Shown: positions 1 to 64,000 of the stretch, piece by piece
How positions within the stretch are numbered: position 1 is the stretch's first letter
Layout of the letters: the number at the start of each line of letters is the position of its first letter
Assembly (NCBI GenBank): GCA_041658255.1
Contig: JBBAAQ010000001.1
Location: 100,368 to 164,367, forward strand
From: Candidatus Woesearchaeota archaeon
GTDB lineage: Archaea > Nanobdellota > Nanobdellia > Woesearchaeales > UBA9642
Direction of reading: 5' to 3'
Length of the DNA: 64,000 nt
Made by a program: the position numbers and the translations under genes
Notes under the pieces: model-generated
What the model saw: the letters and a program-made list of their open reading frames with translations, nothing else
Database searches by the model: none
What the model was told of the DNA's origin: nothing

Positions 1-198
1 GAGTTCAGCAGCAGTCTTTACGCCCTGCCCTCCACGTCCGATAAATTCGAGTTCAAAGAATCGTTCCATACTTCACCAAGATAAAATCATGAGGGAATAT
101 ATATAAAGTTTGTGGAAGAGTATAGGAGATATTTTGCATCACTCCAATCTCACTTGAAGTCTTGACGACATTTAAATAGTTCATATAGTTTACCAATA

Positions 199-1101
199 GT
201 GGTGATACTTATGACTTTTAAAGAACAACTCGAAAAATTGAAAGAAAATTGGCTGACTATTTCATTAGTCGTTATTGTGGTATTTACGATGTTCGTGTTC
301 ATGACTGGAAGCGGTCTACGGACTATAAGTCAATCGTATGGATCAGCAACTGATTCTTATAATCCATCGTACTTGAGTAAGGGAAGTACAGGATATTATC
401 CTGAGAATAATTATCTGAATTCTAATTCGAACCTCGCACCCAACATTCTCAATCGCATGATTATCAAGACCACATCGATGAATGTTGAGGTAAAAGATTA
501 TTATGGGAGTGAAGCAATGCTCAAAAACAGTGCATCAACACATGATGCAATCATCACTTCTGAAAATGTGAATGCAAACAATAAGTACCATTCAGGATAT
601 TATACTCTACGTGTACCCGTAGACCAATATGATGGATTAGTTGCAAAGTTAAAAACACTCGGAACAGTAAAATCATTCAATGAGAATGCAAATGATGTTA
701 CCGGATCCTATGTTAATCTTAAGGATGTTCTTATCATGGAAAAATCAAAACTTTCAAGTTATGAAGAACTCTATGATTCAACCGCAAACCTTAATGACAA
801 GATACAATTACTCGACCGGATCACGAGTCAGAAATCACTCATTAGTTCTCTGCAATATCAATTAGCAGATGAAAAGGAGCGAGTAGTTTATGCAACACTC
901 CAAGTTTCACTCTCAGAAAAGAGTCCTGCATACGCAAGTATTGTCTTTGCAACATTCGCAGATCTTTGGGCAGCATTTTTGAGCAGTTTGAATATATTCC
1001 TCTACATTGTGGCGTATGTATTACCATTTGTATTCGTCGGGTTAATCATCTTAGGTGTACGCAAATTCATGAAGCGGGAATCGAAGGGGAAAAAGAAATA
1101 A
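199..1101 (+). CDS. hypothetical membrane-anchored protein (N-terminal TM, two C-terminal TM helices)
   Basis: 300-aa ORF with a hydrophobic N-terminal segment (LTISLVVIVVFTMFVFM) and C-terminal hydrophobic helices; followed by a T15 run. Confidence 0.45.
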   Translation: MVILMTFKEQLEKLKENWLTISLVVIVVFTMFVFMTGSGLRTISQSYGSATDSYNPSYLSKGSTGYYPENNYLNSNSNLAPNILNRMIIKTTSMNVEVKDYYGSEAMLKNSASTHDAIITSENVNANNKYHSGYYTLRVPVDQYDGLVAKLKTLGTVKSFNENANDVTGSYVNLKDVLIMEKSKLSSYEELYDSTANLNDKIQLLDRITSQKSLISSLQYQLADEKERVVYATLQVSLSEKSPAYASIVFATFADLWAAFLSSLNIFLYIVAYVLPFVFVGLIILGVRKFMKRESKGKKK

Positions 1102-1121
1102 TTCTTTTTTTTTTTTTTTAT
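1102..1121 (+). terminator. poly-T tract immediately after the stop of the 199..1101 gene
   Basis: ttcttttttttttttttt directly after TAA; oligo-T termination signal (archaeal-style, or the tail of an intrinsic terminator). Confidence 0.35.
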
Positions 1122-1166
1122 GGTATATGTTTGTGATACCATTATTTGTAATATGGCCGCGTAACG

Positions 1167-1559
1167 TCATAAGAATTTGTCTTTGATGAGCAGTGGAATG
1201 AGATGTTTTACGCCGTTAGAAACTTTTATTGTTTTTTTAAGAAAGTCTTTTCTAGAATACCATAAGATTTTAGTTATTTCTGCTTTAGACACGATAGTTC
1301 CAGTATATTGGGTAATGTAATAATAATTTTTTTGTTTACTATTACTGGTTTCATTTACTAATATCATAGATTCATAATGTTTCATAGATTTAAGTGCAAT
1401 GCCTAGTTCTGCAAATAACTCTCTTTTAAGACATGATTCATGAGTTTCATGATGTTCTATTTTGCCGCCTGGCGTCCAATAGAGTGTTTCATCGTATCCT
1501 GTAACAAGCAGAATTTGTTTGTTGCGTGTTATTATCGCGCCAATCCTGTCTGCAATCAT
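1167..1559 (-). CDS. NUDIX hydrolase
   Basis: Nudix box GGKIEHHETHESCLKRELFAELGI (GX5EX7REUXEEXGU pattern). Confidence 0.7.
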   Translation of the reverse strand: MIADRIGAIITRNKQILLVTGYDETLYWTPGGKIEHHETHESCLKRELFAELGIALKSMKHYESMILVNETSNSKQKNYYYITQYTGTIVSKAEITKILWYSRKDFLKKTIKVSNGVKHLIPLLIKDKFL

Positions 1560-1612
1560 GAATTATCTAATCTCTTTCTCTATATAAATCTAATCTTGAC
1601 TTAACCGAAACA

Positions 1613-2728
1613 TTATCTCACACTTTCGTATCCGCCTTTCAGTCCGTGTTTGGTATACACAATCTGCCAGAGTTGATTGATTCTTACACGAAATCCGCCA
1701 GCAAAACAACTCAGATAATAATTCCACATGCGATAGAATCGTTCATCATAATCTTTTTTAAGTTCTGGCCATGCTTGACGAAAATTTGCACGCCACGCCA
1801 TAAGTGTCTTACTATAATCCACTGCAAAATTATGCCAGTCCTCCATGATGAAGAGTCCATTGGAAGCTATTGCAACCTGCTCAACAGAGGGGAGTCTTCC
1901 GTCAGGGAAAATGTATTTATCAACCCAGGGATCGCCTGGACCAGTTGATGTCTTATTTGCGCCAATGGTGTGGAGGAGAAATATTCCATCATCTTTGAGA
2001 CAGCGATGTACAACCCCCATATATGTGCGATAATTCTTCCACCCAACATGTTCAATCATTCCGACAGAGACAATTTTGTCAAATTTCTCGTTTACCGTAC
2101 GATAATCCTGGACGCGAATGTCAATAGGTAATCCTGCGCATTTTTCTCGTGCAAGTTTGGCCTGTTCTTGTGAAACAGTAATTCCGACACCAGTAATACC
2201 ATATTTTTTTACAGCATATCGAAGGAGTGTTCCCCATCCGCAACCGATGTCGAGGAGCCGATCGCCCTTTTTGAGTTGAAGTTTTTTACAGATAAGATTG
2301 AGTTTATCTTCCTGCGCTTTGTCGAGTGTTTGGGCATTCTTCCAATACCCACAGCTATACTGCATATTTTTATCAAGCATTCGCGTATAGAGCGCGTTTC
2401 CGATATCATAATGTTTCTCTCCAATATTGTATGCATGGGTCTTTTGTCTGTTGAAGAGTTTCGCCTTAATATAGGGGAGTATAAGATGTTTAAATCCGAG
2501 TATTTTGCGATCAATATGTGCATCGAGGATTTTTTCAAAGAATTGGTCGAGTTCCTTACAATCCCACCACCCATCCATATAGGATTCTCCGAGTGCCAAG
2601 GATCCTCCGGAAAGTACACGCACATAAAGTCCATCATTATGAACCTGAATGTCCCACGGTCTTGAACCGTTTATCTGGACATCTGCCGTAGCAAGAAGTT
2701 TGGTTACGATTTCTTTTGCTTGAGCCAT
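1613..2728 (-). CDS. cfa: cyclopropane-fatty-acyl-phospholipid synthase family SAM-dependent methyltransferase
   Basis: 371 aa; SAM motif LDIGCGWGTLLRYA; overall similarity to the Cfa/CMAS family (YxxGxxD, DxxxxF segments). Confidence 0.8.
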   Translation of the reverse strand: MAQAKEIVTKLLATADVQINGSRPWDIQVHNDGLYVRVLSGGSLALGESYMDGWWDCKELDQFFEKILDAHIDRKILGFKHLILPYIKAKLFNRQKTHAYNIGEKHYDIGNALYTRMLDKNMQYSCGYWKNAQTLDKAQEDKLNLICKKLQLKKGDRLLDIGCGWGTLLRYAVKKYGITGVGITVSQEQAKLAREKCAGLPIDIRVQDYRTVNEKFDKIVSVGMIEHVGWKNYRTYMGVVHRCLKDDGIFLLHTIGANKTSTGPGDPWVDKYIFPDGRLPSVEQVAIASNGLFIMEDWHNFAVDYSKTLMAWRANFRQAWPELKKDYDERFYRMWNYYLSCFAGGFRVRINQLWQIVYTKHGLKGGYESVR

Positions 2729-2817
2729 AGTTTTACATTATCCCGATGATTTTTATAGTTTATGGTTTTTATTTGGCGGTAGACACACTAGCGGATGAGA
2801 ACATTTTTAAGATATAG

Positions 2818-3186
2818 ATGTATTCTCTTCCTATGAAATTTACTGAATATTATCTTATCATTACAACTGTTCTTGAAAAACCAGGAATATCTTTTCCGGA
2901 ATTAGTTACTACTTTGTCCAATCAGCCTATTTTATCACTTCGTGAAACACACTTACGGAACAGGGAATTATTTCGTGGAGATATAGAGGCCACACTCGAA
3001 TCTTTTATTGCCGATCTCCCCTGCATTACTGAGGTAGGCGGGAAATACTGTTTTAACAAGGACAGTAAATTATTCTGCGACAATTTTGCATATAATCAAT
3101 TACTCAAAGAAGAAGTATCAGCATTTATCTGCGCCCAGACCGCACTCAAGAATGAACTGTTGCGTCGGCCTCTGGATGGTGATTGA
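2818..3186 (+). CDS. hypothetical protein, immediately upstream of truD (stop abuts the truD ATG)
   Basis: 122-aa ORF; TGA at 3184-3186 followed by ATG at 3187. Confidence 0.4.
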   Translation: MYSLPMKFTEYYLIITTVLEKPGISFPELVTTLSNQPILSLRETHLRNRELFRGDIEATLESFIADLPCITEVGGKYCFNKDSKLFCDNFAYNQLLKEEVSAFICAQTALKNELLRRPLDGD

Positions 3187-4224
3187 ATGCTCCTCAAATC
3201 CCTTCCTGAAGATTTTATGGTTGAAGAATTGCCTGCATTCCAATTACTGGAATCAGGACCCTATGCGATCTATAGGTTGTGGAAGTGCAATTTCAATACT
3301 GAAGATGCCATTCAACTCGTCTGCAAGAGATTCAATATCCGCAGGAGTGATGTTAAATTTGCAGGCACAAAGGATCGTAATGCGATAACCACGCAATATA
3401 TTTCAATACACCGGAATAACCGTAAACTTGTTCTCGATGAAGAGAATATTAAACTCGGATATTGTGGGTTTGCAAATGAACCGATAAGTCTTGGATGTCT
3501 TGCAGGAAATACATTCGAATTAATCATCCGAGATATCGCTCCTGAAGAACGCATAATTTTTGAACAAAACATGCATGCATTATCTGACACTGATGCGTTC
3601 TATCTTCCTAACTACTTCGATGAACAGCGATTCTCAACAAATAATGTTGCTATCGGACTATGTATCCTGAAAAATGATTTTAAGGGCGCAATTGAACACA
3701 TCAAAAATTCTGCGCAAAAAGAGGGATATTATGAAAAAGAGGCAGTAGAACATCTTGCGCGTTTGCCAACTGATTATATTGGTGCATTAAAAAAGATCCC
3801 GCCAAAAATCTTACTCATGTATATCCATGCAGTGCAATCAAAAATATATAATGAATTATTACGACAATCAATTATTGAATTGGATGAACATGCGCGCGAT
3901 ATTCTCTATTCTCAAGGAATATTTGCATTCAGTCAGGATTATTTGGTATATACTCGTTTATGTGATCACTCATTACCGCTTCTCGGATTTTCGACACCTT
4001 CAACACCTGCATTGAAAAAACAAATCGATGCATTAAGTATTACTCCACGTAATTTTATCATCCGTGCAATCCCGGAACTCAGTTGTGAAGGGACTGAGCG
4101 AAATGCAATGATGCATGTCATAAATTTCACATCAGAAAAGATTGACGACACAACTCTAAAACTCTCATTCACCTTACTGAAGGGTTGTTATGCGACAATG
4201 GTTGTGAAAGGATTGTTCAATTGA
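3187..4224 (+). CDS. truD: tRNA pseudouridine synthase, TruD/Pus7 family
   Basis: N-terminal PEDFMVEELP and FAGTKDRNAITTQY closely match the TruD PEDFVVxE / FAGQKDKHAVTEQW catalytic region. Confidence 0.75.
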   Translation: MLLKSLPEDFMVEELPAFQLLESGPYAIYRLWKCNFNTEDAIQLVCKRFNIRRSDVKFAGTKDRNAITTQYISIHRNNRKLVLDEENIKLGYCGFANEPISLGCLAGNTFELIIRDIAPEERIIFEQNMHALSDTDAFYLPNYFDEQRFSTNNVAIGLCILKNDFKGAIEHIKNSAQKEGYYEKEAVEHLARLPTDYIGALKKIPPKILLMYIHAVQSKIYNELLRQSIIELDEHARDILYSQGIFAFSQDYLVYTRLCDHSLPLLGFSTPSTPALKKQIDALSITPRNFIIRAIPELSCEGTERNAMMHVINFTSEKIDDTTLKLSFTLLKGCYATMVVKGLFN

Positions 4225-4424
4225 AGGATTTGATTAATTTAGGACATGATAGTGAAGCATTAAAGAAAAAATTTGAAAAAACAAACTGGTATGTTTATGA
4301 AAAATTATTAGAAGTAGGAAAGATTTATTTGAAACAATAATGCCTGAATGTAATTATTTCTGTTATTTCTTTCTAGTGGTTAAAGAAAGAATAAATTTAT
4401 AAACTCTTATTCTTCTCTATTACT

Positions 4425-5036
4425 ATGGATATTTCAGATATGATGCGCATTGAAGAAAAACTCCGCAATGAAGCCGAGCAGTGGAGAAAGAATAGACAAT
4501 GCAGTAAAACTGTCGAACAGGATTTATTAGACTCTGCTATTGCTAAAGGATTTCTGCTTGTCGGATCACAGTATGAACTTGCCTCAGGAAAATTTCTTAT
4601 CAAAAAACAGAATGGCAGCAATGAAAATCGTATTACCGCGACCGATGATCCATTCGTAGCAAAAGTGAATGCACTTATCTGTAACTATAAGTCTGACACA
4701 AGTTATGGGGGAGTATTTGGACGTGATATCCGGAAAAAAAAGGTCGTCATTGGGCAACTGCAAGACTATACTATTGCGCCTCAAGGATATATTTATGTTG
4801 TAAAAAAAGATCAATTTAAAAATAATCCTCCAGGATCAAGAGAGTATATCTGTGATAAACCATCGTCCTTCGAGTGCAGTACTCCATTCAGTATTGAAGA
4901 ATTCATGTATCCTATTATTATGATCAAGAAACATAGGCCTGTAGCTTTGCACGACCCTGAAGGAGTGTACGGGCAAAAAATAATTTATACTGCAAATACC
5001 ATCACCAACAAACAATTTTTCTCATTCCATCGATAG
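4425..5036 (+). CDS. hypothetical protein
   Basis: 203-aa ORF, no recognisable motif. Confidence 0.4.
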   Translation: MDISDMMRIEEKLRNEAEQWRKNRQCSKTVEQDLLDSAIAKGFLLVGSQYELASGKFLIKKQNGSNENRITATDDPFVAKVNALICNYKSDTSYGGVFGRDIRKKKVVIGQLQDYTIAPQGYIYVVKKDQFKNNPPGSREYICDKPSSFECSTPFSIEEFMYPIIMIKKHRPVALHDPEGVYGQKIIYTANTITNKQFFSFHR

Positions 5037-5141
5037 AAACATTTATATTTCTCTCTCTAATTTCGAGGAATTATAATTACTATTTCGGGTGTTGATCCCA
5101 TATTGGATTTCTTATCATTGTTGCGATATTTCTCATTTTAT

Positions 5142-5230
5142 AGCAAATAACATTAATATTCGGATACTGTGATGTTATTTGCTAGATAGTAAATCGCTTT
5201 TAGATATATCCGAAAATTAAAGCGATTTAC
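5142..5230. terminator. two adjacent perfect hairpins of identical geometry (12-bp stems, 18-nt loops)
   Basis: agcaaataacat...atgttatttgct (5142..5183) and gtaaatcgcttt...aaagcgatttac (5189..5230); between the 4425..5036 gene and the downstream operon. Confidence 0.4.
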
Positions 5231-5441
5231 TATAGATCTCAGAGTCTTCAATAAGAAGCAGCACGAGATATCGATTAAAGAAGCGCTTATCTGGACTGGC
5301 GTCTGGTTTGGGATGGCGATGCTCTTCAACCTCTTCATCTGGTTTGAATTTGGTAAAGACACGGGTTAACATTTCTTTGTTATCATTATGGGGAAGCAAC
5401 AAAAACATAACATTTAAAAAGGAAAACACATTCCCTTCTTA

Positions 5442-6335
5442 GTGATAACAAGTTTAATAACTGTTTTATGGGGGATAAAAATGGCAAAGGATATAAAAGA
5501 CGAATTATCAGATAAATTATCAGGAGCACTTAAGTTCGGAAAAAAAGCTTTCGCTATCGGCAAAGAAAAGCTTGTAGAGAAAACAGAAGAACTTAAAAAA
5601 AAGTATGATAGTAGCGTTTCGATACAGACCACTGTTGGTGCAGTAAAAGGCGCGGCAGATTCATTCAAAAAAACTGTTAAAACAAAAATTGATTATAAAA
5701 TTTCTGATCTCCAAACCAAAGCAGATGGCGGCGATGAATTTGCAAAATCTATTCTTGACGTTAAAAACGCTGTTAGTGAACAATATACTACGATCAAAAG
5801 TTACTGTGCTACATTATTTAAGACAGGAGAAAAAAATCCCGTCAATGAATTTATGCCGGGATATGCGACACTCATGCAGATCATTGATGCAGAGACTGCA
5901 ACAGAAGGCAAGAAGCAATATCAACGCGACTTTAATGCAACAACCAGAATTTCTGTTGATAAAGGTGAGCGAAAAGTATTAGTAAAGAGCCATCCTTTTA
6001 TCTCTATTGAATCAAGAAAACCTGAAGAAAAACTTGAGACAAAATGCACTATTGCATTCAATTATGATGTAGGATCAGGAGTTCAATATAACAAAATCAT
6101 CGCTGACATTGCAAAGAATGCAGTTGATTTTGTGCAAAAAGAGATTATCCCAGCGCAAACAGGATCCTATAATGGCAAGAGCGCAATGATTGCTAATGCC
6201 GGAGATTCAGCTATTGAATATGTCATTGAAGCAGCATTCAATAATAATGCGTTGAAACTCTCCTATATACCGAACAATAAGTTCAGTCCTGAAGTTGTTA
6301 TCACACAGACAATACTTTCGGACGAGAAAAAATAA
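5442..6335 (+). CDS. hypothetical protein, first gene of a seven-gene unknown operon (probable start ATG at 5481 after a GGGGGA SD)
   Basis: ORF; gggggataaaaATG at 5481; lysine-rich N-terminus. Confidence 0.5.
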   Translation: MITSLITVLWGIKMAKDIKDELSDKLSGALKFGKKAFAIGKEKLVEKTEELKKKYDSSVSIQTTVGAVKGAADSFKKTVKTKIDYKISDLQTKADGGDEFAKSILDVKNAVSEQYTTIKSYCATLFKTGEKNPVNEFMPGYATLMQIIDAETATEGKKQYQRDFNATTRISVDKGERKVLVKSHPFISIESRKPEEKLETKCTIAFNYDVGSGVQYNKIIADIAKNAVDFVQKEIIPAQTGSYNGKSAMIANAGDSAIEYVIEAAFNNNALKLSYIPNNKFSPEVVITQTILSDEKK

Positions 6336-6388
6336 GCTTAGAGAAAACACACACGTAGAGTCACTCTTTATATAGCGCATATATCTCT

Positions 6389-7768
6389 ATGTATATAGGA
6401 TATCGCGCTATAGAAATCGGCAGGGATACACACAACCCTGTTTTTAAAACACACAGTGAAATAAACAAAAAAACACAAGGTGAAAAAATGGGAAATGAAA
6501 CTGATGATACTACAGAAAATAAAAATGCATTAGTAGGAACAAAACATCAAGAGAATTCTCTTGCACTAAACGTACTGAATTATTCAAATGTCAGCGCGCA
6601 ACGAGCAAAGGATGAAAATGACATTGAATCATTAGGCAAAGCACTAGATGTCGAGGTCAAGGAAGCAAGTAAATCGGCGTATGGCGGCCAGAATGGTCTT
6701 ATTATTATCGGACAGGGAATACGGCATTGGAATCTTCCCATGATAAAAAATGGACTCAAAAAGATAACAGGCCGGCGAATCAGCCTTTCAGATATTCTCA
6801 AAGCGCAATATGAAGGATTTTGCGATTCCCGGGACAGGATCAATGATCGTGTTTCAGAAAGCAAGCAATCAGTTGCCGGTCTTCATGCAAACTTAGTCGA
6901 TAATGCAAAACACCGCGTGCGGCTTGGTGAAGAACTTAAAGCACATTATAGTAATATTACTAAATATAATGATAAGATTTTTGCATTAGAAAAATCAAAG
7001 AATGAGTTGAATCCAAACGCAGAGAATTATACCACTCTTGTCGCAAATGCCGATTTGAGTCTCGCACAAAAAAGACAGGAACTGATGAATGAGACCACTA
7101 ACTATAATATTAAATCAGGACAATCCAAGATAGAGAAAGAGACCTATGATCTTTTTACTATTCTTGCAAAAGAAGCAGAGGCAGGACTCCCGCATTTGAT
7201 CATTCTTCATGAGACAGTCAAGGGTCGTGTTAATCAGGCTGATGCAGTCATCCAATATCAGTCAAAAGCGATCACTACTGCTGAAACGGTTATGGACGCA
7301 GTCAAGACATATGGAGAGATCAAAGCAACACTTGAATATTCGAATAATGCTCTTGCCTTATTCAATGAAAACTTCAGTACCATCACCGGGTATATCGCAA
7401 ATACACCTCTTATTGATGAGAAGAGTCTTGCAAATCGTGTGAATAGTATAAGAATATTGAATGAGGATACGAATAGATATCAGTCGCAATTAGCATCGGT
7501 AAATGGAAATCATGAATTTGGAGAAATGAACCTTGCTGATTGTTATTCCTTTTTGGGTTGCGAGATTACTGCAAAACCAAAAGAGATTGACGAAGCGCGC
7601 AAAAACATGCTTCTCAACAAAGGATTGCATCCGGATATGAAAAACGCCGATTTAAGCGTTGAAGAACAGAGTAAATTGACGAGAAAGGTCGAATATTGTG
7701 CAAACGTTACATCGACATTTGCACAAATGGGGGATAACCCGACACTCCGAAAATTAATTGGTCAATAA
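6389..7768 (+). CDS. hypothetical coiled-coil-rich protein (probable start 6488 after an AAGGTGA SD)
   Basis: ORF; alpha-helical/coiled-coil composition; no catalytic motif recognised. Confidence 0.5.
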   Translation: MYIGYRAIEIGRDTHNPVFKTHSEINKKTQGEKMGNETDDTTENKNALVGTKHQENSLALNVLNYSNVSAQRAKDENDIESLGKALDVEVKEASKSAYGGQNGLIIIGQGIRHWNLPMIKNGLKKITGRRISLSDILKAQYEGFCDSRDRINDRVSESKQSVAGLHANLVDNAKHRVRLGEELKAHYSNITKYNDKIFALEKSKNELNPNAENYTTLVANADLSLAQKRQELMNETTNYNIKSGQSKIEKETYDLFTILAKEAEAGLPHLIILHETVKGRVNQADAVIQYQSKAITTAETVMDAVKTYGEIKATLEYSNNALALFNENFSTITGYIANTPLIDEKSLANRVNSIRILNEDTNRYQSQLASVNGNHEFGEMNLADCYSFLGCEITAKPKEIDEARKNMLLNKGLHPDMKNADLSVEEQSKLTRKVEYCANVTSTFAQMGDNPTLRKLIGQ

Positions 7769-7803
7769 AATAGTGAGCGACCATATGGTGAATACGCGGG
7801 TCG

Positions 7804-8916
7804 GTGAGAAACATGGTTGCGCCAACTATTTTGAACTTTAATCGTGCTGCAAAACAGCACTATATTGATCAACTGACGCAATCCATGGATAAGCTTTCTT
7901 CGGAACTCTATAAATCAAACGTGGTCCGCACCAATGTTGCTTCCTATTACGAGACCTATACGAATATCATCAAGATTTATGGCATTGAGGCATATGCAGA
8001 AAATATTTCTGATCTTTGCGTGAGCAACATATCAGGATTTCCGATGTATTCGCGTATTATTGAACTCGTGAATACGCAAAAAAAATCCTTTGCAAATATG
8101 GTGCAGCTGAGAAAAGAGGAAGACATTTCGCGCGACGCCATTGAATCGCTTTATACGAACAACCAGTCCGCATTTGAAGTCTTTATATCTGAATACTGCC
8201 GAAAAAATTATTTAAGCAAACTTTCTGAATTAGTCGCTTTTAAGGACATTACTAAACTTGTTGAAGAGAAGAACACTGATGAAAGAATGGTGCGATATTC
8301 ATTTGATTATGCAGCATATCCGCTTTCAGAAATGTCCTGCGTCACTGTTTCTCTGGATGCTTCAATGATCAAGTCGATCAAACCATTCGCTTCTAAACCA
8401 AAACTTCCGCTAGATAAGATAAAGAAGTATGCAACTGAAGATGTGCGTACACTGTATGAAATACTCAAAGATCATAAGGCATATCCTGCGGTGATAGAGA
8501 AAACTCAGCCTTTCTTTAATTTTTATGGCAGGGACATCAAGGACCCGCTTATCCGCAAGATTATCTTTGATCATCCTCAATCTACAATCCTTCAATTGAA
8601 ATTTTCGAAGATTGAAAATATTGATGTGCTCCTTGCAGAAAACATCTTTCAACTGAAACGTTCTATTGATGAAATCCCTGTCTGGAGCACTAATTCCATC
8701 TATGTGTGTCCTCTTGAGATCAAAGATTTACTTGAAGATGGACTTATGGAACAATTTGAACAAGGGACCCGGGGACGTCCTGAACCTTTTAAGATCATCA
8801 CTTACAAAAAAGCATTCGGACCGAATGCAGCAGTGCAGGAATCAGACGGGAAAGAGCTCGATGTAAAAGAACCAGGCAACACAATTCATAAAATAATATT
8901 AGGAGGGGGACCATGA
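7804..8916 (+). CDS. hypothetical protein (probable start 7813)
   Basis: ORF; stop overlaps the next start (ATGA at 8913). Confidence 0.5.
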   Translation: MRNMVAPTILNFNRAAKQHYIDQLTQSMDKLSSELYKSNVVRTNVASYYETYTNIIKIYGIEAYAENISDLCVSNISGFPMYSRIIELVNTQKKSFANMVQLRKEEDISRDAIESLYTNNQSAFEVFISEYCRKNYLSKLSELVAFKDITKLVEEKNTDERMVRYSFDYAAYPLSEMSCVTVSLDASMIKSIKPFASKPKLPLDKIKKYATEDVRTLYEILKDHKAYPAVIEKTQPFFNFYGRDIKDPLIRKIIFDHPQSTILQLKFSKIENIDVLLAENIFQLKRSIDEIPVWSTNSIYVCPLEIKDLLEDGLMEQFEQGTRGRPEPFKIITYKKAFGPNAAVQESDGKELDVKEPGNTIHKIILGGGP

Positions 8917-9179
8917 ATAAGAAAGAATTATCGGACACTGTACTCATCGATGATAGAACCTTAAAAAATATTGTGGGAAAACTTGTTTTTGGGTATATCG
9001 CATATCAAATCGGATCGGTCTTAGGGGATTATTGTGCAGTTGTTGGGGCATATGTCGGTCTACGCGCGAATTATTACAAAATGCCTACGGATCAATTATT
9101 TACGATGACATTTCGTACCTATGACGAGGAAAAAAAACACGATGAAGAGCGAGAACAACAGAAGAAGAATGCGCCGTGA
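8913..9179 (+). CDS. small single-TM membrane protein
   Basis: 88 aa; hydrophobic LVFGYIAYQIGSVLGDYCAVVGAYVGL; preceded by a GGAGGGGGA SD. Confidence 0.45.
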   Translation: MNKKELSDTVLIDDRTLKNIVGKLVFGYIAYQIGSVLGDYCAVVGAYVGLRANYYKMPTDQLFTMTFRTYDEEKKHDEEREQQKKNAP

Positions 9180-9292
9180 ACAAAGGAGCATCGTGTTCAG
9201 TTTTGAACGATGCATCATCGGCATAACAATGCAGATCAGATAAAACGCAAAAACATACTACTTACTATCGGCTTAATATCGGAGAAAAACAG

Positions 9293-10690
9293 ATGACCAT
9301 ACAATCATTTATTATCGATGGAGAAAAGGCGGATCAGTATCGCGCATTCACTCAATCTATTGATAGATTCGTGGGCGAAGGTGCTGATGGTTCGTCCGCT
9401 GTTCAAATTGATCGCAGAGGTGTTGAATTGCTGCCTTTGAAACGCCACGGATTTAGAAGCCAACTCTTCTCCAAATATTTTGTTATCGCCGATCACGCGC
9501 AAATTGAATATACTGCTGAAATCCTCAAAAACCTTCATGATGACGAGTTTTTGAAGGGTCCATCGCTTATTGACGAATTGATGGTGAGTGTATACCAGAA
9601 GAATAAAGAACTTATCGATCATTTGCTTAAAGACCAGATTATTATCGGCAATGTTCAGGTGTGGGGCATGTTTGATAGTGATAAAAAGAAGTTCAGGAAC
9701 ATTTTCGATACTATTGAATTTGATCAGATTGCGCTTCGGCATGATACTGCGTATCGTGATGTTATCGGAAAACCCACTTCATGGGTAATAGAATACAGTA
9801 TTGATACGCCCAAAAAGGATATTTCCCGCCTTCGGGAAATCTCTGCAAAAATTTATGAACTTGCGATGCATCACGAGCGCATTCTGGATAAAGATTCATT
9901 GTATGCATTGTATGAGGAATATATCCCGTTCTTTAGATCATATGGCGATATCCGGACATATCACTTAGAAAATACAGAAATGCAGGTATCTTCTCCTGCA
10001 TTTTTCAAGTATGTCACGTCCGATGCGACATATTTTGCATGGAGCGGAAAGAATGGCTCGCTCATCATTAATACCGGTACGGAACTGATCAAAAATCCAT
10101 CTATCCAGACGACAACAAATGCGAAAAAAATATTGCGTTTTTTGCAGGAAAATGATTATACGAGGATAGATAAAAAAGAATTAGAATCAGTGCTCAGAAA
10201 TATCGAGAATGATTATATCATCCAGCATGCACCAAGCATCATCGATTCTGCGAATTCAACCGAGGAAGATATAAAATTTATTCAAAAGATTGCGTCTGAA
10301 ACTCCTGACACTGCTCTTGAGCGTATGCGGTTTCTGAATAAATATATGTACACGTTTTCCCATGCTGATGATAACCTTCGATTCTGGAATAGTCTGAGTT
10401 CACTGCGCAAGACAGGAGACACGTCTTTTTTGACTGCAGAAACAGTCGTGATGTTCACTAAAAATGCGACTGATTCTTTGCTTGTTGATGAATTTTTAGA
10501 TTCACTCGGTCTCACTGATTATTATCTACTCCAGAAAACAGATCTGGAAAAATTCAAGAGACGGTATCTGAGGCTGTCCCACGAGGATCGCGCTTCTGTA
10601 GCAGTAAACTTTCATATCATGATGGATAAGGGGAATGATATTTCTCCGGCTACACGTGAATTTATGACAAAAGAAGGGTGGTTTCAATGA
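9293..10690 (+). CDS. hypothetical protein
   Basis: 465-aa ORF; overlaps the next gene start. Confidence 0.5.
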   Translation: MTIQSFIIDGEKADQYRAFTQSIDRFVGEGADGSSAVQIDRRGVELLPLKRHGFRSQLFSKYFVIADHAQIEYTAEILKNLHDDEFLKGPSLIDELMVSVYQKNKELIDHLLKDQIIIGNVQVWGMFDSDKKKFRNIFDTIEFDQIALRHDTAYRDVIGKPTSWVIEYSIDTPKKDISRLREISAKIYELAMHHERILDKDSLYALYEEYIPFFRSYGDIRTYHLENTEMQVSSPAFFKYVTSDATYFAWSGKNGSLIINTGTELIKNPSIQTTTNAKKILRFLQENDYTRIDKKELESVLRNIENDYIIQHAPSIIDSANSTEEDIKFIQKIASETPDTALERMRFLNKYMYTFSHADDNLRFWNSLSSLRKTGDTSFLTAETVVMFTKNATDSLLVDEFLDSLGLTDYYLLQKTDLEKFKRRYLRLSHEDRASVAVNFHIMMDKGNDISPATREFMTKEGWFQ

Positions 10691-12861
10691 GTGATCATGT
10701 GGCCACGATGAACGATAAGACAACTATCGATACGCTTATCGAACAGACAAAGAAGGAACAAGAGCAGAAACGTATTAATTTTGTCGTTGCAGCATTAAAT
10801 AAGCTTAAAGATCAGTTTCAGATTTCAGAAAAATTCATCAAGGAACCGATTCAGAACAGTATTGATGCAGGCGCAAGCCGGATTGATATTACTGATCAGT
10901 ATGATACTGAGAAAAATCTCGGATATATCACTATTCAGGATAACGGAAGCGGCATGAGCGAGAAAACCATTCGCGAGTACCTCCTTAATAAGTTTGACAG
11001 TTCTAAGGATGCGGATATCACCAAAATCGGCAGATTCGGTGTAGGATTTGTGTCGCTTTTTGCACAGGACGATCTTGAACGCGTGATTGTACAGACAAAT
11101 GACGGTAAAGAAGAACATCGTGTCGTACTCCTCCCCCCAAAATACGGCTGGAAGGGAACTATCTTTAAAAAGAAGGGGACCATTTTGGCATCTGATCGTG
11201 GAACAACAGTCACGTTGGAGATAGCATCGAAAAAAACCGCATTTGAAGGCACCATCAAAAAAGTCTACACTGATATCGATAATTCTTGCGCGTATACTAC
11301 CGCACCACTCTTCGTACAGGGAAAACAGGCCAATAAAGAGTTTAATATCCCTGATGCAATCTACCAGATGCGTTTTGGAGGATCTGAAATTGAAGGAGTG
11401 ATAGGATATACCACTGATACTGCAGCAACATTCAGTGCCTTTTTCAATAGGCGGCTTCTGGTATCGCATGAATTTGTCCCATTGTTCTCTGAACATAAGG
11501 ACCTTTCCGTCATGGTAAGTTCGTCCTATATTGATTATAATATTTCCCGTGATAAAATTATTAAAAATAAGAAATATGCGCAGATTGTCAATCTTGTCAA
11601 AAAGAAACACGACCAGATCATCTTTTCCATGATGCGTGATATTGAATCAGAAATCAATTATGGTATCGAGGAAAGACCAGTATACCGCTCTGAACCTGAT
11701 TATTCTAAACTTCCGGATTCTCCCGGTTCTTTTTTCAATAATCTTTCATCCAACTTTACACTCACTTCATCGAATAATTGGTCATTACGGAAAAGTAATA
11801 TCGTGACCTATGAGAAATCGCTGGTGTTTACCGGCAACCAGTTTAAATTCAATAAAATAATCGGGTATGTTGAGAAATCACTGGAAAAAGAAAAAGAGCA
11901 TCGTCCGGCGCGCTCAAAGATAAAAAGGGCGTTTCATCGGATCAAAAGGCGTTTTACAAAAGATCTTGACCAGATGCTGGGGTCTCTTTCTGACGAAGTG
12001 CGTGAAACGAAATTATTTACTGCGATTAAGTACATAAATAAAGCTCCACGATTTCAGAAAGTCTCTCTTAATGAAATTATGGACCAGGCGCTCCAGTATA
12101 AAGGCATTCTTGCTGCCAATCAATATGATACATTAAAACTCAGCGAAGTATCCCTCGAGTTCTTGCGGTCAGGAAAAATACTTATTCCCGATGTTCTTTC
12201 ATTTCATGATCCGCAAAATAAACTGCTTTCAAAATTCGGGTCGTATATTAACGTTGACCGCGCATATTCGGCACCCAGTTATGAAAACGAACAGTTTCTT
12301 GAAGAATCAGAAAAGAATTTTCTGGCTGCATTTCGCACGATTGTCGATAAAAGTCCATTAAGAAAACATATCGGCGCAGTGGCGTATGGTCGCAATCTCT
12401 CAAAAGAAAAGCCTTATGATATTGATACCGTATATAATACCATCGGCAAAAAATCTGTTTATGCAATGAAACAATCATGGAAGAGTCGCTTGTCTGGAAC
12501 ATTTCTGGACCGTAAAACGATGTTTCTGAACAGGACGAATGGATATATGCAAAAAGCGATCCAATTCAGTTCAGGGAACGATTATTCATTCCTTTCCTAT
12601 GTTTCTTTACTTAACTCTCTTGCGTATGAATTGATTCCTGAGGACAAGAAAATAACCCGAAAAATGGAAAACTTTGTTGCGACCTATTTCAAAGAGGATA
12701 TCTCCCGAAAAGATTCGCTTTTGGATGAACTTGATCCGGCGGCAGGCACTGCGACAGAAGCAGTCCCGCCTTCACTCTCAGATGGACTTACCGCAGGAGA
12801 CAGAGCCGAGATTTTACAAAAAGGACTTGTTCCCTCAAAGACTTATGATGATGACTGGTGA
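10678..12861 (+). CDS. Hsp90/GHKL-type ATPase domain protein (Bergerat fold) with a long C-terminal region
   Basis: EPIQNSIDAGASRIDI (N-box), ITIQDNGSGM (G1), IGRFGVGFVSLF (G2, Hsp90-like IGQFGVGFYS). Confidence 0.65.
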   Translation: MVSMSDHVATMNDKTTIDTLIEQTKKEQEQKRINFVVAALNKLKDQFQISEKFIKEPIQNSIDAGASRIDITDQYDTEKNLGYITIQDNGSGMSEKTIREYLLNKFDSSKDADITKIGRFGVGFVSLFAQDDLERVIVQTNDGKEEHRVVLLPPKYGWKGTIFKKKGTILASDRGTTVTLEIASKKTAFEGTIKKVYTDIDNSCAYTTAPLFVQGKQANKEFNIPDAIYQMRFGGSEIEGVIGYTTDTAATFSAFFNRRLLVSHEFVPLFSEHKDLSVMVSSSYIDYNISRDKIIKNKKYAQIVNLVKKKHDQIIFSMMRDIESEINYGIEERPVYRSEPDYSKLPDSPGSFFNNLSSNFTLTSSNNWSLRKSNIVTYEKSLVFTGNQFKFNKIIGYVEKSLEKEKEHRPARSKIKRAFHRIKRRFTKDLDQMLGSLSDEVRETKLFTAIKYINKAPRFQKVSLNEIMDQALQYKGILAANQYDTLKLSEVSLEFLRSGKILIPDVLSFHDPQNKLLSKFGSYINVDRAYSAPSYENEQFLEESEKNFLAAFRTIVDKSPLRKHIGAVAYGRNLSKEKPYDIDTVYNTIGKKSVYAMKQSWKSRLSGTFLDRKTMFLNRTNGYMQKAIQFSSGNDYSFLSYVSLLNSLAYELIPEDKKITRKMENFVATYFKEDISRKDSLLDELDPAAGTATEAVPPSLSDGLTAGDRAEILQKGLVPSKTYDDDW

Positions 12862-15800
12862 CGATCATGAAAAAAATAACTAAACGCAAAACCGTCAAAC
12901 AACAGGAAACCTCCGATGGAGAATCAAACAGCGGATCAGATACTCTTGATGTGCTTGTTGATGATGGGTTTCAGCAGGTTGGCGGGGGAGATGATGATTT
13001 TATATGGAAAATCAATCAGGAAAAGATGCAATTAAAGACAACTGCAGCGCTCCTTCCTGACCCGAATGATTATATTCTTGAGTTGTTTTCTTTTGTCCAC
13101 AACACCTCACCATCAAAAATTAAAGTAAAGACAAAATATTCGCAAACAGAAATCGTCGGCGATGGTCATGGTTTTGACCTTGCAGATCTGGATTCGTTGA
13201 TGTCGGTCTTTTTTGTCGTTCCTGATGATAGTGCAGATCTCTATAAACGATTCGGAGGACTCGCGACCGCCATCTACTCTGCAATCAACACCTCTGCATC
13301 TAAGATCGTGATTGAGACGAGAAAAGACAATGTTTCTCTGCGGTATACGGTTCGGGCAGGAACATATAATGCAGCCAATCTGAATGAGCGCATAAATTCT
13401 ATTCGATTCGGAGAAAATAAGATCTCTTTTACTCATGATGAAAAATCAAGTGTGAAAAGCGGCGTGAAAATCACTGTTTCAAAAAATGTTCCGCTCAAAA
13501 ACAAAATTATTGATATTGTCCGATTTAATACCAAAGGCATTGAATTTAACAAAATAAAAAATTATTGCGCGCAGTCGCTTACGCCCACTTTTTTGAATAA
13601 TGTTGATATCTGGGATCGGGGGTCTCTGGAAAAAACTGCTTTTTCCGCCAGAACTTTTTTTACTTCTTCCAATAAATTAGAAAAATATGAATTGAAGATT
13701 ACGGAAAAGAAATTTAATGCAATACTCTGGCTTGATTCCCGTAAATATATAAATAAATTAACACTTCTCCGGTCAGGAGTCAATCATCCTTTTGATGATT
13801 CTAATGTTTATGCGATGGTTCCGCCCTTTCCCGAATCAAATCTCATCCTCGATAGTCCGTATTTCCAGGTGCACATGGATAAGTCGGGAAAACTGAAGGA
13901 GATCCCTTACCTGGCGCGTGATTTTACAAATCCATTAGAAAAACATTTTTCTGAGTTATACACCCAGATCATCAATGATTTCATTCCTCTTGCGGATAAA
14001 AAATCTTCAAAGGATTTTTCTTATGAAGATCATAGCAACTATAATCTTCTTGAGCCGCTCATTCATGAGATGATACGGCGTATGGACCATAACTTTATTG
14101 TTGATAAAGACAAGTATCCTGCTGATGATTACCGAAAAAAATTATTAGACCTGCCGCTCATCAAAATCATAACCAACCCTACTGCTCCCGACGAATATAT
14201 CTCATTTAATACACTTCTTGATACTTATAAGTCTAAACAAATCTATACTACCGGCAGGACCTTTCCCGTGCTATCTCCTGATTGGAATGAGGGCAATTTA
14301 TTGTGCAGAACTGATAATCTTTTGAAACGATTCTGCGAAGAACATGCTGTTCCGTTTCAGGATTATGATGAGATAGTTAATGCGCGGAACGCAGATCAGC
14401 GGAATAAAGAGAATCTTGAACGTAAAATTCTCAAAGAACAGCTAAAAGAGCAGAAAAAAACAGAATTCAAAAAAAAGAGAAACGCATTTTCTGAATTACT
14501 GTCATATCTTTTTAAGTGGAGTAATAATTCTACAAAAAAATCACGGGGTAATGTTTCTGTAGGCGATTCATTAAGTACTATTGTCAGTGGTGCGGGATTA
14601 ACCACTATTGGTACGGTGAGTATGGTAGGTGCAGGTCTCATCATGCTCCCGGTACTTGCTCCTCTGGCTGTTCTCTGTTCAGTAGCATATTTGGGGAAAA
14701 AAGGTAAAGAGTACGCTGCTCCGCATGCACTGTCGTTTTACACAAAGGCTCAGCAGTTCTATGCTGCGCATCTTGAAGAGAGAGTGCAAAAAACAAAGCT
14801 TTCATTCTCTGCAAAATATACTGCATTCAAGACAGGATATCGTCAGATGAAAACTCGTACCGGAACAAAAATATCACATGTCTATGATAGCGCAAGTCAT
14901 GCAGTTACAAAAACAACCAGTGCCATAGGTTCAACTGTTGCTTCAGGAGTTACTTATGTCTCGACAAAGGCCTATCATGCAGGATCAGCATGTATCCGGC
15001 CAGTTGCCCGTGCAGGTTCCTTTGTGTATTCTGAAACAATTCAGGGAATATCCGGAATGTATTCTGCGACAAGTGATGCATTTGTTTCGCTGAAAGAAGG
15101 ATATGCTCAATTTCGCCGTGATCGCAAAGAACGATTCAAAACTAATCGCATGTTGCGGACCCAGCGTGAAAAGGAGAAGATATCAGCATATGAAGCGCTT
15201 CATCCTGAAGAATCTTCTACAGAAAAAGCGCGGATACAGCGAGAGAAACGCGCTGAAAAAGACAGGCGATCAATTGAAAAACAAACGAAGAGATTAGAGA
15301 GGAAACAAGCGCGCGAAAATTTGCGGGAAAAGTCCCGGGAAGAACGCAAGAAATTAAGAAGAGATGCGCAATTAAAAGAAGAGCAGGAATTAATCGACAA
15401 ATATAATGTTCTTAAAGATCAGCATATTACAGGCGCAAAATCTATTTTTGACGCATACACCAAAGTGGTGGACAAATATGGCGTACTGAGAAACATATTC
15501 CCAAAATTTGGCTTTGCGCTGGCCAAATATCCACGGATGGATCCTAAGACAAAAAATGTCATGTTTGAAGATAAATTCTTTTTTTCTTCAAAAAAATCTG
15601 CGATGTATCCCAATTCCAATCAGCCATATACGATCAGTCTTCCCGAAGGGCTTTCGCTGTTACATCGCGATAGAACATATCAAGAGCCTCGGACTACCGG
15701 AAGGGCAGAAGTCTACGTTGACACCCGTTCAAAAGAAAATCTTGAGTATGGAAAAGCAATCGGGTCAAGAAAAGGATTTTTTGCATTAGCGCCGTATATT

Positions 15801-16190
15801 ATCGGCTTATTTGATCATGAGAAGAATCTTCGTTATTCGACTCAGGATAGGACAGAAACACTTTCTTTTTATGATTCGCGGATGAAAGATTCATATACGC
15901 AGTATAAACGGGCGTTTGATAATGAGACCCCATTAAGCATGTTGGTCCTTGACTTTTATGGAAAAGTTTTTGAGGAGATCAAAGATGCAAAAGTATATCA
16001 CGCCATTGATCTCTATCATGCAGGCAATGAAACCGCATTCATCCAGACTTTTGAAAAGCTTTCTGATGAAGAGGTCAGAAAAACAATTAAGAAATTGGTG
16101 CGGATGGATACGCCAAACCAGACTATTGATGCATATGTGGCAAATAAATGTTCTGGTCTTATTGAAGAAATCGGCAGAGCAGAGATATAA
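12858..16190 (+). CDS. large (1110 aa) protein with a degenerate GHKL-like N-terminus, TM segments and a highly charged coiled coil
   Basis: ILELFSFVHNTSPSKIKVKT..EIVGDGHGF..FGGLATAIYSA resembles a degenerate N-box/G1/G2; hydrophobic GLTTIGTVSMVGAGLIMLPVLAPLAVLCSVAYLG; K/R/E-rich repeat region; ATGA overlap with the upstream gene. Confidence 0.55.
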   Translation: MTIMKKITKRKTVKQQETSDGESNSGSDTLDVLVDDGFQQVGGGDDDFIWKINQEKMQLKTTAALLPDPNDYILELFSFVHNTSPSKIKVKTKYSQTEIVGDGHGFDLADLDSLMSVFFVVPDDSADLYKRFGGLATAIYSAINTSASKIVIETRKDNVSLRYTVRAGTYNAANLNERINSIRFGENKISFTHDEKSSVKSGVKITVSKNVPLKNKIIDIVRFNTKGIEFNKIKNYCAQSLTPTFLNNVDIWDRGSLEKTAFSARTFFTSSNKLEKYELKITEKKFNAILWLDSRKYINKLTLLRSGVNHPFDDSNVYAMVPPFPESNLILDSPYFQVHMDKSGKLKEIPYLARDFTNPLEKHFSELYTQIINDFIPLADKKSSKDFSYEDHSNYNLLEPLIHEMIRRMDHNFIVDKDKYPADDYRKKLLDLPLIKIITNPTAPDEYISFNTLLDTYKSKQIYTTGRTFPVLSPDWNEGNLLCRTDNLLKRFCEEHAVPFQDYDEIVNARNADQRNKENLERKILKEQLKEQKKTEFKKKRNAFSELLSYLFKWSNNSTKKSRGNVSVGDSLSTIVSGAGLTTIGTVSMVGAGLIMLPVLAPLAVLCSVAYLGKKGKEYAAPHALSFYTKAQQFYAAHLEERVQKTKLSFSAKYTAFKTGYRQMKTRTGTKISHVYDSASHAVTKTTSAIGSTVASGVTYVSTKAYHAGSACIRPVARAGSFVYSETIQGISGMYSATSDAFVSLKEGYAQFRRDRKERFKTNRMLRTQREKEKISAYEALHPEESSTEKARIQREKRAEKDRRSIEKQTKRLERKQARENLREKSREERKKLRRDAQLKEEQELIDKYNVLKDQHITGAKSIFDAYTKVVDKYGVLRNIFPKFGFALAKYPRMDPKTKNVMFEDKFFFSSKKSAMYPNSNQPYTISLPEGLSLLHRDRTYQEPRTTGRAEVYVDTRSKENLEYGKAIGSRKGFFALAPYIIGLFDHEKNLRYSTQDRTETLSFYDSRMKDSYTQYKRAFDNETPLSMLVLDFYGKVFEEIKDAKVYHAIDLYHAGNETAFIQTFEKLSDEEVRKTIKKLVRMDTPNQTIDAYVANKCSGLIEEIGRAEI

Positions 16191-16537
16191 AAGTATTATC
16201 TTAAGATATACGCATCACATTGTGTTCTCTCACTCATCAATCTTTGCACTCTCGGCAGACTTGATTTTTGCAATCCTCGGATTACGATCACTCTACTTTG
16301 TCATTGCAAAAGTGCATGATATCTTTCATTATCTGCAGTATGGGCTTGCATTCATCCTCGTCTTTATTGGTATGAAAATATTGATTAAGGATTTTATTGA
16401 CATCCCCATCAGCGGTAGCACTTGGTCTGGTATTCTTCACTTTGTTCGTTGCAATTATCGCTTCGATCGTGTTTCCGAGGAATGTTGTAAAGAAAGAAGT
16501 GAAGATCGAAAAGAAAAAGAAGAGACAACAACACTAA

Positions 16538-18508
16538 TCATTCCTCCTTCATATCGACGCCATACACATTTCGTATCTTACTCATCTTTTGTATTAATGC
16601 AGCAATGTCTTTCTCAGGATTCTCTTCGATACCAATGGTGATGACTGCATGGTCTGATTTGCCGAATTTGGTATTGATGGTCTTGACATTAAATTTTTCT
16701 TTCGCAATAAGGGTGAGTATCTCTGCAAGCAGGCCGATGCGATCAACCACATTGACGTGAAGATTATGGATCTCCAGTACACTCTCGCTCACCTGTGGTT
16801 TGATTTCTGATTTTGCATCATAGGCGTGCAGATTGATACAATCAGCCTTATGAATGGCAATCTTTCCATCCCGGGTCTTGAATGCACGGATTTTATCACC
16901 CATTTTTGGATTGCAACATTTTGGGATCTTCACATTAGGGACTTTTCCATTATAGAGGATGTTTCCATCCTTAAATTCGAGTCCGCGCGTCTTAGACCTT
17001 TCTAATCCCTGATTACGTTTAACTTTATCCGGAGGTTTTGGTGCTTGTTCGTATTCGATGCCGAGTGCCTTCTTGATCTTGACCTTGGTCGATGCACTCT
17101 TCACAAAACTGAGCCATGCACGTGAGGGCATGACATTCTTTTGTGTAATGATCTCAACAATATCTCCTGAAGATAATTTATGATCGAGCGGTACAATGAT
17201 TCCATTCACTTTTGCAGATTTGCAATGAGTGCCTACATCACTATGGACTGCATACGCAAAATCAACTGGTGTCGCGCCTTCAGGGAGTGCAATCGTATCA
17301 CCCTTGGGTGTGAATACAAAAATCTCTTTCTGGAATAAATCCACTTTCAATAATTCTACAAATTCATGGGCGTCTGCAGATTTTTGGCGCCAATTAATGA
17401 TTTGTTTAAGCCATTCGAGTCGTCGATCAAACCGCTTATCCTGCTCCTGCTCCTTATACCGCCAATGCGCAGCGATTCCTTCCTCTGCAGCAAAATGCAT
17501 CTCTTGGGTTCGTATCTGTACTTCAAGGATTCGTCCATGACTGCCACGTACCGTGGTATGGAGTGATTGGTAATTATTAGATTTTGGGGTCGCAATATAA
17601 TCCTTGAATTTTTTTGGGATAGGTTTCCATATCTTGTGCACAATGCCGAGTGCGGCGTAACATTCTGCAACAGTACTCACAATGATGCGTATGGCATTTA
17701 AATCATAGATCTCTGAGAATTCCTTATTATCAGTTTTCATCTTCTTATAGATGCTGTAGAAATGTTTTGCCCGTCCATACACTTCAGCTTCAATACCGCC
17801 ATCCTTGAGTGCTTGCCTGATCTCTTTGATGATAATTTCAATCTGTTTTTCGCGCTCGTCACGTTTGAGCGAAATCTTGTTCTTGAAATCCGTATAGATT
17901 TCAGGTTCAAGGAATCGGAATGAGATATCTTCAAGTTCAGATTTTACAGAATTCATCCCAAGCTTATGGGCGATGGGTGCGTAGATATCCATGGTTTCCT
18001 GCGCAACAGTTTTTTGTTTATCCCGCGACCGGTACTTGAGTGTGCGCATATTATGTAAACGGTCAGCAAGTTTGATGATGATGACACGAACATCCTTGGC
18101 TGTTGCGAGAATGATTTTACGGATATTTTCTGAACGCATATCGCTGGGTTCATATATCCGTGATTTCTCATCAATCTTTTTTAATTTAGTCAGTGAGATG
18201 ATGAGTTCAACTGTTTCCTTATCAAACTCCTTTTGGATGGTTGTGGCAGTCACTGGCGTGTCTTCAATAACATCATGGAGTAATGCTGCAGCAATCGAAT
18301 GATAATCCATCTTGAATTCTGCAACAGTCATGGCAGTATTATAACAATGCGTAAAATATTCATCACCGGATTCACGTTTCTGTCCTTTATGCGCGTCATA
18401 AGCGAATCGTACTGCCTTCTCAACGAATTTAAGGTCTGCCTTCGGATTATAGGATTCAACTTTCTTAAGCAGTACGAGAGTCTGCTGTTTAAGTTCTTCA
18501 TCAGTCAT
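16538..18508 (-). CDS. relA: bifunctional (p)ppGpp synthetase/hydrolase, RelA/SpoT homolog (HD + synthetase + TGS + ACT)
   Basis: 656 aa; HD motif LLHDVIEDT; synthetase-region similarity; C-terminal TGS/ACT-like region. Confidence 0.85.
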   Translation of the reverse strand: MTDEELKQQTLVLLKKVESYNPKADLKFVEKAVRFAYDAHKGQKRESGDEYFTHCYNTAMTVAEFKMDYHSIAAALLHDVIEDTPVTATTIQKEFDKETVELIISLTKLKKIDEKSRIYEPSDMRSENIRKIILATAKDVRVIIIKLADRLHNMRTLKYRSRDKQKTVAQETMDIYAPIAHKLGMNSVKSELEDISFRFLEPEIYTDFKNKISLKRDEREKQIEIIIKEIRQALKDGGIEAEVYGRAKHFYSIYKKMKTDNKEFSEIYDLNAIRIIVSTVAECYAALGIVHKIWKPIPKKFKDYIATPKSNNYQSLHTTVRGSHGRILEVQIRTQEMHFAAEEGIAAHWRYKEQEQDKRFDRRLEWLKQIINWRQKSADAHEFVELLKVDLFQKEIFVFTPKGDTIALPEGATPVDFAYAVHSDVGTHCKSAKVNGIIVPLDHKLSSGDIVEIITQKNVMPSRAWLSFVKSASTKVKIKKALGIEYEQAPKPPDKVKRNQGLERSKTRGLEFKDGNILYNGKVPNVKIPKCCNPKMGDKIRAFKTRDGKIAIHKADCINLHAYDAKSEIKPQVSESVLEIHNLHVNVVDRIGLLAEILTLIAKEKFNVKTINTKFGKSDHAVITIGIEENPEKDIAALIQKMSKIRNVYGVDMKEE

Positions 18509-18532
18509 ACGATACAGAGAAGGAGTGACGGA

Positions 18533-18580
18533 TATTTAATGTTTGTGGTTTAATTCATGATGTATTCGGAAGATTTACGG
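18533..18580 (-). promoter_or_regulatory. conserved upstream motif, copy A (upstream of the relA-like gene)
   Basis: minus sense TCCGTAAATCTTCCGAATAC..GAATTAAACCACAAACATTAAATAT; shared with copies at 18993..19043 and 20411..20467. Confidence 0.5.
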
Positions 18581-18624
18581 ATGTACTTTGTGCGGGCATA
18601 TAAGAATATGCGTACACATATATT

Positions 18625-18981
18625 TTATAGAATTACTTTTCTTTTATCTAAATCAAAGACCCCATTTACAGTGATGAGAATGGCATCTTTAACAGTATAC
18701 CCGTTGTTTTTTTTAGTGCAGATATCTATATATTTTCCAGAAGAATAAATTTTTACTTCGCCTTTGATGCGATAATATCCGCCTATGACACAGATATGTT
18801 TATTTTTTTTAAGATTTTGGATTGTGGTTTTCATCTGACAGTTGGCAACAAGCAATTTGCCGTCTATGAATCCTGTCGAGATAACAATATTTGCGTTAGG
18901 GATGCCCTTTTTTGACGATGTTGCAAGCACGAGCTCCTTTCCTTCTTTAAAATTATTTTTCCAATCCATGATTATGACCAC
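18625..18981 (-). CDS. PNPOx-like FMN-binding split-barrel family protein (putative)
   Basis: 118 aa; pattern resembles pyridoxamine-5'-phosphate-oxidase-like/general stress protein 26 folds; weak. Confidence 0.45.
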   Translation of the reverse strand: MVIIMDWKNNFKEGKELVLATSSKKGIPNANIVISTGFIDGKLLVANCQMKTTIQNLKKNKHICVIGGYYRIKGEVKIYSSGKYIDICTKKNNGYTVKDAILITVNGVFDLDKRKVIL

Positions 18982-18992
18982 TAAATCTACAG

Positions 18993-19043
18993 ATATTTAA
19001 TGTTTGTGGTTCAATCCATCAAGAATCCGGAAGATTTCCGATG
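18993..19043 (-). promoter_or_regulatory. conserved upstream motif, copy B (upstream of the PNPOx-like gene)
   Basis: minus sense TCGGAAATCTTCCGGATTCTTGATGGATTGAACCACAAACATTAAATAT, about 12 nt upstream of the ATG. Confidence 0.5.
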
Positions 19044-19072
19044 ATACTCGCGACTTGACGCTCAAGACATTT

Positions 19073-20362
19073 TCACCGAAGCTGCATCAGAAAGTTATTA
19101 TTAAGATTTTTCAGGTTTGTAAGCACAATCTCTTCTATCAGGGAGGAGAATTTTTTATCATCACGCTTTTTCGACCGTTTAGTCAAATCAAGATAGGAAT
19201 CAAAATATCCTATAGGTAATTCCAAAACCAGGATATTATGCATCCGCAATATATGCAGCATCAATAATCGCGAGATTCGGCTGTTGCCGTCCCGGAATGG
19301 GTGTATTCTTTGGAATTCGTTATGAAAGAATGCTGCAAAAGATATTATTTCTGCAATATTCTTTTTCGTGCTTTCAAATAAGATATACTCTTTCATGAGT
19401 TTATCGATTTTTCTTTCTACATCTTTCCAATCACTCGTCTCAAATAAGGGATTTTTTTTTATGAACACATTTTCTTTTCTGAATGTTCCGGCGAACCCTT
19501 TTCCATTCATTGCAGTTGCATGATAGTGTAATATGAGCGCGGTGCTCAGTACAATTTTATTTTTCGAGTTTATGATCATCTGTTCTATGGCTCTCTTATA
19601 ATTGAGTGTCTCTTCGATGAACTCTGCCTTTTGATCTTCTGGCACAATATTTTTTATGAGTAATTTTTCTGTTTCAGGAAGCGTTAATGGATTACCTTCG
19701 AGGCTGAGACTTGAATAGATAAATCCTATCTCCCGATGTTTTTCTTGAATATCAAGGGATTGACTATCTATTCGCATGTTGCGACGGTATCTTTTGAGTT
19801 CACGTGTGATATCTACTATGTGTGAGCGGTTCTTTTCTTTGTAAAACTCTGTTTTTATGTTGAAATAGTTAAGGATCTTTTTTATGTATTCACTCTTCAA
19901 CAATTTGCATTTCAAAGGATTTCTCGATACGATGATGAGAAGGCCATATGTCGATAATGCATCAGTATAAAATCGGAATGTTTCGGGATGGATTTTAATA
20001 TCGTTTATGGTGAAGAATTCCTTTTTTGCCGCATATTTTAAAAAATAGAGCATCTTGGACTTGAATAGGATGTTATAGTTGATGCTGTTTCGTAAAGAGA
20101 AGGAGATAAGATTGAATAATTCTTGCGTAGATGTTGCATTGACTATGACGATATGCTTGCCGCTTCTTTTTACTAAATTCTTTTTTTCAAGAAGTAATAT
20201 GTTATTGAATATGTTCGGGTATTCCTTCCGGTCTTTGCCGAGTTCTCTAATTATTTCATTTACACGTATTTTTCCATTCTTTGCCACAATGTAAAATACA
20301 TCATAAGGCGAGACCATGATAGTTATACGTGATGCAACTTTAAAAAGGTTTCTATTTTCCAC
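19073..20362 (-). CDS. Fic/DOC family protein with an N-terminal wHTH-like region; non-canonical Fic motif HPFRDGNSR
   Basis: HPFRDGNSRISR near the C-terminus (canonical HxFx(D/E)GNGRxxR with the second Gly replaced by Ser). Confidence 0.7.
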   Translation of the reverse strand: MENRNLFKVASRITIMVSPYDVFYIVAKNGKIRVNEIIRELGKDRKEYPNIFNNILLLEKKNLVKRSGKHIVIVNATSTQELFNLISFSLRNSINYNILFKSKMLYFLKYAAKKEFFTINDIKIHPETFRFYTDALSTYGLLIIVSRNPLKCKLLKSEYIKKILNYFNIKTEFYKEKNRSHIVDITRELKRYRRNMRIDSQSLDIQEKHREIGFIYSSLSLEGNPLTLPETEKLLIKNIVPEDQKAEFIEETLNYKRAIEQMIINSKNKIVLSTALILHYHATAMNGKGFAGTFRKENVFIKKNPLFETSDWKDVERKIDKLMKEYILFESTKKNIAEIISFAAFFHNEFQRIHPFRDGNSRISRLLMLHILRMHNILVLELPIGYFDSYLDLTKRSKKRDDKKFSSLIEEIVLTNLKNLNNNFLMQLR

Positions 20363-20410
20363 ATTATATTTAAGAATCGTAAATAAAAAGTGTAAAGTAG
20401 GACCGTTTCC

Positions 20411-20467
20411 CGCATTTTACATTTACGTTGTTTTATTCAACCCATCAAGAATCCGGAAGATTTCCGA
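20411..20467 (-). promoter_or_regulatory. conserved upstream motif, copy C (upstream of the Fic gene)
   Basis: contains GGAAATCTTCCGGATTCTTGATGGGTTGAA on the minus sense, plus a degenerate copy of the TAAAT-rich part. Confidence 0.45.
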
Positions 20468-21064
20468 AGCGACCTCGGGGATGGGTTTATTACCATCAAC
20501 CGTATAGAAGATCCCGTCTCTGTGATAGAGTGGTGTTATTGCGGTTGTCTGGGAATAATAGATTTGAAGTCGCTTCCTGATCTGTTCAGGTTTATCATCA
20601 TCTCGCTGGACGAGTGGCGAATGGCACTTGTCACATTCTCCATCAATCTTCGGCTTTAACGTGATAAGATTATATCCCTCACCACATTGGGTACACACTC
20701 TCCGACTTGATATTCGTGCAATGATCTCATCTTCAGGAAGTGTGATCTCTATTGCTGCATTTATTTGGAAATGGGATTTCAAGAATTCGTATTGTGCAAC
20801 ATTGCGCGGGTATCCATCAAGAACGATCCCGGTCTTGAAATATTCTGCATGTGCAAAAATGACTTCGTTTGTTTTATCGTCAGGGATAAGTTCTCCAAGA
20901 ACATTGATCGTATGATCAATCCATTTGCCGAGTGCTGTTCCTTTCTTGATCTCTTGCCGGAATGCATCACCAGTCGAAAGATGCTTGAGTTGGTAATGCT
21001 CTGCAACACGTTGAGATTGTGTCCCTTTACCTGATGCCTGTGGTCCAAAGATGATGATGTTCAT
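20423..21064 (-). CDS. adk: adenylate kinase (long type with Zn-finger lid)
   Basis: P-loop GPQASGKGTQ; lid CTQCGEGYN..CDKC; 213 aa. Confidence 0.9.
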   Translation of the reverse strand: MNIIIFGPQASGKGTQSQRVAEHYQLKHLSTGDAFRQEIKKGTALGKWIDHTINVLGELIPDDKTNEVIFAHAEYFKTGIVLDGYPRNVAQYEFLKSHFQINAAIEITLPEDEIIARISSRRVCTQCGEGYNLITLKPKIDGECDKCHSPLVQRDDDKPEQIRKRLQIYYSQTTAITPLYHRDGIFYTVDGNKPIPEVASEIFRILDGLNKTT

Positions 21065-21221
21065 AATGTTTGCCTTATTGAATTTTCTTAAATGTTAGCG
21101 TCGTTCGCATTTAAATATTTTTATCGAAGGAAAAATTCTCCACTTGCAATCCTGAGAATTTTTCGAGAGTAATAGGTTTAAGATGCTCACACATTGACGC
21201 CAACATATATATTTTCCTTTT

Positions 21222-21725
21222 CTATCCGAAATACCCGATGTTTCCTTTCTTTGCAATCGCACTCCAGGATACTTTCATTTTCTTAATGATTTGGAGCATA
21301 TCAGGTTTGAGTGATGAGATCTCTATATGCGTAAAGTCAATGGTTGCAATCATATCCTTTTCTTCATTTTCGACGATTGATCGCAGAATCTCCCTACTGA
21401 TAATCATGATTTGTTTATAGAGTTCAAAGAGTTTAGATTTTTCTGTGTCAGAAAACGCCGAACATTCATAGAGCGCAGAGAATTCTTCGGGTTGCATGAT
21501 TTGGATAATGATCTTCTCATAGAATTCGAGCCGATCAGCCATGCGGTGTAATACCTGCTTAAGTGTCGTGTCCTCAGGCGAAATGTCGTATTCTTTTTCG
21601 AATATATTAAACGATGAAAGTTTTGATGCAAGAGGGTGCTGAGGTGTTGTTTTGTTTCCGGTGTTTTCCGGCGTTTTCTGTGCATCCTGCGTATGCGCAA
21701 GCGGAGTCGTGATTTTCTTTTCCAT
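21222..21725 (-). CDS. hypothetical protein
   Basis: 167-aa ORF; preferred over the overlapping 21404..21733 frame, which is Arg/Lys-biased. Confidence 0.4.
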   Translation of the reverse strand: MEKKITTPLAHTQDAQKTPENTGNKTTPQHPLASKLSSFNIFEKEYDISPEDTTLKQVLHRMADRLEFYEKIIIQIMQPEEFSALYECSAFSDTEKSKLFELYKQIMIISREILRSIVENEEKDMIATIDFTHIEISSLKPDMLQIIKKMKVSWSAIAKKGNIGYFG

Positions 21726-21760
21726 GACACCAAGAATACGAGAGTAATTTTTAAAGTTGT

Positions 21761-22159
21761 TTATTTTTTAGGCGTGTATACTATGCTACGTAAGATATAA
21801 TCTTCAAGACTGAACTGTTTTTTTCGCTCGCTGAGTTGCGGATCTATTTTTACTTTATATTTGTTCTGTTCAGTTTTACCAATATAGATCTTATTAAAGT
21901 GGATATATCCTTTCAGAGATTCTAGGCTGAACGCTTCATACTGTATGCCATTACTTCCTTCAAGAATCCCTTTAGCGAGTTGTTGCTCGTCAAAAATATT
22001 TTCTAATTGTGTGATTATTTTGCTTTTAATTTCACGTATTTTGCTTGGTTTATTAATAATTAAAAAATACCATTTTACTGCATAATTATTGTCGATCATC
22101 TGGCCCTTTTCTCTAGCGTATCGTAATTCACGTTTAACATATTTGATGGGTGGTGTCAT
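21761..22159 (-). CDS. hypothetical protein
   Basis: 132-aa ORF; overlaps the upstream gene stop (operon with 22156..23343). Confidence 0.4.
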   Translation of the reverse strand: MTPPIKYVKRELRYAREKGQMIDNNYAVKWYFLIINKPSKIREIKSKIITQLENIFDEQQLAKGILEGSNGIQYEAFSLESLKGYIHFNKIYIGKTEQNKYKVKIDPQLSERKKQFSLEDYILRSIVYTPKK

Positions 22160-23343
22160 TTTCTTTCAGATGAATTGCTTTGCAGCAACGGTATCTCTCC
22201 AATAACATATGCATTGAATAAGATGTGATTCTGTGTGCGGAGAGAAACATGATCATATTTTCCCCACGGGTTCATAAAAAAGATCTGATTTCTTATTGCT
22301 TCATATATATGTAATGTCTCATGATCGAATCGGGGGAATGGCGAAGCATTAATATATGTTTCTTTTGCACGTTTTTCATGATGTTCTTTTTCCTCTTTTT
22401 CGAGGAGCATAAATCCAAGGATTTCCTGGGTGGACCACTCTTTTTTTGCTGATATATCTTTTCCTGTTGAACAGTCCCTCCATATCCAAAACGATTCCCC
22501 GCAAAGGTCTGTGTAAGGATTATCTGAGATTTCAACAGGCAGATAGTGGAATGTCATGGGTTGTGAGCTGCGGAGTGTCGCATTCGGAACGTAAACTGTT
22601 CGTGAGCTGTCAGTCATCCTCTTATAATATCGTTCACGATTAGTTTTCTCTGAGAATTCTTTCCTGACGAATTTTGTGCGTTCTCTTCTGGTCATTGAAA
22701 AATCAAAACCGAACTCCCCGTTTGATTTTTGTTCTAATCTTTCAAAACTATACATCGGAATAACATCTTTTTCAAGATCAAGATATTCTGTTACGCTGAG
22801 CGGATATGCTGCATCCGTCTGCCGTATCGCTTCTGCAACTGTTGAGAACATAAATTTTTTCCAGAATGGCTTATTCGTTGCTTCATATGCAACGCCGGTG
22901 ATTGTCTCGAGCAATTTTCCTTCGTTCTGATAGTATTCATCCCTGAGTTTTTCTTGGAGCAATAATTCTGATGCAAGTTTATCTTCAATGACTTTTTTTC
23001 GGGGTTTATCTTTATTGATGAAAATATGCTTACTTTGCTGGCTGATGAGTGTATTATAGTTTATGGGAACAATAAGCGCAGTTTCAGGATCAAGATTCAT
23101 ACACGCATGGACGAGATCTTTTTCAAATGAAATTCTGCCTTTATTTGAAGATATTTGGATTTCAGGATCGACTTGGAAGTCCTTGCTTTTTGGAAACGCT
23201 TCGTAGAGTGGTATCTGAACAATATGTTGCAATTTTTTCCACAGTTCCTGCTTTTTAAGCATTGTATCTGAAATCATTCTATCCTCAATGTAACTAAGTA
23301 AGAGTAGTAATTTTATAAAGTTTATTCTTTTTTGGAGAAACAT
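22156..23343 (-). CDS. hypothetical protein
   Basis: 395-aa ORF. Confidence 0.45.
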   Translation of the reverse strand: MFLQKRINFIKLLLLLSYIEDRMISDTMLKKQELWKKLQHIVQIPLYEAFPKSKDFQVDPEIQISSNKGRISFEKDLVHACMNLDPETALIVPINYNTLISQQSKHIFINKDKPRKKVIEDKLASELLLQEKLRDEYYQNEGKLLETITGVAYEATNKPFWKKFMFSTVAEAIRQTDAAYPLSVTEYLDLEKDVIPMYSFERLEQKSNGEFGFDFSMTRRERTKFVRKEFSEKTNRERYYKRMTDSSRTVYVPNATLRSSQPMTFHYLPVEISDNPYTDLCGESFWIWRDCSTGKDISAKKEWSTQEILGFMLLEKEEKEHHEKRAKETYINASPFPRFDHETLHIYEAIRNQIFFMNPWGKYDHVSLRTQNHILFNAYVIGEIPLLQSNSSERK

Positions 23344-23393
23344 TTTTAAACTTCTCTGTGCGCCTATACATATTGCCTTCGAGGTGATTTGTT

Positions 23394-24551
23394 ATGCGTT
23401 CAATTAAAGAAATGAATTTGGATAATAAACGTGTTCTGCTCAGAGCAGATCTTGATGTAAAAATTGATGAAACAGGAGAAATCGTGTCAGATATTCGGCT
23501 TCAAGAACTCATTCCAACTATTAAATACATCCTTGAACATAACTGCAAACAGATTATTCTCATAGGGCATTTAGGCAGACCGGGGGGAAAAATTGTTGAC
23601 AAATTCAAGATGGATAAGGTGGCGCTCCGACTGGAAAAACTACTGGGAATGATTGTCGTAAAATTGGATGATTGTATTGATATAAAGATTCCCGATGCAA
23701 AAATTGTTGTACTCGAAAATCCGAGATTTCATCCTGAAGAAGAAATAAATGATGAAACTTTTGCAAAGAAGCTTGCTTCCTGCGCGGATGTATATGTAAC
23801 TGATGCATTTGCAACAGTACATCGTGCGCATGCGTCGACTGTTGGGGTAACAAAATTCTTGCCGGGGTGCATCGGTTTTATTATAGAACGGGAACTAAAA
23901 AATCTTGATCTCAGCAATCCACAACGTCCGTTCATCGCCATTCTTGGCGGCGCAAAGATCTCAACAAAATTCGGAGTCATCAAAGAACTCTTAAAAAAAG
24001 TTGATTACCTCCTCATCGGCGGCGCAATGATGTTTACATTCTATAAAGCAAAAGGATTTGAAGTCGGTAAAAGTCTTTACGAAGAAAGTTTTGTTGCAGA
24101 AGCAAAATTCTTGTTGAATAACGAAAAAATCATCCTACCCGACGATGTTCTCGTTGCAAAAGAGATCAAAAATGACAGTGAAATTACTGTTGTTGCTGAT
24201 TGTGAAATGCCTAAAGAACAGATCGGTCTTGACATTGGTCCTGAATCAATTCAGGTATTCAAAGATTATATTAAAAAGTCGAAGACTGTTTTCTGGAATG
24301 GTCCACTCGGCTATTTTGAAATCGAAAAATTCGCAGAATCGACACGGCAGATTGCAGAGTATCTTGCAGAATCCGGAAAGGTCGTGATTATCGGCGGTGG
24401 GGATACGGAAGACGCAGTCACGCCCTACAAAGAAAAATATACGCATGTCTCAACCGGTGGCGGCGCAAGCCTCGAATACATCTCCGGAAAAGAACTTCCC
24501 GCAATCAAGGCATTGAAAGAAAATGAGATAGAATTTCATACTGTGCTGTAA
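23394..24551 (+). CDS. pgk: phosphoglycerate kinase
   Basis: 385 aa; N-terminal KRVLLRADLDV, hinge and C-terminal GGGASLE motifs typical of PGK. Confidence 0.9.
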   Translation: MRSIKEMNLDNKRVLLRADLDVKIDETGEIVSDIRLQELIPTIKYILEHNCKQIILIGHLGRPGGKIVDKFKMDKVALRLEKLLGMIVVKLDDCIDIKIPDAKIVVLENPRFHPEEEINDETFAKKLASCADVYVTDAFATVHRAHASTVGVTKFLPGCIGFIIERELKNLDLSNPQRPFIAILGGAKISTKFGVIKELLKKVDYLLIGGAMMFTFYKAKGFEVGKSLYEESFVAEAKFLLNNEKIILPDDVLVAKEIKNDSEITVVADCEMPKEQIGLDIGPESIQVFKDYIKKSKTVFWNGPLGYFEIEKFAESTRQIAEYLAESGKVVIIGGGDTEDAVTPYKEKYTHVSTGGGASLEYISGKELPAIKALKENEIEFHTVL

Positions 24552-24563
24552 TTATGGTTCTTG

Positions 24564-25142
24564 TTATTTGTTTACAATCTGCTCAATAAAATTTTTCAAA
24601 ATAAGTTTTGCATTTTTTTCTTCAATTTCTACTTCTGGATGAAATTGCACACCGTATATGTTTCGCGTGGGATGTCTGAGTATTTCAACACCGTCTGACG
24701 AGGTTGCAAGCGTAGTTAAGAATGTTGTTTTGGGAAGGAACCATTTATGCGCTTCGTATGCGCTGAACTGTTTTGGAATAGCCTCGCACAGGACGTCCCT
24801 TCTTTTGATCGTTATGATGACTTCTCCACAACGTTTTTCTCTTTTTTCTAGGGCCTCACCGAATGTGTGTGCGATAATTTGGAACCCCAGGCAAATTCCG
24901 AGAATAGGTTTTTTATATTTTTTTACTAATGCTATTTCAGACGCATATACGGCATTAGATCCTTTATTAACCGAAAGAATATCTGAACCTCCTGAGAGAA
25001 TAATGCCGTCATAATTCGTATAATCTGCAAGTGTTATTGCATCAAACTTTTTCACCGTCGGAGTTGTTTGAGAAAACAGTCTTATTTGTGCAATAAGTTT
25101 GTCAAGATGTAGTGAGTTATTATCAATGATGAGAATTCTCAT
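24564..25142 (-). CDS. class I glutamine amidotransferase (GuaA subunit A / PabA-like)
   Basis: MRILIIDNNS..; catalytic ILGICLGFQI and VQFHPEV. Confidence 0.7.
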   Translation of the reverse strand: MRILIIDNNSLHLDKLIAQIRLFSQTTPTVKKFDAITLADYTNYDGIILSGGSDILSVNKGSNAVYASEIALVKKYKKPILGICLGFQIIAHTFGEALEKREKRCGEVIITIKRRDVLCEAIPKQFSAYEAHKWFLPKTTFLTTLATSSDGVEILRHPTRNIYGVQFHPEVEIEEKNAKLILKNFIEQIVNK

Positions 25143-25148
25143 TACCGA

Positions 25149-25634
25149 TCACTCTTTCTTCGGTCTCTTCCGTTCCTCGCTCCGCAAATACATTCCCTTA
25201 TCCACAAGTCGTTTGATGACTAAATCTTTTCCTTCCTGTTTGAAAAGTCCGTAACCGAGGTTTTCATTGCGTGCATTCTGGACGAGTACAAGTCCTTCTT
25301 TTAATTGGTTTGGGTTGCGTACGATGGATGTTTCAAGGACACTGCGTCCACATAAGAATAACCCTTCTGCTTTCGGATTGATAAAGATTTTCTTGCGGTT
25401 CGCATCTTCAAATCGGGAAATGATGTCGATTGCTGCAGGGCTTGGCATGAAATGTTTTTGCGCCTCACCTAAAAATATCCCTGTCGCAAAAGGGTCGCGC
25501 ATGATCTTTTCGCGCAGCTCCCAGATATCATCATTGACTAAAAAGTAATTCCGTGCGATACTATGGACTCCTTTGATCTCTTGATCACTGAATTGTTTGG
25601 TAAATGCATGGAATAGTTGTAGGTCAGAAGACAT
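25149..25634 (-). CDS. PUA-domain RNA-binding protein (putative)
   Basis: C-terminal IFINPKAEGLFLCGRSV..EGLVLVQNARNENLGYGLF resembles a PUA fold. Confidence 0.45.
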   Translation of the reverse strand: MSSDLQLFHAFTKQFSDQEIKGVHSIARNYFLVNDDIWELREKIMRDPFATGIFLGEAQKHFMPSPAAIDIISRFEDANRKKIFINPKAEGLFLCGRSVLETSIVRNPNQLKEGLVLVQNARNENLGYGLFKQEGKDLVIKRLVDKGMYLRSEERKRPKKE

Positions 25635-25714
25635 ATGTTTTCCTCGATATAGAGAGATTAAGTTGGAGGTTTATATAGTTAGTGGTATCTTCGAGTTAAG
25701 AATTAGACAACACT

Positions 25715-27676
25715 TTATTTCTTCCCGCTCTTTTCAAGAACTTTAATGGTTTCTTCGCGGGTCTTGCATTCGCCAACTTTCTTTGCAAGGGCATTCCTAT
25801 TATTGAGGATGAGCCAGCTCTCGAAATCATTCTTTGTCTTTGTCACATATTCGTTGAATGAAGTGTCGCTCATCTTCTTTAATTCTTCAAGAAGTTCTGC
25901 CTCATAACGTACGAGTACTCCAGAATTGAGTTTGAGGTATTTATCGACAATATCGTCCTTTTTCAAGAGATGCTTCATTGGCTTTTTGCTGATATATTGT
26001 ATCTTACTCATCTTTTGGATGATGAGAACGAGTATGATTCCGATGATGATGTATCCTGCAAGGAATGCAAAATCCATTTGTATGTCTGGCCACTTTGCAT
26101 TAAAGATCGTGATTTTTTTAAGTGTTTCAGATGCAATAACATAGGGGTTATAATGCGCAATCTTTTGAACAGCAAGAGACATGTTTTCGACAGGGAGGAC
26201 TAAATTTGAGAGGAAGAGAAAGACACTTCCCACAGAAATTGATGCCATAGTAACTGCTTCCTGACTCTTGAAGAAGTATCCGATAATCATTCCGATAATC
26301 GTGAAGAGTGCAATGGAAACAAAGATGAGGAGGACGGTAAATCCGATATTCGTACTCAGACCTGCTTCAAGAAAGTAGTATGCAAGTAGTAGTATCAGGA
26401 TGAGTTGTAAAATGTTTACGAATATACTCGTCAAGAATGTTGATATGATAAATGTGAGATCTTTTGTTGGTGTGGTGAAATTCCTGAAATAGGCTTTTGA
26501 CGTTTTTTCCATGATGATTAAATTACTCGAGAGCATGATGCTGATAAAGACAATGATGAGAATAATGAGATAGGGAAAGATGAAATTAAGATTATTTGAT
26601 TTTGTACTTACCGGTTTGATTGTCGTCGTAATCGGATTGACGATACTTTCTGCAGAAGTAACCTTTATTGCGTTAATCTGCGCGTTGAGTGTTTCAACAG
26701 ACGATTTCATACTCTCGAGATTTGTCTTGATTTCTGCAAGATTAGTCTTCATTGCAGTAATTTTTGTGGTAGTGTCTGCAGTAGTGGTTTTAACAGTATC
26801 GAGTTTTTTATTGAGTTTATCAACATCAGTTGACATTGCAGCAATCGAACTCTTGAGTGCTGCGACATCCGCATTGGTCTTGTTTGATTGATTGGTAATT
26901 TGTGCCCGGTATGTTTCGAGTTCGTCCTCAAATACATTCTGTCGTGATGAGTTGTCAACTGTTACATCGTCAAGAAAATCCTCACTTGCGCTGATAATAG
27001 CAAGGCCCTTACTTTTAAGCGCAGCAACATCAGTTTCTACTGCAGTGAGTTGAGTGTCTGCATTACCGGTACTTAAACTGCTTTTATTCAAATCAAGACT
27101 GCCAAGTTTTGTCTGCATATCAGTAAGTGTTTTCGTCAGGTCATCAGTTGCTGCTTTAAGTTTGATAATACGGAGCAGATTTTCGCTATTGGTCTTCTTT
27201 GCGCTCTCAATTGTCGAGATGAGATCATTCGTCATCTGATAACTGAGTTTATTAGAAGTGAAATCTATTTTTGAAGAGACCGTTTCAATAACTGCATAAA
27301 TGAAATTGGTACGTGATTGGTCAACATAGAATACGATTTCATTCGTCTTATTATTGCTGATCGCAAAATCCTTTGGGAAGATGATACAGACATGTGCATT
27401 ACCCTGTTCAATCATGTCCGTACATGATTCTGTAGTCACGTATTCAATCACTGCAAAATTAGTATTGCTTTTGAGTGCATTCAAAAACTCATTCGTGAGA
27501 TTGGTTTTTTCAGGTGCAACATACCCGATATTGAGTTTTGACGCAGTCGGATTATTGAATGCGAAACCGACAAGGAGCATGATGAGGAGCGGTCCGAAGA
27601 TGACGACGAGTATGGATGTCTTTGACCGCATCAATAATTTAAGATTTTTTCCTACAATTTTAATTATTTTTTTCAT
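25715..27676 (-). CDS. ABC-2 family permease, YhgE/Pip-like (large extracellular coiled-coil domain between the N-terminal TM and a C-terminal TM bundle)
   Basis: 653 aa; N-terminal TM, long T/S/K-rich coiled-coil repeats, five or six C-terminal TM helices; adjacent to an ABC ATPase. Confidence 0.6.
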   Translation of the reverse strand: MKKIIKIVGKNLKLLMRSKTSILVVIFGPLLIMLLVGFAFNNPTASKLNIGYVAPEKTNLTNEFLNALKSNTNFAVIEYVTTESCTDMIEQGNAHVCIIFPKDFAISNNKTNEIVFYVDQSRTNFIYAVIETVSSKIDFTSNKLSYQMTNDLISTIESAKKTNSENLLRIIKLKAATDDLTKTLTDMQTKLGSLDLNKSSLSTGNADTQLTAVETDVAALKSKGLAIISASEDFLDDVTVDNSSRQNVFEDELETYRAQITNQSNKTNADVAALKSSIAAMSTDVDKLNKKLDTVKTTTADTTTKITAMKTNLAEIKTNLESMKSSVETLNAQINAIKVTSAESIVNPITTTIKPVSTKSNNLNFIFPYLIILIIVFISIMLSSNLIIMEKTSKAYFRNFTTPTKDLTFIISTFLTSIFVNILQLILILLLAYYFLEAGLSTNIGFTVLLIFVSIALFTIIGMIIGYFFKSQEAVTMASISVGSVFLFLSNLVLPVENMSLAVQKIAHYNPYVIASETLKKITIFNAKWPDIQMDFAFLAGYIIIGIILVLIIQKMSKIQYISKKPMKHLLKKDDIVDKYLKLNSGVLVRYEAELLEELKKMSDTSFNEYVTKTKNDFESWLILNNRNALAKKVGECKTREETIKVLEKSGKK

Positions 27677-27691
27677 CGTTACGTATCTTTT

Positions 27692-28810
27692 TTATTTTTC
27701 TTCTTTCTCGTCTTCAGATTTCTTTTTAGCGCCTTTTCTCATTTTTTCGACAAGTTTAGTCTTTTCTTCCATGAGTTCTTTATCGTCTTCAGCTTCTTCT
27801 TCTTTATCTTTTGCAGATTCAGTAATAAGAATGAATATTTCGTCCAGTGTGGGTTTTGTGACTTTGAGATCAATAATGGTCTCTTTATGTTTATCGAGTT
27901 TTTTCATTAATTCCTGCAGGACAAGTTCAGGTTTTGAAGTATGAATAACAAGTTTAGTTCCGCGATCCTCAATTTGGGCGATTTCCTTCATGATGTCCTT
28001 ATCTTCAATATCCGCGATGAGATTATAATTTCCCGGGAATGTTTCAAGATGGATCTCTTCATGTTTGCTGAATCGTTCTTTAATTTCATTAGGTGTTCCT
28101 GTTGCAAGAATTTTTCCCTCTTTAAGAATTGTAATACGTGAACAGAGATTCTCGAGTTCTGTCAAATGATGTGAGGCAAGAACAATTGTTGTTCCACGTT
28201 TATTGATTTTACGTACAAGTCTCCAGATATGATTCCGTAAGAGCGGGTCAAGATCCGCAGTTGGTTCGTCCAGGATTAGGATTTTTGGGTCATGGATGAG
28301 CGCGCAGGCAATGTCAAGTCTTCGTTGCATACCGCCAGAAAGGTTTTTTGCGAGTCGGTTTTCAGCGCCTTGTAAATCCATGAGATTAATGAGTGTTATC
28401 ATATTGGATTTAAGTGTATCCCGATGAAGCCCGTAGAGTGTTCCAAAATACAGGAGATTTTCTTTGACGCTCAAATTATCATAGAATGAGGACGTCTGGC
28501 TCGCCATGCCGATGACCTTTTTTAATTCCTCATGATGGCTATGTACAGACCTGAAGATTTGTGAATCTTTATGTTCAAGAAGATGTTCTCTGCGGAATAA
28601 TACTTCACCGGTGTTTGATTTCAGAAATCCGACGAGAATATTAAGCAAAGTCGTTTTTCCGGACCCTGATGCGCCAATAATCCCAAAGATTTCACCGGCG
28701 TTAATCTCGAGATTGATATCATCAAGAACAATCCGACGATCATAAGCCTTCGATACCTCTTTTACCTTAAACACTGGCGTAGCCATAATACACTCATACC
28801 GATACTGCAA
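27692..28810 (-). CDS. ABC transporter ATP-binding protein with an acidic/basic C-terminal tail
   Basis: Walker A GASGSGKTT, signature LSGGMQRRL, Walker B ILILDEPT. Confidence 0.85.
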   Translation of the reverse strand: MQYRYECIMATPVFKVKEVSKAYDRRIVLDDINLEINAGEIFGIIGASGSGKTTLLNILVGFLKSNTGEVLFRREHLLEHKDSQIFRSVHSHHEELKKVIGMASQTSSFYDNLSVKENLLYFGTLYGLHRDTLKSNMITLINLMDLQGAENRLAKNLSGGMQRRLDIACALIHDPKILILDEPTADLDPLLRNHIWRLVRKINKRGTTIVLASHHLTELENLCSRITILKEGKILATGTPNEIKERFSKHEEIHLETFPGNYNLIADIEDKDIMKEIAQIEDRGTKLVIHTSKPELVLQELMKKLDKHKETIIDLKVTKPTLDEIFILITESAKDKEEEAEDDKELMEEKTKLVEKMRKGAKKKSEDEKEEK

Positions 28811-28996
28811 GTATATAAATATTTCGCTGATATTTCGTTGATGCAGTTTAATAAAAAATTGATGCCATGAGTGGTATTTGCTGTTAAAATCGTTCTATTA
28901 TTGTTTATTCTATTGTGAAGCACAATAGTTATTGTATCTATGTTGCAGTGATTAAGAAAAGATAAACTATTTAAACAGGGTATCGTTCTCTTTACT

Positions 28997-29437
28997 ATGG
29001 ATAAGAAATCAGCAGTCGTTATTTGGGATAATAAGAATTATTATGACGCTATTAAAGAGTTTTTGGTGGCATCTGGATATATGCCCAGTTATATTAAAAC
29101 TTCTGAGATAAAAACCCCTAAATTTAACATCCTTGATTTGCAACCGGATCTCGTTATTCAGCAATTCTCACATAGCAGGATGGGTCCTGCAGCAGACTAT
29201 GCTTTCACAAAGAGAATAATGCATCTGACTAAGGATAGCAAGAAAAACATTGCACTGCTTGTGTTAGATATATTGCCTAAATATGATAAAGCGATGGAAC
29301 TGGTGCGTCAATCACATGAAATATTGTCAGGTAGCAAGGTTCAATTTTCGTATGATGAAATGGTATATGAAAAAGAGAAGTTCATGAAATATTTGACTGA
29401 CGAATACTGGAACGCACCGGCACGTAGTAGGGGTTGA
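28997..29437 (+). CDS. GATase1-like / flavodoxin-like-fold paralog A lacking the nucleophile Cys (putative pseudo-enzyme)
   Basis: 146 aa; paralogous to 29448..29882 (shared ..KNNYY.., PDL(V/I)IQ(Q/E)F, LLVLD.LP.Y.KA.EL, ILSGSKVQF); no GxCxG. Confidence 0.4.
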   Translation: MDKKSAVVIWDNKNYYDAIKEFLVASGYMPSYIKTSEIKTPKFNILDLQPDLVIQQFSHSRMGPAADYAFTKRIMHLTKDSKKNIALLVLDILPKYDKAMELVRQSHEILSGSKVQFSYDEMVYEKEKFMKYLTDEYWNAPARSRG

Positions 29438-29447
29438 GGATATTAAT

Positions 29448-29882
29448 ATGGATAAAATAGCAGTCGTTGTTGGGGAGAAGAATAATTATTATAACAGTAT
29501 TTGGGCGTGGCTGAATGAATCAGGATATACGCCTTTTTATCTTAATGCTTCTTTGGTAGATAACATCTCGGGTTTGGAGCCGGATCTTATTATTCAGGAA
29601 TTTCCTGATGTGTCTATGAATCACGAACGGGAATATGCTATTATAGAAGAGACAATGAATTATATTAAGAGCAGTACGAAGGATATTTCACTGCTTGTGC
29701 TAGATGCATTGCCTAACTATTCTAAAGCAGTGGAATTGCCGAAGCTATCACAGAAGATATTGTCAGGTAGCAAAGTTCAATTTGCGTATGGTCGGCGTAC
29801 GGATAAAAAGGAAAAGTTCGCAGAATACCTGGCTTGTTTGCAGAAACAATCCGGAACAAATGTACCTCTCTTATTAGGTTGA
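29448..29882 (+). CDS. GATase1-like / flavodoxin-like-fold paralog B lacking the nucleophile Cys
   Basis: 144 aa tandem paralog of 28997..29437; separated from it by 10 nt. Confidence 0.4.
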   Translation: MDKIAVVVGEKNNYYNSIWAWLNESGYTPFYLNASLVDNISGLEPDLIIQEFPDVSMNHEREYAIIEETMNYIKSSTKDISLLVLDALPNYSKAVELPKLSQKILSGSKVQFAYGRRTDKKEKFAEYLACLQKQSGTNVPLLLG

Positions 29883-29976
29883 TGAACTTTATTAATTCTG
29901 ACAAGCAAATCATTGAGGATAATATCTCTGTATAATAAGTAATCACTTTTTTAAATCCATTCCTATTATATATATT

Positions 29977-30543
29977 ATGATCCTTCTCATCAACATCTGC
30001 AAAGAAGAGATGCATTACTTAGAATTCGTGCAGCCAATCATCGATATCGTGAAAGAGACGCAGACACTATATATAGTGAAGCATTACACGCAATTGACTG
30101 ATGCGATTATTGATGCTGCAGAGAAGATCATCATCTGTGGTACCTCACTGCATGATTTTGCATATCTCAACAATCTCGATGCGTTTGATTTCTTGCAGCA
30201 AGATGATTTTAACAAACCAGTCCTTGCAATCTGTGGCGGCATGCAGATTCTTGCACTCCAATTCGGATGCAAACTTGATGATGGACAAGAGATCGGATTG
30301 CAATCCGTTCTATTTGAGAAAGAATTTTTAGGGATACAAGGAATTCGCGAAGTTTATTGTTTACATAAGAAGATTATTGTCGAGGATGTAGTGTTCAAGA
30401 AGAATTTCATCGTCAGCGCACGAACAGACTGCGTACAAGCAATAACGCATAAAGAAAAACCATTCTATGGAACGCTCTTCCATCCTGAAGTGCGGAATAA
30501 GGAATTGATGAAGAATTTTTTAATAGCGCATCATACTAGATAG
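29977..30543 (+). CDS. class I glutamine amidotransferase-like protein (catalytic Cys/His/Glu present)
   Basis: LAICGGMQILALQFG (nucleophile elbow) and LFHPEV. Confidence 0.6.
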   Translation: MILLINICKEEMHYLEFVQPIIDIVKETQTLYIVKHYTQLTDAIIDAAEKIIICGTSLHDFAYLNNLDAFDFLQQDDFNKPVLAICGGMQILALQFGCKLDDGQEIGLQSVLFEKEFLGIQGIREVYCLHKKIIVEDVVFKKNFIVSARTDCVQAITHKEKPFYGTLFHPEVRNKELMKNFLIAHHTR

Positions 30544-30593
30544 AATTCTTGATATTCGTAGTGATAGGGTTCATAAGAGAATATGTGATTGTT

Positions 30594-31259
30594 TTATGCG
30601 CAAATGTCATGGATTGTAAAACCTTGTTTTCTGAGGTGTGTGTAGATTTTTTGTGTGAGTAGATCTGCTTCCTGATTTCTGGGATACCATACTCCTTGAG
30701 CGCAATTTTGTTCGATCCACGCAGATGTTTTTTCTTCCTGTTTGACAAAACCATCAGCACTGTTCTTAAGAGATTTCCATCTCGCATGATAAAATGCTCC
30801 CGGCAATCCTTCCTCAGAGCTTACAATATAACGATTTCTATGGAGATCAAATGCTTGTTTATCTACGTGATCGATATACCAATCCGTCCATGGGCCGGTA
30901 AAATAATGTGTAAAATTATTTAAGAACATAAAATTGTTTCCTGTATTGAGTGGATGTACTGCGTTTCGCTTGACAATAATCTCCTCTGAAATCCGTGCAT
31001 CATTTGCGATATTTTCTTGTTTATAAGATGCTAAAACACAGTCGATAATTATGTCAAATGCAAGAAAGTTTCCATGAAGAAAATTATTAACAAATTCTTC
31101 GTTTGTTTTCGACTCCAAATGATTGTTCCATTTTATTCCAAAATCCTTCTTCGCATATTCTGTAAACGTAAAACTTGACAACTTATCCCCGATGGATGTT
31201 TCGACTGCATTCCTAAAATATGCTAAGTACTCACTTATAAGAATGTTAATATCTACCAC
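30594..31259 (-). CDS. hypothetical protein
   Basis: 221-aa ORF. Confidence 0.4.
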   Translation of the reverse strand: MVDINILISEYLAYFRNAVETSIGDKLSSFTFTEYAKKDFGIKWNNHLESKTNEEFVNNFLHGNFLAFDIIIDCVLASYKQENIANDARISEEIIVKRNAVHPLNTGNNFMFLNNFTHYFTGPWTDWYIDHVDKQAFDLHRNRYIVSSEEGLPGAFYHARWKSLKNSADGFVKQEEKTSAWIEQNCAQGVWYPRNQEADLLTQKIYTHLRKQGFTIHDICA

Positions 31260-31340
31260 GATAATCCCTCTAAAGTAGAGAAATACTTGTGAAATTATAA
31301 ATGTATCTGTATCATATACGTTATACTATCTCGCGAGAAT

Positions 31341-31637
31341 TTATTTCTTATACACATTCTCAAGCCACCAATCCTTGACAACAGATAATGTCAGTGTCGA
31401 GAGCATGAATCCTGCAGTCGGAACAAGCGCATTAAGCCATGGGTTCGGGATATTGATAATCATAAGAAAGATGACGATAATAATATAGGTAAGAACAGCG
31501 ATGATTGCTCTGCGAGTAATGCTCGTTTCCCAAGCCTTATCTGCCTCGACCCTCTTGTTTCGTTCCTTGATTGCATTGATTTCCTTTTCCATGGATCTCT
31601 CTAGATATATAGTGATATATAATCTTTTTGATTTCAT
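31341..31637 (-). CDS. small two-TM membrane protein
   Basis: 98 aa; charged N-terminal helix then two hydrophobic segments. Confidence 0.4.
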   Translation of the reverse strand: MKSKRLYITIYLERSMEKEINAIKERNKRVEADKAWETSITRRAIIAVLTYIIIVIFLMIINIPNPWLNALVPTAGFMLSTLTLSVVKDWWLENVYKK

Positions 31638-32111
31638 TTGGAGTTTTTCGAATAATTCGCTTCGCGTTCAGCATCGCTCGCATTTTTATTGTTTTAATGA
31701 GAGAAATTCTTGCCATTTGCATGTCAGAAATTGAAAATTTCTGATCACGATCAAAAATTCATTTTTGACGATTCTGCAAGAATTTCTGAATGTAATGCAT
31801 GTAGATGCTCGCACATTGATGTCATAAAAATTTCCTAAATTTTTAGGACGCCAAAATTTACAATTTTGAGCGCTGGACCATTTATTCGAAAAACTCTTTC
31901 ATTTGGGCTCTGTAGAATTTCTCACTTCGTTCGTAGTCGCCATTCGCATTCTTAATGTTTTTTGAAGAAAATGTTTACCATTTGGAATTCTATAAACATT
32001 TTTAGAATGATATTTTGAAGATGCTCATCTTAAGGCGACTAACATTTTCTATAGGGCCTTTCATTTAAGAATATTTATTAATGCAGGACTATTTGTGATA
32101 CTAAAGGGTGT

Positions 32112-35100
32112 TTGGTGAAACAGCAGATATATACAAAGAGGGGGTTATTGTTGACTCGCAGATTAATGTCGCATATACAGATACGTATTGCATTAACATT
32201 TTTACTCTGCATATTAGGTGTTTTTACAGTAGCTGCACAATCGTCAACCCTTAAGACTGCACTTAGTGCTAATACGAGTACAGAACCAATGGCAGTCATT
32301 GTCGTCATTGAAAAGCCTCAACCGATTGTCGGAGTGCAATCGTCACTTATGAAATCTGCTTCCCGCGCACGTGCAGCAGTAGCGACACCTGTTTCTGAAA
32401 CACCTACACGCATCATTGATTCATTGGGTAAAGAGTTGACGCTCCACACAGAATATTCTATCATTAATGGATTTTCAGGAACAATTACTGCGAACGGAAT
32501 TGCAGAATTAGAAAAGCTCAAAAAATCCGGTACCCGTCTCACGATTTATCCTGATACGGTGTTTTATCTGCAGGCAATCCGCGATCCCAGGCCAATACTC
32601 GCACTGAATGTAAGTACCAATGCAATCCGTGCAAATGAAGCGAGAAACACGTATAATGTTTCTGGACGCAATATTACTGTTGCAGTTATTGATTCGGGAA
32701 TAGATTATACACATCCCGCCTTAGGAAATTGTACAATGATGGGAAGTAATTGTCGTGTCCGTGACGGTTACAATTTTGTAAATAATACGGCAACCCCTAT
32801 TGATGATAATGGTCACGGAACCCATGTTGCAGGAATCATTGGTGCAAATGATTCGACTACATCATTTATCGGAATTGCTCCTGATGTCAATTTTTATGCA
32901 TTAAAAGTCTGCAATGCTGCAGGAGAATGTGCAACATCTGCGATGATTAATGCACTGCAATGGGCAATAGACCATAATGCAGATGTTATCAGCATGTCCA
33001 TTGGTGCATCATATTCTTATGATCCTTTAGGGAATAGTGGTCTTGATGTCATATCGCGCGCAGTTAACGCTGCAATTGCTGCCGGAATACCTGTTGTTAT
33101 TGCTGCAGGAAATGATGGTTTGGGGATAGGAACAATTGCAGTTCCTGCAGCAGCACGTGACGTAATTACTGTTGGCGGCATTGATGATCATAATACGGTA
33201 GCGACGAGTGATGATAGTATCGCAGATTTTAGTTCTGGTCCTTCAGCATTTGGACGATTCGATCCAGAACTTGTCGCGCCAAGCGTCGGTATTATCAGTA
33301 CTGTCCCAACAGGTTCTTGCGTTAATTGCGCCCCCGGTAGGTATCTTGGACTTACTGGAACAAGTATGGCCGCCCCCCATGTTACAGGAGTTGTTGCGCT
33401 CCTGCGTGAAAAGAATCCTTCACTAAGCCCGGGAATTATTCGGGGATTGTTGATGCATGCTGCACGCTCAATCACCGGCAGCGTCTATGATAAGGGTACA
33501 GGGGTTGTTGATGCACTAACAATATTTGAACCCCGAATAATTATCAGTGTCCAAAACGAGAATACTGTCGGATCTATAGTATCAACAGATCGTGCAGAAT
33601 TACTCCTTATTCCTAACCGATCAGTATCGTTTAATCTCGCTCTTGATGCAACAACTGTGCAATCTATAGGACTCAATTATACATTCAATATCACACTGGA
33701 TGATTTAGTCGCATTCGATACAGGGGCAATACTTAATGCATCAGTATGCGCTATTCCATTAGAAGCGAGTATTCTTGTTTCGAGCAGTACTACTCTTAAT
33801 ATCTCGTGCATATTTACAAATACGTCCGCTGTATACGCATCAACATATGCAGGAATACTCCACCTTAATGGTACAGGACATAATAGTAGTGTGACTATTC
33901 CAATGCAGTATGCAATTCCTATTGTTATTACTATACCATTCCAATACACCGTTAATGTTTCACGACAATTACTGCATAGTGGATCAACAAGTGGTGGAGC
34001 TTATTATTCTACAGGTGATGTATTTACTTACGCATATTATAATCCTAAATCAGGTAATGAGACCATACGTATTAATTGGACTAATCCTACTGATGATATT
34101 GATTTATATGTATACAATGCTTCAGGCAATATTGATGTCTATGCAGGATGGGCTGCGGGATTACCCTATGAGTATGTTGAAAGCAATACTACAACATCAA
34201 TAAAATGGATCCGCATCAATGGGTATGAGTTTGCAACAGCTCCCTTATCATTTACACTTACGGTAACTGATAATAATAATCGTGCACCGAATAATTTAGT
34301 CATCACGAATCAGACTGGTGGCACAATGCTTTATTTCTTAAATGGAACAAATATCACCATTCTTATCAATGCCACAGATCCGGACAATGACACGCTCATA
34401 TTTTCCTGCAATGATACTGCGTATGCATTACAAGACAGCGGACCGGCGTATGCACGTTATACGCGTTATGCAAACAATACGCTTATCGGCAATCATTCAA
34501 TTACCTGCACTGCAACTGATCCTTACGGTCTTTCTATAAGTACAAACGCAACAATAACTGTCACAAATAATTCGTTGATCATCACACAAGTAACTCCTAC
34601 GCCAGGAGAGTATTCCATCCTCAAAAATAGTTCGCTCATCCTAAATTATACTGCTATTAACCTTGAAGGGAATGCACTGAATTCGTCATGGTATGTTGAT
34701 ACAGAACTCGTTGCAACTAATACTTCAATATTTACATTTGAGGGAGCAAATTGGACAGTCGGAACGCACATCGTTACTGTCAATATCACAAATAATCATT
34801 CGACAGCATCTTATGAATGGAGTGTTGCTATCAATCAAACATTTTTGTCAGTAAATTATTTACGAAAACAAGTAATCCTTATAGGAATTGATGGAGCACA
34901 ATTTGCAGCATTCAATAGGCTCTATACACAGGGAAATCTTACCAATATGATGCGGCTTATTGCAACTGACGGTTGGATGGGTACTGCACAGATCACCGGC
35001 CATACCGCAACAGAGACTGCACCGGGAAATGCAGAATTGCATACAGGACTTAATGAAACATATACAACAATTTCAAATAATTGGTATGTTCCGGAAAATA

Positions 35101-36980
35101 CAAGATCTATCCCGAACGGACTCACAACGTTTGAACGATTAAAAGCATACAATTCCAGCATCAAGACAGGCCTCGTCTACGGAAAACAAACACTCTATAT
35201 TCCTGACGGCATCTTAAGCAATGCAAAACCTGAAGTTGATTTCTGGAGGAATAAGACCACTAATTCCTACTGGACGAATTGGCCGTATAGTGGCGCGTGT
35301 TCATACCCGCAAAATGTTTCTCAGGCTGCAGCAGATTTCATTAATGAGTATTATAATGAATCATTCTACCTCGTAGTCTATTACGGTGTTCCCGATTGCA
35401 CAGGACACGTCTATGGGGATAATTCTACACAGTATGTTGAATCACTTATTGCTGTTGATGATGCGATAGGGATGCTCCTTGATATATTGGAATCTGCAAA
35501 TCTCAGCGGCAATTCCACGAATTCCATAGTAACTCAAATTATTGTATCTGCAGATCATGGATGGAATAGTAATACTACCGGACACGGGGTACGCAATAAT
35601 GATACGACAATATTGCCGTTATTATCCAATAATAATTTCCTCGTACTTGCAAGTGATAATCATACCCGCGCGCAATGCGATATTGCACCGACGATACTTG
35701 ACTATTTTGGTGTTTCTGAAGCTGCATATACTGATATTTTTGATAATAATTGTGAATCATTACGCTACTCGCCGCCAACGATTACCGTTCATGCGCCCAC
35801 AGGAACTTATACGGAGCTGCCGGTACCACTCAATATTTCGCTGAATGAAAAGGGTTCTTGTAATTATTCGATTGATACTGCCAGCGTTGTACTATTGCAA
35901 ACAACAACGAATATATCATTTTATGAATCTGTTGATGATATTGATTCAGGGTCGCATACAGTGATGTTTTCCTGCGTTGACCGTGCAGGAAATAGTGCAA
36001 ATATCAGCGCATCATTTACGTATACGCCTCCGTCCCGTCATAGCAGCGGTGGTGGAGGAAGTGGAGGCGGGGGCAGTAGTATAACAAGCACCATGCCTTC
36101 TATAAATAATACTGTGAATAATACTGTGCGTAATATGTCAATTCCTGCAGATACGCTTATTCGGACAGTAATCGCGAATACTAGTCATTCGTTTACTTCT
36201 GCCGCGTATGTCTTTACGAATGTATCTAAAGAATTTACGATAATTCTTGCGCGTAATGTGACGACGATTAATGAAACTTCACTTACAGGATTGCAGGTAT
36301 TATTTAATGGTACAAAGACTGTTGCCGTTACAGTCTATACGTATAATGATTCTGATTCGCGTGCGATTTCTGAAATAATAACCACTACCAATACGGTGTT
36401 TACTGGAGTGCCCTTTGCAGTATTTGCAATTGATCATCCAGAACTATCAGATGGAGAAATTATTAATGCATCACTCAATTTTAGCATTCCAAAATCTCTT
36501 CTAGAATCGTATACGAGTAATCCTGCAGATGTGCGATTATATCGATTGCAACAATCTGCTGGCAATTCTTCAAATGCGTGGATTGAACTCAAAACCACAC
36601 TCGTATATGCAACAGATACTGCATATTACTATGTCGCTCAATCCCCCGGTCTGAGTATGTTTATTATTGGAACAAGTACGAAACTCGAACTTCCTTCACA
36701 ATCATTAATCCCCCTGCCGAAATCGCGTATAACACCCGTATTTCGCATCCTTAATGACACTAACTATTCTCGTGCGAAGAATGATTCAGTGAATGATTCT
36801 TTGAATACTTCTGCCCGGAAGCCAGCATCCATGCAGGATTTTTGGTCAACAATTATTTCTGTATCTTTCACGCCAGAACAACGCGTATATATATGGATTA
36901 TCAGGATCATTTGTATTACCGGGATATTAGGTATTTCAATCTATTATTGGATACATTTTCGTTCTCCTCGTTGTATATAA
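32112..36980 (+). CDS. secreted subtilisin-like serine protease (S8) with C-terminal Ig/PKD-like regions, an embedded alkaline-phosphatase-superfamily domain, a Gly-rich linker and a C-terminal TM anchor
   Basis: signal peptide; catalytic VIDSGID, HGTHVAG, GTSMAAPHVTG; later LIGIDGAQFAAF, DCTGHVYG, VSADHGW (type-I phosphodiesterase-like); GGGGSGGGGSS; C-terminal hydrophobic IWIIRIICITGILGISIYYWI. Confidence 0.8.
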   Translation: MVKQQIYTKRGLLLTRRLMSHIQIRIALTFLLCILGVFTVAAQSSTLKTALSANTSTEPMAVIVVIEKPQPIVGVQSSLMKSASRARAAVATPVSETPTRIIDSLGKELTLHTEYSIINGFSGTITANGIAELEKLKKSGTRLTIYPDTVFYLQAIRDPRPILALNVSTNAIRANEARNTYNVSGRNITVAVIDSGIDYTHPALGNCTMMGSNCRVRDGYNFVNNTATPIDDNGHGTHVAGIIGANDSTTSFIGIAPDVNFYALKVCNAAGECATSAMINALQWAIDHNADVISMSIGASYSYDPLGNSGLDVISRAVNAAIAAGIPVVIAAGNDGLGIGTIAVPAAARDVITVGGIDDHNTVATSDDSIADFSSGPSAFGRFDPELVAPSVGIISTVPTGSCVNCAPGRYLGLTGTSMAAPHVTGVVALLREKNPSLSPGIIRGLLMHAARSITGSVYDKGTGVVDALTIFEPRIIISVQNENTVGSIVSTDRAELLLIPNRSVSFNLALDATTVQSIGLNYTFNITLDDLVAFDTGAILNASVCAIPLEASILVSSSTTLNISCIFTNTSAVYASTYAGILHLNGTGHNSSVTIPMQYAIPIVITIPFQYTVNVSRQLLHSGSTSGGAYYSTGDVFTYAYYNPKSGNETIRINWTNPTDDIDLYVYNASGNIDVYAGWAAGLPYEYVESNTTTSIKWIRINGYEFATAPLSFTLTVTDNNNRAPNNLVITNQTGGTMLYFLNGTNITILINATDPDNDTLIFSCNDTAYALQDSGPAYARYTRYANNTLIGNHSITCTATDPYGLSISTNATITVTNNSLIITQVTPTPGEYSILKNSSLILNYTAINLEGNALNSSWYVDTELVATNTSIFTFEGANWTVGTHIVTVNITNNHSTASYEWSVAINQTFLSVNYLRKQVILIGIDGAQFAAFNRLYTQGNLTNMMRLIATDGWMGTAQITGHTATETAPGNAELHTGLNETYTTISNNWYVPENTRSIPNGLTTFERLKAYNSSIKTGLVYGKQTLYIPDGILSNAKPEVDFWRNKTTNSYWTNWPYSGACSYPQNVSQAAADFINEYYNESFYLVVYYGVPDCTGHVYGDNSTQYVESLIAVDDAIGMLLDILESANLSGNSTNSIVTQIIVSADHGWNSNTTGHGVRNNDTTILPLLSNNNFLVLASDNHTRAQCDIAPTILDYFGVSEAAYTDIFDNNCESLRYSPPTITVHAPTGTYTELPVPLNISLNEKGSCNYSIDTASVVLLQTTTNISFYESVDDIDSGSHTVMFSCVDRAGNSANISASFTYTPPSRHSSGGGGSGGGGSSITSTMPSINNTVNNTVRNMSIPADTLIRTVIANTSHSFTSAAYVFTNVSKEFTIILARNVTTINETSLTGLQVLFNGTKTVAVTVYTYNDSDSRAISEIITTTNTVFTGVPFAVFAIDHPELSDGEIINASLNFSIPKSLLESYTSNPADVRLYRLQQSAGNSSNAWIELKTTLVYATDTAYYYVAQSPGLSMFIIGTSTKLELPSQSLIPLPKSRITPVFRILNDTNYSRAKNDSVNDSLNTSARKPASMQDFWSTIISVSFTPEQRVYIWIIRIICITGILGISIYYWIHFRSPRCI

Positions 36981-37042
36981 AGTATAGAATACTTTTATAC
37001 AACTTAAAAATTTTTGATTTGCGATAGCAAATTTTTCTTGTA
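36972..37042. repeat. 71-nt direct repeat, copy 1 (contains a hairpin + T-run terminator-like core)
   Basis: tgtatataaagtatagaatacttttatacaacttaaaaatttttgatttgcgatagcaaatttttcttgta; near-identical to 40789..40859 (2 mismatches). Confidence 0.8.
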
Positions 37043-37125
37043 AATAATTTTTCAAGTTTATGTTTTAATTTATATTCCGATTCATATTCTTGCGCATACT
37101 CTTGTGAATACCTTATGATTTCTAC

Positions 37126-38619
37126 TTGTTAGTTAATAACAATTTATATATAGCGTCTAGAATATGTGAAGTCATGTTCGATATCATTGTGGGGCGTAAC
37201 GAAGCAGATAGGGAAAAATTCGGTGATAAAGGCACTGTTTTTATCGGTAAACATTATGTGAAGATGGGGCGGACTACAAGCCTGAGTAATAACATATTTC
37301 TTGATGTCACCCGTGCGCATGTTTTCTTCGTCGTGGGAAAAAGGGGTTCGGGGAAATCGTACACGATGGGCGTCATTGCAGAAGGCATTTCTGACCTCCC
37401 CCCTGAAATCAAGAATAATATTTCAGTCATACTCCTTGATACCATGGGTATCTATTGGACCATGAAGTATCCGAATCAGAAAGATAAAGGACTTCTCAAT
37501 GAATGGGGGCTTTCCGGAAAGGCGCTTGATGTCAAAATTTATACGCCGACTGGTTTTTTTGATGATTTCAGAAAAAAAGGTATCCCGACTGATTATCCTT
37601 TTTCTATTAAACCCTTAGAACTTGACGCCGGAGACTGGTGTATGAGTTTTGGCGTGCAATCAAATAATCCTATTGGTGTCTTAATCGAAAAAATAATTTA
37701 TGCACTTAAAGATCGTCATGAAACGCAGGGAATAGAATATGCGATTACGGATATTGTTGCAATGATCGATCAGGATAAAGAAGCAGACAGTAATACCCGA
37801 AATGCTGCAAAAAACTTATTCTTTAATGCACGCAATTGGGGAATTTTTGAACCAGAACTCACAACTCAAATAGTTTCTTCTACTCTTCAACCTGAAAAAA
37901 AGTCTTCGCTTGACTATAAGAAAAAAACTACTGTTGCAACTCCGATATCGCATCGTGCAACACCACTTTCAGATCTTGCAAAAGGCGGGCAAGTGACTGT
38001 CGTCGATCTTTCCTGCTATGCGACCATGCCGAATTCCTGGAATATTAAGAATCTTGTTGTTGGACTTATCGCAGAAAAATTATTCATCCAACGCATGATT
38101 GCACGTAAAGACGAGGAATATGCACAGATCCACAAATCCATTAATTTATTCGGTGAAGAGCAGACAAAGAAGTTTGAGTTTCCTATGGTATGGCTCGTCA
38201 TTGATGAAGCGCATGAATTCTTGCCGCACGACGGAAAAACACTTGCCACAGATCCACTCGTAACGATTTTACGTGAAGGACGACAGCCGGGAATATCTCT
38301 TATCCTTGCAACCCAGCAGCCCGGAAAAATCCATACTGATGTTATGACCCAATCTGATGTGGTGATTGCGCATCGCATCACGGCAAAACTGGATACAGAA
38401 GCACTCGGTGCATTAATGCAAAGTTATATGCGTGAAGGACTCGTTGAACAACTTGACGATCTTCCGCGCGTCAAAGGCGCTGCAATCATCTTCGATGATA
38501 ATAACGAGAAAATGTATCCGATGCGCTTGCGACCGCGATTGACGTGGCACGGCGGCGAAGACCCATCAGCGCTCCCGAAACAAGACGAGGGGTTTGGCGA
38601 GGATGTGTTTAAACTATGA
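37126..38619 (+). CDS. HerA/FtsK-superfamily (DUF87-like) P-loop ATPase
   Basis: N-terminal IVGR..G..GTVFIGKH; Walker A GKRGSGKS; Walker B VWLVIDEAHEF; ILATQQP, VVIAHRIT. Confidence 0.7.
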   Translation: MLVNNNLYIASRICEVMFDIIVGRNEADREKFGDKGTVFIGKHYVKMGRTTSLSNNIFLDVTRAHVFFVVGKRGSGKSYTMGVIAEGISDLPPEIKNNISVILLDTMGIYWTMKYPNQKDKGLLNEWGLSGKALDVKIYTPTGFFDDFRKKGIPTDYPFSIKPLELDAGDWCMSFGVQSNNPIGVLIEKIIYALKDRHETQGIEYAITDIVAMIDQDKEADSNTRNAAKNLFFNARNWGIFEPELTTQIVSSTLQPEKKSSLDYKKKTTVATPISHRATPLSDLAKGGQVTVVDLSCYATMPNSWNIKNLVVGLIAEKLFIQRMIARKDEEYAQIHKSINLFGEEQTKKFEFPMVWLVIDEAHEFLPHDGKTLATDPLVTILREGRQPGISLILATQQPGKIHTDVMTQSDVVIAHRITAKLDTEALGALMQSYMREGLVEQLDDLPRVKGAAIIFDDNNEKMYPMRLRPRLTWHGGEDPSALPKQDEGFGEDVFKL

Positions 38620-39020
38620 ATGCAATGACTCTACCACTCTCTCGAAAAAAAACAATAACGTTATTGAATGCATTTATCGCGGATGTATTGCCGAAAAAGC
38701 AGTGGTTTTTATCATGTAAACCATTTATGAATGCGGCAGTATTTTATGGTTCTCGTGCGAAAAACAATCACCGTGCTGACTCTGATATTGATATACTGAT
38801 ATTTATGCCGCTTGCGGTAGAGAAGAAATATACTCGAGGGGAATATGTGTATAATTATTACGGACATCATATTAATATTGTTATCCGATCTATTGAACGG
38901 TTAAGAAGAATTGCTGCATTTAGAGAAAAGGATTTATTCGAAGCAGAAATATTCCGTATGGCTGAGATTATTTGGCAGAAAGATACCGAAGTTGCACAAT
39001 TAATAAAAAAAATAATTTAG
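38616..39020 (+). CDS. minimal nucleotidyltransferase (MNT, Pol-beta superfamily) translationally coupled to the upstream ATPase
   Basis: VFYGSRAKNNHRADSDIDILIF (G[SG]x9-13Dx[DE] NTase motif); ATGA overlap with the ATPase gene. Confidence 0.7.
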   Translation: MNAMTLPLSRKKTITLLNAFIADVLPKKQWFLSCKPFMNAAVFYGSRAKNNHRADSDIDILIFMPLAVEKKYTRGEYVYNYYGHHINIVIRSIERLRRIAAFREKDLFEAEIFRMAEIIWQKDTEVAQLIKKII

Positions 39021-39027
39021 ACCGACT

Positions 39028-39267
39028 TTACTTTTTCTTCCATAACTTCTTATCAATCTTTTCATGGACTGCAAGTTCTTCCTGGAATTCTTTCTTTGTG
39101 AAATCTGCGTGCGTCATGCTGATGATTGACGAGATGAACATGATGACAAAGAAGAGTGCGAATGTGAATCCCCAGGTCTCTGAGAGTTTCATCACAAAAT
39201 AGACTGAGACGAAAAATCCGATGATACTGGTCAACATAAATCCTGCGCTTAGATGTGCATACTTCAT
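39028..39267 (-). CDS. small two-TM membrane protein
   Basis: 79 aa; two hydrophobic helices, K-rich C-terminus. Confidence 0.4.
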   Translation of the reverse strand: MKYAHLSAGFMLTSIIGFFVSVYFVMKLSETWGFTFALFFVIMFISSIISMTHADFTKKEFQEELAVHEKIDKKLWKKK

Positions 39268-39322
39268 TTTACTTCACCTCTTTTTTCTTCTGGCTGTTCG
39301 TATTTAAATAGTTATTGAATGA

Positions 39323-39481
39323 GACGGGGTTGTCGGAAAATAGTTTTAGCATCTCAAGGTGAGTGTTCTCTACAGCAGTTCCAGAAAGTGTTGCAGAATT
39401 GCAAATGGCAACATTTTCCATAAAATTAACAAAACAAACACGAGCGATGCTAAAAACGAAGCTTATTTTCCGACAACCCCG
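39323..39481. ncRNA. ~160-nt element with a ~30-bp near-perfect stem (candidate structured ncRNA or MITE-like element)
   Basis: gacggggttgtcggaaaatagttttagcatc (39323..39353) pairs with gatgctaaaaac-gaagct-tattttccgacaaccccg (39446..39481); locally GC-richer than the surroundings. Confidence 0.4.
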
Positions 39482-39564
39482 AAAGGGACCGCGGTATTTT
39501 TTCAAAGAAACGAATTGATGAATAAAAGAATAAACTATTAAAAGCACGATTCGTTGAGATAAGT

Positions 39565-40110
39565 GTGAATTCCAAAAAAATAGGATTATATCGGTTCAGT
39601 CCCATAAAAAATATTTCTCAATTATTGGAAGCTATAAAGCACACGCATTTTTCTTGTCATACACTCTGTAAACACACATTTGGGAGATATCTTCCTAATG
39701 CGGGGAATATCGGTATTTTTTGCCACTACGAAAAAGAATACAATCAGCTTATCCAAATGAGAAAAAAACTTACAGAACCTTCTAGCAATCCAAATCAAAA
39801 ATATTTTAAATTATATAAACCCATTATTATCAAGGCGAAAGGGGATGTCCCGCAAACAATCTATACACATCTGTATATACGTAAACCGGATATTTACCGA
39901 TCCCAGGTCGGTGATGTCGATTTCTTCTTAGCGCCAAAAGAATATCTTAAAATAAAAAAATCATTAATCGAAGGGGCGAATATTAAAGATGGAAGAATAT
40001 TTCCCCGTCAGGATCTTGACATGATTGAGTTATACCATCCTGATATTGATGCACTCGCATACGTAAGTACGAAAATGATGACTGAAACAGTACGGGTGAA
40101 ACAGAATTAA
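39565..40110 (+). CDS. hypothetical protein
   Basis: 181-aa ORF. Confidence 0.4.
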   Translation: MNSKKIGLYRFSPIKNISQLLEAIKHTHFSCHTLCKHTFGRYLPNAGNIGIFCHYEKEYNQLIQMRKKLTEPSSNPNQKYFKLYKPIIIKAKGDVPQTIYTHLYIRKPDIYRSQVGDVDFFLAPKEYLKIKKSLIEGANIKDGRIFPRQDLDMIELYHPDIDALAYVSTKMMTETVRVKQN

Positions 40111-40178
40111 ATTTCTTGTATAACGCCTTATGGAAAGGGAAAACTTTTTATACAATGCCCGCTCGTAGATGTTGAGAG

Positions 40179-40778
40179 GTGGTTGTCATGAAGTTTACAG
40201 TTATGTCAATAATGATTATTATTCTTGTAGGTGGTCTTGTACTGGTGGTCGGTTGTAAAACCACTAAAACAGGAACAACAGTCATTCCTGTCGATACAGA
40301 AAAAACATATGGAGAATTATACCGATTCAGTGATGTAAGTACATATTCCTATCGTTTAACGACGAAACTTGCAGATGGTGATGTAAATACGACTGTAGAA
40401 TCGAGTGTAAAATCTGAAACGCTCTATGGAGCATCCGTATGGGTCCAAGATTCGACATCAAATGGCGTAACGACGCGTATTTGGCTTGATGCGACAAAAT
40501 TTTCCTGCCTCAAAATGGCGTTTATTCAAAGGGTGCAAGATACTGACCGTCTTACCTCTGTTTCATGTCCACTCGAGAATTCTGCGCAAGCATCTGCTGT
40601 TGCAGTCAAATATATCTACGCAGGTTCAGAAAAGGTTACTGTACCACTCGGGACATTTGATGCACTAAAATATGCGAGTGCAGACTCCACGTATTGGTAT
40701 GTTACAACAATTCCAGTCCCGGTAAAAGCAGTCTCGAATTATGGCGTAACGATTATGGAATTAGCGTCGTATTCATAA
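40179..40778 (+). CDS. secreted/lipoprotein-like hypothetical protein
   Basis: N-terminal signal with LVVGCKT lipobox-like segment; T/S-rich. Confidence 0.45.
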   Translation: MVVMKFTVMSIMIIILVGGLVLVVGCKTTKTGTTVIPVDTEKTYGELYRFSDVSTYSYRLTTKLADGDVNTTVESSVKSETLYGASVWVQDSTSNGVTTRIWLDATKFSCLKMAFIQRVQDTDRLTSVSCPLENSAQASAVAVKYIYAGSEKVTVPLGTFDALKYASADSTYWYVTTIPVPVKAVSNYGVTIMELASYS

Positions 40779-40788
40779 TTTTTTTTAT

Positions 40789-40859
40789 TGTATATAAAGT
40801 ATAGAATACTCTTATACAGCTTAAAAATTTTTGATTTGCGATAGCAAATTTTTCTTGTA
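40789..40859. repeat. 71-nt direct repeat, copy 2
   Basis: tgtatataaagtatagaatactcttatacagcttaaaaatttttgatttgcgatagcaaatttttcttgta. Confidence 0.8.
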
Positions 40860-40927
40860 TTTTTCTTTTTTTCATCAACTCTTTATCTTTTACGAAACTT
40901 TTTAAACACAGATAAAATCACAATACG

Positions 40928-41701
40928 ATGGGGATTTTTCAACTACTCATCGACTATGTACTCCACTTAGATCGTTATGTGAGTCAACTCATCGAATATT
41001 TTGGCCCGTGGACTTATGTTGTAGTATTCTTGATTATTTTTCTTGAGACAGGTTTAGTATTGACGCCCTTCCTACCGGGTGATTCACTCATTTTTGCACT
41101 CGGCGCATTTGCCGCAATCGGTTCACTCAATATCTGGCTCCTCTTCATCCTCTTATCACTCGCGGCAATACTCGGCGATACCATGAATTATTGGATTGGG
41201 CACTATCTCGGTCGAAAAATTTTGAGAGCAAGACCGCAATTCATGAAAAGATATGAGATTGATATTCGCGGGATAAAAAGAGATTCTCATGTAGTAATAC
41301 GTCTCCGGTATTTTATGAATATACGAAATGTGATTATTCGTAGCATGATTTATAGAATATATAAGCATATTATCAATGCAAAGAATATTTCTATAACGAA
41401 AAAATTCTTTATCAAACACGGTGGAAAGACCATTATCCTTGCGCGATTCATCCCCATTATTCGAACATTTGCCCCGTTCCTTGCGGGCATTGGAAAAATG
41501 GATTACTGGAAATTCTTTATGTATAATGTGGTTGGAGGAATCGTGTGGGTCGGACTATTCTTATGGGTGGGATACTTTTTCGGAAACATTTCTTGGGTTC
41601 AAGAAAATTTTTCAATCGTCATCATTATTATCATGGCGACCTCACTTATCCCTGTCATCACTGCAATCATCACGAACTTGAGGGATAAACGTAAAAAATG
41701 A
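40928..41701 (+). CDS. DedA/SNARE-associated family membrane protein with a ~55-aa basic insertion
   Basis: FLETGLVLTPFLPGDSLIFALGAFA and RFIPIIRTFAPFLAGIGKM are typical DedA motifs; I/R/K-rich segment between them. Confidence 0.7.
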   Translation: MGIFQLLIDYVLHLDRYVSQLIEYFGPWTYVVVFLIIFLETGLVLTPFLPGDSLIFALGAFAAIGSLNIWLLFILLSLAAILGDTMNYWIGHYLGRKILRARPQFMKRYEIDIRGIKRDSHVVIRLRYFMNIRNVIIRSMIYRIYKHIINAKNISITKKFFIKHGGKTIILARFIPIIRTFAPFLAGIGKMDYWKFFMYNVVGGIVWVGLFLWVGYFFGNISWVQENFSIVIIIIMATSLIPVITAIITNLRDKRKK

Positions 41702-42693
41702 AACACACCATATCAATAACTGTTATTTTGCTTTCATTTTTTGTCCTCGCACAAGTATTCGGACTCTTCCTTATTATGAAGGATGCGCAGGTGAATACTG
41801 CGATTGAAGGGAATACGACAATTATTACTGTTGCGCATGATGATACTGCAGTCGGTGCCCGTCCTGATACCACGGGCGCAGAAAGTTTAATCTATGTAGT
41901 CATCGGAGTGATTATCGGGACATTACTCGTATTACTCCTCGCGAGATTTGGAAAAACAGGTCTTTGGAAGATATGGTATTTTATTGCTGTCTGGATTGCA
42001 AGTGCGATTGCCCTTGGTGTACTCATCAAATATAACTTATTTTTTTCATATGGCCTCGCGATTGGACTTGCACTCGCATTGACTATCTGGAAGGTGTTTT
42101 GGCCGAATGTATTTATCCATAATATTACTGAAGTCTTAGTCTATTCAGGAATCGCATTACTCATTGTTCCACTCTTCACAGTGTTGTGGGCGATCATCTT
42201 ATTACTCATTATCTCACTCTATGATATGTATGCAGTCTGGAAATCAAAACACATGATTACCATGGCAAAATTTCAGACAAAATCTAATGTGTTTGCAGGA
42301 CTGATGATTCCTTATAGGAGAAAATCAGAATCAAAAAATACATCTTCATCAAAAATGAGGGATAGTAAAACCACTGCATCTTCATCAGGATTGAAATCCA
42401 TGAAATTGCCGCACCTTGCAAAGAGTGCAAAAGAATCAACTCTACAAATGGCAATCCTCGGTGGTGGAGATATTGCGTTCCCACTTATTTTTACTGGTGC
42501 GGTGTTTGAAGGCATGCTGCGATTAGGACTCACAAAACCTACAGCATTTATGCATTCATCAATCATTATTCTGACAACAACGATTGCACTCGGACTATTA
42601 TTCTTCTATGCAAAGAAAGGAAAATTCTATCCCGCAATGCCATTTGTCAGTGCAGGATGCTTGATCGGATGGGCGATAACGCTGCTGCTGTAA
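41698..42693 (+). CDS. presenilin/signal-peptide-peptidase-like intramembrane aspartyl protease (A22 family)
   Basis: LISLYDMYAVW (YD motif) and LGGGDIAFPLIF (GxGD motif), multiple TM helices; ATGA overlap with the DedA gene. Confidence 0.7.
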   Translation: MKHTISITVILLSFFVLAQVFGLFLIMKDAQVNTAIEGNTTIITVAHDDTAVGARPDTTGAESLIYVVIGVIIGTLLVLLLARFGKTGLWKIWYFIAVWIASAIALGVLIKYNLFFSYGLAIGLALALTIWKVFWPNVFIHNITEVLVYSGIALLIVPLFTVLWAIILLLIISLYDMYAVWKSKHMITMAKFQTKSNVFAGLMIPYRRKSESKNTSSSKMRDSKTTASSSGLKSMKLPHLAKSAKESTLQMAILGGGDIAFPLIFTGAVFEGMLRLGLTKPTAFMHSSIIILTTTIALGLLFFYAKKGKFYPAMPFVSAGCLIGWAITLLL

Positions 42694-42734
42694 AAAGCGG
42701 TAACATTTATTAAGAATGCGTTCTTTTTTATATC

Positions 42735-43355
42735 ATGAGTACAGATAAATTAATTATCAACTATCTTAAAAATAATTGCCTCTACGAAATGAGTAAAGAG
42801 CAACAATTAATCTCGATTGTTAATCTTATTGCAAAAATTCCTTGGGGCGAGGCAAGAACTCCTGAAACAGTTTTGCAGAAGGGAAAAGGGACATGTCAGG
42901 GAAAACATCTTTTATTGCAAGCATGTCTTGATGAATTACGCATTAAATATAAGCCGGTTGTTTGCACGTTCTATTATAGTGAACAAGGATTAAAATTACC
43001 ACCAAATTTGATTAAGATTATTAAAGAGGGCGAATGGATTCATGGACATAACTTCTTAAAAATCCAAAATTTCGAAGGCAAATTTGTCGACATCGATATT
43101 ACGTGGAACAGAGAATTAAAACCGTATGGTTTTCTTTGTTCTCCGGTGAATTGGGACGGTAAGAAACCGATTATTGGAATGAAAAAAATAGTAAAAAGAT
43201 GGGATGGCATTAATGTTGAAAAAATCAAATCCGAAATTATTAATTCTTTAAATCCAGAACTCAAAGAGCGAAGACACCGATTCGTAAAAGAACTGGTGGC
43301 GTGGGTTGAAGGGATTAATAAGGAATTGATTAAATCGTCAAAACTTTCTTCTTAG
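42735..43355 (+). CDS. transglutaminase-like cysteine protease superfamily protein
   Basis: putative Cys-His-Asp core: GKGTCQGKHLLL, HGHNFLKI, FVDIDITWN. Confidence 0.5.
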   Translation: MSTDKLIINYLKNNCLYEMSKEQQLISIVNLIAKIPWGEARTPETVLQKGKGTCQGKHLLLQACLDELRIKYKPVVCTFYYSEQGLKLPPNLIKIIKEGEWIHGHNFLKIQNFEGKFVDIDITWNRELKPYGFLCSPVNWDGKKPIIGMKKIVKRWDGINVEKIKSEIINSLNPELKERRHRFVKELVAWVEGINKELIKSSKLSS

Positions 43356-44799
43356 CTTTCTTCCCCTTCTTCATCAACGACAATCCAATAAAACTTGCAA
43401 GTGATACGACACATGCAGGGAGAAAGGACATTTTTCCGAGGAACGGGTAGGATACAACAAGTACGATAAATCCTGAAAGTATTGACCAGAATGCTCCACG
43501 TTCTGTTGATTTCTTCCAGAAGAATCCTCCGATGACTGTTGGCGCAAGGATGAGTACTCCGCCATTTGCTGCGACTGCAAGTTCAACAAAATTTGGGAAA
43601 ATATACGCAAGTGCAATTCCGCTGATTCCGACGCAGAATGTGATGATGCGTCCGACCTTAAGATAATGTTTTTCTGACGCATGTTTTTTTATGGATCCCA
43701 TGTAGAAGTCTTTGATGAATATTGCACTGATGACCATAATTACTGTGTTGAGTGTTGAAAGGATTGTTGCGATGAGTCCTGCGACTGCAAGACCAATAAG
43801 TCCAGTGGGTAGATAATTTTTTATGACGAGGAGTAATGCGCTGTCTGGATTTATTCCTGGCAGCTGTATTCTTCCGATGAGTCCGATAATTACTGCAAGG
43901 ACGATGAATGGGATGGTGATGAGCGCAGAATAGAGTAATGTACGTTTCACTGTCTTCAAATCTGCACTTGCATAGATGCGTTGCCAGATTTCCATATACA
44001 TTAAAAATACTGGGGCGCCGAAGAGTATGACGAGCCAGAAGAATGACGGGCCAGCAAAATTATAGATGTTAAGATATCCTGCAGGAAGTTTACTCATGAT
44101 TGCGCCGATTCCCCCACTCTTGATGATCATCCAGGGAAGTAGGATTATTGCAAGGGTGATGAACATGACGATGAAATGGACGATGTCCGTATAGAAATCG
44201 CTTTTGATACCTGCGATTGCAGTATAAATCACTACCCCGATGAGTGCGAAGATAAGTGAGATAAAAAGTCCTTGTCCTCCGAACACTTGAAATAATTGTG
44301 ATAGTCCGAGGAGTAATCCTGCAAAGAAGAGGAGGTATGCGACGATGATGACAATGCCGGCGATGACGCGTACACGATTCGAATAGCGCTGCGCAAAAAA
44401 ATCACCCATGGTATGCGCCTTATAGGTATCTCCGAATGTCTTGATCTTTTTTGCAAAGAAATAGACAACCACATATCCTGCAAGGATGACGAATAATCCT
44501 GAAACCGCAAATGATATCCCTGAACTGTACGATGCAGATGCAGTACTCAGGACTGTACTCATCCCAATCATGGTTGAAGCCATGGTAAAGACGAGAAAGA
44601 ATGTCTTGAACTTACGTCCTGCAACGAGATAATTTTCGAGATTAGATTTTGTTCCGATCCAAATCGCAAAGATGAATAATCCGATGAGATATGCAAAGAT
44701 AATAATAAGATCGAGTGGTTGCATCGGAGTATGTTTATAATTATTGGTGTTTATAAAATTTTTTAATTCGAGAGTGTATATATCACTCCCACTGGACAT
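43330..44799 (-). CDS. sodium:solute symporter family transporter
   Basis: 489 aa, ~13 TM helices, SSF-like pattern. Confidence 0.75.
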   Translation of the reverse strand: MSSGSDIYTLELKNFINTNNYKHTPMQPLDLIIIFAYLIGLFIFAIWIGTKSNLENYLVAGRKFKTFFLVFTMASTMIGMSTVLSTASASYSSGISFAVSGLFVILAGYVVVYFFAKKIKTFGDTYKAHTMGDFFAQRYSNRVRVIAGIVIIVAYLLFFAGLLLGLSQLFQVFGGQGLFISLIFALIGVVIYTAIAGIKSDFYTDIVHFIVMFITLAIILLPWMIIKSGGIGAIMSKLPAGYLNIYNFAGPSFFWLVILFGAPVFLMYMEIWQRIYASADLKTVKRTLLYSALITIPFIVLAVIIGLIGRIQLPGINPDSALLLVIKNYLPTGLIGLAVAGLIATILSTLNTVIMVISAIFIKDFYMGSIKKHASEKHYLKVGRIITFCVGISGIALAYIFPNFVELAVAANGGVLILAPTVIGGFFWKKSTERGAFWSILSGFIVLVVSYPFLGKMSFLPACVVSLASFIGLSLMKKGKKAKKKVLTI

Positions 44800-44935
44800 A
44801 CACGCGTAACCTATTTTAATGAGTTCTTTTTTCTCGGATAAATAGATGTCATAAGATGGGTTATCGTATCAAAAAGCCGCAATATTTAAATACTCATAAC
44901 ACGAATATAGCCAAATATCCAATTTTGGTGATAAT

Positions 44936-45436
44936 GTGAAAGGTCTTTCAAAAAAGGAAGTTGAAATTATTGCGCATCTCGAATTTGAGCAAACGTATTT
45001 CTTTACACGAGAGACCATCAAACAATTCTTCGAAACGCCACAGCACATTTCTGACTTCATATTTGGGCTGAGAACAAAAGGTCGGGTTATCAAGATAAAC
45101 CGCGAAAAATATTATCTTATACCAATAAAATCGCGTAGTGGAGGATGGTCAGAACATCCTTTTATTCTTGCAGATGAGATATGTGATGGCAAAGATTATG
45201 TTATCGGCGGATGGGCGGCAGCAAAATATTGGAAACTTACAGAACAAATACCTGCGCAGATAGATGTATATACTACAAAGAGACAAGGCACTTATAATAT
45301 AATGAATATGCGGTTTGTGTTTCACCGGACAACTGTTCGAAAAATACGTAGTGGAGTCAAGAAAGCGATAGAACAACATCCCTTCGCAATTATTTCAAAA
45401 GACGAGGCTAAACAATGGTACAGACAGAGAAAGTAG
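44936..45436 (+). CDS. AbiEi-like antitoxin / transcriptional regulator (putative)
   Basis: 166 aa; overlaps the start of an AbiEii-like NTase gene, as in type IV AbiE TA loci. Confidence 0.5.
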   Translation: MKGLSKKEVEIIAHLEFEQTYFFTRETIKQFFETPQHISDFIFGLRTKGRVIKINREKYYLIPIKSRSGGWSEHPFILADEICDGKDYVIGGWAAAKYWKLTEQIPAQIDVYTTKRQGTYNIMNMRFVFHRTTVRKIRSGVKKAIEQHPFAIISKDEAKQWYRQRK

Positions 45437-45846
45437 ACAAACAATTTATTGCAGACTTAGTCGGAAAAACTTCATTTAACGAGACGCTTCTCGCTAAGGA
45501 TTATTATATCACAAGAATACTCTATCTTTTAAAAGATATAAAGGGAATATATTTCAAAGGCGGAACAGCGCTTCAGAAAATATTTCTCAACCATTCACGA
45601 ATAAGTGAGGACATAGACTTTACACTAAAAAAATCAGTCTCAGAAATTAGGAAGGAGATAACGCAGATAATACATTCATCAAAATTATTTGGGACGAATC
45701 CGTTTAATCCCTTGTATTGCGGCATTTCTGATTTCGGGGTCCGCACTTACCGGACATATTTTTGGATAGTGTGGTCCGTGAGTAAGAAGATATTTACTGT
45801 TTTTCTTCATATTCCGACCAATCGACATGCCACATATAATTGCTAA
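45415..45846 (+). pseudogene. AbiEii-like nucleotidyltransferase toxin, 3'-truncated (only ~90 aa of the NTase N-terminus is intact)
   Basis: YFKGGTALQKIFLNHSRISEDIDF is the AbiEii/DUF1814 signature; the reading frame then degenerates where a minus-strand transposase remnant begins. Confidence 0.55.
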
Positions 45847-46234
45847 TTGGCCACTGATAACGAACATATGTGCGTTGTCTCCTGCGATTAACACAGGGTT
45901 CAGTCAATCCTTCCGTATCAAGAATTTTTTGTATTTGACGTTGAGAAGCAGTAAAACCAGCTCTTTTCAAAACATAATGTAATTTTTCTGCACCATAATC
46001 ATCACGACGTCGAATATCAACAACCCTCTTAACAAACGATTTGTTTAATGGCAAAGGAGGTCTACCGACCTTCTTTACCACATAAGCTAAGATGCCTTTT
46101 CGTTTAAATTTATCAGCCAAATAGTAAACCATTTGTCGACTTACTTTTTGAACACGTGCAATGCTTGTTGCACTCTTATTTGCACGAAACTGTTGAATAG
46201 TCCACTTACGCTTCTTTTCGGTCAATTTTTCCAT
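45685..46234 (-). mobile_element. IS transposase remnant (HTH N-terminus intact, DDE region frameshifted/truncated)
   Basis: 146-aa ORF with an HTH (IARVQKVSRQMVYYLADKF) ending around W-H-V-D-W-S; downstream coding continues in another frame (45685..45894). Confidence 0.5.
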
Positions 46235-46356
46235 AAAGTATCACCGAAAAGAAGAAAAACATCAAAAAGTTAAAAGTGTAAAGTAATTACGTACTTGAAC
46301 AAGACTGCAAGCATATAATAATATTTATAAAGTATCAATTCTAATTATGTTAATAG

Positions 46357-47376
46357 TTGAGTATATTATTGCAAATGAAAAAAAACAAGCTATTATTCGC
46401 TGCGGAACAATTATTGAGTATTAATTTACACGTAAAAAGAACCGATATACTTTTGCTTATTTATGATTCACAAACGAAAAACTTCTTTACCTACATAAAA
46501 AAAATTCTTGCTGAAAAAAAAATAGTGTATTATGAACACGTACTTGACATGTATTCAAGACCTGCAATCATGACTCCCGCAATGGCAAATAAACTAAAAA
46601 TATGTACGATTACAATCTATGGCTGTAAATGGGTTTTTGGCGAACATGAATCGTTTGCGTCACCATTATTACGTTTAGTAAAAAAATATCAGATTACACA
46701 CGTACATATGCCGGGATTAAATGATGCAATTATTAGATCAGGATTATCTGTAGATTACACAAAAGTTGCACAGTTTACCCGTAAGATCCATCAAAAGATG
46801 TTGCATAAAAAAAGCATGGTAATACAGAGTGCTGCAGGAACAAATTTAACCATTTTATTCAACCCCAACTATACGTTTGTTGCTGATGATGGAATCTTTC
46901 ATAAGGGCGGCTTAGGAAATCTTCCAGCAGGAGAAGTATTTACTTGCCCGCAACAGGTTAACGGCGTATTATGTGTTGATGGCGTTATAGGCAATCTTGT
47001 ACACCTCGACCAAAAATCACTACAAGCAACTCCGCTCAAAATAGTTATAAAGAATTCTCGGATCGTCGCTATATCCTCAAAAAATAAGAAACTCGTTACT
47101 GCATTTAAAAAAACGGTGTATAGTTGCAATAATGGAGATCGAGTAGGGGAAGTTGCTATTGGTACAAACATCTACATCCCGCAATTATTGTATGAACCAT
47201 TACACGATGAAAAATTTCCTTCATTTCATATGGCGTTTGGCGATCCAATCAGTACATTAACGAAAGCTACATGGAAAAGCAAGATACACGTCGATTGCAT
47301 TATTCTTAAGCCAACCATCATTCTTGATTTAGAACTAGTTATGGATAATGGAATATTTCAACATACTCATAATTGA
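46357..47376 (+). CDS. aminopeptidase, M29 (AmpS/aminopeptidase T) family
   Basis: NLPAGEVFTCP, GEVAIGTN, DEKFPSFHMAFGDP match conserved M29 blocks. Confidence 0.6.
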   Translation: MSILLQMKKNKLLFAAEQLLSINLHVKRTDILLLIYDSQTKNFFTYIKKILAEKKIVYYEHVLDMYSRPAIMTPAMANKLKICTITIYGCKWVFGEHESFASPLLRLVKKYQITHVHMPGLNDAIIRSGLSVDYTKVAQFTRKIHQKMLHKKSMVIQSAAGTNLTILFNPNYTFVADDGIFHKGGLGNLPAGEVFTCPQQVNGVLCVDGVIGNLVHLDQKSLQATPLKIVIKNSRIVAISSKNKKLVTAFKKTVYSCNNGDRVGEVAIGTNIYIPQLLYEPLHDEKFPSFHMAFGDPISTLTKATWKSKIHVDCIILKPTIILDLELVMDNGIFQHTHN

Positions 47377-48314
47377 ACAATAACATCAGAATTTTTTATA
47401 TACTTACGATATGGAGTACTATTAGTATAAATGCCTTTTTTTGTAGTGAACTGTTTTTTTACATTAAAAGAATCAGTCGTGGTTATACGAATAAATGACG
47501 AGCGGAGTAAAATATCTTTTTCATATGTGTTGAATTCGTCATATAAAAAATCAATATAGCATCCGCATCGAATAATGATTTTTTGTATTTCATAAAGCAA
47601 GTATTTTGTAGTATGTTTACAATAATCCACTTCTAGAAAATTAGGCATGCTCAAGTAAATATGACGACCGGGTTTTTTCTTCAGCAGACGCAATGATTGA
47701 TAAAGGAATAATTTTAATCCTTCAAGGCTATAGGGTGGATCAATAATAACGACGTCAAATGTATTAGTATGCATAGACATGTCTAATCTAAAATCAGCAA
47801 AAACAGTACGAACAGCAGGCATGGCACTGCGTATTTTATTAAGAACGCGTTTATCAATATCAAAAACAGTAATATTATTCATCTTGAATTTATGAAGCCA
47901 GAATGAATTAAAATCAGAATCTCCTAATATTGCAACGGCATTCTTTTGGTCATATTGTTCTTGAGCAATAATTCTCGTTCGTGCAAAAGCTGTCGCCTTT
48001 GTTGCACGAGTTTGATCAATACATTCATTATCAGAAGGTAGATCTTTATAAAAGGATTGTATTGTAACAGAATCGATGACCGCATACGGTTTTTTTGAAT
48101 GAGCAGAATTTTTCGATAACAAATACTTATTGAGTAGTTGTTCTGATTTTTTTGTGATTTGTAAACCGGATTTATTTTTTCGGAGGTAACCTTTTAGCAA
48201 TAGTGTATTTTGTAATTCTTTACTTGTAATACTAGTATTAGAAGTTTTTGCAGAGCAAACTGTATCTAATACATGGATAAGATCACGAATATCGATATAT
48301 GATTGATGCTTCAT
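47367..48314 (-). CDS. class I methyltransferase-fold protein with a DPPY motif and N-terminal wHTH-like region (DUF43/aminopropyltransferase-like?)
   Basis: VVIIDPPYS; AILGDSDFNSF; ATGA-style overlap with the upstream MetRS-like gene. Confidence 0.45.
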   Translation of the reverse strand: MKHQSYIDIRDLIHVLDTVCSAKTSNTSITSKELQNTLLLKGYLRKNKSGLQITKKSEQLLNKYLLSKNSAHSKKPYAVIDSVTIQSFYKDLPSDNECIDQTRATKATAFARTRIIAQEQYDQKNAVAILGDSDFNSFWLHKFKMNNITVFDIDKRVLNKIRSAMPAVRTVFADFRLDMSMHTNTFDVVIIDPPYSLEGLKLFLYQSLRLLKKKPGRHIYLSMPNFLEVDYCKHTTKYLLYEIQKIIIRCGCYIDFLYDEFNTYEKDILLRSSFIRITTTDSFNVKKQFTTKKGIYTNSTPYRKYIKNSDVIVQL

Positions 48315-49618
48315 AGTGTGCTACCTGTCATAAGCATAGTAATACTATTTTTTTGATCAGTAACAAAAGGCGTCAACATGTAATCAAGGGCGTTGAAAAG
48401 AGTTGTTTTATAAGAGTTATCCCAATTATTCGAATGTGCAAGTACCCTGAGTTGTTTTGAAATATTAAAAATTTCGTCGACAGCCTTATCTAATCGATAG
48501 TGATTCATTGCGTTATCGTACTGCACAACATGTGTAACATATTCTTCTTTAGAAAGTTTAACAACAGGTTGGGCGAAATATTTTTTTAACGGAGCAAATT
48601 TATTATGCACAAGTCGTTTGAATGCAACATACTCATCTTCAGTAAATGTTGAATTATTAAAAGGATTTTTTTTGTAAAATAAGTAGAGACGTAAATAATC
48701 TGCTGAGTCTGTTTTTAGTATGCTGTCAAAAGTAGTATTGAATTTAGTCTGAAAATAGCCGTGAAATAATATGTCTTTAGGTAACGGCTGGTCTAATGCC
48801 TCTAATAATCCAGGATAATTAATGAGATGTGGTAGTAATGTCGTTGGACCGCACACATGAATGTTGGTGGTTTTGTCATTGGCAAAGTGCAAATCGGTTG
48901 GTTGAATATATCCGATTAATGCATCAAACCACGAATATAATCGCGATCCGTCACAAAGTATTCCTTGCACATTTGAATTGCGGGTAATACAAAAGTCCTT
49001 TAAACCTTCCCGGATACTATTACGTAACTCGATCTTACGACTTTCAGGAAATACGTGTATGACGTTTAGCGCAGTTATGATTGCATCAGAATATTTAGTA
49101 GTATCAAAAAAGACTGCGGTTTCGGAATGAGTTATAGTTTCAACAGGGTTCTTTTTACGTATTCGTTGACTAATAAATGAACCAGTTAATGGATCATAAT
49201 CCCCGCGATACTCTCCAACATATAAATCGTGGTGTTCTTTTAAGAGCATATACGCATCTTTTACCGCAGCAATATGTTCTGAAGAATATGTTTTAACAGT
49301 GATAGTATTATGAGGTGCTAACACATCAAGTAGTGATTGCATTTTATTTCGATATTCAAAAAGATGCTCTTCCACAGCACCATCGCGCGGGATAGCGCAC
49401 GTATTTTCGTCCAGTCCATAAATATACTTGCACAGATGTTGATTATTTATAAAATATTTCTTGATAATATCGCTCATCACCATTTCATAGATGATCCCAA
49501 TATGTATCGGGCTTCCTGATTCTACAAAATCGGAGAAAATAGCATAATTAGCCATTGACCTTACCTTCAGAATACCAATATTTGATGAGTTCTTCAAGTA
49601 AATGGAAGTATAATTCAC
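48311..49618 (-). CDS. class I aminoacyl-tRNA synthetase-like paralog, MetRS-like catalytic core with a degenerate KMSKS (probable start at Met22, 49555)
   Basis: PIHIGIIYEMV (HIGH-like), LYSWFDALIGYI (MetRS YVWFDALxxY block), LFHGYF; no Zn knuckles or anticodon-binding domain apparent. Confidence 0.5.
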   Translation of the reverse strand: MNYTSIYLKNSSNIGILKVRSMANYAIFSDFVESGSPIHIGIIYEMVMSDIIKKYFINNQHLCKYIYGLDENTCAIPRDGAVEEHLFEYRNKMQSLLDVLAPHNTITVKTYSSEHIAAVKDAYMLLKEHHDLYVGEYRGDYDPLTGSFISQRIRKKNPVETITHSETAVFFDTTKYSDAIITALNVIHVFPESRKIELRNSIREGLKDFCITRNSNVQGILCDGSRLYSWFDALIGYIQPTDLHFANDKTTNIHVCGPTTLLPHLINYPGLLEALDQPLPKDILFHGYFQTKFNTTFDSILKTDSADYLRLYLFYKKNPFNNSTFTEDEYVAFKRLVHNKFAPLKKYFAQPVVKLSKEEYVTHVVQYDNAMNHYRLDKAVDEIFNISKQLRVLAHSNNWDNSYKTTLFNALDYMLTPFVTDQKNSITMLMTGSTL

Positions 49619-50837
49619 AAGAATAAGGTGTTTTACAACGTGAGGGTTCGCTAGCAGGCATATTTAATGCGCGATCTAAGCAACCACCCCCGCAGGCAAC
49701 TTTTATACTACAAGAATTACAATGTAATAATTTATTATACAACGTATGAATATGTGCTATTTTCGATGCAGAAAGTTGTAACTTATTCTTTTTTTGATCA
49801 AACATTCCAACGATAAATGTGCTACTTAATGGATGATTTGCATATGAGCATTCAAAACATTTTGATACGCTTCCATCGGGATTTATAACAAAAAAATCAT
49901 CCTTAAAAATTGGGCAAGTAATAGGAGTCTCTAATAAAAAATGGGTGTAAACAAGATTAAACACAGTCATTCCGCGCGTTTTACCATATTTAATCATTTT
50001 TACAAATGTTTTTGAAAATTCTTTAGGATTGCAGACAAATGAATTATTTTTTCCCCGCCCCGCAGCTAATATCGGTTCTGCATGTAAGAATCGCACACCG
50101 AATTTAGCATAATAATCGATAATTTTTTTGTATTCTTTTAACATCGGTGCAGTCATGGTTATCCTGACTTTAAAGAATGCGTTATTTTTGACAAGATACG
50201 CTGCGGTTTTTTCTACATTGCTAACACTAGATGATCCATTAACAAATGGCCGGTTTTTCGATTGATATAAACCATCCCAACTAAAATTAATGATGAATTT
50301 ATTTGCAATGATAAAATCTGCAAATTTTTGCGAAAAAACCCCGTTGGTTGATATTGAAAAAGAGAACTCTTTATCGCTAAATTGTTTGCAATATTCTACT
50401 ATAGATTTTATTGTAGGATAACATAGAGATGGTTCCCCTCCAAAGAAATTTAGAACATATTTTTTCTTATTTAATGCAATTCTATCTGACAAAATTGCAA
50501 TAATTGTTTCTTTAGTTAATATTGTTTTCTCGCTATTTGCATCAATAAAGCAATATACGCACTTCAAATTACATGCTTTTGTCAGGGTGAATGCAATATA
50601 GGAAGTATCCGCATCAGCTAAATGTGTTAATGGATTTTGGAGCGAATTATGTTTTAATAAATTTTTTAATTCTCCTGCAATATGCTCTTTAGTTTGAGTA
50701 GCGTCAAATTCAACTATCTCTTTAGTAGACCCTAAATATACTAAATACTTATTTCGATATTTAACTAAAGGTAATCCTAGTATCGAATCCATAACCCCCT
50801 CACAATAATAAAAAAGAAATAATAAATTTACGAACAC
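49548..50837 (-). CDS. radical SAM enzyme with a C-terminal SPASM domain (peptide-modifying maturase-like); probable true start ATG at 50792
   Basis: CNLKCVYCF (CxxxCxxC); C-terminal Cys cluster CNSCSIKVACGGGC...C..C; annotated start is GTG. Confidence 0.8.
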   Translation of the reverse strand: MFVNLLFLFYYCEGVMDSILGLPLVKYRNKYLVYLGSTKEIVEFDATQTKEHIAGELKNLLKHNSLQNPLTHLADADTSYIAFTLTKACNLKCVYCFIDANSEKTILTKETIIAILSDRIALNKKKYVLNFFGGEPSLCYPTIKSIVEYCKQFSDKEFSFSISTNGVFSQKFADFIIANKFIINFSWDGLYQSKNRPFVNGSSSVSNVEKTAAYLVKNNAFFKVRITMTAPMLKEYKKIIDYYAKFGVRFLHAEPILAAGRGKNNSFVCNPKEFSKTFVKMIKYGKTRGMTVFNLVYTHFLLETPITCPIFKDDFFVINPDGSVSKCFECSYANHPLSSTFIVGMFDQKKNKLQLSASKIAHIHTLYNKLLHCNSCSIKVACGGGCLDRALNMPASEPSRCKTPYSCELYFHLLEELIKYWYSEGKVNG

Positions 50838-50914
50838 ATATTAGACAAATTAGCAAATTTCTCTAATTCTTCTTGTTTTCCTAACACGTTATTGGATAGT
50901 TTTACAACTTTCAT
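50828..50914 (-). CDS. 28-aa candidate precursor peptide MKVVKLSNNVLGKQEELEKFANLSNMCS
   Basis: strong SD GAGGGG 7 nt upstream of the ATG; lies immediately upstream of the rSAM/SPASM gene; C-terminal Cys-Ser. Confidence 0.4.
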   Translation of the reverse strand: MKVVKLSNNVLGKQEELEKFANLSNMCS

Positions 50915-51142
50915 GTTTTCGCCCCTCGATTAATGAAATTATAATCGATAATAATAGTGTAGTTCTGTTATTTATATACCTTTCGCTTTTTAACACGTAT
51001 ACCCCGTAAATTTTCCGGTTCTAATTCACAATATTAAAATACTTCTTCTGCTTTAGGATAGTAAGATTGTGCATACTATTTAAGTGCGCTCCGAATCGTA
51101 TACACGCGAGACGATTATTATGCTCGGAATTATTCTCTCCTC

Positions 51143-51820
51143 TCAGAATTGATTCAGACTCTTCTGTTTCAATTTAATATTGTATGACTCAGGATTGATG
51201 ATCATGTCGTCCTTTGCAGCAAGGATTTGCGTCTTGAATGGAATGTTTTTTTCTTGGAGCAATCTCTTTATCTCTCGCGTTACTTCTAATGGATCTTTGA
51301 CATCATGAGTAAAGTTTGTTAAGATATACAGTTCAGGATTGATCTGTTGTACTAATTCTACGATTTGTTCTTTGCTTAATGTATGTTCTCTGCTCGAATA
51401 TTCGCTGATGATGATATTGGTGTCTTTCAACTCCTCAGCAAGTTTTTTCGTGTAAGTGATTGTTGTGAAGTACGTGAGCATATATTTATGTGTTTTTATC
51501 TTAAATGCTAAAGAATCAAGTTTTGTCTGGATGAAGATAATATCCTTTTTTGGTTCTGGATTCTTTGGAGTGATAAACCTTGCGTGAGATATCTTCTGGA
51601 GATATGCTGCATCATTCGTGTAGATATCGTCTTCTTCTGTCGCAAGGATGAAATCTAATTCCTCGATTTTAGCTTGAAGTTTGGCGAGTTGAATGATTGA
51701 GCCGATTCCCGGATTGATAAGAATTTTCTGTTCATTGACGAGGAGAATCCCGCCTGCACTGCGCCCCTTTTGCATACTTTGGTAATCACTTCCACTTCCT
51801 AAGAAAATGATCTGCGACAT
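51143..51820 (-). CDS. hypothetical protein with a weak metallo-beta-lactamase-fold-like N-terminus lacking HxHxDH
   Basis: IIFLGSGS..GRSAGGILLV..ILINPGIGS pattern; no His cluster. Confidence 0.35.
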   Translation of the reverse strand: MSQIIFLGSGSDYQSMQKGRSAGGILLVNEQKILINPGIGSIIQLAKLQAKIEELDFILATEEDDIYTNDAAYLQKISHARFITPKNPEPKKDIIFIQTKLDSLAFKIKTHKYMLTYFTTITYTKKLAEELKDTNIIISEYSSREHTLSKEQIVELVQQINPELYILTNFTHDVKDPLEVTREIKRLLQEKNIPFKTQILAAKDDMIINPESYNIKLKQKSLNQF

Positions 51821-51892
51821 AATAGTTATAATCCTTCAAACTTTATTAAGATTGTTGTTGTGGAATAGGGTTATTACGGATTATAGCAATTT

Positions 51893-52013
51893 CATGAGTG
51901 CAGTATTCATAGCAATGATTGCTGTTAAAGTCAATAATGTGTTTTTGAGTTTACTCATACTTTCTCTAGGATGTTACTATTTATAAAGTTTACTGAAGTT
52001 ACCACTAGAAAGG
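51893..52013. repeat. 121-nt duplicate of the promoter plus signal-peptide 5' end of the gene at 52744..54204, copy 1 (encodes a 25-aa remnant MSKLKNTLLTLTAIIAMNTALMKLL on the minus strand)
   Basis: ~85% identical to 54139..54259. Confidence 0.7.
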
Positions 52014-52294
52014 AGCAACATAGAAAGATTTATATATGTGTTATCACATACTTATGTGTAAAGGTGATCATTATGAGTAATATAACATTATCAATGCCAA
52101 ACGATGTTCATTTGCAGATGAAAGAATTTTCCGAAGTGCGATGGAGTGAAGTTGCGCGTAAAGCGATTATAGAAAAACTTGAAACATTGCGCATGGCTGA
52201 ATCGTTAGCGAAAAAAAGCAAACTTACAGAAAAAGATGTTCAAGATTTTAGTAAAAAAATTAATACCCTTGCTACAAAGAGGATTATGAAATGA
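51971..52294 (+). CDS. antitoxin-like small protein (VapB/RHH-type); probable start 52073 after an AAGGTGA SD
   Basis: MSNITLSMPNDVHLQMKEFSEV..; stop overlaps the PIN gene start (ATGA). Confidence 0.5.
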   Translation: MLLFIKFTEVTTRKEQHRKIYICVITYLCVKVIIMSNITLSMPNDVHLQMKEFSEVRWSEVARKAIIEKLETLRMAESLAKKSKLTEKDVQDFSKKINTLATKRIMK

Positions 52295-52719
52295 ATATTG
52301 TTCTAGATTCGAACATACTCTTTTCAGCACTCATTAAAAATTCTACAACTAGAAAAATAATTCTTGATTATGACGGATTCTTCCTCTTTCCATCATACAT
52401 ATTTATCGAGATGGAACATCATAAAGATGAATTATACAAAAAATCTGAACTTTCAGAAAAAGAATTCGATGATCTACTCCATTTAATTCTTTAAAAAGTA
52501 TTAATCGTACCACACGCAGTCATACAACCGCACATTAAAGAAGCAATTATTATTGCTCAACCTATCGATATCAATGATATGTTATTCATCGCATGCGCAC
52601 TCGCATATCATAAAAGCATCCTCTGGTCGAATGATAAGAGATTAAAAACACAATCAAGAATTCGCGTGTTGAATACTCGAGAAATAATTTTATATTTCCA
52701 GGAAAAACAAAAATCTTGA
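52291..52719 (+). pseudogene. vapC: PIN-domain VapC-like toxin interrupted by an in-frame TAA at 52492-52494
   Basis: N-terminal MNIVLDSNILFSAL (PIN Asp box); the same frame continues after the TAA: ..DINDMLFIACALAYHKSILWSNDKRL.. to a TGA at 52717. Confidence 0.55.
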
Positions 52720-52743
52720 TTTTTCTTTCTAAAAAAATTAGGA

Positions 52744-54204
52744 TTACGGATTATACTTATCTCTCATCACTTGTTCTAGACTTTTATTGCTTAGTGCAGT
52801 GTATGTTGTTCCGTCATGTCTGGTGAGTATGATCATTGTTGCATTTCCGCTTGTTTTTCCGAGATAATTTTGCCAACTCGGTGCGATTTCCATTTGTTTA
52901 GTTGAGTCCCACTTTGTGTTTGGCGGATTCATGAAATGTGCTTGTAACATTGTGATATCGATTGGATTTTTGAAATCTTTACCAAGGTTTCCTACTGCCG
53001 AGTTGAATAGTCCATTATAGTCTGGATCGTCGTTTCTTCCGAAGTATGTTTCTCCTGTCATTACTTCTTTGGTTAATGAAACATCCATAGCATATAACCC
53101 GAATGTTAAATTCTCGCTTTTGAGATATGCTTGATCGTATACTGTTGCTGCTCTGTTTATTATTCCTGTTGTTGTGTTGAAGTCTACTACTGTTGCCGCT
53201 GCAAATCCTCCTGCGTCTCCAAATCCTATTTGGTGCATTCCGTTCGGCGTGTTTGGATATTCTTGTCCTGTTTCGAATTTTTTGTTTTTGAAATACGTTG
53301 TGTCGAGATTGTTTATTTTAGCGTTTTGGATGAGTGTTGCTTTTTGTTTGTATATTTCGTAGAATTGTTTTTGTACAGCATTGAGTGTATCGACTACAAA
53401 ATGTGCTGTTAATGGCTTGAGAGTTCTTACATTACCTTTTTGTGTAGGGTCCATCTTGCTTAGTTTATTATACTTTTCCATCACACTCGCAGGCATGTTT
53501 GTTTTGTCTTTTATGTATTGATCTATTGTTGTATCCTGACTGGTAGAGAATGTTGTTTGCCATCCCCAGATGTTTTGTCCTTCGATAGTCATTGTGTATT
53601 CTGTTCTTCCTGTTGTTTTTCCTAGTCGTTGTTGTTCTGTTCTCGCGTTTATTTGTTCTTGTAATGCGCGTTCTAGTGTTTGTGGGTTTTCGCGATGTAC
53701 TATTGATGTTTTTCCTGCTTTGAATTTTCCTTCTTGTTCTATAGTATATGGATATATCCCGCTGCTTACACGCGCTCCTGCATCATTTTTTTTATCCCAG
53801 TAGAGTCGGTGTCTTCCTGCGCTTTGTTCTGCATTGTAGAGTTCGCGTATTTTTTGTCCGAGTATATTGAATACTGTGATTTTTGTTTTTGCTGTTTTTG
53901 GTAGTGCGTATTCTATTGTTCCTTCTGCTGCTATTGTTTCTATTCCTGTTATTGTTTCAGTATTTTCTTTATCTTTTATTCCTGTTACGAGTAGATTATA
54001 TCGCCCTTGGTTATCTGTTCTTGTCGTCTGTGTATTAATAGGATTATTTTTTTCCGCAATAGTCACAGTCACGTAGCTTGCAGGTTTCTTGTCGAATATT
54101 GATTTGATTGTTCCATTAATATTTCTATAAGATTGTGCCATGAGCGCAGTATTCATAGCAAGAATTGCCGTCAAAATCAATAATGTATTCTTGAGTTTAC
54201 CCAT
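52744..54204 (-). CDS. secreted protein with an N-proximal FlgD-Ig/T9SS-sorting-domain-like beta-sandwich
   Basis: signal peptide; KITVFNILGQKIRELYNAEQSAGRHRLYWDKKNDAGARVSSGIYPYTIEQEGKFKAGKTSIV. Confidence 0.5.
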   Translation of the reverse strand: MGKLKNTLLILTAILAMNTALMAQSYRNINGTIKSIFDKKPASYVTVTIAEKNNPINTQTTRTDNQGRYNLLVTGIKDKENTETITGIETIAAEGTIEYALPKTAKTKITVFNILGQKIRELYNAEQSAGRHRLYWDKKNDAGARVSSGIYPYTIEQEGKFKAGKTSIVHRENPQTLERALQEQINARTEQQRLGKTTGRTEYTMTIEGQNIWGWQTTFSTSQDTTIDQYIKDKTNMPASVMEKYNKLSKMDPTQKGNVRTLKPLTAHFVVDTLNAVQKQFYEIYKQKATLIQNAKINNLDTTYFKNKKFETGQEYPNTPNGMHQIGFGDAGGFAAATVVDFNTTTGIINRAATVYDQAYLKSENLTFGLYAMDVSLTKEVMTGETYFGRNDDPDYNGLFNSAVGNLGKDFKNPIDITMLQAHFMNPPNTKWDSTKQMEIAPSWQNYLGKTSGNATMIILTRHDGTTYTALSNKSLEQVMRDKYNP

Positions 54205-54259
54205 ACTTTCTCTAGGATGTTACTATTTATAAAGTTTACGGTTGTTACCACTAAAAAGG
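54139..54259. repeat. 121-nt repeat, copy 2 (native promoter/5' end of the 52744..54204 gene)
   Basis: aligned to 51893..52013. Confidence 0.7.
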
Positions 54260-54326
54260 GACTATTTAATAACTTCTGATTTTTCTGCTTTGAAATCATT
54301 AACTATTTAAATGCGTTTCCTAAAGA

Positions 54327-57300
54327 TTGATAAAAAGTAGTGTGAGGCGGTTGATGATGAATAAACGCGTACTATATTTATTCTTTTTATTATTTATTTT
54401 AGGGATGTTATCTATTTTTATTATTCCTTATGTTTCTGCTGCTACAGCTGTTGCGGGTGATGAAGGTAGTGGTGGTGGTGGTACTTGTATTCCTACTACT
54501 TGTACTGCTTTGGGTAAGACTTGTGGTTCTTGGAGTGATGGGTGTAGCGCAACATTGAACTGTGGTACATGCAATTCTGGGTATACGTGTACGAGTGGTC
54601 AATGTGTTGCTGATGCAACTTCATGCACTACCACTGGTTGCTCTAATGGATATATTTGTGATCTTTGGGGTGGTGTATTTGCATCACCCTATTGTAGTTG
54701 TCCGAGCGGAACAGTACAAATTACTCATTATGATTATACTCTTAATAGAACGATTATTGATAGAACATATACGGGATATCAGGGGTGTAGTGTTGAAGTT
54801 TCCCCGGGTGTGTGGACTCAAATACAATGTGTAAATACTCAAACAGATAGCCAGAATTGTGGTTGGTGTGGGAATGCTTGTTCATCAGGTCTTTCCTGTG
54901 TTAGTGGTAATTGTCAATGCCCGACAGGTCAGACATTATGTAATGGTGCATGTGTAGGTACTGTTAGCGATCCTGCTAATTGTGGCAGGTGCGGCAATGT
55001 TTGTTATGCGCCTAATACGAAATGTTATTCAGGGTCTTGCGTGCAATGTATAAAAGCAATATTTGATTGTCCTGATGGACCTTATGAGTGTATAAATAAT
55101 CGATGTGTTCTACGTTGTGAAAGTCCAAATTTTTGTGGACCGGTAAATTCACTTAATACGGATTCTGATGAAGATCGCAAAGCCAATTGTGTAGGATCAG
55201 ATTGGTGTCTTTCATGCATTAACGGTTATGCTAATTGTAATGCGAATAGTGGTTGCGAGACAGACATCACTACAACAAGTAATTGTGGAAGTTGCGGGAA
55301 TGTATGTACTGCATCAAATCGTTGTCCTGCAGGTACAAGTACACTATTTTATATCTCTCCGACATGTAGTGGTACTTGCGGTACAGTATCGACTGGAAGT
55401 AGTCCATGTGCATCATCTTCATATTGTTCAAATAATATTTACTATATCCAACCCGGAGTATGTAATGGTCTGGGAACAGCATGCGCATTAGGTATAGCAC
55501 AGGCGCAACCAAGACTTGGAGAAACAAAGAGCTGTATTGATTCTTCCACACTTAGAACGACAACGTATAATACCTGTGATGCAAATGGGTATATAGGAAC
55601 ATCTAACGATGTGAATTGTCCTGTGGTTTATGGTGCTGGTTGGACTTGTCAAGTTGTTTTTGGTGTTCCCCAATGTAAGAGGCCACAAACTTTCTGGTGG
55701 AAAATGGATTCTGATGGCGATGGACATTATGTTGGTTCAGCAGTGGAAAGTAGTACATCTCCTGGAACAGGATATGTGGTTGTTTCTAGTCAAAATGTGC
55801 TAAGCGATGATTGTAATGATAATAACGCCGCTATCTATCCTGGAGCGACTGAATTATGTAATGGTGTTGATGATAATTGTGTGAATGGTGCTGATGAAAC
55901 TTTTGCACTTGGTGAAGTGTGTTCTTCTCCTGCAAATAATTGTGGCAAGACTAGTCTCGGGAATACAGTGTGTAATACTGCGCAAACTGGCGTAACTTGT
56001 AATGCTCAGAAACCTGCTGACGCATCACCTGCACCAAACACACCATATACTTCTCCTGCAAATAATTGTGGTGCTACCAATACTGGCGTATATGTATGTA
56101 ATGCAGATAAGATAAGTACCTCAGGCAATGTTCAGAAGCCTGTTGATGCTTCTCCTGCTCCGAATACTGCGTGTACTTCTGCTCCGAATAATTTAGGCGC
56201 TACTGCTTCTGGTTATTATCAATGTAGTGCTGATAAACTTTCTACTTATTGTAATGCAGTAAAGCCTGCTGATGGGTGTTCAGGCACTCCTCCAACAACA
56301 TCGTGTGGTACGTGTGGAACAATGACTGCTCTGTGTAGTGGAACAATCTGGACGTATACTGGTGCATCTTGTTCGTCTACAGGTACAACGCAACCACAAT
56401 CCTGTCTTGCAGTTAGTGGTTGTTCTGGTTCATTGACACAGACATGTACACTTCAAGGTTCGAATTATAATTGGGTTAGTGGTTCATGTTCATCATTATT
56501 AAATTATTGTGCAGGTACATGTATTGCTGCAGCATGTTGCACATTGAATTCAGAGTCATGTAATGGTGCCGACGACAATTGTAATGGTATTATTGATGAT
56601 CCTTGGAAGAGTGGTAGTCCAAAACTTGGTGATTCATACACTTCTCCTGCGAATTCTTGTGATGCAAAAAATTCTGGAACATGGGTGTGTAACAATGATG
56701 GTTCTGGAATAACAGGTAGTGTTGCTGCACCTGCAAATCCTTCTCCTGCTCCAAATACTGCTTGTACGTCTTCTGCAAATTCTTGTGGTGCGACAAATAC
56801 TGGAACATATTTATGTGCTGCTAACGGACTCTCAACTTCTTGTTCTGCTTTCGCACCTCCAAATCCTTCACTTGCTCCAGGAACTGTATGTACTTCTCTT
56901 CCCAATAATTTAGGTGCTACTGCTCAAGGTCAGTTTCAATGTAGTGCTGATAAACTTTCTACTTATTGCGATGCCATAACTCCTGCTCCTGGATGTACTG
57001 GTTCTGCGCCTACAACATCGTGTGGTACGTGTGGAACAATTACTGCTCTGTGTAGTGGAACAACATGGACGTATACTGGCGCAACTTGTTCAGCTACTGG
57101 TAATACGCAACCACAATCGTGTCTTGCAGCTAGTGGTTGTTCCGGTTCATTGACACAGACATGTACACTTCAAGGTTCTAATTATAATTGGGTTAGTGGT
57201 TCATGTTCATCATTATTAAATTATTGTGCAGGACAATGTACAAATCAATCGTGCTGTTCACTTCTTTCAGAATCGTGTAATGGTGCCGACGATAATTGTA

Positions 57301-60300
57301 ACGGTATTATTGATGATCCTTGGAAGGCTCCTGCTAATCCAAAACTTACTGATGTATGTACTGCAACAAATATTTGTGGTACAAATACTGGCGCGCAGGT
57401 CTGTACAGTTGATGGTACAGGAATAACTTGTTCTGTAACTCCTCCGGTGATGCCACTTAATTATGGGACACCTTGTAATTCTACTCCAAATAATTGTGGG
57501 ACTACAACTCCCGGAACTATAAAATGCGATGGAACATGTTCAGCGACTAAACCTCTTGATGTTGCAAGTTGTTGTGCAGGTACTCCTGCATCAAGATCAT
57601 GTACTGATCCTAATTGTGGTACTCAAACACAATTATGTTCAGGATCTGTATGGACTTATACTGGCGCATCATGCGCAGGTACTGGTGCTACAACAACACA
57701 ACCCTGCACGATCAATAGTTGTTCTGGAACGCAATCACGTAATTGTCAGTTAAGTGGTCTCTGGACAGGATGGGGTACATGCGTTGCAACTAATCCTCAA
57801 CAAGAAACCTGTAATGGCGTAGATGATAATTGTGATAGTAAGATTGATAATGAATTATCCCTTATTTCACGATCATGTACTGTTGGTAATGGTTCATGCA
57901 CGCGCACAGGAACGCAGACACAAGTATGTAATGGTATTTCTGGTCTAGGTTGGGGTGTATGTAGTGTAACACCTGGAACTCCAACAGCTGAAACATGTAA
58001 TAATATAGACGATAATTGTGATGGAACAGTTGATGAATGGCCAACATGTAATATTTGTGGCGATAATCGTTTAGGTGGTAGTGAGCAATGTGATGATGGA
58101 AATACAGTAAGCGGTGATGGTTGCAGTGCAACTTGTAGAACAGAAGGTGATGGTTCATGTAATAGTCTTTGCGGATTATTATTCCCTGCATGCCAATCAG
58201 GATTTTCTTGCGAATGGTCTGGGATAGTACAGCGTTGCAGAAATACTGCTTGTTCAACAGATTCAACATGTGGTTGTTGTACTCAATCCGGATGTAATGA
58301 TAATAATGGATGTACAACTGATGTGTGCACTACTGGTGTTGGTTGTAGTAATGCTGCACGTACTGGTGCATCATGTGGTACAAATCCTTTGGCATGTAGT
58401 GAAAATCTTGCAGTTATCAAGAATTATGCATGTAGTGCGACAGGTTCATGTGATGATGCTCTTGCATCAGACACTACAACAAATTGTGGTAATACGAATT
58501 ATTGTTCAGGATTTACTAATACATGTGTTGCATGCGCGTCTAATACTGCAAATTGTGATCAGGCTAATGCTGACTGTGAATCTCATTTATTGACTGATAT
58601 GAATAATTGTGGAACATGCGGGAATAAGTGTGGTGCAAGCCAGACATGTAGTGCAGGATCGTGTGTTACACCAGGTACATGGTATCGCGATGTTGATGGT
58701 GATGGCTACGGTACTCCTGCAAATTCAGTACTCAATCTCACTCAACCTGCAGGGTATGCAAATAATCCTGCTGATTGCAATGATAATAATTTTGCAATTA
58801 AACCGACTGCAACAGAATATTGTGACACTATAGATCAAAATTGTAATGGATTAATCGATGAAACATGTGATAAAGATGGTGATATGTATGCTGATCCTAC
58901 ACTTGCCTGTGTGGGAAGTTTTAGGGCAGGAAATGGTTTAATCTATGGTTGCGCGACTAATGGTCTTGACTGTAATGATAATTCTGCAACAACTTATCCG
59001 AATGCTCCAGAGATCTGTGGTGTCCGTGGTGGTAACGGGATCAAGGAGAATTGTGCTGCCAGCGTAGCAGATGTTGGTTGTAGTATTTGTGGTGATAAAA
59101 CCATCAATACACCCAATGGTCTTGGAGTAAATGAGGAATGTGATTATGGCTCGTGGTGTATGACAAATTTAGGAGTTAAAACTGTTTGTTCGCAAGATAC
59201 TGATTGTGCAGGGATCGGCGACGGATTATGTCTTCCGCGTGACAGTGTGAATTGTTCAGCACAATGTATGAGTACTGGTTGTGCTATCACTGGTCTTAGT
59301 ATTACTCCTATTGATTGTCAAGATAGAGCTATCGATGAAAAGATTTGTACAACAGGAAACACACTCAATATTTCGATACAATTTAGCGGCGCAGATTGCG
59401 CGAAAGCAAATATTGTACAAATAGACTACCATGATCAAAATAGAACATGTATGATTACTACTACCAGTACGCAAATTTTGGGGATAACAAAATCTTTCTT
59501 TACCGGAGGAAATGGAACATATGTATTTACCTATGTATTCCCGACAATACCTTCTTCATGTAGTGGTGCACCACTTAAACAGGCAGAAGCAGGGCTCTAT
59601 ACCGGAAACATTGCAAATATGCAAACAACATGGATTCAAAGAACAAACAGTATCGCTCCATTCCCAGGAATAAGCCCGACAGTCATACTTTATGATGCGT
59701 CACAACTCTGTACTGCAACTTGTCCGGAAGCTGCAATACTTGCAAACGAATTAGGAACATATACTGATATTGCAACTGCAGTAAAAACAAATCCTGCAGC
59801 AAAACAGAAATTTATGAACTTCCTGAAGAACGAAAATTGTTTCACGAGAAGCGCGCAAAAACTCAGAAATGCATATTGTGGTTTTGAAAAAAATACTGCT
59901 ACGAACGTCATTACTTATAAAACAAATACTACAGTAAAAATAGGGTTACCGTCACTAAAAGAAATAGAAGCGTCATGTACGATATTATATCCTATCGGAG
60001 CAGCACCAACGATTAGCGTCAGTGCAAAAGGCGGGTCTGGAACATACCATTATGCATACACATTTGGAGACGGAAAAACAGTAAATAGTACCACATCAAC
60101 TGCTACGATACCCAATGCGACACAAACGACAGGAGGATATGAACCAAGAGTTATAATAACTGATAGCAAAAGGAATACGAGAGAAATTGTTTGTCCAAAA
60201 ATTAATATAACCAGCACCGATTCATCTTCCAGAGGGTATTGTGGTGATGGAAAATTAAACGATGGTGAATATTGTGATTACGCAAACACTACAATGGTTT

Positions 60301-60530
60301 CTGGCGGAAAGAATGGGGCACTACTCATCAATTCGCGTGAACCAGGAAAAACGTCATGTGCGCAATTATTTAGTACATCAAATTATTGGAATGAACCTAA
60401 TGGCCAAACAGGATCTGCTGGCGCAGCTATCGCGCGATGTAATGATCAGTGTCAAGTGCAATGTCAATTATATGTGAGTGGTACTAATACAACAATTGTA
60501 ACGAAATCATGGAATGGAATAATGCCGTAA
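54327..60530 (+). CDS. giant (2067 aa) Cys-rich secreted/anchored surface protein with MopE-like putative metal-binding repeats and CGDG Cys-rich repeats
   Basis: N-terminal TM/signal; recurring NCG.CGN.C; C.NG.DDNC.G..DE (MopE-like); ICGDN..GSEQCDDGN..GDGCS; internal near-identical ~106-aa modules. Confidence 0.7.
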   Translation: MIKSSVRRLMMNKRVLYLFFLLFILGMLSIFIIPYVSAATAVAGDEGSGGGGTCIPTTCTALGKTCGSWSDGCSATLNCGTCNSGYTCTSGQCVADATSCTTTGCSNGYICDLWGGVFASPYCSCPSGTVQITHYDYTLNRTIIDRTYTGYQGCSVEVSPGVWTQIQCVNTQTDSQNCGWCGNACSSGLSCVSGNCQCPTGQTLCNGACVGTVSDPANCGRCGNVCYAPNTKCYSGSCVQCIKAIFDCPDGPYECINNRCVLRCESPNFCGPVNSLNTDSDEDRKANCVGSDWCLSCINGYANCNANSGCETDITTTSNCGSCGNVCTASNRCPAGTSTLFYISPTCSGTCGTVSTGSSPCASSSYCSNNIYYIQPGVCNGLGTACALGIAQAQPRLGETKSCIDSSTLRTTTYNTCDANGYIGTSNDVNCPVVYGAGWTCQVVFGVPQCKRPQTFWWKMDSDGDGHYVGSAVESSTSPGTGYVVVSSQNVLSDDCNDNNAAIYPGATELCNGVDDNCVNGADETFALGEVCSSPANNCGKTSLGNTVCNTAQTGVTCNAQKPADASPAPNTPYTSPANNCGATNTGVYVCNADKISTSGNVQKPVDASPAPNTACTSAPNNLGATASGYYQCSADKLSTYCNAVKPADGCSGTPPTTSCGTCGTMTALCSGTIWTYTGASCSSTGTTQPQSCLAVSGCSGSLTQTCTLQGSNYNWVSGSCSSLLNYCAGTCIAAACCTLNSESCNGADDNCNGIIDDPWKSGSPKLGDSYTSPANSCDAKNSGTWVCNNDGSGITGSVAAPANPSPAPNTACTSSANSCGATNTGTYLCAANGLSTSCSAFAPPNPSLAPGTVCTSLPNNLGATAQGQFQCSADKLSTYCDAITPAPGCTGSAPTTSCGTCGTITALCSGTTWTYTGATCSATGNTQPQSCLAASGCSGSLTQTCTLQGSNYNWVSGSCSSLLNYCAGQCTNQSCCSLLSESCNGADDNCNGIIDDPWKAPANPKLTDVCTATNICGTNTGAQVCTVDGTGITCSVTPPVMPLNYGTPCNSTPNNCGTTTPGTIKCDGTCSATKPLDVASCCAGTPASRSCTDPNCGTQTQLCSGSVWTYTGASCAGTGATTTQPCTINSCSGTQSRNCQLSGLWTGWGTCVATNPQQETCNGVDDNCDSKIDNELSLISRSCTVGNGSCTRTGTQTQVCNGISGLGWGVCSVTPGTPTAETCNNIDDNCDGTVDEWPTCNICGDNRLGGSEQCDDGNTVSGDGCSATCRTEGDGSCNSLCGLLFPACQSGFSCEWSGIVQRCRNTACSTDSTCGCCTQSGCNDNNGCTTDVCTTGVGCSNAARTGASCGTNPLACSENLAVIKNYACSATGSCDDALASDTTTNCGNTNYCSGFTNTCVACASNTANCDQANADCESHLLTDMNNCGTCGNKCGASQTCSAGSCVTPGTWYRDVDGDGYGTPANSVLNLTQPAGYANNPADCNDNNFAIKPTATEYCDTIDQNCNGLIDETCDKDGDMYADPTLACVGSFRAGNGLIYGCATNGLDCNDNSATTYPNAPEICGVRGGNGIKENCAASVADVGCSICGDKTINTPNGLGVNEECDYGSWCMTNLGVKTVCSQDTDCAGIGDGLCLPRDSVNCSAQCMSTGCAITGLSITPIDCQDRAIDEKICTTGNTLNISIQFSGADCAKANIVQIDYHDQNRTCMITTTSTQILGITKSFFTGGNGTYVFTYVFPTIPSSCSGAPLKQAEAGLYTGNIANMQTTWIQRTNSIAPFPGISPTVILYDASQLCTATCPEAAILANELGTYTDIATAVKTNPAAKQKFMNFLKNENCFTRSAQKLRNAYCGFEKNTATNVITYKTNTTVKIGLPSLKEIEASCTILYPIGAAPTISVSAKGGSGTYHYAYTFGDGKTVNSTTSTATIPNATQTTGGYEPRVIITDSKRNTREIVCPKINITSTDSSSRGYCGDGKLNDGEYCDYANTTMVSGGKNGALLINSREPGKTSCAQLFSTSNYWNEPNGQTGSAGAAIARCNDQCQVQCQLYVSGTNTTIVTKSWNGIMP
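56180..57620 (+). repeat. tandem ~720-bp intragenic duplication (two ~240-aa modules, cores >90% identical at the nucleotide level)
   Basis: 56278..56522 and 56995..57240 nearly identical (..TTSCGTCGT.TALCSGT.WTYTGA.CS.TG.TQPQSCLA.SGCSGSLTQTCTLQGSNYNWVSGSCSSLLNYCAG..). Confidence 0.75.
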
Positions 60531-60616
60531 GAAACTATGCAAAAACAAACTCTTCCGTTCATACACCAATAAACATATAAATACATCTACACTTGAAAGA
60601 GTAGGCACATCACCAA

Positions 60617-61015
60617 GTGCCTGAATTCGAGGTAACACTTATGGACAAAACAAATTATGCATTAATCTTGATTGTAGGAATTGTTGCAGTTGTCGGTATT
60701 GTTGCGATGATTGTGGCAACATCCTCATCAAATACTGAAGTATCTTCGAGCATCACGGGTAATGTTGTTGATGTCCCAAAAATTACTACACCAACAATGG
60801 CACAAGTCCAGTGTACTGATGGTAATGATGATACGACTGATGGTTGTGTGAATTATATGAACGCGCGATGCGGGGACGGATATCTCTACGCCGGTGTCGA
60901 ACAATGTGAGACAACAACACTGCAGGGACAATCGTGCCAGAGTTTCGGATATGCGGGCGGAGCATTGAGATGCACACAAGATTGTGTCTTTGATACGAGC
61001 GAATGTTATAATTAG
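60617..61015 (+). CDS. small membrane-anchored Cys-rich protein (CGDG-type Cys-rich repeat)
   Basis: N-terminal TM; RCGDGYLYAGVEQCE..QSCQSFGYAGGALRCTQDC. Confidence 0.5.
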   Translation: MPEFEVTLMDKTNYALILIVGIVAVVGIVAMIVATSSSNTEVSSSITGNVVDVPKITTPTMAQVQCTDGNDDTTDGCVNYMNARCGDGYLYAGVEQCETTTLQGQSCQSFGYAGGALRCTQDCVFDTSECYN

Positions 61016-61923
61016 TTTTTTTGGATTCTTTTTCTATATTCTTTGAGATATGTTTTTATAATATATGATATGAATGTTTCTTCTTTGTTTCTCATTTGGC
61101 TTCGCTCTAGTGCCGTGTAATACGCATTTCTGTTTGTATATTCAATATTGAGCATCGGATAACCTAAGCCACTGAGCGTGTGATTCATCATTAATCGTGA
61201 TATCCTTCCATTCCCATCACTAAACGGATGTATAGTTACGAACTTCAAATGCACTAGTGCCGCCATTAGTACTGGATTTATTTTTCCATAATATTTATTG
61301 TACCACGTAAAAAATTCTTTTAGTAATGTTTCTAATTCTGCAGGTAGTGGCAGTTCTACGTTGCTTCTTGCTATTGCTATAGGATGTTTCCGTATCATTC
61401 CTGCTATTTCCGGATCAGAATTCTTGAATAATCCTTTATGCCAGTAGAGGATGGTCGCTAAATTAAGCTTTTTTTTAAATTCTAACATCTCATAGAAGAT
61501 TTTCTTATGCGTTTCTGCCTCCTTGACAAATTTTAATGCCTTATGTTTTGGAGTGATTTGTTCTTGAAGTAAATCCGCTGTTTCTTTTAGTGTTAATGTA
61601 CTGCCTTCTATCCTGTTCGTATTATACGTGAATTTGATCATGAATGATTCAATATATTTTTCTTTTGAAGATTGCGGATACTTCTTATATTCTTTAATCC
61701 AAGATTTTTTGATTGCTTCTAATGTAGTGTCGTATAATCCGGTGAATAGTTCATAAAGAAATTTTTCTTTTATTTCATCAATATTTTTTGGCAGAGTATT
61801 GCCTAAATATTGTCTCTTGTTTTCAAAATTTTTACCAACCCGTAGTGTATGCTCGAGATAGTAATTTTTCTTTGTTCCCTGATTGATTATTCGGATATTG
61901 ACCATAAATATGGTATACGTCAC
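61012..61923 (-). CDS. Fic family protein (canonical motif)
   Basis: HPFSDGNGRISRLMM. Confidence 0.75.
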   Translation of the reverse strand: MTYTIFMVNIRIINQGTKKNYYLEHTLRVGKNFENKRQYLGNTLPKNIDEIKEKFLYELFTGLYDTTLEAIKKSWIKEYKKYPQSSKEKYIESFMIKFTYNTNRIEGSTLTLKETADLLQEQITPKHKALKFVKEAETHKKIFYEMLEFKKKLNLATILYWHKGLFKNSDPEIAGMIRKHPIAIARSNVELPLPAELETLLKEFFTWYNKYYGKINPVLMAALVHLKFVTIHPFSDGNGRISRLMMNHTLSGLGYPMLNIEYTNRNAYYTALERSQMRNKEETFISYIIKTYLKEYRKRIQKN

Positions 61924-62042
61924 AAATATATAAATTTAACTAATTTTAATGAAATGTGACGTATATCCCTTCTCTTATTGTGCTATTAAGACAATAATTT
62001 CAACGTCTGTAAAAGAACACCTTTAAAAATCCCATTCTATTT

Positions 62043-62300
62043 CTCATCTCGTGCTAGACTGGGCGGTTAGTCCTCGCCTGTTACTCCAAACGGACTTTAG
62101 GGAGGGTCGAAGCCTAGGGAGCGGTTTTATGGATAGTGGCAGTCCTTAACGTACTGTCGATCCTTTGTCCTCTTTGACTTTTTTCCTTACGAACCGGATC
62201 AGACCAGGAATGGAGCAGTCCTCAGTTTTGAGAAGGGTGCTTTGAGGGTTGCGGAGGGGAGGGAAATTAAGGAACCAACTGTTCACTATCCACATCATCC
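62043..62300 (+). ncRNA. ffs: candidate SRP RNA (GC-rich island with a domain-IV-like motif)
   Basis: ccGGAUCAGACCA-GGAA-UGGAGCAGUCC resembles SRP helix 8 (GNRA-type loop, 5' UCAG / 3' AGCAG asymmetric loop); pyrimidine-rich strand opposite GGAGGGGAGGG suggests G-U-rich helices; local GC far above background; boundaries approximate. Confidence 0.45.
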
Positions 62301-62328
62301 ATCCTTAGGCGTGCACACTTCTTTCATT

Positions 62329-63225
62329 TTAAGCGCTCGTGATTCTTTGGTGTGCATATATTTTTTCAGATTTTTTTTGTTGACTTATTTTTGCCAGATC
62401 CTTCATTTCAAGTATCCGTGTCCTTTGAGTATATTCGAATTTTATCAAGTGAATACATTCTTGTTTACTATACAAATACATATTAATTTCGAAATCTGTC
62501 GGCGCATATATTTTTTGGATGGGATCAAATGTTTTGTGGGCGAGTGTAATAAAATCAGTGTCCCGGGTGAAAAAATTAATGATCCTTCCGTTTGTTGTTG
62601 CATACTTGAATATTTCGAAAAATATCTTGTCATCATTTGTGGGGATTTTTCCTATATGCTTTGATAGCAAGAGATACGATTCATGGAGTCCCTGCTCTAT
62701 TTTATAGTATGTCCACCCGCCTGTTTGCATAAATGCTTCAAGTGATGTTCTATTGTTATTAACAATGTGCCGTTTCGCAGTAATGCTTGTGTTGATAATA
62801 TTATCTCTCTGTTGGTGAATAGTATTTTCTTTGTAGGCGTGATATCCGTTTTGCATATTTTTCTTTTTGCGTTGAATATCTCTTTGTCTGTTCCCATTCT
62901 TATTAGTCTTGTATGATGCAAGCTTTTTTGGACCGAATAATTCTTCTGCAACAGTCGGACTAATGCCAACACTCGAATGACTCATCAATTTACCTAGCTT
63001 TTGATGAAGCGATTCTACTTGTTTAAGAATTATCTGGTATTCTCCCGGATACTTGTGGAGTATGTTTTCAATAGCGGCCCTCTTATCGAGTGCAATCTCC
63101 TCACCATTGTCATATGCGAGCGGGTTAAACATATTTGTGTCGAGAAATGTATCTTTTGTTTTTCCCCGTATACTCATTTGTTCGATGGTGTGAATATATT
63201 CGTCAATCGAATAATGGATAAGCAT
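62329..63225 (-). CDS. hypothetical protein
   Basis: 298-aa ORF. Confidence 0.4.
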   Translation of the reverse strand: MLIHYSIDEYIHTIEQMSIRGKTKDTFLDTNMFNPLAYDNGEEIALDKRAAIENILHKYPGEYQIILKQVESLHQKLGKLMSHSSVGISPTVAEELFGPKKLASYKTNKNGNRQRDIQRKKKNMQNGYHAYKENTIHQQRDNIINTSITAKRHIVNNNRTSLEAFMQTGGWTYYKIEQGLHESYLLLSKHIGKIPTNDDKIFFEIFKYATTNGRIINFFTRDTDFITLAHKTFDPIQKIYAPTDFEINMYLYSKQECIHLIKFEYTQRTRILEMKDLAKISQQKKSEKIYAHQRITSA

Positions 63226-63294
63226 GGAGCATCAAATACTACGTCGCTTTTAAATTTAACTATTTAGGAGTGGTATCTTGTTTGTGTTTTATTT

Positions 63295-63972
63295 TTAGTT
63301 GCCATTTTGTGCAATGATGATGAGTCGATCGTGTTTTTGCGCCGTAGGATTCTTCGGGGGGAGTATCTTCTTTTCAAGAATGTGATATCCTGCTTCTTGT
63401 ACACTTGCAATGGTTTCCGGAATGCTCTTTGGCCTTGTACGGGAAAAATATGCAGGTAATCCATAATCGACGACATTATTAGTCATCACAATCCCATCTT
63501 TTTTAATGAAATCTTTTAAGATAATAAGGAAGAGTTTATATTCAATATAATTGAATACGTGGGAGACAATGACTGCATCAAATTTTTCTTTGCCTGCAAT
63601 TTTTTGCAGAAGTTCTTGTGTACGTTTTTTGAGGACAAGAAATGAATCTCCGGCGATACTATTCAGATCGCAATAGATGGGGCTTGCTTGTGGGTATTTT
63701 TTTGCAATCCATTCAAGAACATGGCGATCATTCTCCCAGTAAAAAATATGTGTGCCTTTTTCTGGAAATCCTTCTGGGGTGATTAACGGATTAAAAAATG
63801 GTCCGACTTCGAGAATAGTTTTTCCAATTTCCGTGCGATATTTTTTAATAAATGGAAGAAGTTCTTTGCTCCCTGCAATCATGCGTTCGCGTGCATGAAT
63901 ATCGAATTCTTTTCCAAAGGGATTTTCTTTGAGCGGCCAACCCGGCCAGTCGTATGTTGGTTCGTTCATCAT
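63295..63972 (-). CDS. class I SAM-dependent methyltransferase (putative)
   Basis: TILEVGPFFNP resembles motif I; acidic motif II-like DAVIVSHV. Confidence 0.5.
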   Translation of the reverse strand: MMNEPTYDWPGWPLKENPFGKEFDIHARERMIAGSKELLPFIKKYRTEIGKTILEVGPFFNPLITPEGFPEKGTHIFYWENDRHVLEWIAKKYPQASPIYCDLNSIAGDSFLVLKKRTQELLQKIAGKEKFDAVIVSHVFNYIEYKLFLIILKDFIKKDGIVMTNNVVDYGLPAYFSRTRPKSIPETIASVQEAGYHILEKKILPPKNPTAQKHDRLIIIAQNGN

Positions 63973-64000
63973 GTCTGATAACTCTCATTATGTTACAATA

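Follow-up and report, generated by a model that had tools for sequence, protein, structure and literature searches.

A compact minus-strand operon in a woesearchaeotal (DPANN) archaeon encodes, in order, a 28-codon open reading frame (ORF), a radical SAM/SPASM (rSAM) enzyme, a protein derived from methionyl-tRNA synthetase (MetRS) and a transferase of the DUF43/BpsA family. We tentatively favour the view that this is a RiPP-type pathway with a new composition of tailoring enzymes. As the original prediction had it, the combination of rSAM, MetRS-derived and DUF43 proteins fits no described RiPP class: no Pfam, NCBIfam or PADLOC model and no paper found matches it. The operon would be accessory, probably horizontally acquired, and its product would be a peptide modified after translation, or else a small molecule that is assembled on a peptide and then cut from it.

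Organization of the locus

All five minus-strand ORFs of the original prediction are present in the window, as we term the whole 64-kb stretch of DNA that was analysed. The enzyme genes are translationally coupled. The transferase gene (47367..48314) shares 4 nt (ATGA, 48311-48314) with the MetRS-like gene (48311..49555), as had been described. The 71-nt overlap previously given for the MetRS-like and rSAM genes (49548-49618), however, shrinks to 8 nt (49548-49555) when the gene-caller ATG at 49555, which has an AAGGT-type Shine-Dalgarno (SD) sequence upstream, is taken as the start. The rSAM gene (49548..50792) begins at the ATG at 50792, with GAGGGGG (50795-50801) ahead of it, and the small ORF lies 35 nt upstream. 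Further upstream, a TATA-like box read from the sequence (TATATAAATA, minus strand, 50969..50978) is a candidate archaeal promoter of the operon; it is located approximately 55-64 nt before the ATG of the small ORF and is preceded by an A-rich, BRE-like stretch. Sigma-70 sites were no commoner than in shuffled sequence, and a search for Rfam RNAs in 45500-52800 found none.

The fifth minus-strand gene (51143..51820) encodes a 225-residue protein that had been described as a metallo-beta-lactamase (MBL)-like fold lacking its metal ligands, and as part of the operon. The loss of ligands stands, as TEEDD (61-65) occupies the expected HxHxDH site and the protein contains only four histidines and no cysteine. 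The fold is more tentative: there is no Pfam family, the NCBIfam RNase Z/MBL matches are weak though colinear, and the single-sequence model has a pLDDT of 42, while its top Foldseek matches are all ElaC/YhfI-type MBL proteins (E down to 7e-7). These matches suggest that the gene probably codes for a degenerate MBL fold. A tight operon arrangement did not hold, since a 228-bp gap containing the TATA-like box separates this gene from the small ORF. Because its composition also differs from that of the other genes (GC3 of 0.42 versus 0.22-0.29 in the three enzyme genes), its membership in the system is doubtful.

At the opposite end, an M29-family aminopeptidase-like gene (46357..47376, plus strand; Pfam Peptidase_M29, 48 bits; named 'aminopeptidase' by NCBI) is convergent with the transferase gene, their 3' ends overlapping by 10 nt. 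Tied to the operon by adjacency only, it is possibly a trimming peptidase or an unrelated neighbour. The surrounding region is rich in defence and toxin-antitoxin genes (AbiEi/AbiEii, PIN-RHH, HerA, a MORC-like ATPase and Fic), and the flanks carry truncated forms of AbiEii and of an IS3-like OrfA, as well as a duplicated gene stub of 121 bp.

The candidate precursor peptide

The 28-codon ORF (MKVVKLSNNVLGKQEELEKFANLSNMCS, minus strand, 50828..50914) is unannotated, as had been claimed: it was called neither by NCBI, whose protein numbering continues across the gap without a break, nor by any gene caller. The strong SD attributed to it is GAGGGG (minus strand, 50922..50927), 7 nt before the ATG. 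Only nine such sites exist on both strands of the 64 kb, in which most genes have no SD at all. GAGGG followed by ATG within 3-10 nt occurs seven times in the whole window, against 7.5 expected, though two of the seven precede the small ORF and the rSAM gene. Since this arrangement is not enriched window-wide, the small ORF is a plausible gene rather than a statistically proven one.

In its predicted product, the N-terminal part is helical, charged and leader-like, and the C-terminus reads ...NLSNMCS. The single cysteine is at position 27, and the peptide, first described as Cys-terminated, in fact ends in Cys-Ser with Cys27 penultimate. The known motifs CX3D, NxxC, GVY and EX3Y do not occur in it, and no paralogue was found in the window or in the relatives' loci that were fetched.

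The radical SAM/SPASM enzyme

Assignment of the 414-residue rSAM protein (Pfam Radical_SAM, 51 bits) to the radical SAM/SPASM enzymes is borne out. An N-terminal extension of roughly 70 residues is followed by the cluster motif CX3CX2C at C74-C81 and a complete seven-cysteine SPASM domain (C293-X13-G-X4-C312, C358-X2-C-X5-C-X3-C371, C392). These Fe-S cysteines are all intact and are invariant in the alignment, and the closest relatives of the protein are only ~25% identical. Each of its best family matches (PapB, nif11-type, HxsB, SCIFF and QhpD) is a peptide maturase, and most of these form thioethers. The protein does not classify as an anSME, an identity that the original prediction had considered: that model scores 84, where the cut-off is 349, and a sulfatase gene is absent from the surrounding 10 kb.

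Thioether-forming rSAM/SPASM RiPP systems (PapB ranthipeptides, SCIFF/ScfB, QhpD and sactipeptides), which supply the best NCBIfam matches, share the small ORF directly upstream, both sets of cluster cysteines, the N-terminal extension and a cysteine in the C-terminal core. In contrast to these systems, the scores here fall far below curated cut-offs (the top match, PapB, reaches 112.6 bits versus 340), the core has a single cysteine and no CX3D-type motif, and the host is a DPANN archaeon; tailoring by a MetRS-derived protein and a DUF43 transferase is not known there.

A short Cys-rich peptide gene adjoins the rSAM gene in five of the eight loci of distant relatives that were examined: P0003 and P0005 (...YAITCDCVCVG/N), P0010 (...VAPCCRCGDEY), L015, and P0018 from Thermococcus, where an uncalled 33-residue ORF (...GNGNCGNGCCENGMSVF) is accompanied by an ABC exporter. 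No adjoining peptide ORF was found in the other three (P0006, P0007 and P0012), and the rSAM gene at the P0012 locus is accompanied by genes for aminotransferase, carrier-protein and ATP-grasp functions.

PQQ and mycofactocin likewise arise from very short precursors (22-30 residues) modified near the C-terminus by an rSAM/SPASM enzyme, and in PQQ biosynthesis the MBL-fold protein PqqB and a peptidase take part as well. The proposed parallel to these pathways is confined to the architecture. The peptide lacks EX3Y and a C-terminal GVY, homologues of PqqC/PqqD or MftB/D/E/F are absent, the MftC model is outside the best 25 NCBIfam matches of the rSAM protein, and the MBL-like gene is degenerate and doubtfully linked.

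A RiPP pathway is favoured by the short overlaps between the enzyme genes together with the SD-preceded ORF just upstream, by the full SPASM cysteine set with its N-terminal extension and peptide-maturase matches, and by the Cys-rich peptide genes beside distant relatives. It is weakened by the single cysteine without a known motif, by the three relatives' loci without a peptide ORF, by the lack of a Pfam-detectable RRE/PqqD domain in the N-termini of the rSAM protein and the transferase, and by the absence from the operon of an exporter, an immunity gene or a dedicated leader peptidase.

The MetRS-derived protein

The second enzyme, also of 414 residues, matches Pfam tRNA-synt_1g and shows the MetRS signature blocks and degenerate KMSKS that had been noted, with KFNTT (271-275) in the KMSKS position. 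It keeps H18/G20, D49/E50, W209, D211, A212, Y216 and H243. In all, 35 of 63 near-invariant MetRS columns are retained, among them those presumably equivalent to the methionine-pocket residues D52, W253, A256, Y260 and H301 of the E. coli enzyme. What has been lost is concentrated where MetRS contacts ATP, ribose, the acceptor and the anticodon: a conserved tyrosine is replaced by E12, the GKD ribose contact by GPT (236-238), and the Asn/Arg columns that contact the anticodon are absent. With a score of 110 bits, far below the MetRS cut-off of 598, and no KMSKS, the protein is not a housekeeping MetRS. Since the KMSKS lysines and the GKD aspartate are lost, adenylation appears doubtful, which further weakens the RiPP interpretation.

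The AlphaFold model (pLDDT 88.8, pTM 0.90) comprises a Rossmann core, a minimal connective peptide without a Zn knuckle and a shortened helical bundle, and superposes on whole MetRS structures, C-terminal bundle included (TMq 0.71-0.82). The suggestion that tRNA-binding regions are missing is therefore incorrect, as an anticodon-domain-like bundle is kept and it is the Asn/Arg contacts that are gone.

Among 1.84 billion representative proteins, the sole relative in this subfamily is P0031, a fragment that looks like a chimeric half gene. Both proteins carry the degenerate GPx and xFxxxF motifs at 35% identity, which argues for a long-standing alteration under maintenance and against recent decay; a conserved tryptophan, W378, is kept here and absent from P0031. 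The next ORF on the P0031 contig starts with a 4-nt overlap, and its N-terminus resembles that of the DUF43 transferase (Smith-Waterman score of 55 versus 27±5 for shuffled sequences, reached by one of 2000 shuffles); the MetRS-like/DUF43 pair is thus observed twice.

Amino-acid ligation by this protein, as once proposed, is speculation. A genuine precedent is provided by MetRS-like domains that occur in hydrazine synthetases (PyrN-C, Spb40, Tri28 and FuzG). These are tRNA-independent amino-acid ligases of secondary metabolism with a non-canonical KMSKS, KFSTG in PyrN (bioRxiv 10.1101/2025.08.22.671884; PMC13149037), and the precedent favours a RiPP pathway, as do the retained methionine-pocket columns, the motifs shared with P0031 and the recurrence of the MetRS-like/DUF43 pair. 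However, HLGH, the ribose-binding GxD and Zn knuckles are all retained in PyrN, which works with a cupin and an N-hydroxylase, both absent here. PyrN-C (9L8V), itself a weak match to the MetRS profile (95 bits), is not among the PDB sequence matches of our protein at E<=0.001. Two further natural-product systems, both with tRNA-linked transfer of amino acids, are alike in concept only, with no sequence relationship found here: PEARLs/pearlins, which add amino acids to the C-terminus of a scaffold peptide and are LanB-like rather than aaRS-like, and cyclodipeptide synthases, which derive from class-I synthetases (TyrRS/TrpRS), have lost the ATP motifs and keep the aminoacyl pocket.

The DUF43/BpsA-family transferase

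The 315-residue product of the last gene is a Rossmann transferase with a helix-rich N-terminal domain of about 85 residues. Its predicted kinship to DUF43/aminopropyltransferases is upheld by the BpsA_C/DUF43 score (64.9 bits versus a cut-off of 27), and by PDB matches to 5XNC/2QM3 (E about 7e-8). The protein carries GDSD (131-134) and DPPY (192-195) motifs. DPPY is a signature of amino-group methyltransferases, and this region gives weak N6-adenine-methyltransferase Pfam and MADS mad2 matches. With the branched-chain polyamine synthase BpsA (5XNC; catalytic features from PMC12979288), the protein shares the family, the Rossmann core, an acidic DID ribose contact and the G-D-x-D and D-P-P motifs. 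Yet GDDD has become GDSD, leaving serine at the equivalent of the essential Asp159, DPPE has become DPPY, Glu259 is unretained on alignment, the acidic C-terminal tail with its aminopropyl-carrier cluster is missing, and the genetic setting is an rSAM operon, not a group of polyamine genes.

Because the only characterised BpsA_C members are polyamine aminopropyltransferases, and characterised MetRS-like biosynthetic enzymes use free amino acids, the operon could instead specify a small molecule, with the small ORF fortuitous. The MetRS-like protein would then activate or bind methionine or an analogue, the transferase would place an aminopropyl or aminocarboxypropyl group on an amine, and the rSAM enzyme would functionalise a C-H bond of the resulting polyamine- or amino-acid-type metabolite. 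The P0012 locus, the lack of window-wide enrichment of SD and ATG combinations, and a small ORF known from sequence alone are consistent with such a pathway. We nevertheless consider it unlikely, as SPASM enzymes with N-terminal extensions overwhelmingly modify peptides or proteins, the BpsA polyamine features are lost, and the strongest type of SD seen in the window stands before the small ORF with suitable spacing, the ORF itself occupying exactly the position of the precursors in relatives.

The DPPY motif with its weak matches also raises the idea of a nucleic-acid-directed system, either tRNA/rRNA modification or anti-virus defence, in which the MetRS-derived protein would be an RNA- or tRNA(CAU)-binding specificity subunit, the transferase would modify an exocyclic base amine and the rSAM enzyme would add a further base or nucleotide modification. 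The retained helical bundle and W378, the defence-rich neighbourhood and weak pVip matches of the rSAM protein point the same way. This is a distinctly improbable account, however: the anticodon contacts are gone and W378 is not shared with P0031, the best family of the transferase is BpsA_C rather than a nucleic-acid methyltransferase, the pVip matches span only the generic rSAM core of a SPASM-type protein, no PADLOC system matches, and a near-singleton distribution speaks against housekeeping RNA modification.

Rarity and proposed pathway

No homologous cluster was found in the collections searched, which further weakens the RiPP reading, and every protein of the locus is a singleton at 90% identity. 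That rarity, the half-gene relative, the scarred flanks and catalytic motifs degenerate in three of four proteins might indicate a decaying, non-functional remnant of a transferred cluster, but this is the least probable explanation given intact ORFs of full domain length with coupling overlaps, intact Fe-S ligands, a confidently folded MetRS-like model, and subfamily motifs shared with P0031 at a distance that implies long-term purifying selection.

The analysis shows how the genes are ordered and coupled, to which folds and families their products belong, and which catalytic residues these have kept or lost. For the RiPP-type pathway that we favour, we infer that the peptide is the substrate, where and in what way it is modified each time, and in which order the steps run. 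The peptide would be translated from its own SD, and its leader-like part bound by the N-terminal extension of the rSAM enzyme, whose 5'-deoxyadenosyl radical would modify the core at or beside Cys27. The likeliest product would be a thioether linking the Cys sulfur to carbon, the bond formed by the enzymes that the rSAM protein most resembles (PapB, SCIFF and QhpD). The MetRS-derived protein, with its methionine pocket kept and its nucleotide/acceptor site opened and remodelled, may either activate methionine or a close analogue and pass it, independently of tRNA, to a nucleophilic group of the peptide, or bind a methionine moiety non-catalytically. The transferase would be an N-alkylating enzyme, with SAM or decarboxylated SAM as the donor of a methyl, aminopropyl or 3-amino-3-carboxypropyl group to a nucleophilic nitrogen. 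With almost nothing comparable in public data, product and chemistry can only be inferred; the operon is so far unique, and it looks as though it directs the synthesis of a small peptide with unusual decorations.

Organization of the operon and its small ORF

The minus-strand ORFs between 47367 and 51820, in which the original prediction had seen a RiPP-like cluster, are all present, and they include an operon that is real, intact and close to unique, and that we tentatively read as a RiPP-type pathway. The operon opens with a 28-codon small ORF (50828-50914, minus strand), whose ATG is preceded at a distance of 7 nt by GAGGGG (50922-50927). After a further 35 nt, within which lies the sequence GAGGGGG, follows the radical SAM (rSAM)/SPASM gene (49548-50792); this gene overlaps the MetRS-like gene (48311-49555) by 8 nt, which in turn overlaps the DUF43 transferase gene (47367-48314) by 4 nt. 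The rSAM/MetRS-like overlap had been placed at 49548-49618 and shrinks to those 8 nt with the start codon chosen by the gene callers, on whose start codons, each preceded by an SD-like sequence, the coordinates of the layout rest. On the 5' side of the small ORF, a 228-bp spacer containing a TATA-like box (TATATAAATA, 50969-50978, minus strand) leads to an MBL-like gene (51143-51820, minus strand). At the other end, a convergent M29 aminopeptidase-like gene on the plus strand (46357-47376) covers the final 10 nt of the transferase gene.

The operon, 3.5 kb in all, is taken to comprise the small ORF and the rSAM, MetRS-like and DUF43 genes because of the low GC3 of the enzyme genes and the scars that bracket the segment. 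GC3 is unusually low in the three enzyme genes (0.22-0.29), compared with mostly 0.30-0.45 among the genes of the window and 0.42 in the MBL-like gene. At one border of the segment, a truncated AbiEii gene lies against a truncated IS3-like OrfA gene, and at the other there is a 121-bp duplicated gene stub; both borders are rearrangement scars. An association of the MBL-like and M29 genes with the operon is possible but unproven.

The small ORF was passed over by every gene caller, and the NCBI protein numbers run on consecutively across it. The predicted Cys-terminated 28-aa peptide is borne out insofar as the 28-codon ORF exists, but its C-terminus reads ...NLSNMCS, such that Cys27 is not the last residue. 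No acidic residue follows the cysteine, and the peptide therefore lacks a CX3D/E-type substrate feature. Its position, SD, TATA-like box and the analogy with other systems make it plausible that the small ORF is real. Combinations of SD and ATG are not enriched across the window, and the T6 run 3' of the small ORF is ordinary, being one of 91 such runs on the same strand. Scans for bacterial promoters and terminators gave no excess of sites over shuffled sequence, and a search of Rfam found no known RNA or riboswitch at the operon. No homologous cluster was found in protein, metagenome, GTDB or viral collections. The window derives from a metagenome-assembled genome of a DPANN archaeon, named Candidatus Woesearchaeota by NCBI, and two further assemblies of the locus (L004 and L005) are 100% identical to it, which leaves no strain variation in which selection on the small ORF would show.

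The upstream gene had been described as encoding an MBL-fold-like protein that lacks metal ligands. The second half of this description stands: the HxHxDH position reads TEEDD, and the 225-aa protein has four histidines in total and no cysteine. The fold is tentative and the functional link weak. No Pfam family was matched, the NCBIfam matches to RNase Z and an MBL family are weak, if colinear, and the single-sequence model is poor (pLDDT 42, pTM 0.41), but the top 11 Foldseek matches of this low-confidence model are all of the MBL fold (ElaC/YhfI-type, E 7e-7 to 7e-5). A Lactamase_B protein upstream of P0012, a distant relative of the rSAM enzyme, was considered as a homologue and set aside, as the similarity is not significant.

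The radical SAM/SPASM enzyme and its relatives

The rSAM protein carries its cluster motif CX3CX2C at C74/C78/C81 and a complete seven-cysteine SPASM domain (C293-X13-G-X4-C312, C358-X2-C361-X5-C367-X3-C371, C392), and these cysteines are unchanged in an alignment of eight relatives. Approximately 70 residues lie N-terminal to the core, and relatives have an extension of similar length. The best NCBIfam matches are all peptide maturases, namely PapB (112.6 bits), the nif11-type (90.5 bits), HxsB, DynA, CefB, QhpD and SCIFF. None of these comes near its curated cut-off, that of the PapB-family ranthipeptide maturases being 340. Assignment as an anSME, which the original prediction had named as its undoing, does not hold: the protein scores 84.4 bits against a cut-off of 349, and no sulfatase gene is found among the called genes for about 10 kb on each side. 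No Pfam match to an RRE (PqqD-like wHTH) was obtained at E≤10 in the N-terminal 73 aa of the rSAM protein or the N-terminal 94 aa of the transferase.

In a database of 5.8 billion sequences, the nearest relatives of the rSAM protein are only about 25% identical to it. A short Cys-rich ORF adjoins the rSAM gene in five of the eight relatives' loci inspected. Beside the relatives P0003 and P0005 there are 48-aa ORFs with the C-termini YAITCDCVCVG/N, beside P0010 a 54-aa ORF ending in VAPCCRCGDEYSEAH, and at locus L015 a 64-aa CTCTCTC peptide. P0007, by comparison, has large proteins of no known kind as neighbours, P0012 an MBL protein, an aminotransferase, a carrier protein and an ATP-grasp protein, and P0006 the arrangement CysRS-rSAM-rSAM, with no adjoining peptide ORF seen. 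By analogy, these loci lend class-level support to a peptide substrate, which is not proof at the study locus. An alternative, in which the operon encodes a small-molecule pathway that is independent of any peptide, is rather unlikely.

Two of these distant loci merit description in their own right. In Thermococcus prieurii (GCA_054657655.1), a 33-aa ORF that is preceded by an SD but not annotated, MVRKAEIKGLPSPSAAGNGNCGNGCCENGMSVF, lies at 5855-5956 of locus L009. The 414-aa rSAM/SPASM gene of P0018 is directly 3' of it and shares a 4-nt overlap with an ABC exporter gene; the locus is probably an archaeal RiPP cluster that has escaped annotation. At the P0006 locus (L010/L011, 4571-8221), a full-length CysRS gene overlaps the P0006 rSAM gene by 4 nt and a second rSAM gene follows. 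The P0006 rSAM falls in the same broad clade as the enzyme described here, and its context is bacterial housekeeping. While this is a second adjacency of a class-I aaRS and such an rSAM gene, it may be coincidence.

The DUF43 transferase

The likeness of the transferase to DUF43 proteins and aminopropyltransferases, which had been suggested from its motifs, is upheld by the Pfam family BpsA_C/DUF43 (64.9 bits versus a cut-off of 27, residues 86-302) and by its alignment to the BpsA structures 5XNC and 2QM3. BpsA possesses a GDDD motif, in which Asp159 and Asp160 are essential, and a C-terminal acidic cluster that serves as aminopropyl carrier (PMC12979288). In the transferase, however, GDDD has become GDSD (131-134), with a serine in the place of the essential Asp159, and the C-terminus (...TTKKGIYTNSTPYRKYIKNSDVIVQL) lacks the acidic cluster. 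A further departure from BpsA is the replacement of DPPE by DPPY. The latter is the motif of amino-group methyltransferases, and the DPPY region gives weak matches to N6-adenine methyltransferases and to MADS mad2. From its sequence, the protein is best described as a DUF43 alkyltransferase that would act on a nitrogen nucleophile with SAM or dcSAM as donor.

A function directed at nucleic acids, or in defence, is improbable for the operon: no PADLOC system was matched, and the matches to pVip and mad2 fall on generic cores only.

The MetRS-like protein

The MetRS-like protein belongs to the Pfam family tRNA-synt_1g and matches MetRS1 structures in the PDB with E ~1e-18. Its AlphaFold model (pLDDT 88.8, pTM 0.90) superposes on complete MetRS chains with TMq values of 0.71-0.82. 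It nonetheless lies far under the MetRS cut-offs (PRK12267, 110.4 bits versus 598; TIGR00398, 101.2 versus 336). Among 59 bona fide MetRS sequences, 63 columns reach a conservation of 85% or more, and the protein keeps 35 of these, including H18, G20, D49/E50, the WFDALxxY block (W209, D211, A212, Y216), H243, H265, R289 and W378. The HIGH motif reads HIGI (18-21), which retains the first histidine and the glycine, and its fourth position is also variable in short bona fide MetRS (HVGN, HIGT).

The losses fall elsewhere. As had been predicted, KMSKS is degenerate, reading KFNTT (271-275), and the GKD ribose contact has become GPT (236-238); across the 59 MetRS, conservation at these positions is 92% or higher. 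The conserved tyrosine of strand 1 is E12, the H-G-x-K that follows DE in MetRS is missing, and the zinc-knuckle insertion is gone, with no cysteine in its place. The claim that tRNA-binding regions are absent is too strong, in that the model contains a shortened C-terminal helical bundle, but the anticodon Asn and Arg columns are indeed lost (R314 and N318, respectively), and of the Asn/Arg/Trp set only W378 is kept. Conversely, D49, W209, A212, Y216 and H243, which occupy columns 98-100% conserved in MetRS, are all retained, and we take them to correspond to the methionine-binding residues D52, W253, A256, Y260 and H301 of E. coli MetRS. As judged from these residues, the methionine pocket is preserved, whereas the contacts to nucleotide, acceptor and anticodon have been reshaped. 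There is no second MetRS gene in the window, which covers 64 kb of a 188-kb contig.

Searches of a word-indexed database of 5.8 billion proteins with the MetRS-like and DUF43 proteins returned self-matches only. A full HMMER search of 1.84 billion representative proteins found one protein with the derived MetRS-like features, P0031, which has GPN and NFKNSF in common with the protein described here and is 35% identical to it over the C-terminal 200 residues. The remaining matches were ordinary MetRS with motifs intact, one from a DPANN archaeon (Aenigmarchaeota) among them. P0031 is encoded by a half gene (538-1503) on the 1.7-kb contig L006. Its N-terminal half is replaced by a signal peptide or TM helix and a beta-rich segment, so that it is the product of gene fusion or decay, or else a chimera of the assembly. 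A next ORF, of which 63 residues are visible, begins with a 4-nt overlap of the P0031 stop. By Smith-Waterman alignment, this ORF resembles the N-terminus of the transferase (score 55 versus 27±5 for shuffles, 1 of 2000 shuffles reaching it), and on that resemblance the MetRS-like/DUF43 pair is seen twice; BLASTP gave no match between the ORF and the transferase N-terminus.

Locus scans extended this search. In metagenomes, the alignment of the C-terminal half of the subfamily yielded no cluster among the 600 candidates listed, and the rSAM protein yielded only L015, an unrelated rSAM cluster. GTDB genomes gave only one ordinary Patescibacteria MetRS, and viral contigs gave no match.

That the operon is a relic is improbable, and a recent pseudogene is argued against by the derived motifs, which are old and conserved, being common to P0031. 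Replacement of TiaS/TilS on tRNA-Ile(CAU) was rejected because the proteins are close to singletons and the contacts to the anticodon are gone.

Comparison with known systems

Hydrazine synthetases contain a MetRS-like domain whose loop reads KFSTG, a non-canonical form; this domain activates free amino acids as adenylates and joins them in ester linkage to a hydroxylamine, independently of tRNA (bioRxiv 10.1101/2025.08.22.671884; PMC13149037). By analogy, they offer a real precedent for a catalytic role of a MetRS-like protein. Their cassettes are defined by a cupin partner, an N-hydroxylase and an HLGH/KFSTG MetRS-like domain (bioRxiv 10.1101/2025.08.22.671884), whereas no cupin, N-hydroxylase or monooxygenase is found near the operon and GxD is lost in its MetRS-like protein. 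PyrN-C (9L8V) is absent from the PDB sequence matches of the MetRS-like protein at E≤0.001, and matches the MetRS profile weakly, at 95 bits. Membership in the hydrazine synthetase group was rejected on the missing cupin and N-hydroxylase, the lost GxD and the lack of a PDB match to 9L8V.

The small-ORF peptide also differs from those of the PQQ and mycofactocin systems, as it has neither E-X3-Y nor a C-terminal GVY, and no match to the PqqC/D or MftB/D/E/F families was found with Pfam and NCBIfam among the called genes of the neighbourhood. Literature searches on MetRS paralogues with radical SAM, on DUF43 with radical SAM and on DPANN RiPPs turned up no account of the combination seen here. 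The core of rSAM enzyme and peptide is of a known kind, while its combination with MetRS-derived and DUF43 tailoring genes is undescribed in the libraries and papers searched; the original prediction had likewise not recognised the combination from any described RiPP class.

Proposed pathway

In the RiPP-type pathway, the rSAM/SPASM enzyme would act on the NLSNMCS core at the C-terminus, modifying Cys27 or a site close to it, and the analogy with the nearest families points to a thioether as its most likely product. The MetRS-derived protein would supply or recognise a methionine moiety, and the DUF43 enzyme would alkylate a nitrogen. Because the KMSKS lysines and the ribose-contacting Asp are lost, the MetRS-like protein may instead have a non-catalytic role or one that uses aminoacyl-tRNA.

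A bolder proposal, which we consider a long shot, is that the operon founds a new class of RiPPs or peptide-scaffolded metabolites in DPANN archaea. Here, the MetRS-derived enzyme, in concert with the rSAM/SPASM maturase, would add a Met or Met-like unit to the peptide independently of tRNA. The Cys27 thiol, or a site created by the radical chemistry, could be the point of attachment, and the DUF43 enzyme would aminopropylate or methylate the new amine.

Genomic surroundings

The AbiEi gene (166 aa) and the truncated AbiEii toxin gene, of which 143 aa remain, lie at 44936-46234 and are a disrupted type IV toxin-antitoxin module; the latter runs into the opposite-strand, truncated IS3-like OrfA (HTH_28 and HTH_21, no DDE domain). 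The 121-bp direct repeat (51893-52013 and 54139-54259, 89% identical) looks like a rearrangement scar at an island edge. One copy comprises the promoter region and first 22 codons, a signal peptide, of a 486-aa FlgD_ig-domain gene, and the other, directly upstream of the MBL-like gene, is a 25-codon stub on its own.

Farther afield, the window encodes a MORC-like HATPase_c_3 protein, Fic, and a HerA/DUF87 ATPase with a nucleotidyltransferase (9293-16190, 19073-20362 and 37126-39020), as well as PIN-RHH (51971-52494), and its wealth of such accessory and conflict genes suggests a variable or defence region. Two ORFs on the plus strand are very large, at 2067 aa (54327-60530) and 1622 aa (32112-36980). 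The 2067-aa protein consists of extremely Cys/Gly/Thr-rich repeats, with Cu-binding_MopE-type matches and internal repeats about 85% identical, and is presumably a DPANN cell surface protein. On the minus strand, 16538-18508 encodes a 656-aa long RelA/SpoT homologue with HD, RelA_SpoT, TGS and ACT domains. Archaea do not usually have full-length RSH enzymes, and this one is possibly a bacterial acquisition.

Implications

Enzymes derived from aaRS have repeatedly opened new natural-product chemistry, to which the MetRS-derived protein, if catalytic, would add a new reaction type. Were the new-class proposal true, it would represent the third independent recruitment of class-I aaRS folds to natural-product chemistry, after cyclodipeptide synthases and hydrazine synthetases. 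The operon would also provide the first non-polyamine function for the widespread DUF43/BpsA family. At 3.5 kb, the operon is small enough for direct synthesis and testing. The more modest reading also carries a lesson, namely that unannotated short ORFs hide archaeal precursor genes, of which Thermococcus prieurii provides a second example. For the DPANN archaea, whose genomes are minimal and which depend on hosts, the operon would be a rare biosynthetic cluster, and a modified peptide from such an organism could mediate host-symbiont interaction.

Follow-up and report, generated by a model that had tools for sequence, protein, structure and literature searches.

A methionyl-tRNA synthetase-derived paralog without a KMSKS loop, encoded between radical SAM and BpsA-fold genes in a Candidatus Woesearchaeota genome

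Analysis of the window (the whole stretch of DNA studied, 64 kb, from a Candidatus Woesearchaeota MAG) showed a run of closely packed genes around a paralog of methionyl-tRNA synthetase (MetRS). The MetRS-like protein is deposited at NCBI as MFA5796574.1 under the name "class I tRNA ligase family protein", within the series MFA5796572-MFA5796576 (locus tags around WC916_00880), and three gene callers and NCBI agreed on its start codon. As read from the sequence, the operon has the order candidate 28-aa peptide, radical SAM (rSAM)/SPASM enzyme, MetRS-like protein and BpsA-fold transferase, and it meets a convergent M29-like peptidase gene. The genes and the upstream element are the following:

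50968..50978, minus strand: TATATAAATAA, TATA-box-like archaeal element, putative operon promoter, read from the sequence
50828..50914, minus strand: small ORF of 28 aa, MKVVKLSNNVLGKQEELEKFANLSNMCS, candidate precursor or scaffold peptide, first cistron, unannotated
49548..50792, minus strand: radical SAM/SPASM enzyme, 414 aa, with the cluster motif CNLKCVYC and SPASM cysteines
48311..49618, minus strand: maximal ORF of the MetRS-like gene, uninterrupted, reaching GTG 49618
48311..49555, minus strand: CDS of the MetRS-like paralog, 414 aa, called start ATG 49555, stop 48311
47367..48314, minus strand: BpsA-fold (PF01861) SAM/dcSAM-dependent transferase-like protein, 315 aa, 64.9 bits
46357..47376, plus strand: M29-family aminopeptidase-like gene, convergent, PF02073, 9.4e-13

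The stop codon of the rSAM gene overlaps the start of the MetRS-like gene (ATGGCTAA), which bears out the operon with a radical SAM enzyme proposed in the initial annotation, and the MetRS-like stop overlaps the BpsA-like start in an ATGA. Overlapping stop and start codons of this kind (translational coupling) suggest joint production of the three enzymes, which may then work in one complex. The small ORF is found upstream of the rSAM start, at a distance of 36 nt. A GAGGGG motif precedes the small-ORF ATG by 7 nt and recurs ahead of the rSAM ATG, while the TATATAAATAA element stands ~55-60 nt upstream of the small-ORF ATG. The small ORF gave no family match and no conservation of it was found, so it is treated as a candidate only. 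The SPASM cysteines of the rSAM protein read, from the translation, C-x13-G-x4-C and C-x2-C-x5-C-x3-C. The protein ran near full length on SPASM maturase models, each below its equivalog cut-off, with a PapB-type ranthipeptide maturase as the best match (112 bits, cut-off 340), and no PqqD/RRE peptide-recognition element was matched. The BpsA-like protein matched BpsA 5xnc with E 6e-8. In BpsA, the GDDD motif is indispensable and the C-terminus carries an acidic carrier cluster (PMC12979288); the neighbour protein has the PF01861 fold in common with it but reads GDSD in place of GDDD and has a basic C-terminal tail. The 3' end of the M29-like gene overlaps the BpsA-like gene by 10 nt, and this gene is possibly part of the pathway.

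The GC content of the operon region was 0.33-0.35 compared with 0.38-0.40, and its flanks held toxin-antitoxin genes, a truncated AbiEii gene and a transposase-like HTH remnant. No T-box or riboswitch was found near the operon with Rfam, whose sole match in the window was the archaeal SRP RNA. AlphaFold2 run without an alignment on the upstream 225-aa protein gave no usable model (pLDDT 41.7). A defence-system reading was dropped because PADLOC and PHROGs returned nothing for the MetRS-like protein and only generic viperin/rSAM matches for the rSAM protein.

The homology of the MetRS-like protein to MetRS is far beyond chance. It matched Pfam PF09334 (tRNA-synt_1g) with E 8.5e-21 and 74.6 bits (threshold 20.1), the NCBIfam MetRS models with E 9e-32 and, in the PDB, S. 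aureus MetRS 7wpi with E 1.1e-18. Every family match was to MetRS, with none to MshC or GluQRS and no Pfam match to cyclodipeptide synthases. The scores were below all equivalog cut-offs of NCBIfam/TIGR (110.4 vs 598, 101.2 vs 336 and 50.6 vs 587). Identity to 60 canonical MetRS was 19.9-25.4%, compared with a mean of 35.5% within the canonical set, and of the 76 MetRS positions with a conservation of 80% or more, only 40 were kept. The nearest subtype was the short one-knuckle MetRS, not the E. coli or P. abyssi type, and the closest named canonical relative was a DPANN (Aenigmarchaeota) MetRS, MCX8179079.1.

A canonical MetRS of 497 aa aligned with the gene across canonical residues 14-445. 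The ORF stays open in DNA of 33-34% GC, where we estimate the chance of 414 open codons at ~1e-14 (~7% of random codons being stops at this composition). A tblastn search with five canonical MetRS led to a single contiguous locus and found neither a second MetRS-like piece nor a canonical MetRS in the 64-kb window, by which a split or fragmented MetRS was ruled out. An assembly artefact was also rejected, because the DNA of the locus was 100% identical in three independent assemblies. The initial proposal of a MetRS-derived paralog, neither a pseudogene fragment nor one half of a split MetRS, is thus supported.

Residues of the MetRS-like protein were compared with those of 67 canonical MetRS, including the short DPANN-type, in E. 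coli numbering. The numbering of the E. coli reference used for this was confirmed at 17 literature positions. The motifs and the C-terminal domain lie as follows:

49493..49504, minus strand: HIGH-motif remnant H18-I-G-I21; H21, G23 and E27 kept, H24 replaced by Ile
48905..48940, minus strand: LYSWFDALIGYI block, methionine-pocket helix, residues 206-217; W253, D255, A256 and Y260 kept
48728..48763, minus strand: HGYFQTKFNTTF, at the place of the KMSKS loop, residues 265-276; 9 residues shorter
48314..48670, minus strand: residues 296-414, a compact bundle of five helices with homology to the MetRS anticodon-binding domain

The PIHIGI motif that had been pointed out earlier was found at residues 16-21 (49493..49510), and the LYSWFDALIGY / LYSWFDALIGYI block likewise. 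The claimed absence of KMSKS and of the zinc knuckles also held, with a loop 9 residues shorter than in the 67 canonical MetRS and no zinc-ligand cysteines in the connective-peptide (CP) hairpin. The fourth HIGH position is variable in some canonical MetRS too (HIGN, HIGT, HIGS), while K332, S334, K335 and S336 were 100% conserved in all 67; K332, S334 and K335 are replaced by T, F and D in the MetRS-like protein. The sole Lys of the loop region, K271 ("KFNTT"), is offset from K332 by 3 residues. In the AlphaFold2 model, this region is predicted as a strand at 268-271, a 4-residue loop and a helix from 276. In MetRS, D52 anchors the alpha-amine and W253, A256, Y260 and H301 form the pocket of the methionine side chain. 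All five are present here, with changes around them (Y15 to Glu, W305 to Tyr and I297 to Thr). The adenine side is partly retained (H21, G23, E27 and H323-G324), while the ribose ligands K295-D296 are replaced, D296 by Thr/Asn, as is N17.

The AlphaFold2 model (pLDDT 89.2, pTM 0.90) placed five helices past residue 306, and in Foldseek the whole model superposed on full MetRS cores with TM 0.75-0.83, including 0.81 over 445-480 columns. Tested alone with an HMM for the C-terminal domain of canonical MetRS, residues 296-414 scored 18.5 bits, where the best of 200 shuffles reached 6.5. These results contradict two statements of the initial annotation, that the protein lacks an anticodon-binding domain and that it is a stand-alone catalytic core, since a helical bundle follows the catalytic part. 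As modelled, the protein retains the whole MetRS architecture (Rossmann core, cysteine-less CP hairpin, stem-contact region and helical bundle), and its small size comes from trimmed loops, with no domain missing. The short one-knuckle MetRS (S. aureus 7wpi/7wpl, A. aeolicus 2csx and Aenigmarchaeota MCX8179079.1) have the same four-part fold at full length, and share with it the five methionine-pocket residues named above, H21, G23 and W461. Among the anticodon readers, W461 is kept (as W378), whereas Arg takes the place of N391 and Asn that of R395. No anticodon-reading residue is conserved family-wide, because N391 and R395 are replaced here and W461 is not retained in the relative P0002.

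P0002 was the one family member found in an exhaustive HMMER search of 1.84 billion representative proteins; among the other listed matches, all those inspected had a KMSKS-type motif or were too short to reach that site. It is encoded on a 1.7-kb contig, has 35% identity over query residues 193-400, and is a fragment or chimera without the Rossmann N-terminal half and W253. An ATGA overlap joins its gene to a downstream BpsA-like gene whose N-terminus is collinear with that of the BpsA-like protein in the window (score 55, against 28.9 +/- 5.6 for shuffles, 1 of 2000 of which reached that score). The motifs FHGYF.T.F...F and CGP.TL..HLI.YP are common to P0002 and the MetRS-like protein. The strongest family-specific conservation was in a surface block at residues 291-319, YLF[YH][KN]KNP..NS.F.E.EY..FKR, and not in the catalytic motifs; no loop-region Lys is conserved between the two members, K271 being N in P0002. 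Conservation arguments are thin, because two members are known and one of them is a fragment or chimera, and the finding is a lead rather than a result, as it comes from one genome and one fragment.

Word-indexed searches with the MetRS-like protein, a two-sequence profile and the BpsA-like protein returned only the query and P0002. A pattern scan of GTDB genomes gave two canonical MetRS (L004 and L005) and a short match (L006), while the pattern scan of JGI metagenomes and the search of IMG/VR viral contigs with the MetRS-like profile and the BpsA-like protein gave no match. Literature searches showed no MetRS paralog described with a radical SAM or BpsA-like linkage. The rSAM protein matched one 25%-identical maturase (L007) in metagenomes, in an unrelated cluster for a Cys-rich peptide with no MetRS-like gene in its neighbourhood. 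The linkage of the rSAM and MetRS-like genes is known from one genome.

Loss of the KMSKS loop, together with an operon shared with an rSAM enzyme and a polyamine-synthase-like transferase, a non-translational context that sets the gene apart from canonical MetRS, indicates that the MetRS-like protein almost certainly does something other than translation. With H24, K295-D296 and two of the three anticodon readers also lost, it is almost certainly not the Met-tRNA synthetase of the cell. The reading we tentatively favour, while holding it open to considerable doubt, is that of a ligase or tailoring enzyme that recognises an amino acid, needs no tRNA and works outside translation, in an accessory biosynthetic operon. 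Such an enzyme would still recognise methionine or a close analogue and would ligate the carboxyl of this amino acid, with no tRNA involved, to an acceptor amine or hydroxyl made or presented by the operon partners, which could be a peptide modified by the rSAM enzyme or whatever the BpsA-fold transferase makes. The residual K271 may stand in for the KMSKS lysine. The model is provided by MshC and by the MetRS-like domain of the hydrazine synthetases, which work likewise, and by analogy with them, especially the latter, a non-translational ligase role is plausible. In favour of this ligase reading are the MetRS homology and fold, the retained pocket residues, the overlapping genes of the operon, the BpsA-like gene that also follows P0002, the precedent of the hydrazine synthetases and the identity of the locus in three assemblies. 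Against it stand a loop shortened by 9 residues rather than merely mutated, the replacement of D296, a K271 that is out of register and not conserved in P0002, a small ORF for which no conservation was found, a family of two members, an rSAM linkage seen in a single genome, and an acceptor substrate that cannot be named.

Paralogs of aminoacyl-tRNA synthetases (aaRS) have repeatedly been entry points to new chemistry, as in mycothiol, cyclodipeptides, queuosine glutamylation and N-N bond formation. To our knowledge, MetRS-derived enzymes outside translation are known so far only from bacterial hydrazine synthetases, and the MetRS-like protein would be a second, independent recruitment of MetRS, this time in an archaeon whose genome is reduced. 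Class I enzymes as a rule need a KMSKS loop, and the catalytic site of this protein departs from the rule; we know of no class I enzyme documented to adenylate without this loop, and the protein, if active, would show how a class I site can work without it. The conserved pairing with a BpsA-fold transferase that lacks the BpsA hallmarks flags a second putative enzyme. MshC (Cys:GlcN-Ins ligase) and GluQRS are class I aaRS paralogs of the same concept, which load an amino acid onto a non-canonical acceptor. They differ in their origin (CysRS for MshC and GluRS for GluQRS, as opposed to MetRS here) and keep intact HIGH and KMSKS-type motifs.

The hydrazine synthetases (aaHS domain; PyrN, Spb40 and Tri28) are, like the MetRS-like protein, derived from MetRS and recruited to specialised metabolism when the two are set side by side by their descriptions, and the layout of Rossmann, CP, KMSKS-domain and helical-bundle parts is common to both. 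Their MetRS-like domain is ATP-dependent and tRNA-independent, with KFSTG in place of KMSKS and an essential K458 (PMC8664883; bioRxiv 10.1101/2025.08.22.671884). The reaction of the domain is the O-aminoacylation of a hydroxylamine. It retains the helical bundle and is closest by sequence to MetRS of the P. abyssi/E. coli type (bioRxiv 10.1101/2025.08.22.671884), so that the MetRS-like protein comes from another MetRS subtype. KFSTG resembles KFNTT, but the latter sits 3 residues out of register in a shortened loop, whereas in the hydrazine synthetases the loop has its full length and canonical position, and HLGH, the ribose-binding Asp and Zn knuckles are all present. These enzymes are bacterial and ~550 aa long, compared with 414 aa for the archaeal protein. 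They also always come with a zinc-binding cupin, whether as a fused domain or as a separate protein, and with a Lys/Orn N-hydroxylase, and neither was matched by Pfam in any gene within ~10 kb on either side of the MetRS-like gene.

Because the KMSKS loop is deleted, a non-catalytic role is almost as likely as that of a ligase, although it too is to be regarded as somewhat unlikely. The protein would then be a pseudo-synthetase, a subunit that has lost adenylation and binds a ligand or confers specificity, its remaining methionine and adenine-side pockets serving for ligand binding alone. The ligand would be methionine, a methionine N-terminus, or methionine together with 5'-deoxyadenosine/MTA as by-products of the SAM-consuming partners; alternatively, the protein would hold its rSAM and BpsA-fold partners together as a scaffold, in the manner of HisZ. 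HisZ, a HisRS paralog, serves ATP-phosphoribosyltransferase. It has lost its catalytic residues and become a subunit of another enzyme, but the analogy is conceptual only, as HisZ belongs to class II (HisRS-like) and its partner, HisG, is known. The deleted loop, the replaced H24, K295 and D296, the lack of a loop Lys conserved between both family members, the surface block as the site of strongest family-specific conservation, and the tight translational coupling to two SAM-using enzymes all agree with a pseudo-synthetase. The retention of D52, H21 and G23, which matter mainly for placing a free amino acid beside a nucleotide, argues against it, and the aaRS-like genes of biosynthetic operons that have been studied (MshC and the hydrazine synthetases) are catalytic (PMC8664883). 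An inactive MetRS-like protein would be a rare class I pseudo-synthetase.

A broader and more doubtful proposal is that of a new enzyme family with a MetRS fold lacking the KMSKS loop, obligately linked with a BpsA-fold transferase and a radical SAM/SPASM enzyme and making a methionine-derived or methionine-tagged peptide product in DPANN. Methionine would be taken from Met-tRNA, or non-canonical activation chemistry would be used. The pathway, if this were true, would be the first RiPP-like one with an aaRS-derived tailoring enzyme of such a type, and among the few natural-product pathways known from DPANN.

It is improbable that the protein is an aminoacyl-tRNA-dependent transferase, which would bind ready Met-tRNA and pass methionine to a peptide or small-molecule amine by the logic of cyclodipeptide synthases. 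In its favour, the bundle is retained with W461 (W378), which stacks on C34 of the CAU anticodon, the methionine pocket has outlasted the ATP motifs, and cyclodipeptide synthases are established examples of a class I aaRS fold that evolved in this way. Cyclodipeptide synthases also have the class I Rossmann fold, with the amino-acid pocket kept and the ATP signature motifs lost, but they are derived from TyrRS/TrpRS, ~230-300 aa long, without a helical bundle and with HIGH wholly lost, whereas HIG and E27 are still present here. Also against it, N391 and R395 have become Arg and Asn, and W461 is absent from P0002. The bundle itself is not evidence of tRNA use, because the hydrazine synthetases keep it though they are tRNA-independent.

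Still less probable is that the gene has no function or is in decay, as a duplicate of MetRS that drifts towards loss within an accessory island of low GC and mobile character. It would agree with the lower GC (0.33-0.35 vs 0.38-0.40), with the toxin-antitoxin genes, truncated AbiEii gene and transposase-like HTH remnant at the flanks, with a family almost unique among 1.84 billion representatives and with the truncated or chimeric look of P0002. Such a copy is opposed by 414 open codons in AT-rich DNA, precise start/stop overlaps with both neighbours, a confidently folded model and a 35%-identical relative. Because this relative shares idiosyncratic motifs and the downstream partner, long-term purifying selection is required. 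That the protein is a very divergent housekeeping MetRS of the organism, a reading to which the lack of another MetRS in the 64-kb window (a small part of the genome), the often fast evolution of DPANN proteins and the DPANN (Aenigmarchaeota) origin of the closest named canonical relative would lend some colour, is scarcely credible in view of the absence of KMSKS residues that are 100% conserved in 67 canonical MetRS, short DPANN-type included, of scores far under the equivalog cut-offs, of the loss of N391 and R395, and of an rSAM/BpsA-like operon inside an accessory island.

The open reading frame read in the window at 48311 to 49618 on the minus strand was uninterrupted. The gene within it encodes a methionyl-tRNA synthetase (MetRS)-like protein (MFA5796574.1, named 'class I tRNA ligase family protein [Candidatus Woesearchaeota archaeon]' by NCBI) and likely starts at ATG 49555, as read from the sequence, giving 414 aa. 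This ATG was used by three independent gene calls and lay within the last codons of the upstream radical SAM (rSAM) gene (AAT GGC TAA, N G stop, against ATG GCT AAT, M A N), which bears out the operonic link to a radical SAM enzyme proposed in the initial annotation. The DNA of the locus was 100% identical across three assemblies, and the contig is archaeal, since it carried an archaeal SRP RNA at 62047 to 62320 on the plus strand (Rfam RF01857, 116.5 bits) and in view of the NCBI name. The motif PIHIGI (residues 16-21), the block LYSWFDALIGYI (residues 206-217) and the degenerate KMSKS region HGYFQTKFNTTF (residues 265-276) pointed out earlier were all found in the protein.

The MetRS-like protein matched Pfam tRNA-synt_1g (E 8.5e-21), four NCBIfam MetRS models (up to E 9e-32) and, in the PDB, the MetRS of S. 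aureus (E 1e-18) and A. aeolicus (E 4e-17), and on these scores its homology to MetRS is far above chance level. It was much closer to the short bacterial/DPANN MetRS subtype than to that of E. coli or P. abyssi, and the nearest canonical relative bearing a name was an Aenigmarchaeota (DPANN) MetRS. The protein passed the Pfam domain threshold but fell short on what defines a MetRS, having neither the KMSKS loop nor sufficient equivalog scores; curated MetRS models gave 110 and 101 bits against the required 598 and 336. Identity to 60 canonical MetRS was 19.9-25.4%, and these 60 shared a mean of 35.5% (minimum 25.2%) among themselves. Five canonical MetRS used in tblastn against the 64-kb window found a single contiguous one-frame locus and no canonical metG. 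A full-length MetRS rebuilt with neighbouring ORFs was rejected, since no second half was present in the window, and the earlier reading as a paralog rather than a split MetRS stands. A recent pseudogene, expected to be close to some MetRS and to carry stops, was likewise rejected by the low identity and the open frame; by our own estimate, 414 open codons would arise by chance in 33-34% GC DNA at ~1e-14. Judged on sequence, the protein is neither a housekeeping enzyme nor a fragment.

The protein was aligned with 67 canonical MetRS from an exhaustive search and the E. coli enzyme, whose numbering, used here for MetRS positions, agreed with the literature at 17 positions once the usual offset of minus one was allowed for. 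All positions with conservation of 80% or more among the canonical sequences were audited (n=76), and 40 of the 76 were kept, among them H21, G23, D32, D52, E53, W253, D255, A256, Y260, G294, H301, H323, G324, R356 and W461. E27, on the adenine side, was outside the audited positions and aligned as kept (E24 in the protein's own numbering). Losses were Y15 to Glu, N17 to Gly, W305 to Tyr, K295-D296-I297 to Pro-Thr-Thr, K332/S334/K335 to Thr/Phe/Asp, N391 to Arg and R395 to Asn. The KMSKS loop, whose motif the initial annotation had reported missing, was both mutated and shortened by nine residues.

A confident AlphaFold2 model derived from an alignment of 61 MetRS sequences (pLDDT 89.2, pTM 0.90) placed a strand at 268-271, a four-residue turn, the helix that normally comes after the KMSKS loop, and five helices beyond residue 306. 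In Foldseek the whole model, which is biased toward the MetRS fold by its MetRS-based alignment, aligned to full MetRS cores (TM 0.81 for 7wpl), and all 50 hits listed were MetRS. Independently of the model, residues 296-414 alone gave 18.5 bits with an HMM built for the canonical C-terminal domain (best of 200 shuffles, 6.5), and thus the anticodon-binding bundle is present, contrary to its earlier reported lack. Zinc knuckles were absent, as had been stated. The protein owes its short length to a trimmed connective-peptide knuckle, KMSKS loop and first helix of the bundle.

The MetRS-like gene stood third among the cistrons of a compact unit on the minus strand, whose other members and flanks were as follows.

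Features of the operon and its flanks
47367 to 48314, minus strand: PF01861 (BpsA_C) protein of 315 aa by Pfam, downstream of the MetRS-like gene, whose stop overlaps the next start as ATGA
49548 to 50792, minus strand: radical SAM/SPASM enzyme of 414 aa, upstream of the MetRS-like gene, with CNLKCVYC and a complete SPASM cysteine pattern
50828 to 50914, minus strand: candidate 28-codon ORF MKVVKLSNNVLGKQEELEKFANLSNMCS by sequence reading, ending 36 nt upstream of the rSAM start
45415 to 46234 and 51971 to 52494: truncated AbiEii toxin gene, overlapping transposase-like HTH remnant and RHH/PIN toxin-antitoxin pair, flanking the operon

An M29-like aminopeptidase gene was convergent and overlapped the 3' end of the operon. 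GC across 46-54 kb was 0.33-0.35 against 0.38-0.40 around, and this drop together with the flanking genes is as expected of a putative accessory island.

The best matches of the rSAM enzyme were peptide maturases (PapB, nif11-type, anSME, HxsB and others), all under the equivalog cut-offs. The 28-codon ORF was unannotated, called by none of the gene callers and without a match in family searches. GAGGGG stood 7 nt before its ATG and also preceded the rSAM ATG; in the window, 4 of the 9 copies of this hexamer lay 3-7 nt before an ATG. A TATA-like TATATAAATAA, a putative promoter on sequence reading only, was ~55-60 nt upstream. The ORF, known from one genome, may encode a precursor or scaffold peptide, possibly of RiPP type.

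The downstream protein, annotated as 'bis-aminopropyl spermidine synthase family protein', matched the structure of branched-chain polyamine synthase (BpsA; 5xnc, E 6e-8). In BpsA, GDDD is described as a motif the enzyme cannot do without, and the tail holds an acidic aminopropyl-carrier cluster (PMC12979288). Here, GDSD replaced GDDD and the C-terminal tail was basic, so the protein is probably no genuine branched-polyamine synthase and may take SAM in place of dcSAM or work on another acceptor.

A HMMER search of 1.84 billion cluster representatives found, besides the query, one true relative, P0002, 35% identical over query residues 193-400 (E 9e-29) and sharing the blocks FHGYF.T.F...F, CGP.TL..HLI.YP and YLF..KNP..NS.F. 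Each of the other listed hits that was inspected had a KMSKS-type motif or was too short to reach it. P0002 was encoded at 538 to 1503 of a 1.7-kb contig (L003) of only 28% GC. Its first ~110 residues were an unrelated signal/TM and beta-propeller-like segment in frame with the C-terminal half, and the Rossmann N-terminal half had left no trace in any frame of that contig; it appears to be an assembly chimera or else a remnant that was truncated and re-fused. Its gene was followed, via an ATGA overlap, by a gene with 63 known residues, collinear with the N-terminus of the BpsA-like protein (score 55; shuffles 28.9 +/- 5.6, with 1 of 2000 reaching it), a match that BLAST alone missed. The shared overlap and collinearity argue that the MetRS-like/BpsA-fold gene pair is probably conserved; linkage to the rSAM gene came from a single genome. 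No further members turned up in scans of GTDB genomes, JGI metagenomes and IMG/VR, and the family is represented by one genome and one fragment. All operon proteins were singletons at 90% identity, except for start-site variants of the peptidase.

This protein cannot go through the canonical class I cycle of MetRS, the residues that position a free amino acid whose side chain resembles that of Met are kept in the alignment, and the gene is co-translated with two SAM-using enzymes. Its chemistry we infer. Tentatively, a tRNA-independent ligase is preferred, because D52, which anchors the alpha-amine, and H21, G23 and E27 on the nucleotide side are kept, residues that a pure scaffold could do without. 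The preference also follows from the sole studied non-translational MetRS derivative, the MetRS-like domain of bacterial hydrazine synthetases (PyrN, Spb40, Tri28), being such an enzyme: it needs ATP but no tRNA and retains the helical bundle, and its KMSKS has shrunk to KFSTG, whose first Lys is essential (PMC8664883; bioRxiv 10.1101/2025.08.22.671884). KFNTT of the MetRS-like protein resembles this KFSTG. Counting against a ligase, the loop is truncated, K271 (own numbering) sits three residues off register, with Asn in its place in P0002, and the ribose-binding Asp is gone. These same losses make a non-catalytic pseudo-synthetase, though somewhat less likely, a serious rival. An aminoacyl-tRNA-dependent transferase, acting in the manner of cyclodipeptide synthases (CDPS), would be possible but fairly unlikely: of the three anticodon-reading residues, none was shared by both family members, and hydrazine synthetases keep the bundle although they use no tRNA. 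Decay without function is highly unlikely for so long an open frame, and a housekeeping MetRS extremely so at the curated-model scores.

Identity with CDPS, MshC or GluQRS was rejected on sequence. A hydrazine synthetase in the defined sense was also rejected, since the operon has no cupin or N-hydroxylase partner and the protein lacks Zn knuckles, derives from a different MetRS subtype and has a truncated loop. The protein is best described as belonging to a known phenomenon, aminoacyl-tRNA synthetase paralogs recruited to non-translational tasks. Two traits are unusual: a class I core without a KMSKS loop and a probably conserved partnership with a BpsA-fold transferase that lacks BpsA hallmarks.

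Upstream of the operon, a 225-aa orphan protein (51143 to 51820, minus strand; single-sequence AlphaFold pLDDT 42) had a faintly RNase Z/MBL-fold-like N-terminus (E 0.01) and no HxHxDH motif. Elsewhere, the window held two Fic-domain genes (19073 to 20362 and 61012 to 61923) and a full-length RelA/SpoT homologue with HD, RelA_SpoT, TGS and ACT domains (16538 to 18508, minus strand) on this archaeal contig; to our knowledge, long RSH enzymes are unusual among archaea. A strong match to CMAS (cyclopropane-fatty-acyl/mycolic acid cyclopropane synthase; E 7e-90; 1613 to 2728, minus strand) placed a bacterial-type lipid-modifying enzyme on a Woesearchaeota contig. A 1622-aa protein (32112 to 36980, plus strand) combined an S8 subtilase domain with a type I phosphodiesterase/nucleotide pyrophosphatase domain. 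A 2067-aa secreted, extremely Cys-rich protein (54327 to 60530, plus strand) contained MopE-type metal-binding repeats and long internal near-repeats, with ~85% identity between the internal DNA repeats of its gene on self-comparison.

Follow-up and report, generated by a model that had tools for sequence, protein, structure and literature searches.

Several peptide pathways built around a radical SAM/SPASM maturase have been described. In the ranthipeptide/sactipeptide systems PapA/PapB and SCIFF (CteA/CteB), a short precursor gene is found directly upstream of, and in the same orientation as, the gene of the maturase, and the precursor core is Cys-rich or made of CX3D/E repeats. The anSME enzymes oxidise a Cys or Ser side chain within a peptide segment. 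In the PQQ (PqqA/PqqE) and mycofactocin (MftA/MftC) pathways, the C-terminal residues of a 20-35-aa precursor are processed by a radical SAM/SPASM enzyme, after which a peptidase frees the small molecule, and the operons hold several enzymes that are not typical of RiPP clusters. Pearlins are made by a further peptide natural-product pathway, in which the PEARLs are LanB-like and not of the aaRS fold. DPANN archaea have tiny genomes and are, to our knowledge, thought to be almost devoid of secondary metabolism. Finally, a role as peptide ligases outside translation has been predicted for paralogues of MetRS (Aravind et al. 2010, PMC2922099); the published paralogue is a bacterial protein whose strict partners are a cupin and a lysine N6-monooxygenase (PMC2922099). 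Literature searches on MetRS- and aaRS-like proteins from RiPP or radical SAM clusters gave only this bacterial paralogue.

The DNA analysed here is a stretch of 64,000 nt (the window) from a Woesearchaeota MAG (DPANN), in which the following features were identified:

46357-47376, plus strand: M29-family aminopeptidase-like protein, 339 aa (Pfam Peptidase_M29, 9.4e-13)
47367-48314, minus strand: BpsA_C-like (former DUF43) putative SAM/dcSAM-dependent transferase, 315 aa (Pfam BpsA_C, 8.7e-18)
48311-49555, minus strand: MetRS-like class-I synthetase paralogue, 414 aa (Pfam tRNA-synt_1g, 8.5e-21)
49548-50792, minus strand: radical SAM/SPASM enzyme (rSAM), 414 aa (Pfam Radical_SAM, 1.6e-13, above the cut-off)
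50793-50827, minus strand: T-rich 35-nt spacer between the small ORF stop and rSAM, ATTTATTATTTCTTTTTTATTATTGTGAGGGGGTT, with a T6 run and the rSAM Shine-Dalgarno sequence (SD)
50828-50914, minus strand: candidate precursor/scaffold peptide ORF (the small ORF), 28 codons plus stop, translation MKVVKLSNNVLGKQEELEKFANLSNMCS
50922-50927, minus strand: Shine-Dalgarno-like GAGGGG of the small ORF, with a 7-nt spacer (cgaaaac) to its ATG
50969-50976, minus strand: candidate archaeal TATA box TATAAATA, 55-62 nt before the small ORF ATG
51143-51820, minus strand: 225-aa protein upstream of the small ORF, at a distance of 228 nt

As in PapA/PapB and CteA/CteB, a short co-oriented ORF lies directly upstream of a radical SAM/SPASM gene, here with its own SD, the adjacency that is looked for in a RiPP precursor. 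We give about an even chance to the reading that the small ORF is a real, translated precursor or scaffold peptide gene whose product is the substrate of the following operon, the whole forming an orphan archaeal RiPP-like cluster. It would differ from known ranthipeptide and sactipeptide clusters in its host, a DPANN archaeon, and in its MetRS-like and BpsA-like partners, which are foreign to them. A likeness to PQQ and mycofactocin lies in the very short precursor, the putative C-terminal processing and the operon enzymes that are not RiPP-typical; however, the peptide lacks the Glu...Tyr or Val-Tyr C-terminus, the other signature genes are absent, a PqqD/MftB-type RRE protein was not detected, and the rSAM scores best against other families.

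Position, translation signals and coding status of the small ORF

The initial annotation had reported a 28-aa ORF with GAGGGG 7 nt from its ATG and a stop 35 nt before the rSAM ATG at 50792, and these coordinates were borne out, the start ATG being located at 50914-50912 and the stop TAA at 50830-50828 of the minus strand. The ORF is also unannotated, as had been stated: it is missing among the called genes of contigs L001 and L002, which carry the same locus, and no pipeline annotates it. The exact MKVVKLSNNVLGKQEELEKFANLSNMCS was not found in a collection of 15 billion proteins, and neither the window nor the retrieved loci contained a paralogous copy of the peptide. A reading of the rSAM from GTG 50837, raised initially as one that would place the small ORF inside a longer rSAM coding region, is mechanically open (429 aa) and would extend into the small ORF by no more than its final 10 nt. 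This objection does not apply, since the GTG has no SD, the ATG at 50792 has a strong one, and the latter start is common to the ENA, Logan and NCBI gene calls (414 aa). An ORF at 19073-20362 with the same two lengths (429/414 aa) was considered and set aside as unrelated, the agreement being a coincidence.

According to the chief alternative, the small ORF is not a functional gene; the promoter or 5' region of the rSAM operon would happen to contain an open frame, and the enzymes would act on a protein encoded elsewhere, on a Met- or SAM-derived small molecule, or on a tRNA bound by the anticodon-binding remnant of the MetRS-like protein. We regard this as somewhat unlikely. It is favoured by ORF length, which by itself has no significance in DNA of 38% GC, since 28-codon ORFs are common in such AT-rich sequence (13 kb of it contain 183 ORFs of 20 aa or longer). 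Against it stands the SD, which is the same rare hexamer as that of the rSAM and is ideally spaced. GAGGGG has nine occurrences in the window, both strands included (128 kb), with several copies 3-10 nt ahead of start codons; on the minus strand there are three, two of which are the SDs of the small ORF and the rSAM. Many long ORFs of the window are preceded by GAGG, GGTGA or GAGGTG cores. Among the five SD-led ORFs of 28-59 aa in the window, the small ORF is the sole one outside longer genes, which also argues against a chance frame. When the 350-nt intergenic region was subjected to 5000 dinucleotide shuffles, an ATG-initiated ORF of 28 aa or longer, preceded by an SD core at a distance of 4-10 nt, was obtained in 0.64% of them with the strict SD set and in 2.5% with the loose one. 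This is a post hoc statistic from a test designed once the ORF had been seen, a circumstance that counts in favour of chance. The small ORF thus exceeds the chance expectation in part. Its codon-usage score (2.9, compared with 7.2 ± 4.7 for real genes and -2.8 ± 5.0 for spurious ORFs; likelihood ratio about 1.3) is uninformative on its coding or non-coding status, which again leaves room for a chance frame.

The gap that holds the small ORF weighs in the opposite direction. No other gap between called genes of the 21-kb locus L001 reaches its 350 nt, most of the other genes overlapping or standing 77-252 nt apart, and such a gap devoid of a gene would be unusually long for this compact genome; if the frame were a chance one, either the 5' UTR would extend over about 155 nt from the TATAAATA box or the region would be otherwise empty. 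The three enzyme genes overlap and are translationally coupled, the rSAM stop with the MetRS-like start by 8 nt and the MetRS-like stop with the BpsA-like start by 4 nt; therefore, the intergenic region of the small ORF is the only non-coding space of the cluster in which a substrate gene could be located.

The TATAAATA box probably acts as a promoter, and from its position a leader of about 30 nt that includes the SD is predicted. The same octamer is the TATA of a duplicated promoter (51978-51985 and 54224-54231) and is found in 10 copies in the window, compared with 6.6 expected; about half of the copies precede a gene start in the matching orientation. A further TATA-like sequence, TTTATTAT, was recognised by eye about 30 nt before the rSAM ATG and could drive the rSAM independently. 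The spacer contains the rSAM SD (GAGGGGG, 50801-50795) and the T6 run, which may be a partial archaeal terminator or an attenuator. No hairpin terminator was found around the small ORF in a scan for bacterial-type promoters and terminators, whose signals remained at shuffle level and which is not relevant to archaea. RNA structure in the gap was not significant (fold z = -0.63), and an Rfam search of the gap gave no match at E<=1 to a known RNA family or riboswitch.

These features bear on a second alternative, according to which the small ORF is translated and its product is not an enzyme substrate, being either a regulatory uORF that tunes read-through or re-initiation at the rSAM, or a small accessory or unrelated protein. 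It would fit a stop that abuts the T6-containing tract 35 nt from the rSAM start, operon enzymes that are related to Met and SAM next to a peptide that ends in Met-Cys-Ser, and good translation signals in an ORF for which no RiPP-type leader or core was found. Nevertheless, we consider it quite improbable: the ORF has only one internal Met and one Cys codon, whereas classical attenuation leaders contain runs of the regulatory codon, the gap with its z-score showed neither alternative hairpins nor a terminator-like one, and the rSAM needs no coupling to the small ORF because it is served by its own strong SD.

The peptide compared with known precursors

The reading of the small ORF as a RiPP precursor gene was sustained in part. 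The ORF itself, its SD, its position, the type of the neighbouring enzyme and the Cys-containing ORFs found beside some distant rSAM relatives (see below) speak for it, while no RRE or leader motif was found and the single Cys is not accompanied by the motifs of the nearest maturase families. Searches of precursor, leader and RRE families down to E<=10 returned no match to the peptide. The helical leader-like N-terminus that had been ascribed to it was not confirmed, as its hydrophobic moment is low (0.12-0.37) and none of the leader families matches. By eye, EELEKFA resembles the EL-x-x-Φ part of double-glycine/Nif11-type leaders; the peptide has no GG site and no HMM match to these leaders at E<=10, and no C39 peptidase or transporter was found in the cluster with Pfam. 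The failure to find a homologue, a leader motif or an RRE is in line with a chance open frame.

The only Cys of the peptide, C27, is penultimate and is not followed by Asp or Glu, in contrast to the Cys-rich or CX3D/E-repeat core of ranthipeptides and SCIFF: neither CX3D/E nor the Cys-rich tail of ranthipeptide, sactipeptide and SCIFF cores is present. The Cys-Ser end recalls the residues oxidised by anSME, but the anSME motif C/S-x-P/A-x-R is absent from the peptide and there is no sulfatase gene nearby. This motif has two matches in the neighbouring proteins, one in the rSAM itself and one in the BpsA-like protein, which on a rough estimate were judged consistent with chance. That the chemistry would be thioether formation or C-terminal tailoring, as suggested initially, is a guess.

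The radical SAM/SPASM enzyme and the neighbouring proteins

The rSAM carries the CX3CX2C cluster motif (C74/C78/C81) followed by a complete C-terminal SPASM domain with seven cysteines (C293, C312, C358, C361, C367, C371 and C392), all invariant in the alignment, an arrangement it shares with PapB and CteB. Its best NCBIfam matches are PapB (NF047865, 2e-32), the nif11-type maturase, anSME (TIGR03942, third), HxsB and the SCIFF maturase. It lies far under the curated NCBIfam cut-offs for all 25 listed families of named maturases, which sets it apart from PapB (112.7 bits vs 340), the SCIFF maturase (64.9 vs 425) and anSME (84.6 vs 349) alike. Among PDB entries, CteB is the first match by sequence (7.8e-16), followed by anSME, while the Foldseek matches comprise anSME, CteB, ChlB, TigE, SuiB and SkfB, with anSME 4k36 as the best (E 2e-14, TM ~0.62-0.70) and CteB among the top ones. 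The placement of the enzyme in the peptide- or protein-modifying radical SAM/SPASM group was therefore upheld, since its closest matches by sequence and fold (PapB, CteB, anSME) all modify peptides or proteins. This argues against a chance open frame, although anSME, the top structural match, modifies full-length proteins, as would be expected if the substrate were encoded elsewhere.

No PqqD/RRE match was obtained on N-terminal segments of the rSAM, even at E<=10. The N-terminal domain of about 60 aa, modelled by AF2 as four strands and one helix with moderate confidence (pLDDT 54-81), is ~35-40 aa shorter than that of CteB, from which the rSAM also differs in that an RRE was not detected. 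As RRE-independent maturases exist, this does not exclude a peptide substrate. A role in a defence system (pVip and others) was rejected after a PADLOC search, which gave a generic match to the rSAM core only (pVip 7e-16, residues 66-261) and no partner matches; the SPASM domain is not a feature of viperins.

The MetRS-like protein departs from a methionine--tRNA ligase in its signature motifs, as the alignment shows HIGI in place of HIGH and a shorter, substituted loop (TKFNTT) at the position of KMSKS, and its NCBIfam MetRS score is 110.4 bits against a cut-off of 598. Its HMMER alignment to the PDB MetRS 7wpi stops just short of the KMSKS region. The protein has kept part of the amino-acid pocket and the Trp of the anticodon domain and has lost the adenylation loop; since KMSKS and the second His of HIGH are missing, a working synthetase is unlikely. 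It resembles the paralogue of Aravind and colleagues in being a class-I synthetase paralogue inside a putative peptide-metabolite cluster, but is accompanied by an rSAM instead of a cupin and a monooxygenase, and ATP-dependent ligation is doubtful because of the loss of KMSKS and half of HIGH.

The third gene of the operon encodes a protein that falls within BpsA_C (PF01861; 64.9 bits vs a gathering threshold of 27) and is accordingly a putative SAM/dcSAM transferase. It aligns across the Rossmann domain of BpsA, the N4-bis(aminopropyl)spermidine synthase, with DID and DPP kept and GDDD partly kept as GDSD. The PDB matches (BpsA 5xnc, and 2qm3) reach only ~7e-8; the N-terminal region is shorter than in BpsA, there is no NCBIfam match, and the context is an rSAM operon and not polyamine genes. 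The three enzymes are all tied to Met or SAM chemistry, for which a peptide is not required, a further point on the side of a chance open frame.

At the two ends of the cluster, membership is uncertain. The M29 gene, convergent with the BpsA-like gene (their ends overlap by 10 nt), is also found beside the cluster on the independent contig L002, and its product is a possible leader-trimming peptidase. The 225-aa protein had no match in Pfam, NCBIfam, PADLOC or PDB, and its AF2 single-sequence model was unusable (pLDDT 42). It was considered as a degenerate metallo-beta-lactamase/PqqB analogue; this was rejected, as there were no Pfam or PDB matches, the pLDDT was 42, and a BLAST comparison with the metallo-beta-lactamase adjoining the rSAM P0011 was insignificant.

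A proposed pathway and the relatives of the locus

If the small ORF is a precursor gene, its expression and processing could proceed as follows; we infer these functional steps from the sequence anatomy, which is the part directly observed. Transcription would start about 25 nt downstream of the TATAAATA box (50976-50969), giving a short leader with GAGGGG from which the 28-aa peptide would be translated. At the T-rich tract past the stop, only part of the transcripts would continue into the coupled rSAM/SPASM, MetRS-like and BpsA-like genes. The rSAM/SPASM enzyme would abstract an H atom from the C-terminal part of the peptide (...FANLSNMCS), most probably to give a thioether from Cys27, or an oxidised Cys27 or Ser28, as with its nearest relatives PapB, CteB and anSME. 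The BpsA-like protein would transfer an alkyl group, methyl or aminopropyl, from SAM or dcSAM, the MetRS-like protein would be a binding subunit, an adaptor or a non-canonical ligase, and the convergent M29 aminopeptidase may trim the leader.

A more specific version of this proposal, in which the peptide is a scaffold and the rSAM/SPASM enzyme, the MetRS-derived protein and the BpsA-like protein together make a peptide conjugate, or a small molecule derived from Met/SAM, out of its ...NMCS end, following the logic of mycofactocin, PQQ and pearlins, is in our estimation very doubtful. If true, it would give the DPANN archaea their first RiPP-like pathway, and a class-I synthetase pseudo-enzyme would for the first time have a part in peptide maturation. 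A functional peptide-modifying rSAM operon would in any case be unexpected in DPANN, the more so together with a degenerate MetRS paralogue and a polyamine-synthase-like transferase, and the operon could reveal new roles of synthetase-derived pseudo-enzymes.

The locus also occurs on two other contigs, L001 and L002; with 100% identity to the window, they offer no population variation for analysis. In a search of 5.8 billion clusters, the rSAM retrieved itself, followed only by matches of <=29% identity, and the MetRS-like protein retrieved itself only. Nothing was found when GTDB genomes were scanned for the rSAM or the BpsA-like protein, or JGI metagenomes for the BpsA-like protein, and none of the collections searched contained an orthologous locus in which the ORF and its NMCS end could be compared. 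Because the cluster has no relatives in public data, conservation offers no confirmation of the ORF or of the gene cluster. Its singleton nature limits the practical value of the locus, which is at present a candidate for heterologous expression.

When 1.84 billion representatives were searched exhaustively with HMMER for the MetRS-like protein, only 271 matched at E<=1e-10. One partial relative, P0013, has the same altered KMSKS loop and a different N-terminal half, and is located on a 1.7-kb contig with no rSAM nearby. Six distant relatives of the rSAM were examined for their gene context. Three had contexts without an obvious precursor, so that half of those examined lack an adjacent small ORF, as a chance open frame at the present locus would lead one to expect; the other three (P0002, P0004 and P0009) are each adjacent to a Cys-containing ORF of 48-54 aa.

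Small open reading frame upstream of the radical SAM gene

The source of the DNA is an uncultured DPANN archaeon, whose domain is established by an archaeal SRP RNA at 62047-62320 (+, 116.5 bits); the 64-kb window yielded no tRNA genes. The radical SAM (rSAM) protein encoded here has the same sequence as NCBI MFA5796575.1 ('MAG: radical SAM protein [Candidatus Woesearchaeota archaeon]'). Two further contigs carry the locus and match the window at 100% identity: one of 86.9 kb in ENA and one of 5.7 kb in Logan, the latter coming from another run. The following features are discussed:

51143-51820, minus strand, gene for a 225-aa protein
50914-50828, minus strand, small ORF of 28 codons, candidate precursor, product MKVVKLSNNVLGKQEELEKFANLSNMCS
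49548-50792, minus strand, rSAM/SPASM enzyme (414 aa)
48311-49555, minus strand, MetRS-like protein
47367-48314, minus strand, following the MetRS-like gene, BpsA-like transferase

The minus-strand sequence reads ...TCGAGGGGCGAAAAC-ATG AAA GTT ... ATG TGT TCG TAA-ATTTATTATTTCTTTTTTATTATTGTGAGGGGGTT-ATG GAT TCG..., in which 7 nt separate GAGGGG from the downstream ATG of the small ORF and 35 nt lie between its stop and the rSAM ATG at 50792; all that the initial annotation had stated about the 28-aa ORF, its Shine-Dalgarno (SD) motif and its spacing to the rSAM gene is borne out by this sequence. It had also considered that the small ORF might start inside a longer rSAM gene read from GTG 50837. 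This GTG, the start of a mechanical 429-aa extension, has no SD before it, while ATG 50792 is preceded by GAGGGGG and is the start used in three independent annotations, which places the small ORF in intergenic sequence and not within the rSAM gene. No annotation pipeline called the small ORF, and its exact peptide sequence was not found among 15 billion proteins. On the plus strand opposite to it (50826-50914), one frame is open throughout (IYEHILDKLANFSNSSCFPNTLLDSFTTF, codon score 0.7); having neither start codon nor SD context, this frame is probably meaningless.

Chance occurrence or small gene

The most likely reading, to which we give about even chances, takes the small ORF for a genuine gene and its product for the operon's substrate; it is plausible and partly supported. 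Should the ORF be due to chance, the operon would act on a non-peptide or distant substrate, which we consider less likely. By its length the ORF would not stand out, given that 13 kb hold 183 ORFs of 20 aa or more, and the translation signals weigh more heavily. Many long ORFs in the window have GAGG, GGTGA or GAGGTG cores 4-10 nt 5' of their start, indicating that the organism uses SD-led initiation. GAGGGG occurs nine times in the window (both strands counted), and two of its three minus-strand copies stand before the small ORF and the rSAM gene. A test devised after the small ORF had been seen used 5000 dinucleotide shuffles of the 350-nt gap; under the strict SD set 0.64% of them, and under the loose one 2.5%, contained an ATG-initiated ORF of 28 aa or more preceded at 4-10 nt by an SD core. 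Among the 55 SD-led ATGs in the window, 18 open ORFs of at least 100 aa and five open ORFs of 28-59 aa; four of these five lie inside longer genes, the small ORF being the sole intergenic one. That it is translated but serves in a regulatory or accessory role instead appears improbable.

No other space between called genes of the 21-kb locus is as long as the 350-nt gap (the others measure 77-252 nt or are overlaps), and neither Rfam families nor a stable RNA structure, both of which were sought in this gap, accounts for it. A TATAAATA box lies 55-62 nt 5' of the small-ORF ATG, and this octamer also serves as the TATA of a promoter present in two copies, at 51978 and 54224. The codon-usage score of the small ORF, 2.9, falls between those of real genes (7.2 ± 4.7) and of spurious ORFs (-2.8 ± 5.0) and does not discriminate.

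Enzymes of the operon and proposed pathway

The rSAM enzyme carries CX3CX2C at C74/78/81 and seven more invariant cysteines in SPASM arrangement (alignment A2, of the rSAM). Its top NCBIfam matches are PapB (2e-32), nif11-type maturase, anSME, HxsB, DynA, CefB and SCIFF maturase, each scoring far under its cut-off; CteB and anSME are the best PDB matches by sequence, and the best structural matches of its AF2 model (pLDDT 67, with a good core and a poor SPASM domain) are anSME, CteB, ChlB, TigE, SuiB and SkfB. These matches place the enzyme in the peptide/protein-modifying SPASM group, yet outside every named family. AF2 models the first 60 residues of the enzyme as four strands and one helix, not as a winged-helix RRE, and an HMM search found no RRE.

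The MetRS-like gene (414 aa) overlaps the rSAM stop by 8 nt. Its highly divergent product (271 matches at E≤1e-10 among 1.84 billion representatives) retains the GxDE, WFDAL..Y and downstream His signatures (alignment A1, of the MetRS-like protein), has HIGI for HIGH and shows a shortened TKFNTT for the KMSKS loop; the HMMER alignment to MetRS structures stops just short of this loop. In E. coli MetRS numbering, D52, W253, A256, Y260 and H301 are kept, and Y15, H24 and K335 are absent. Judging from these motifs, the protein is probably not a working synthetase. Among the 1.84 billion representatives, a TKFNTT-like loop is shared only by P0013 (TNFKNS), a chimeric protein of 321 aa (locus L006, 538-1503) with a different N-terminal half containing a hydrophobic segment, encoded on a 1.7-kb contig without an rSAM gene; the two form a small lineage of degenerate domains derived from MetRS. 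There is a published precedent for a MetRS paralogue within a cluster for peptide metabolites, bacterial and with other partners (PMC2922099), and no literature report was found in which a MetRS-like protein and an rSAM/SPASM enzyme are coupled. The BpsA_C-like gene overlaps the MetRS-like stop by 4 nt, and in its product (315 aa) GDDD is changed to GDSD, with the DID and DPP motifs retained.

From these genes we infer each functional step of the following pathway. Behind a short leader with its SD, the small ORF would be translated, and the T-rich tract 3' of its stop may limit read-through. In view of its relatives, the rSAM enzyme would most plausibly act on the C-terminal segment of the peptide, where Cys27 would become part of a thioether or, alternatively, Cys27 or Ser28 would undergo oxidation. 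The part envisaged for the BpsA-like enzyme is the addition of a SAM- or dcSAM-derived group, and for the MetRS-like protein that of a binding or adaptor subunit. By eye, and without support from any model, EELEKFA in the peptide is similar to the EL-x-x-Φ stretch of leaders of the double-glycine or Nif11 type and F20-A21-N22 matches the aromatic-x-Asn pattern of three-residue cyclophanes; both resemblances are leads only. The cluster would work in the manner of a RiPP cluster of the sacti-, ranthi- or SCIFF type or of a peptide-derived cofactor pathway, but it falls under the score cut-offs of each named family, has no Cys-rich core and shows neither an RRE nor the signature partner genes. 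If real, it would represent an rSAM RiPP-like cluster with unusual partners, hosted by a DPANN archaeon.

Relatives and genomic setting

The nearest rSAM relatives are at most 29% identical to the enzyme of the window. The same gene trio (rSAM, MetRS-like and BpsA-like) was sought in protein collections, GTDB genomes and the JGI metagenome set, yielding no locus; the locus of the window is a singleton in the collections searched. Gene contexts were taken in for six distant rSAM relatives (P0002, P0004, P0005, P0006, P0009 and P0011). About 90 nt upstream of P0002 and P0004 there are 48-aa ORFs with the end ...AITCDCVCV(G/N), and a 54-aa ORF with the end ...APCCRCGDEYSEAH lies directly downstream of P0009; no evident precursor was found beside P0005, P0006 or P0011. 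The wider rSAM family is thus often, not always, paired with small Cys-containing ORFs, none of which resembles the 28-aa peptide.

On a bacterial metagenome contig (L007/L008, 3571-7221), a full-length CysRS gene (477 aa) extends 4 nt into the start of the P0005 gene, whose product shares 29% identity with the rSAM of the window and which is followed by a second rSAM gene. A relative of this rSAM is thereby coupled, in a second case, to the gene of a class-I synthetase, and the coupling may be a coincidence.

An M29-type aminopeptidase gene is convergent with the cluster, and family, PDB and AF2 comparisons gave no identification for the 225-aa upstream protein. GC content is 31-35% in the cluster genes versus 38% in the window, and the flanks (44936-46234 and 52073-52494) contain an AbiEi/AbiEii pair, in which AbiEii (only 143 aa) is probably truncated, an HTH/transposase-like 146-aa gene and an RHH/PIN pair. 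Together with a duplicated promoter segment, these features suggest that the cluster region is a variable, possibly acquired island. The duplicated segment is a direct repeat of 121 nt (51893-52013 and 54139-54259, 89% identity). It comprises the promoter (TTTATAAATAG) of a 486-aa FlgD_ig gene (52744-54204, -) together with its first ~22 codons, which encode an N-terminal hydrophobic, signal-peptide-like segment; the duplicate lies 5' of the 225-aa gene, leaving a remnant ORF of 25 aa at 51881-51958. The two copies enclose the RHH/PIN toxin-antitoxin pair, suggesting a past rearrangement or insertion.

An ORF at 19073-20362 (-) was considered as a counterpart of the rSAM gene for its equal lengths (429 aa from GTG, 414 aa from ATG) and rejected; its sequence is unrelated, so the equal lengths are a coincidence. 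Divergent from the FlgD_ig gene, 54327-60530 (+) encodes a Cys-rich repetitive secreted protein of 2067 aa with Cu-binding MopE-like repeats and many CxxC-type modules.
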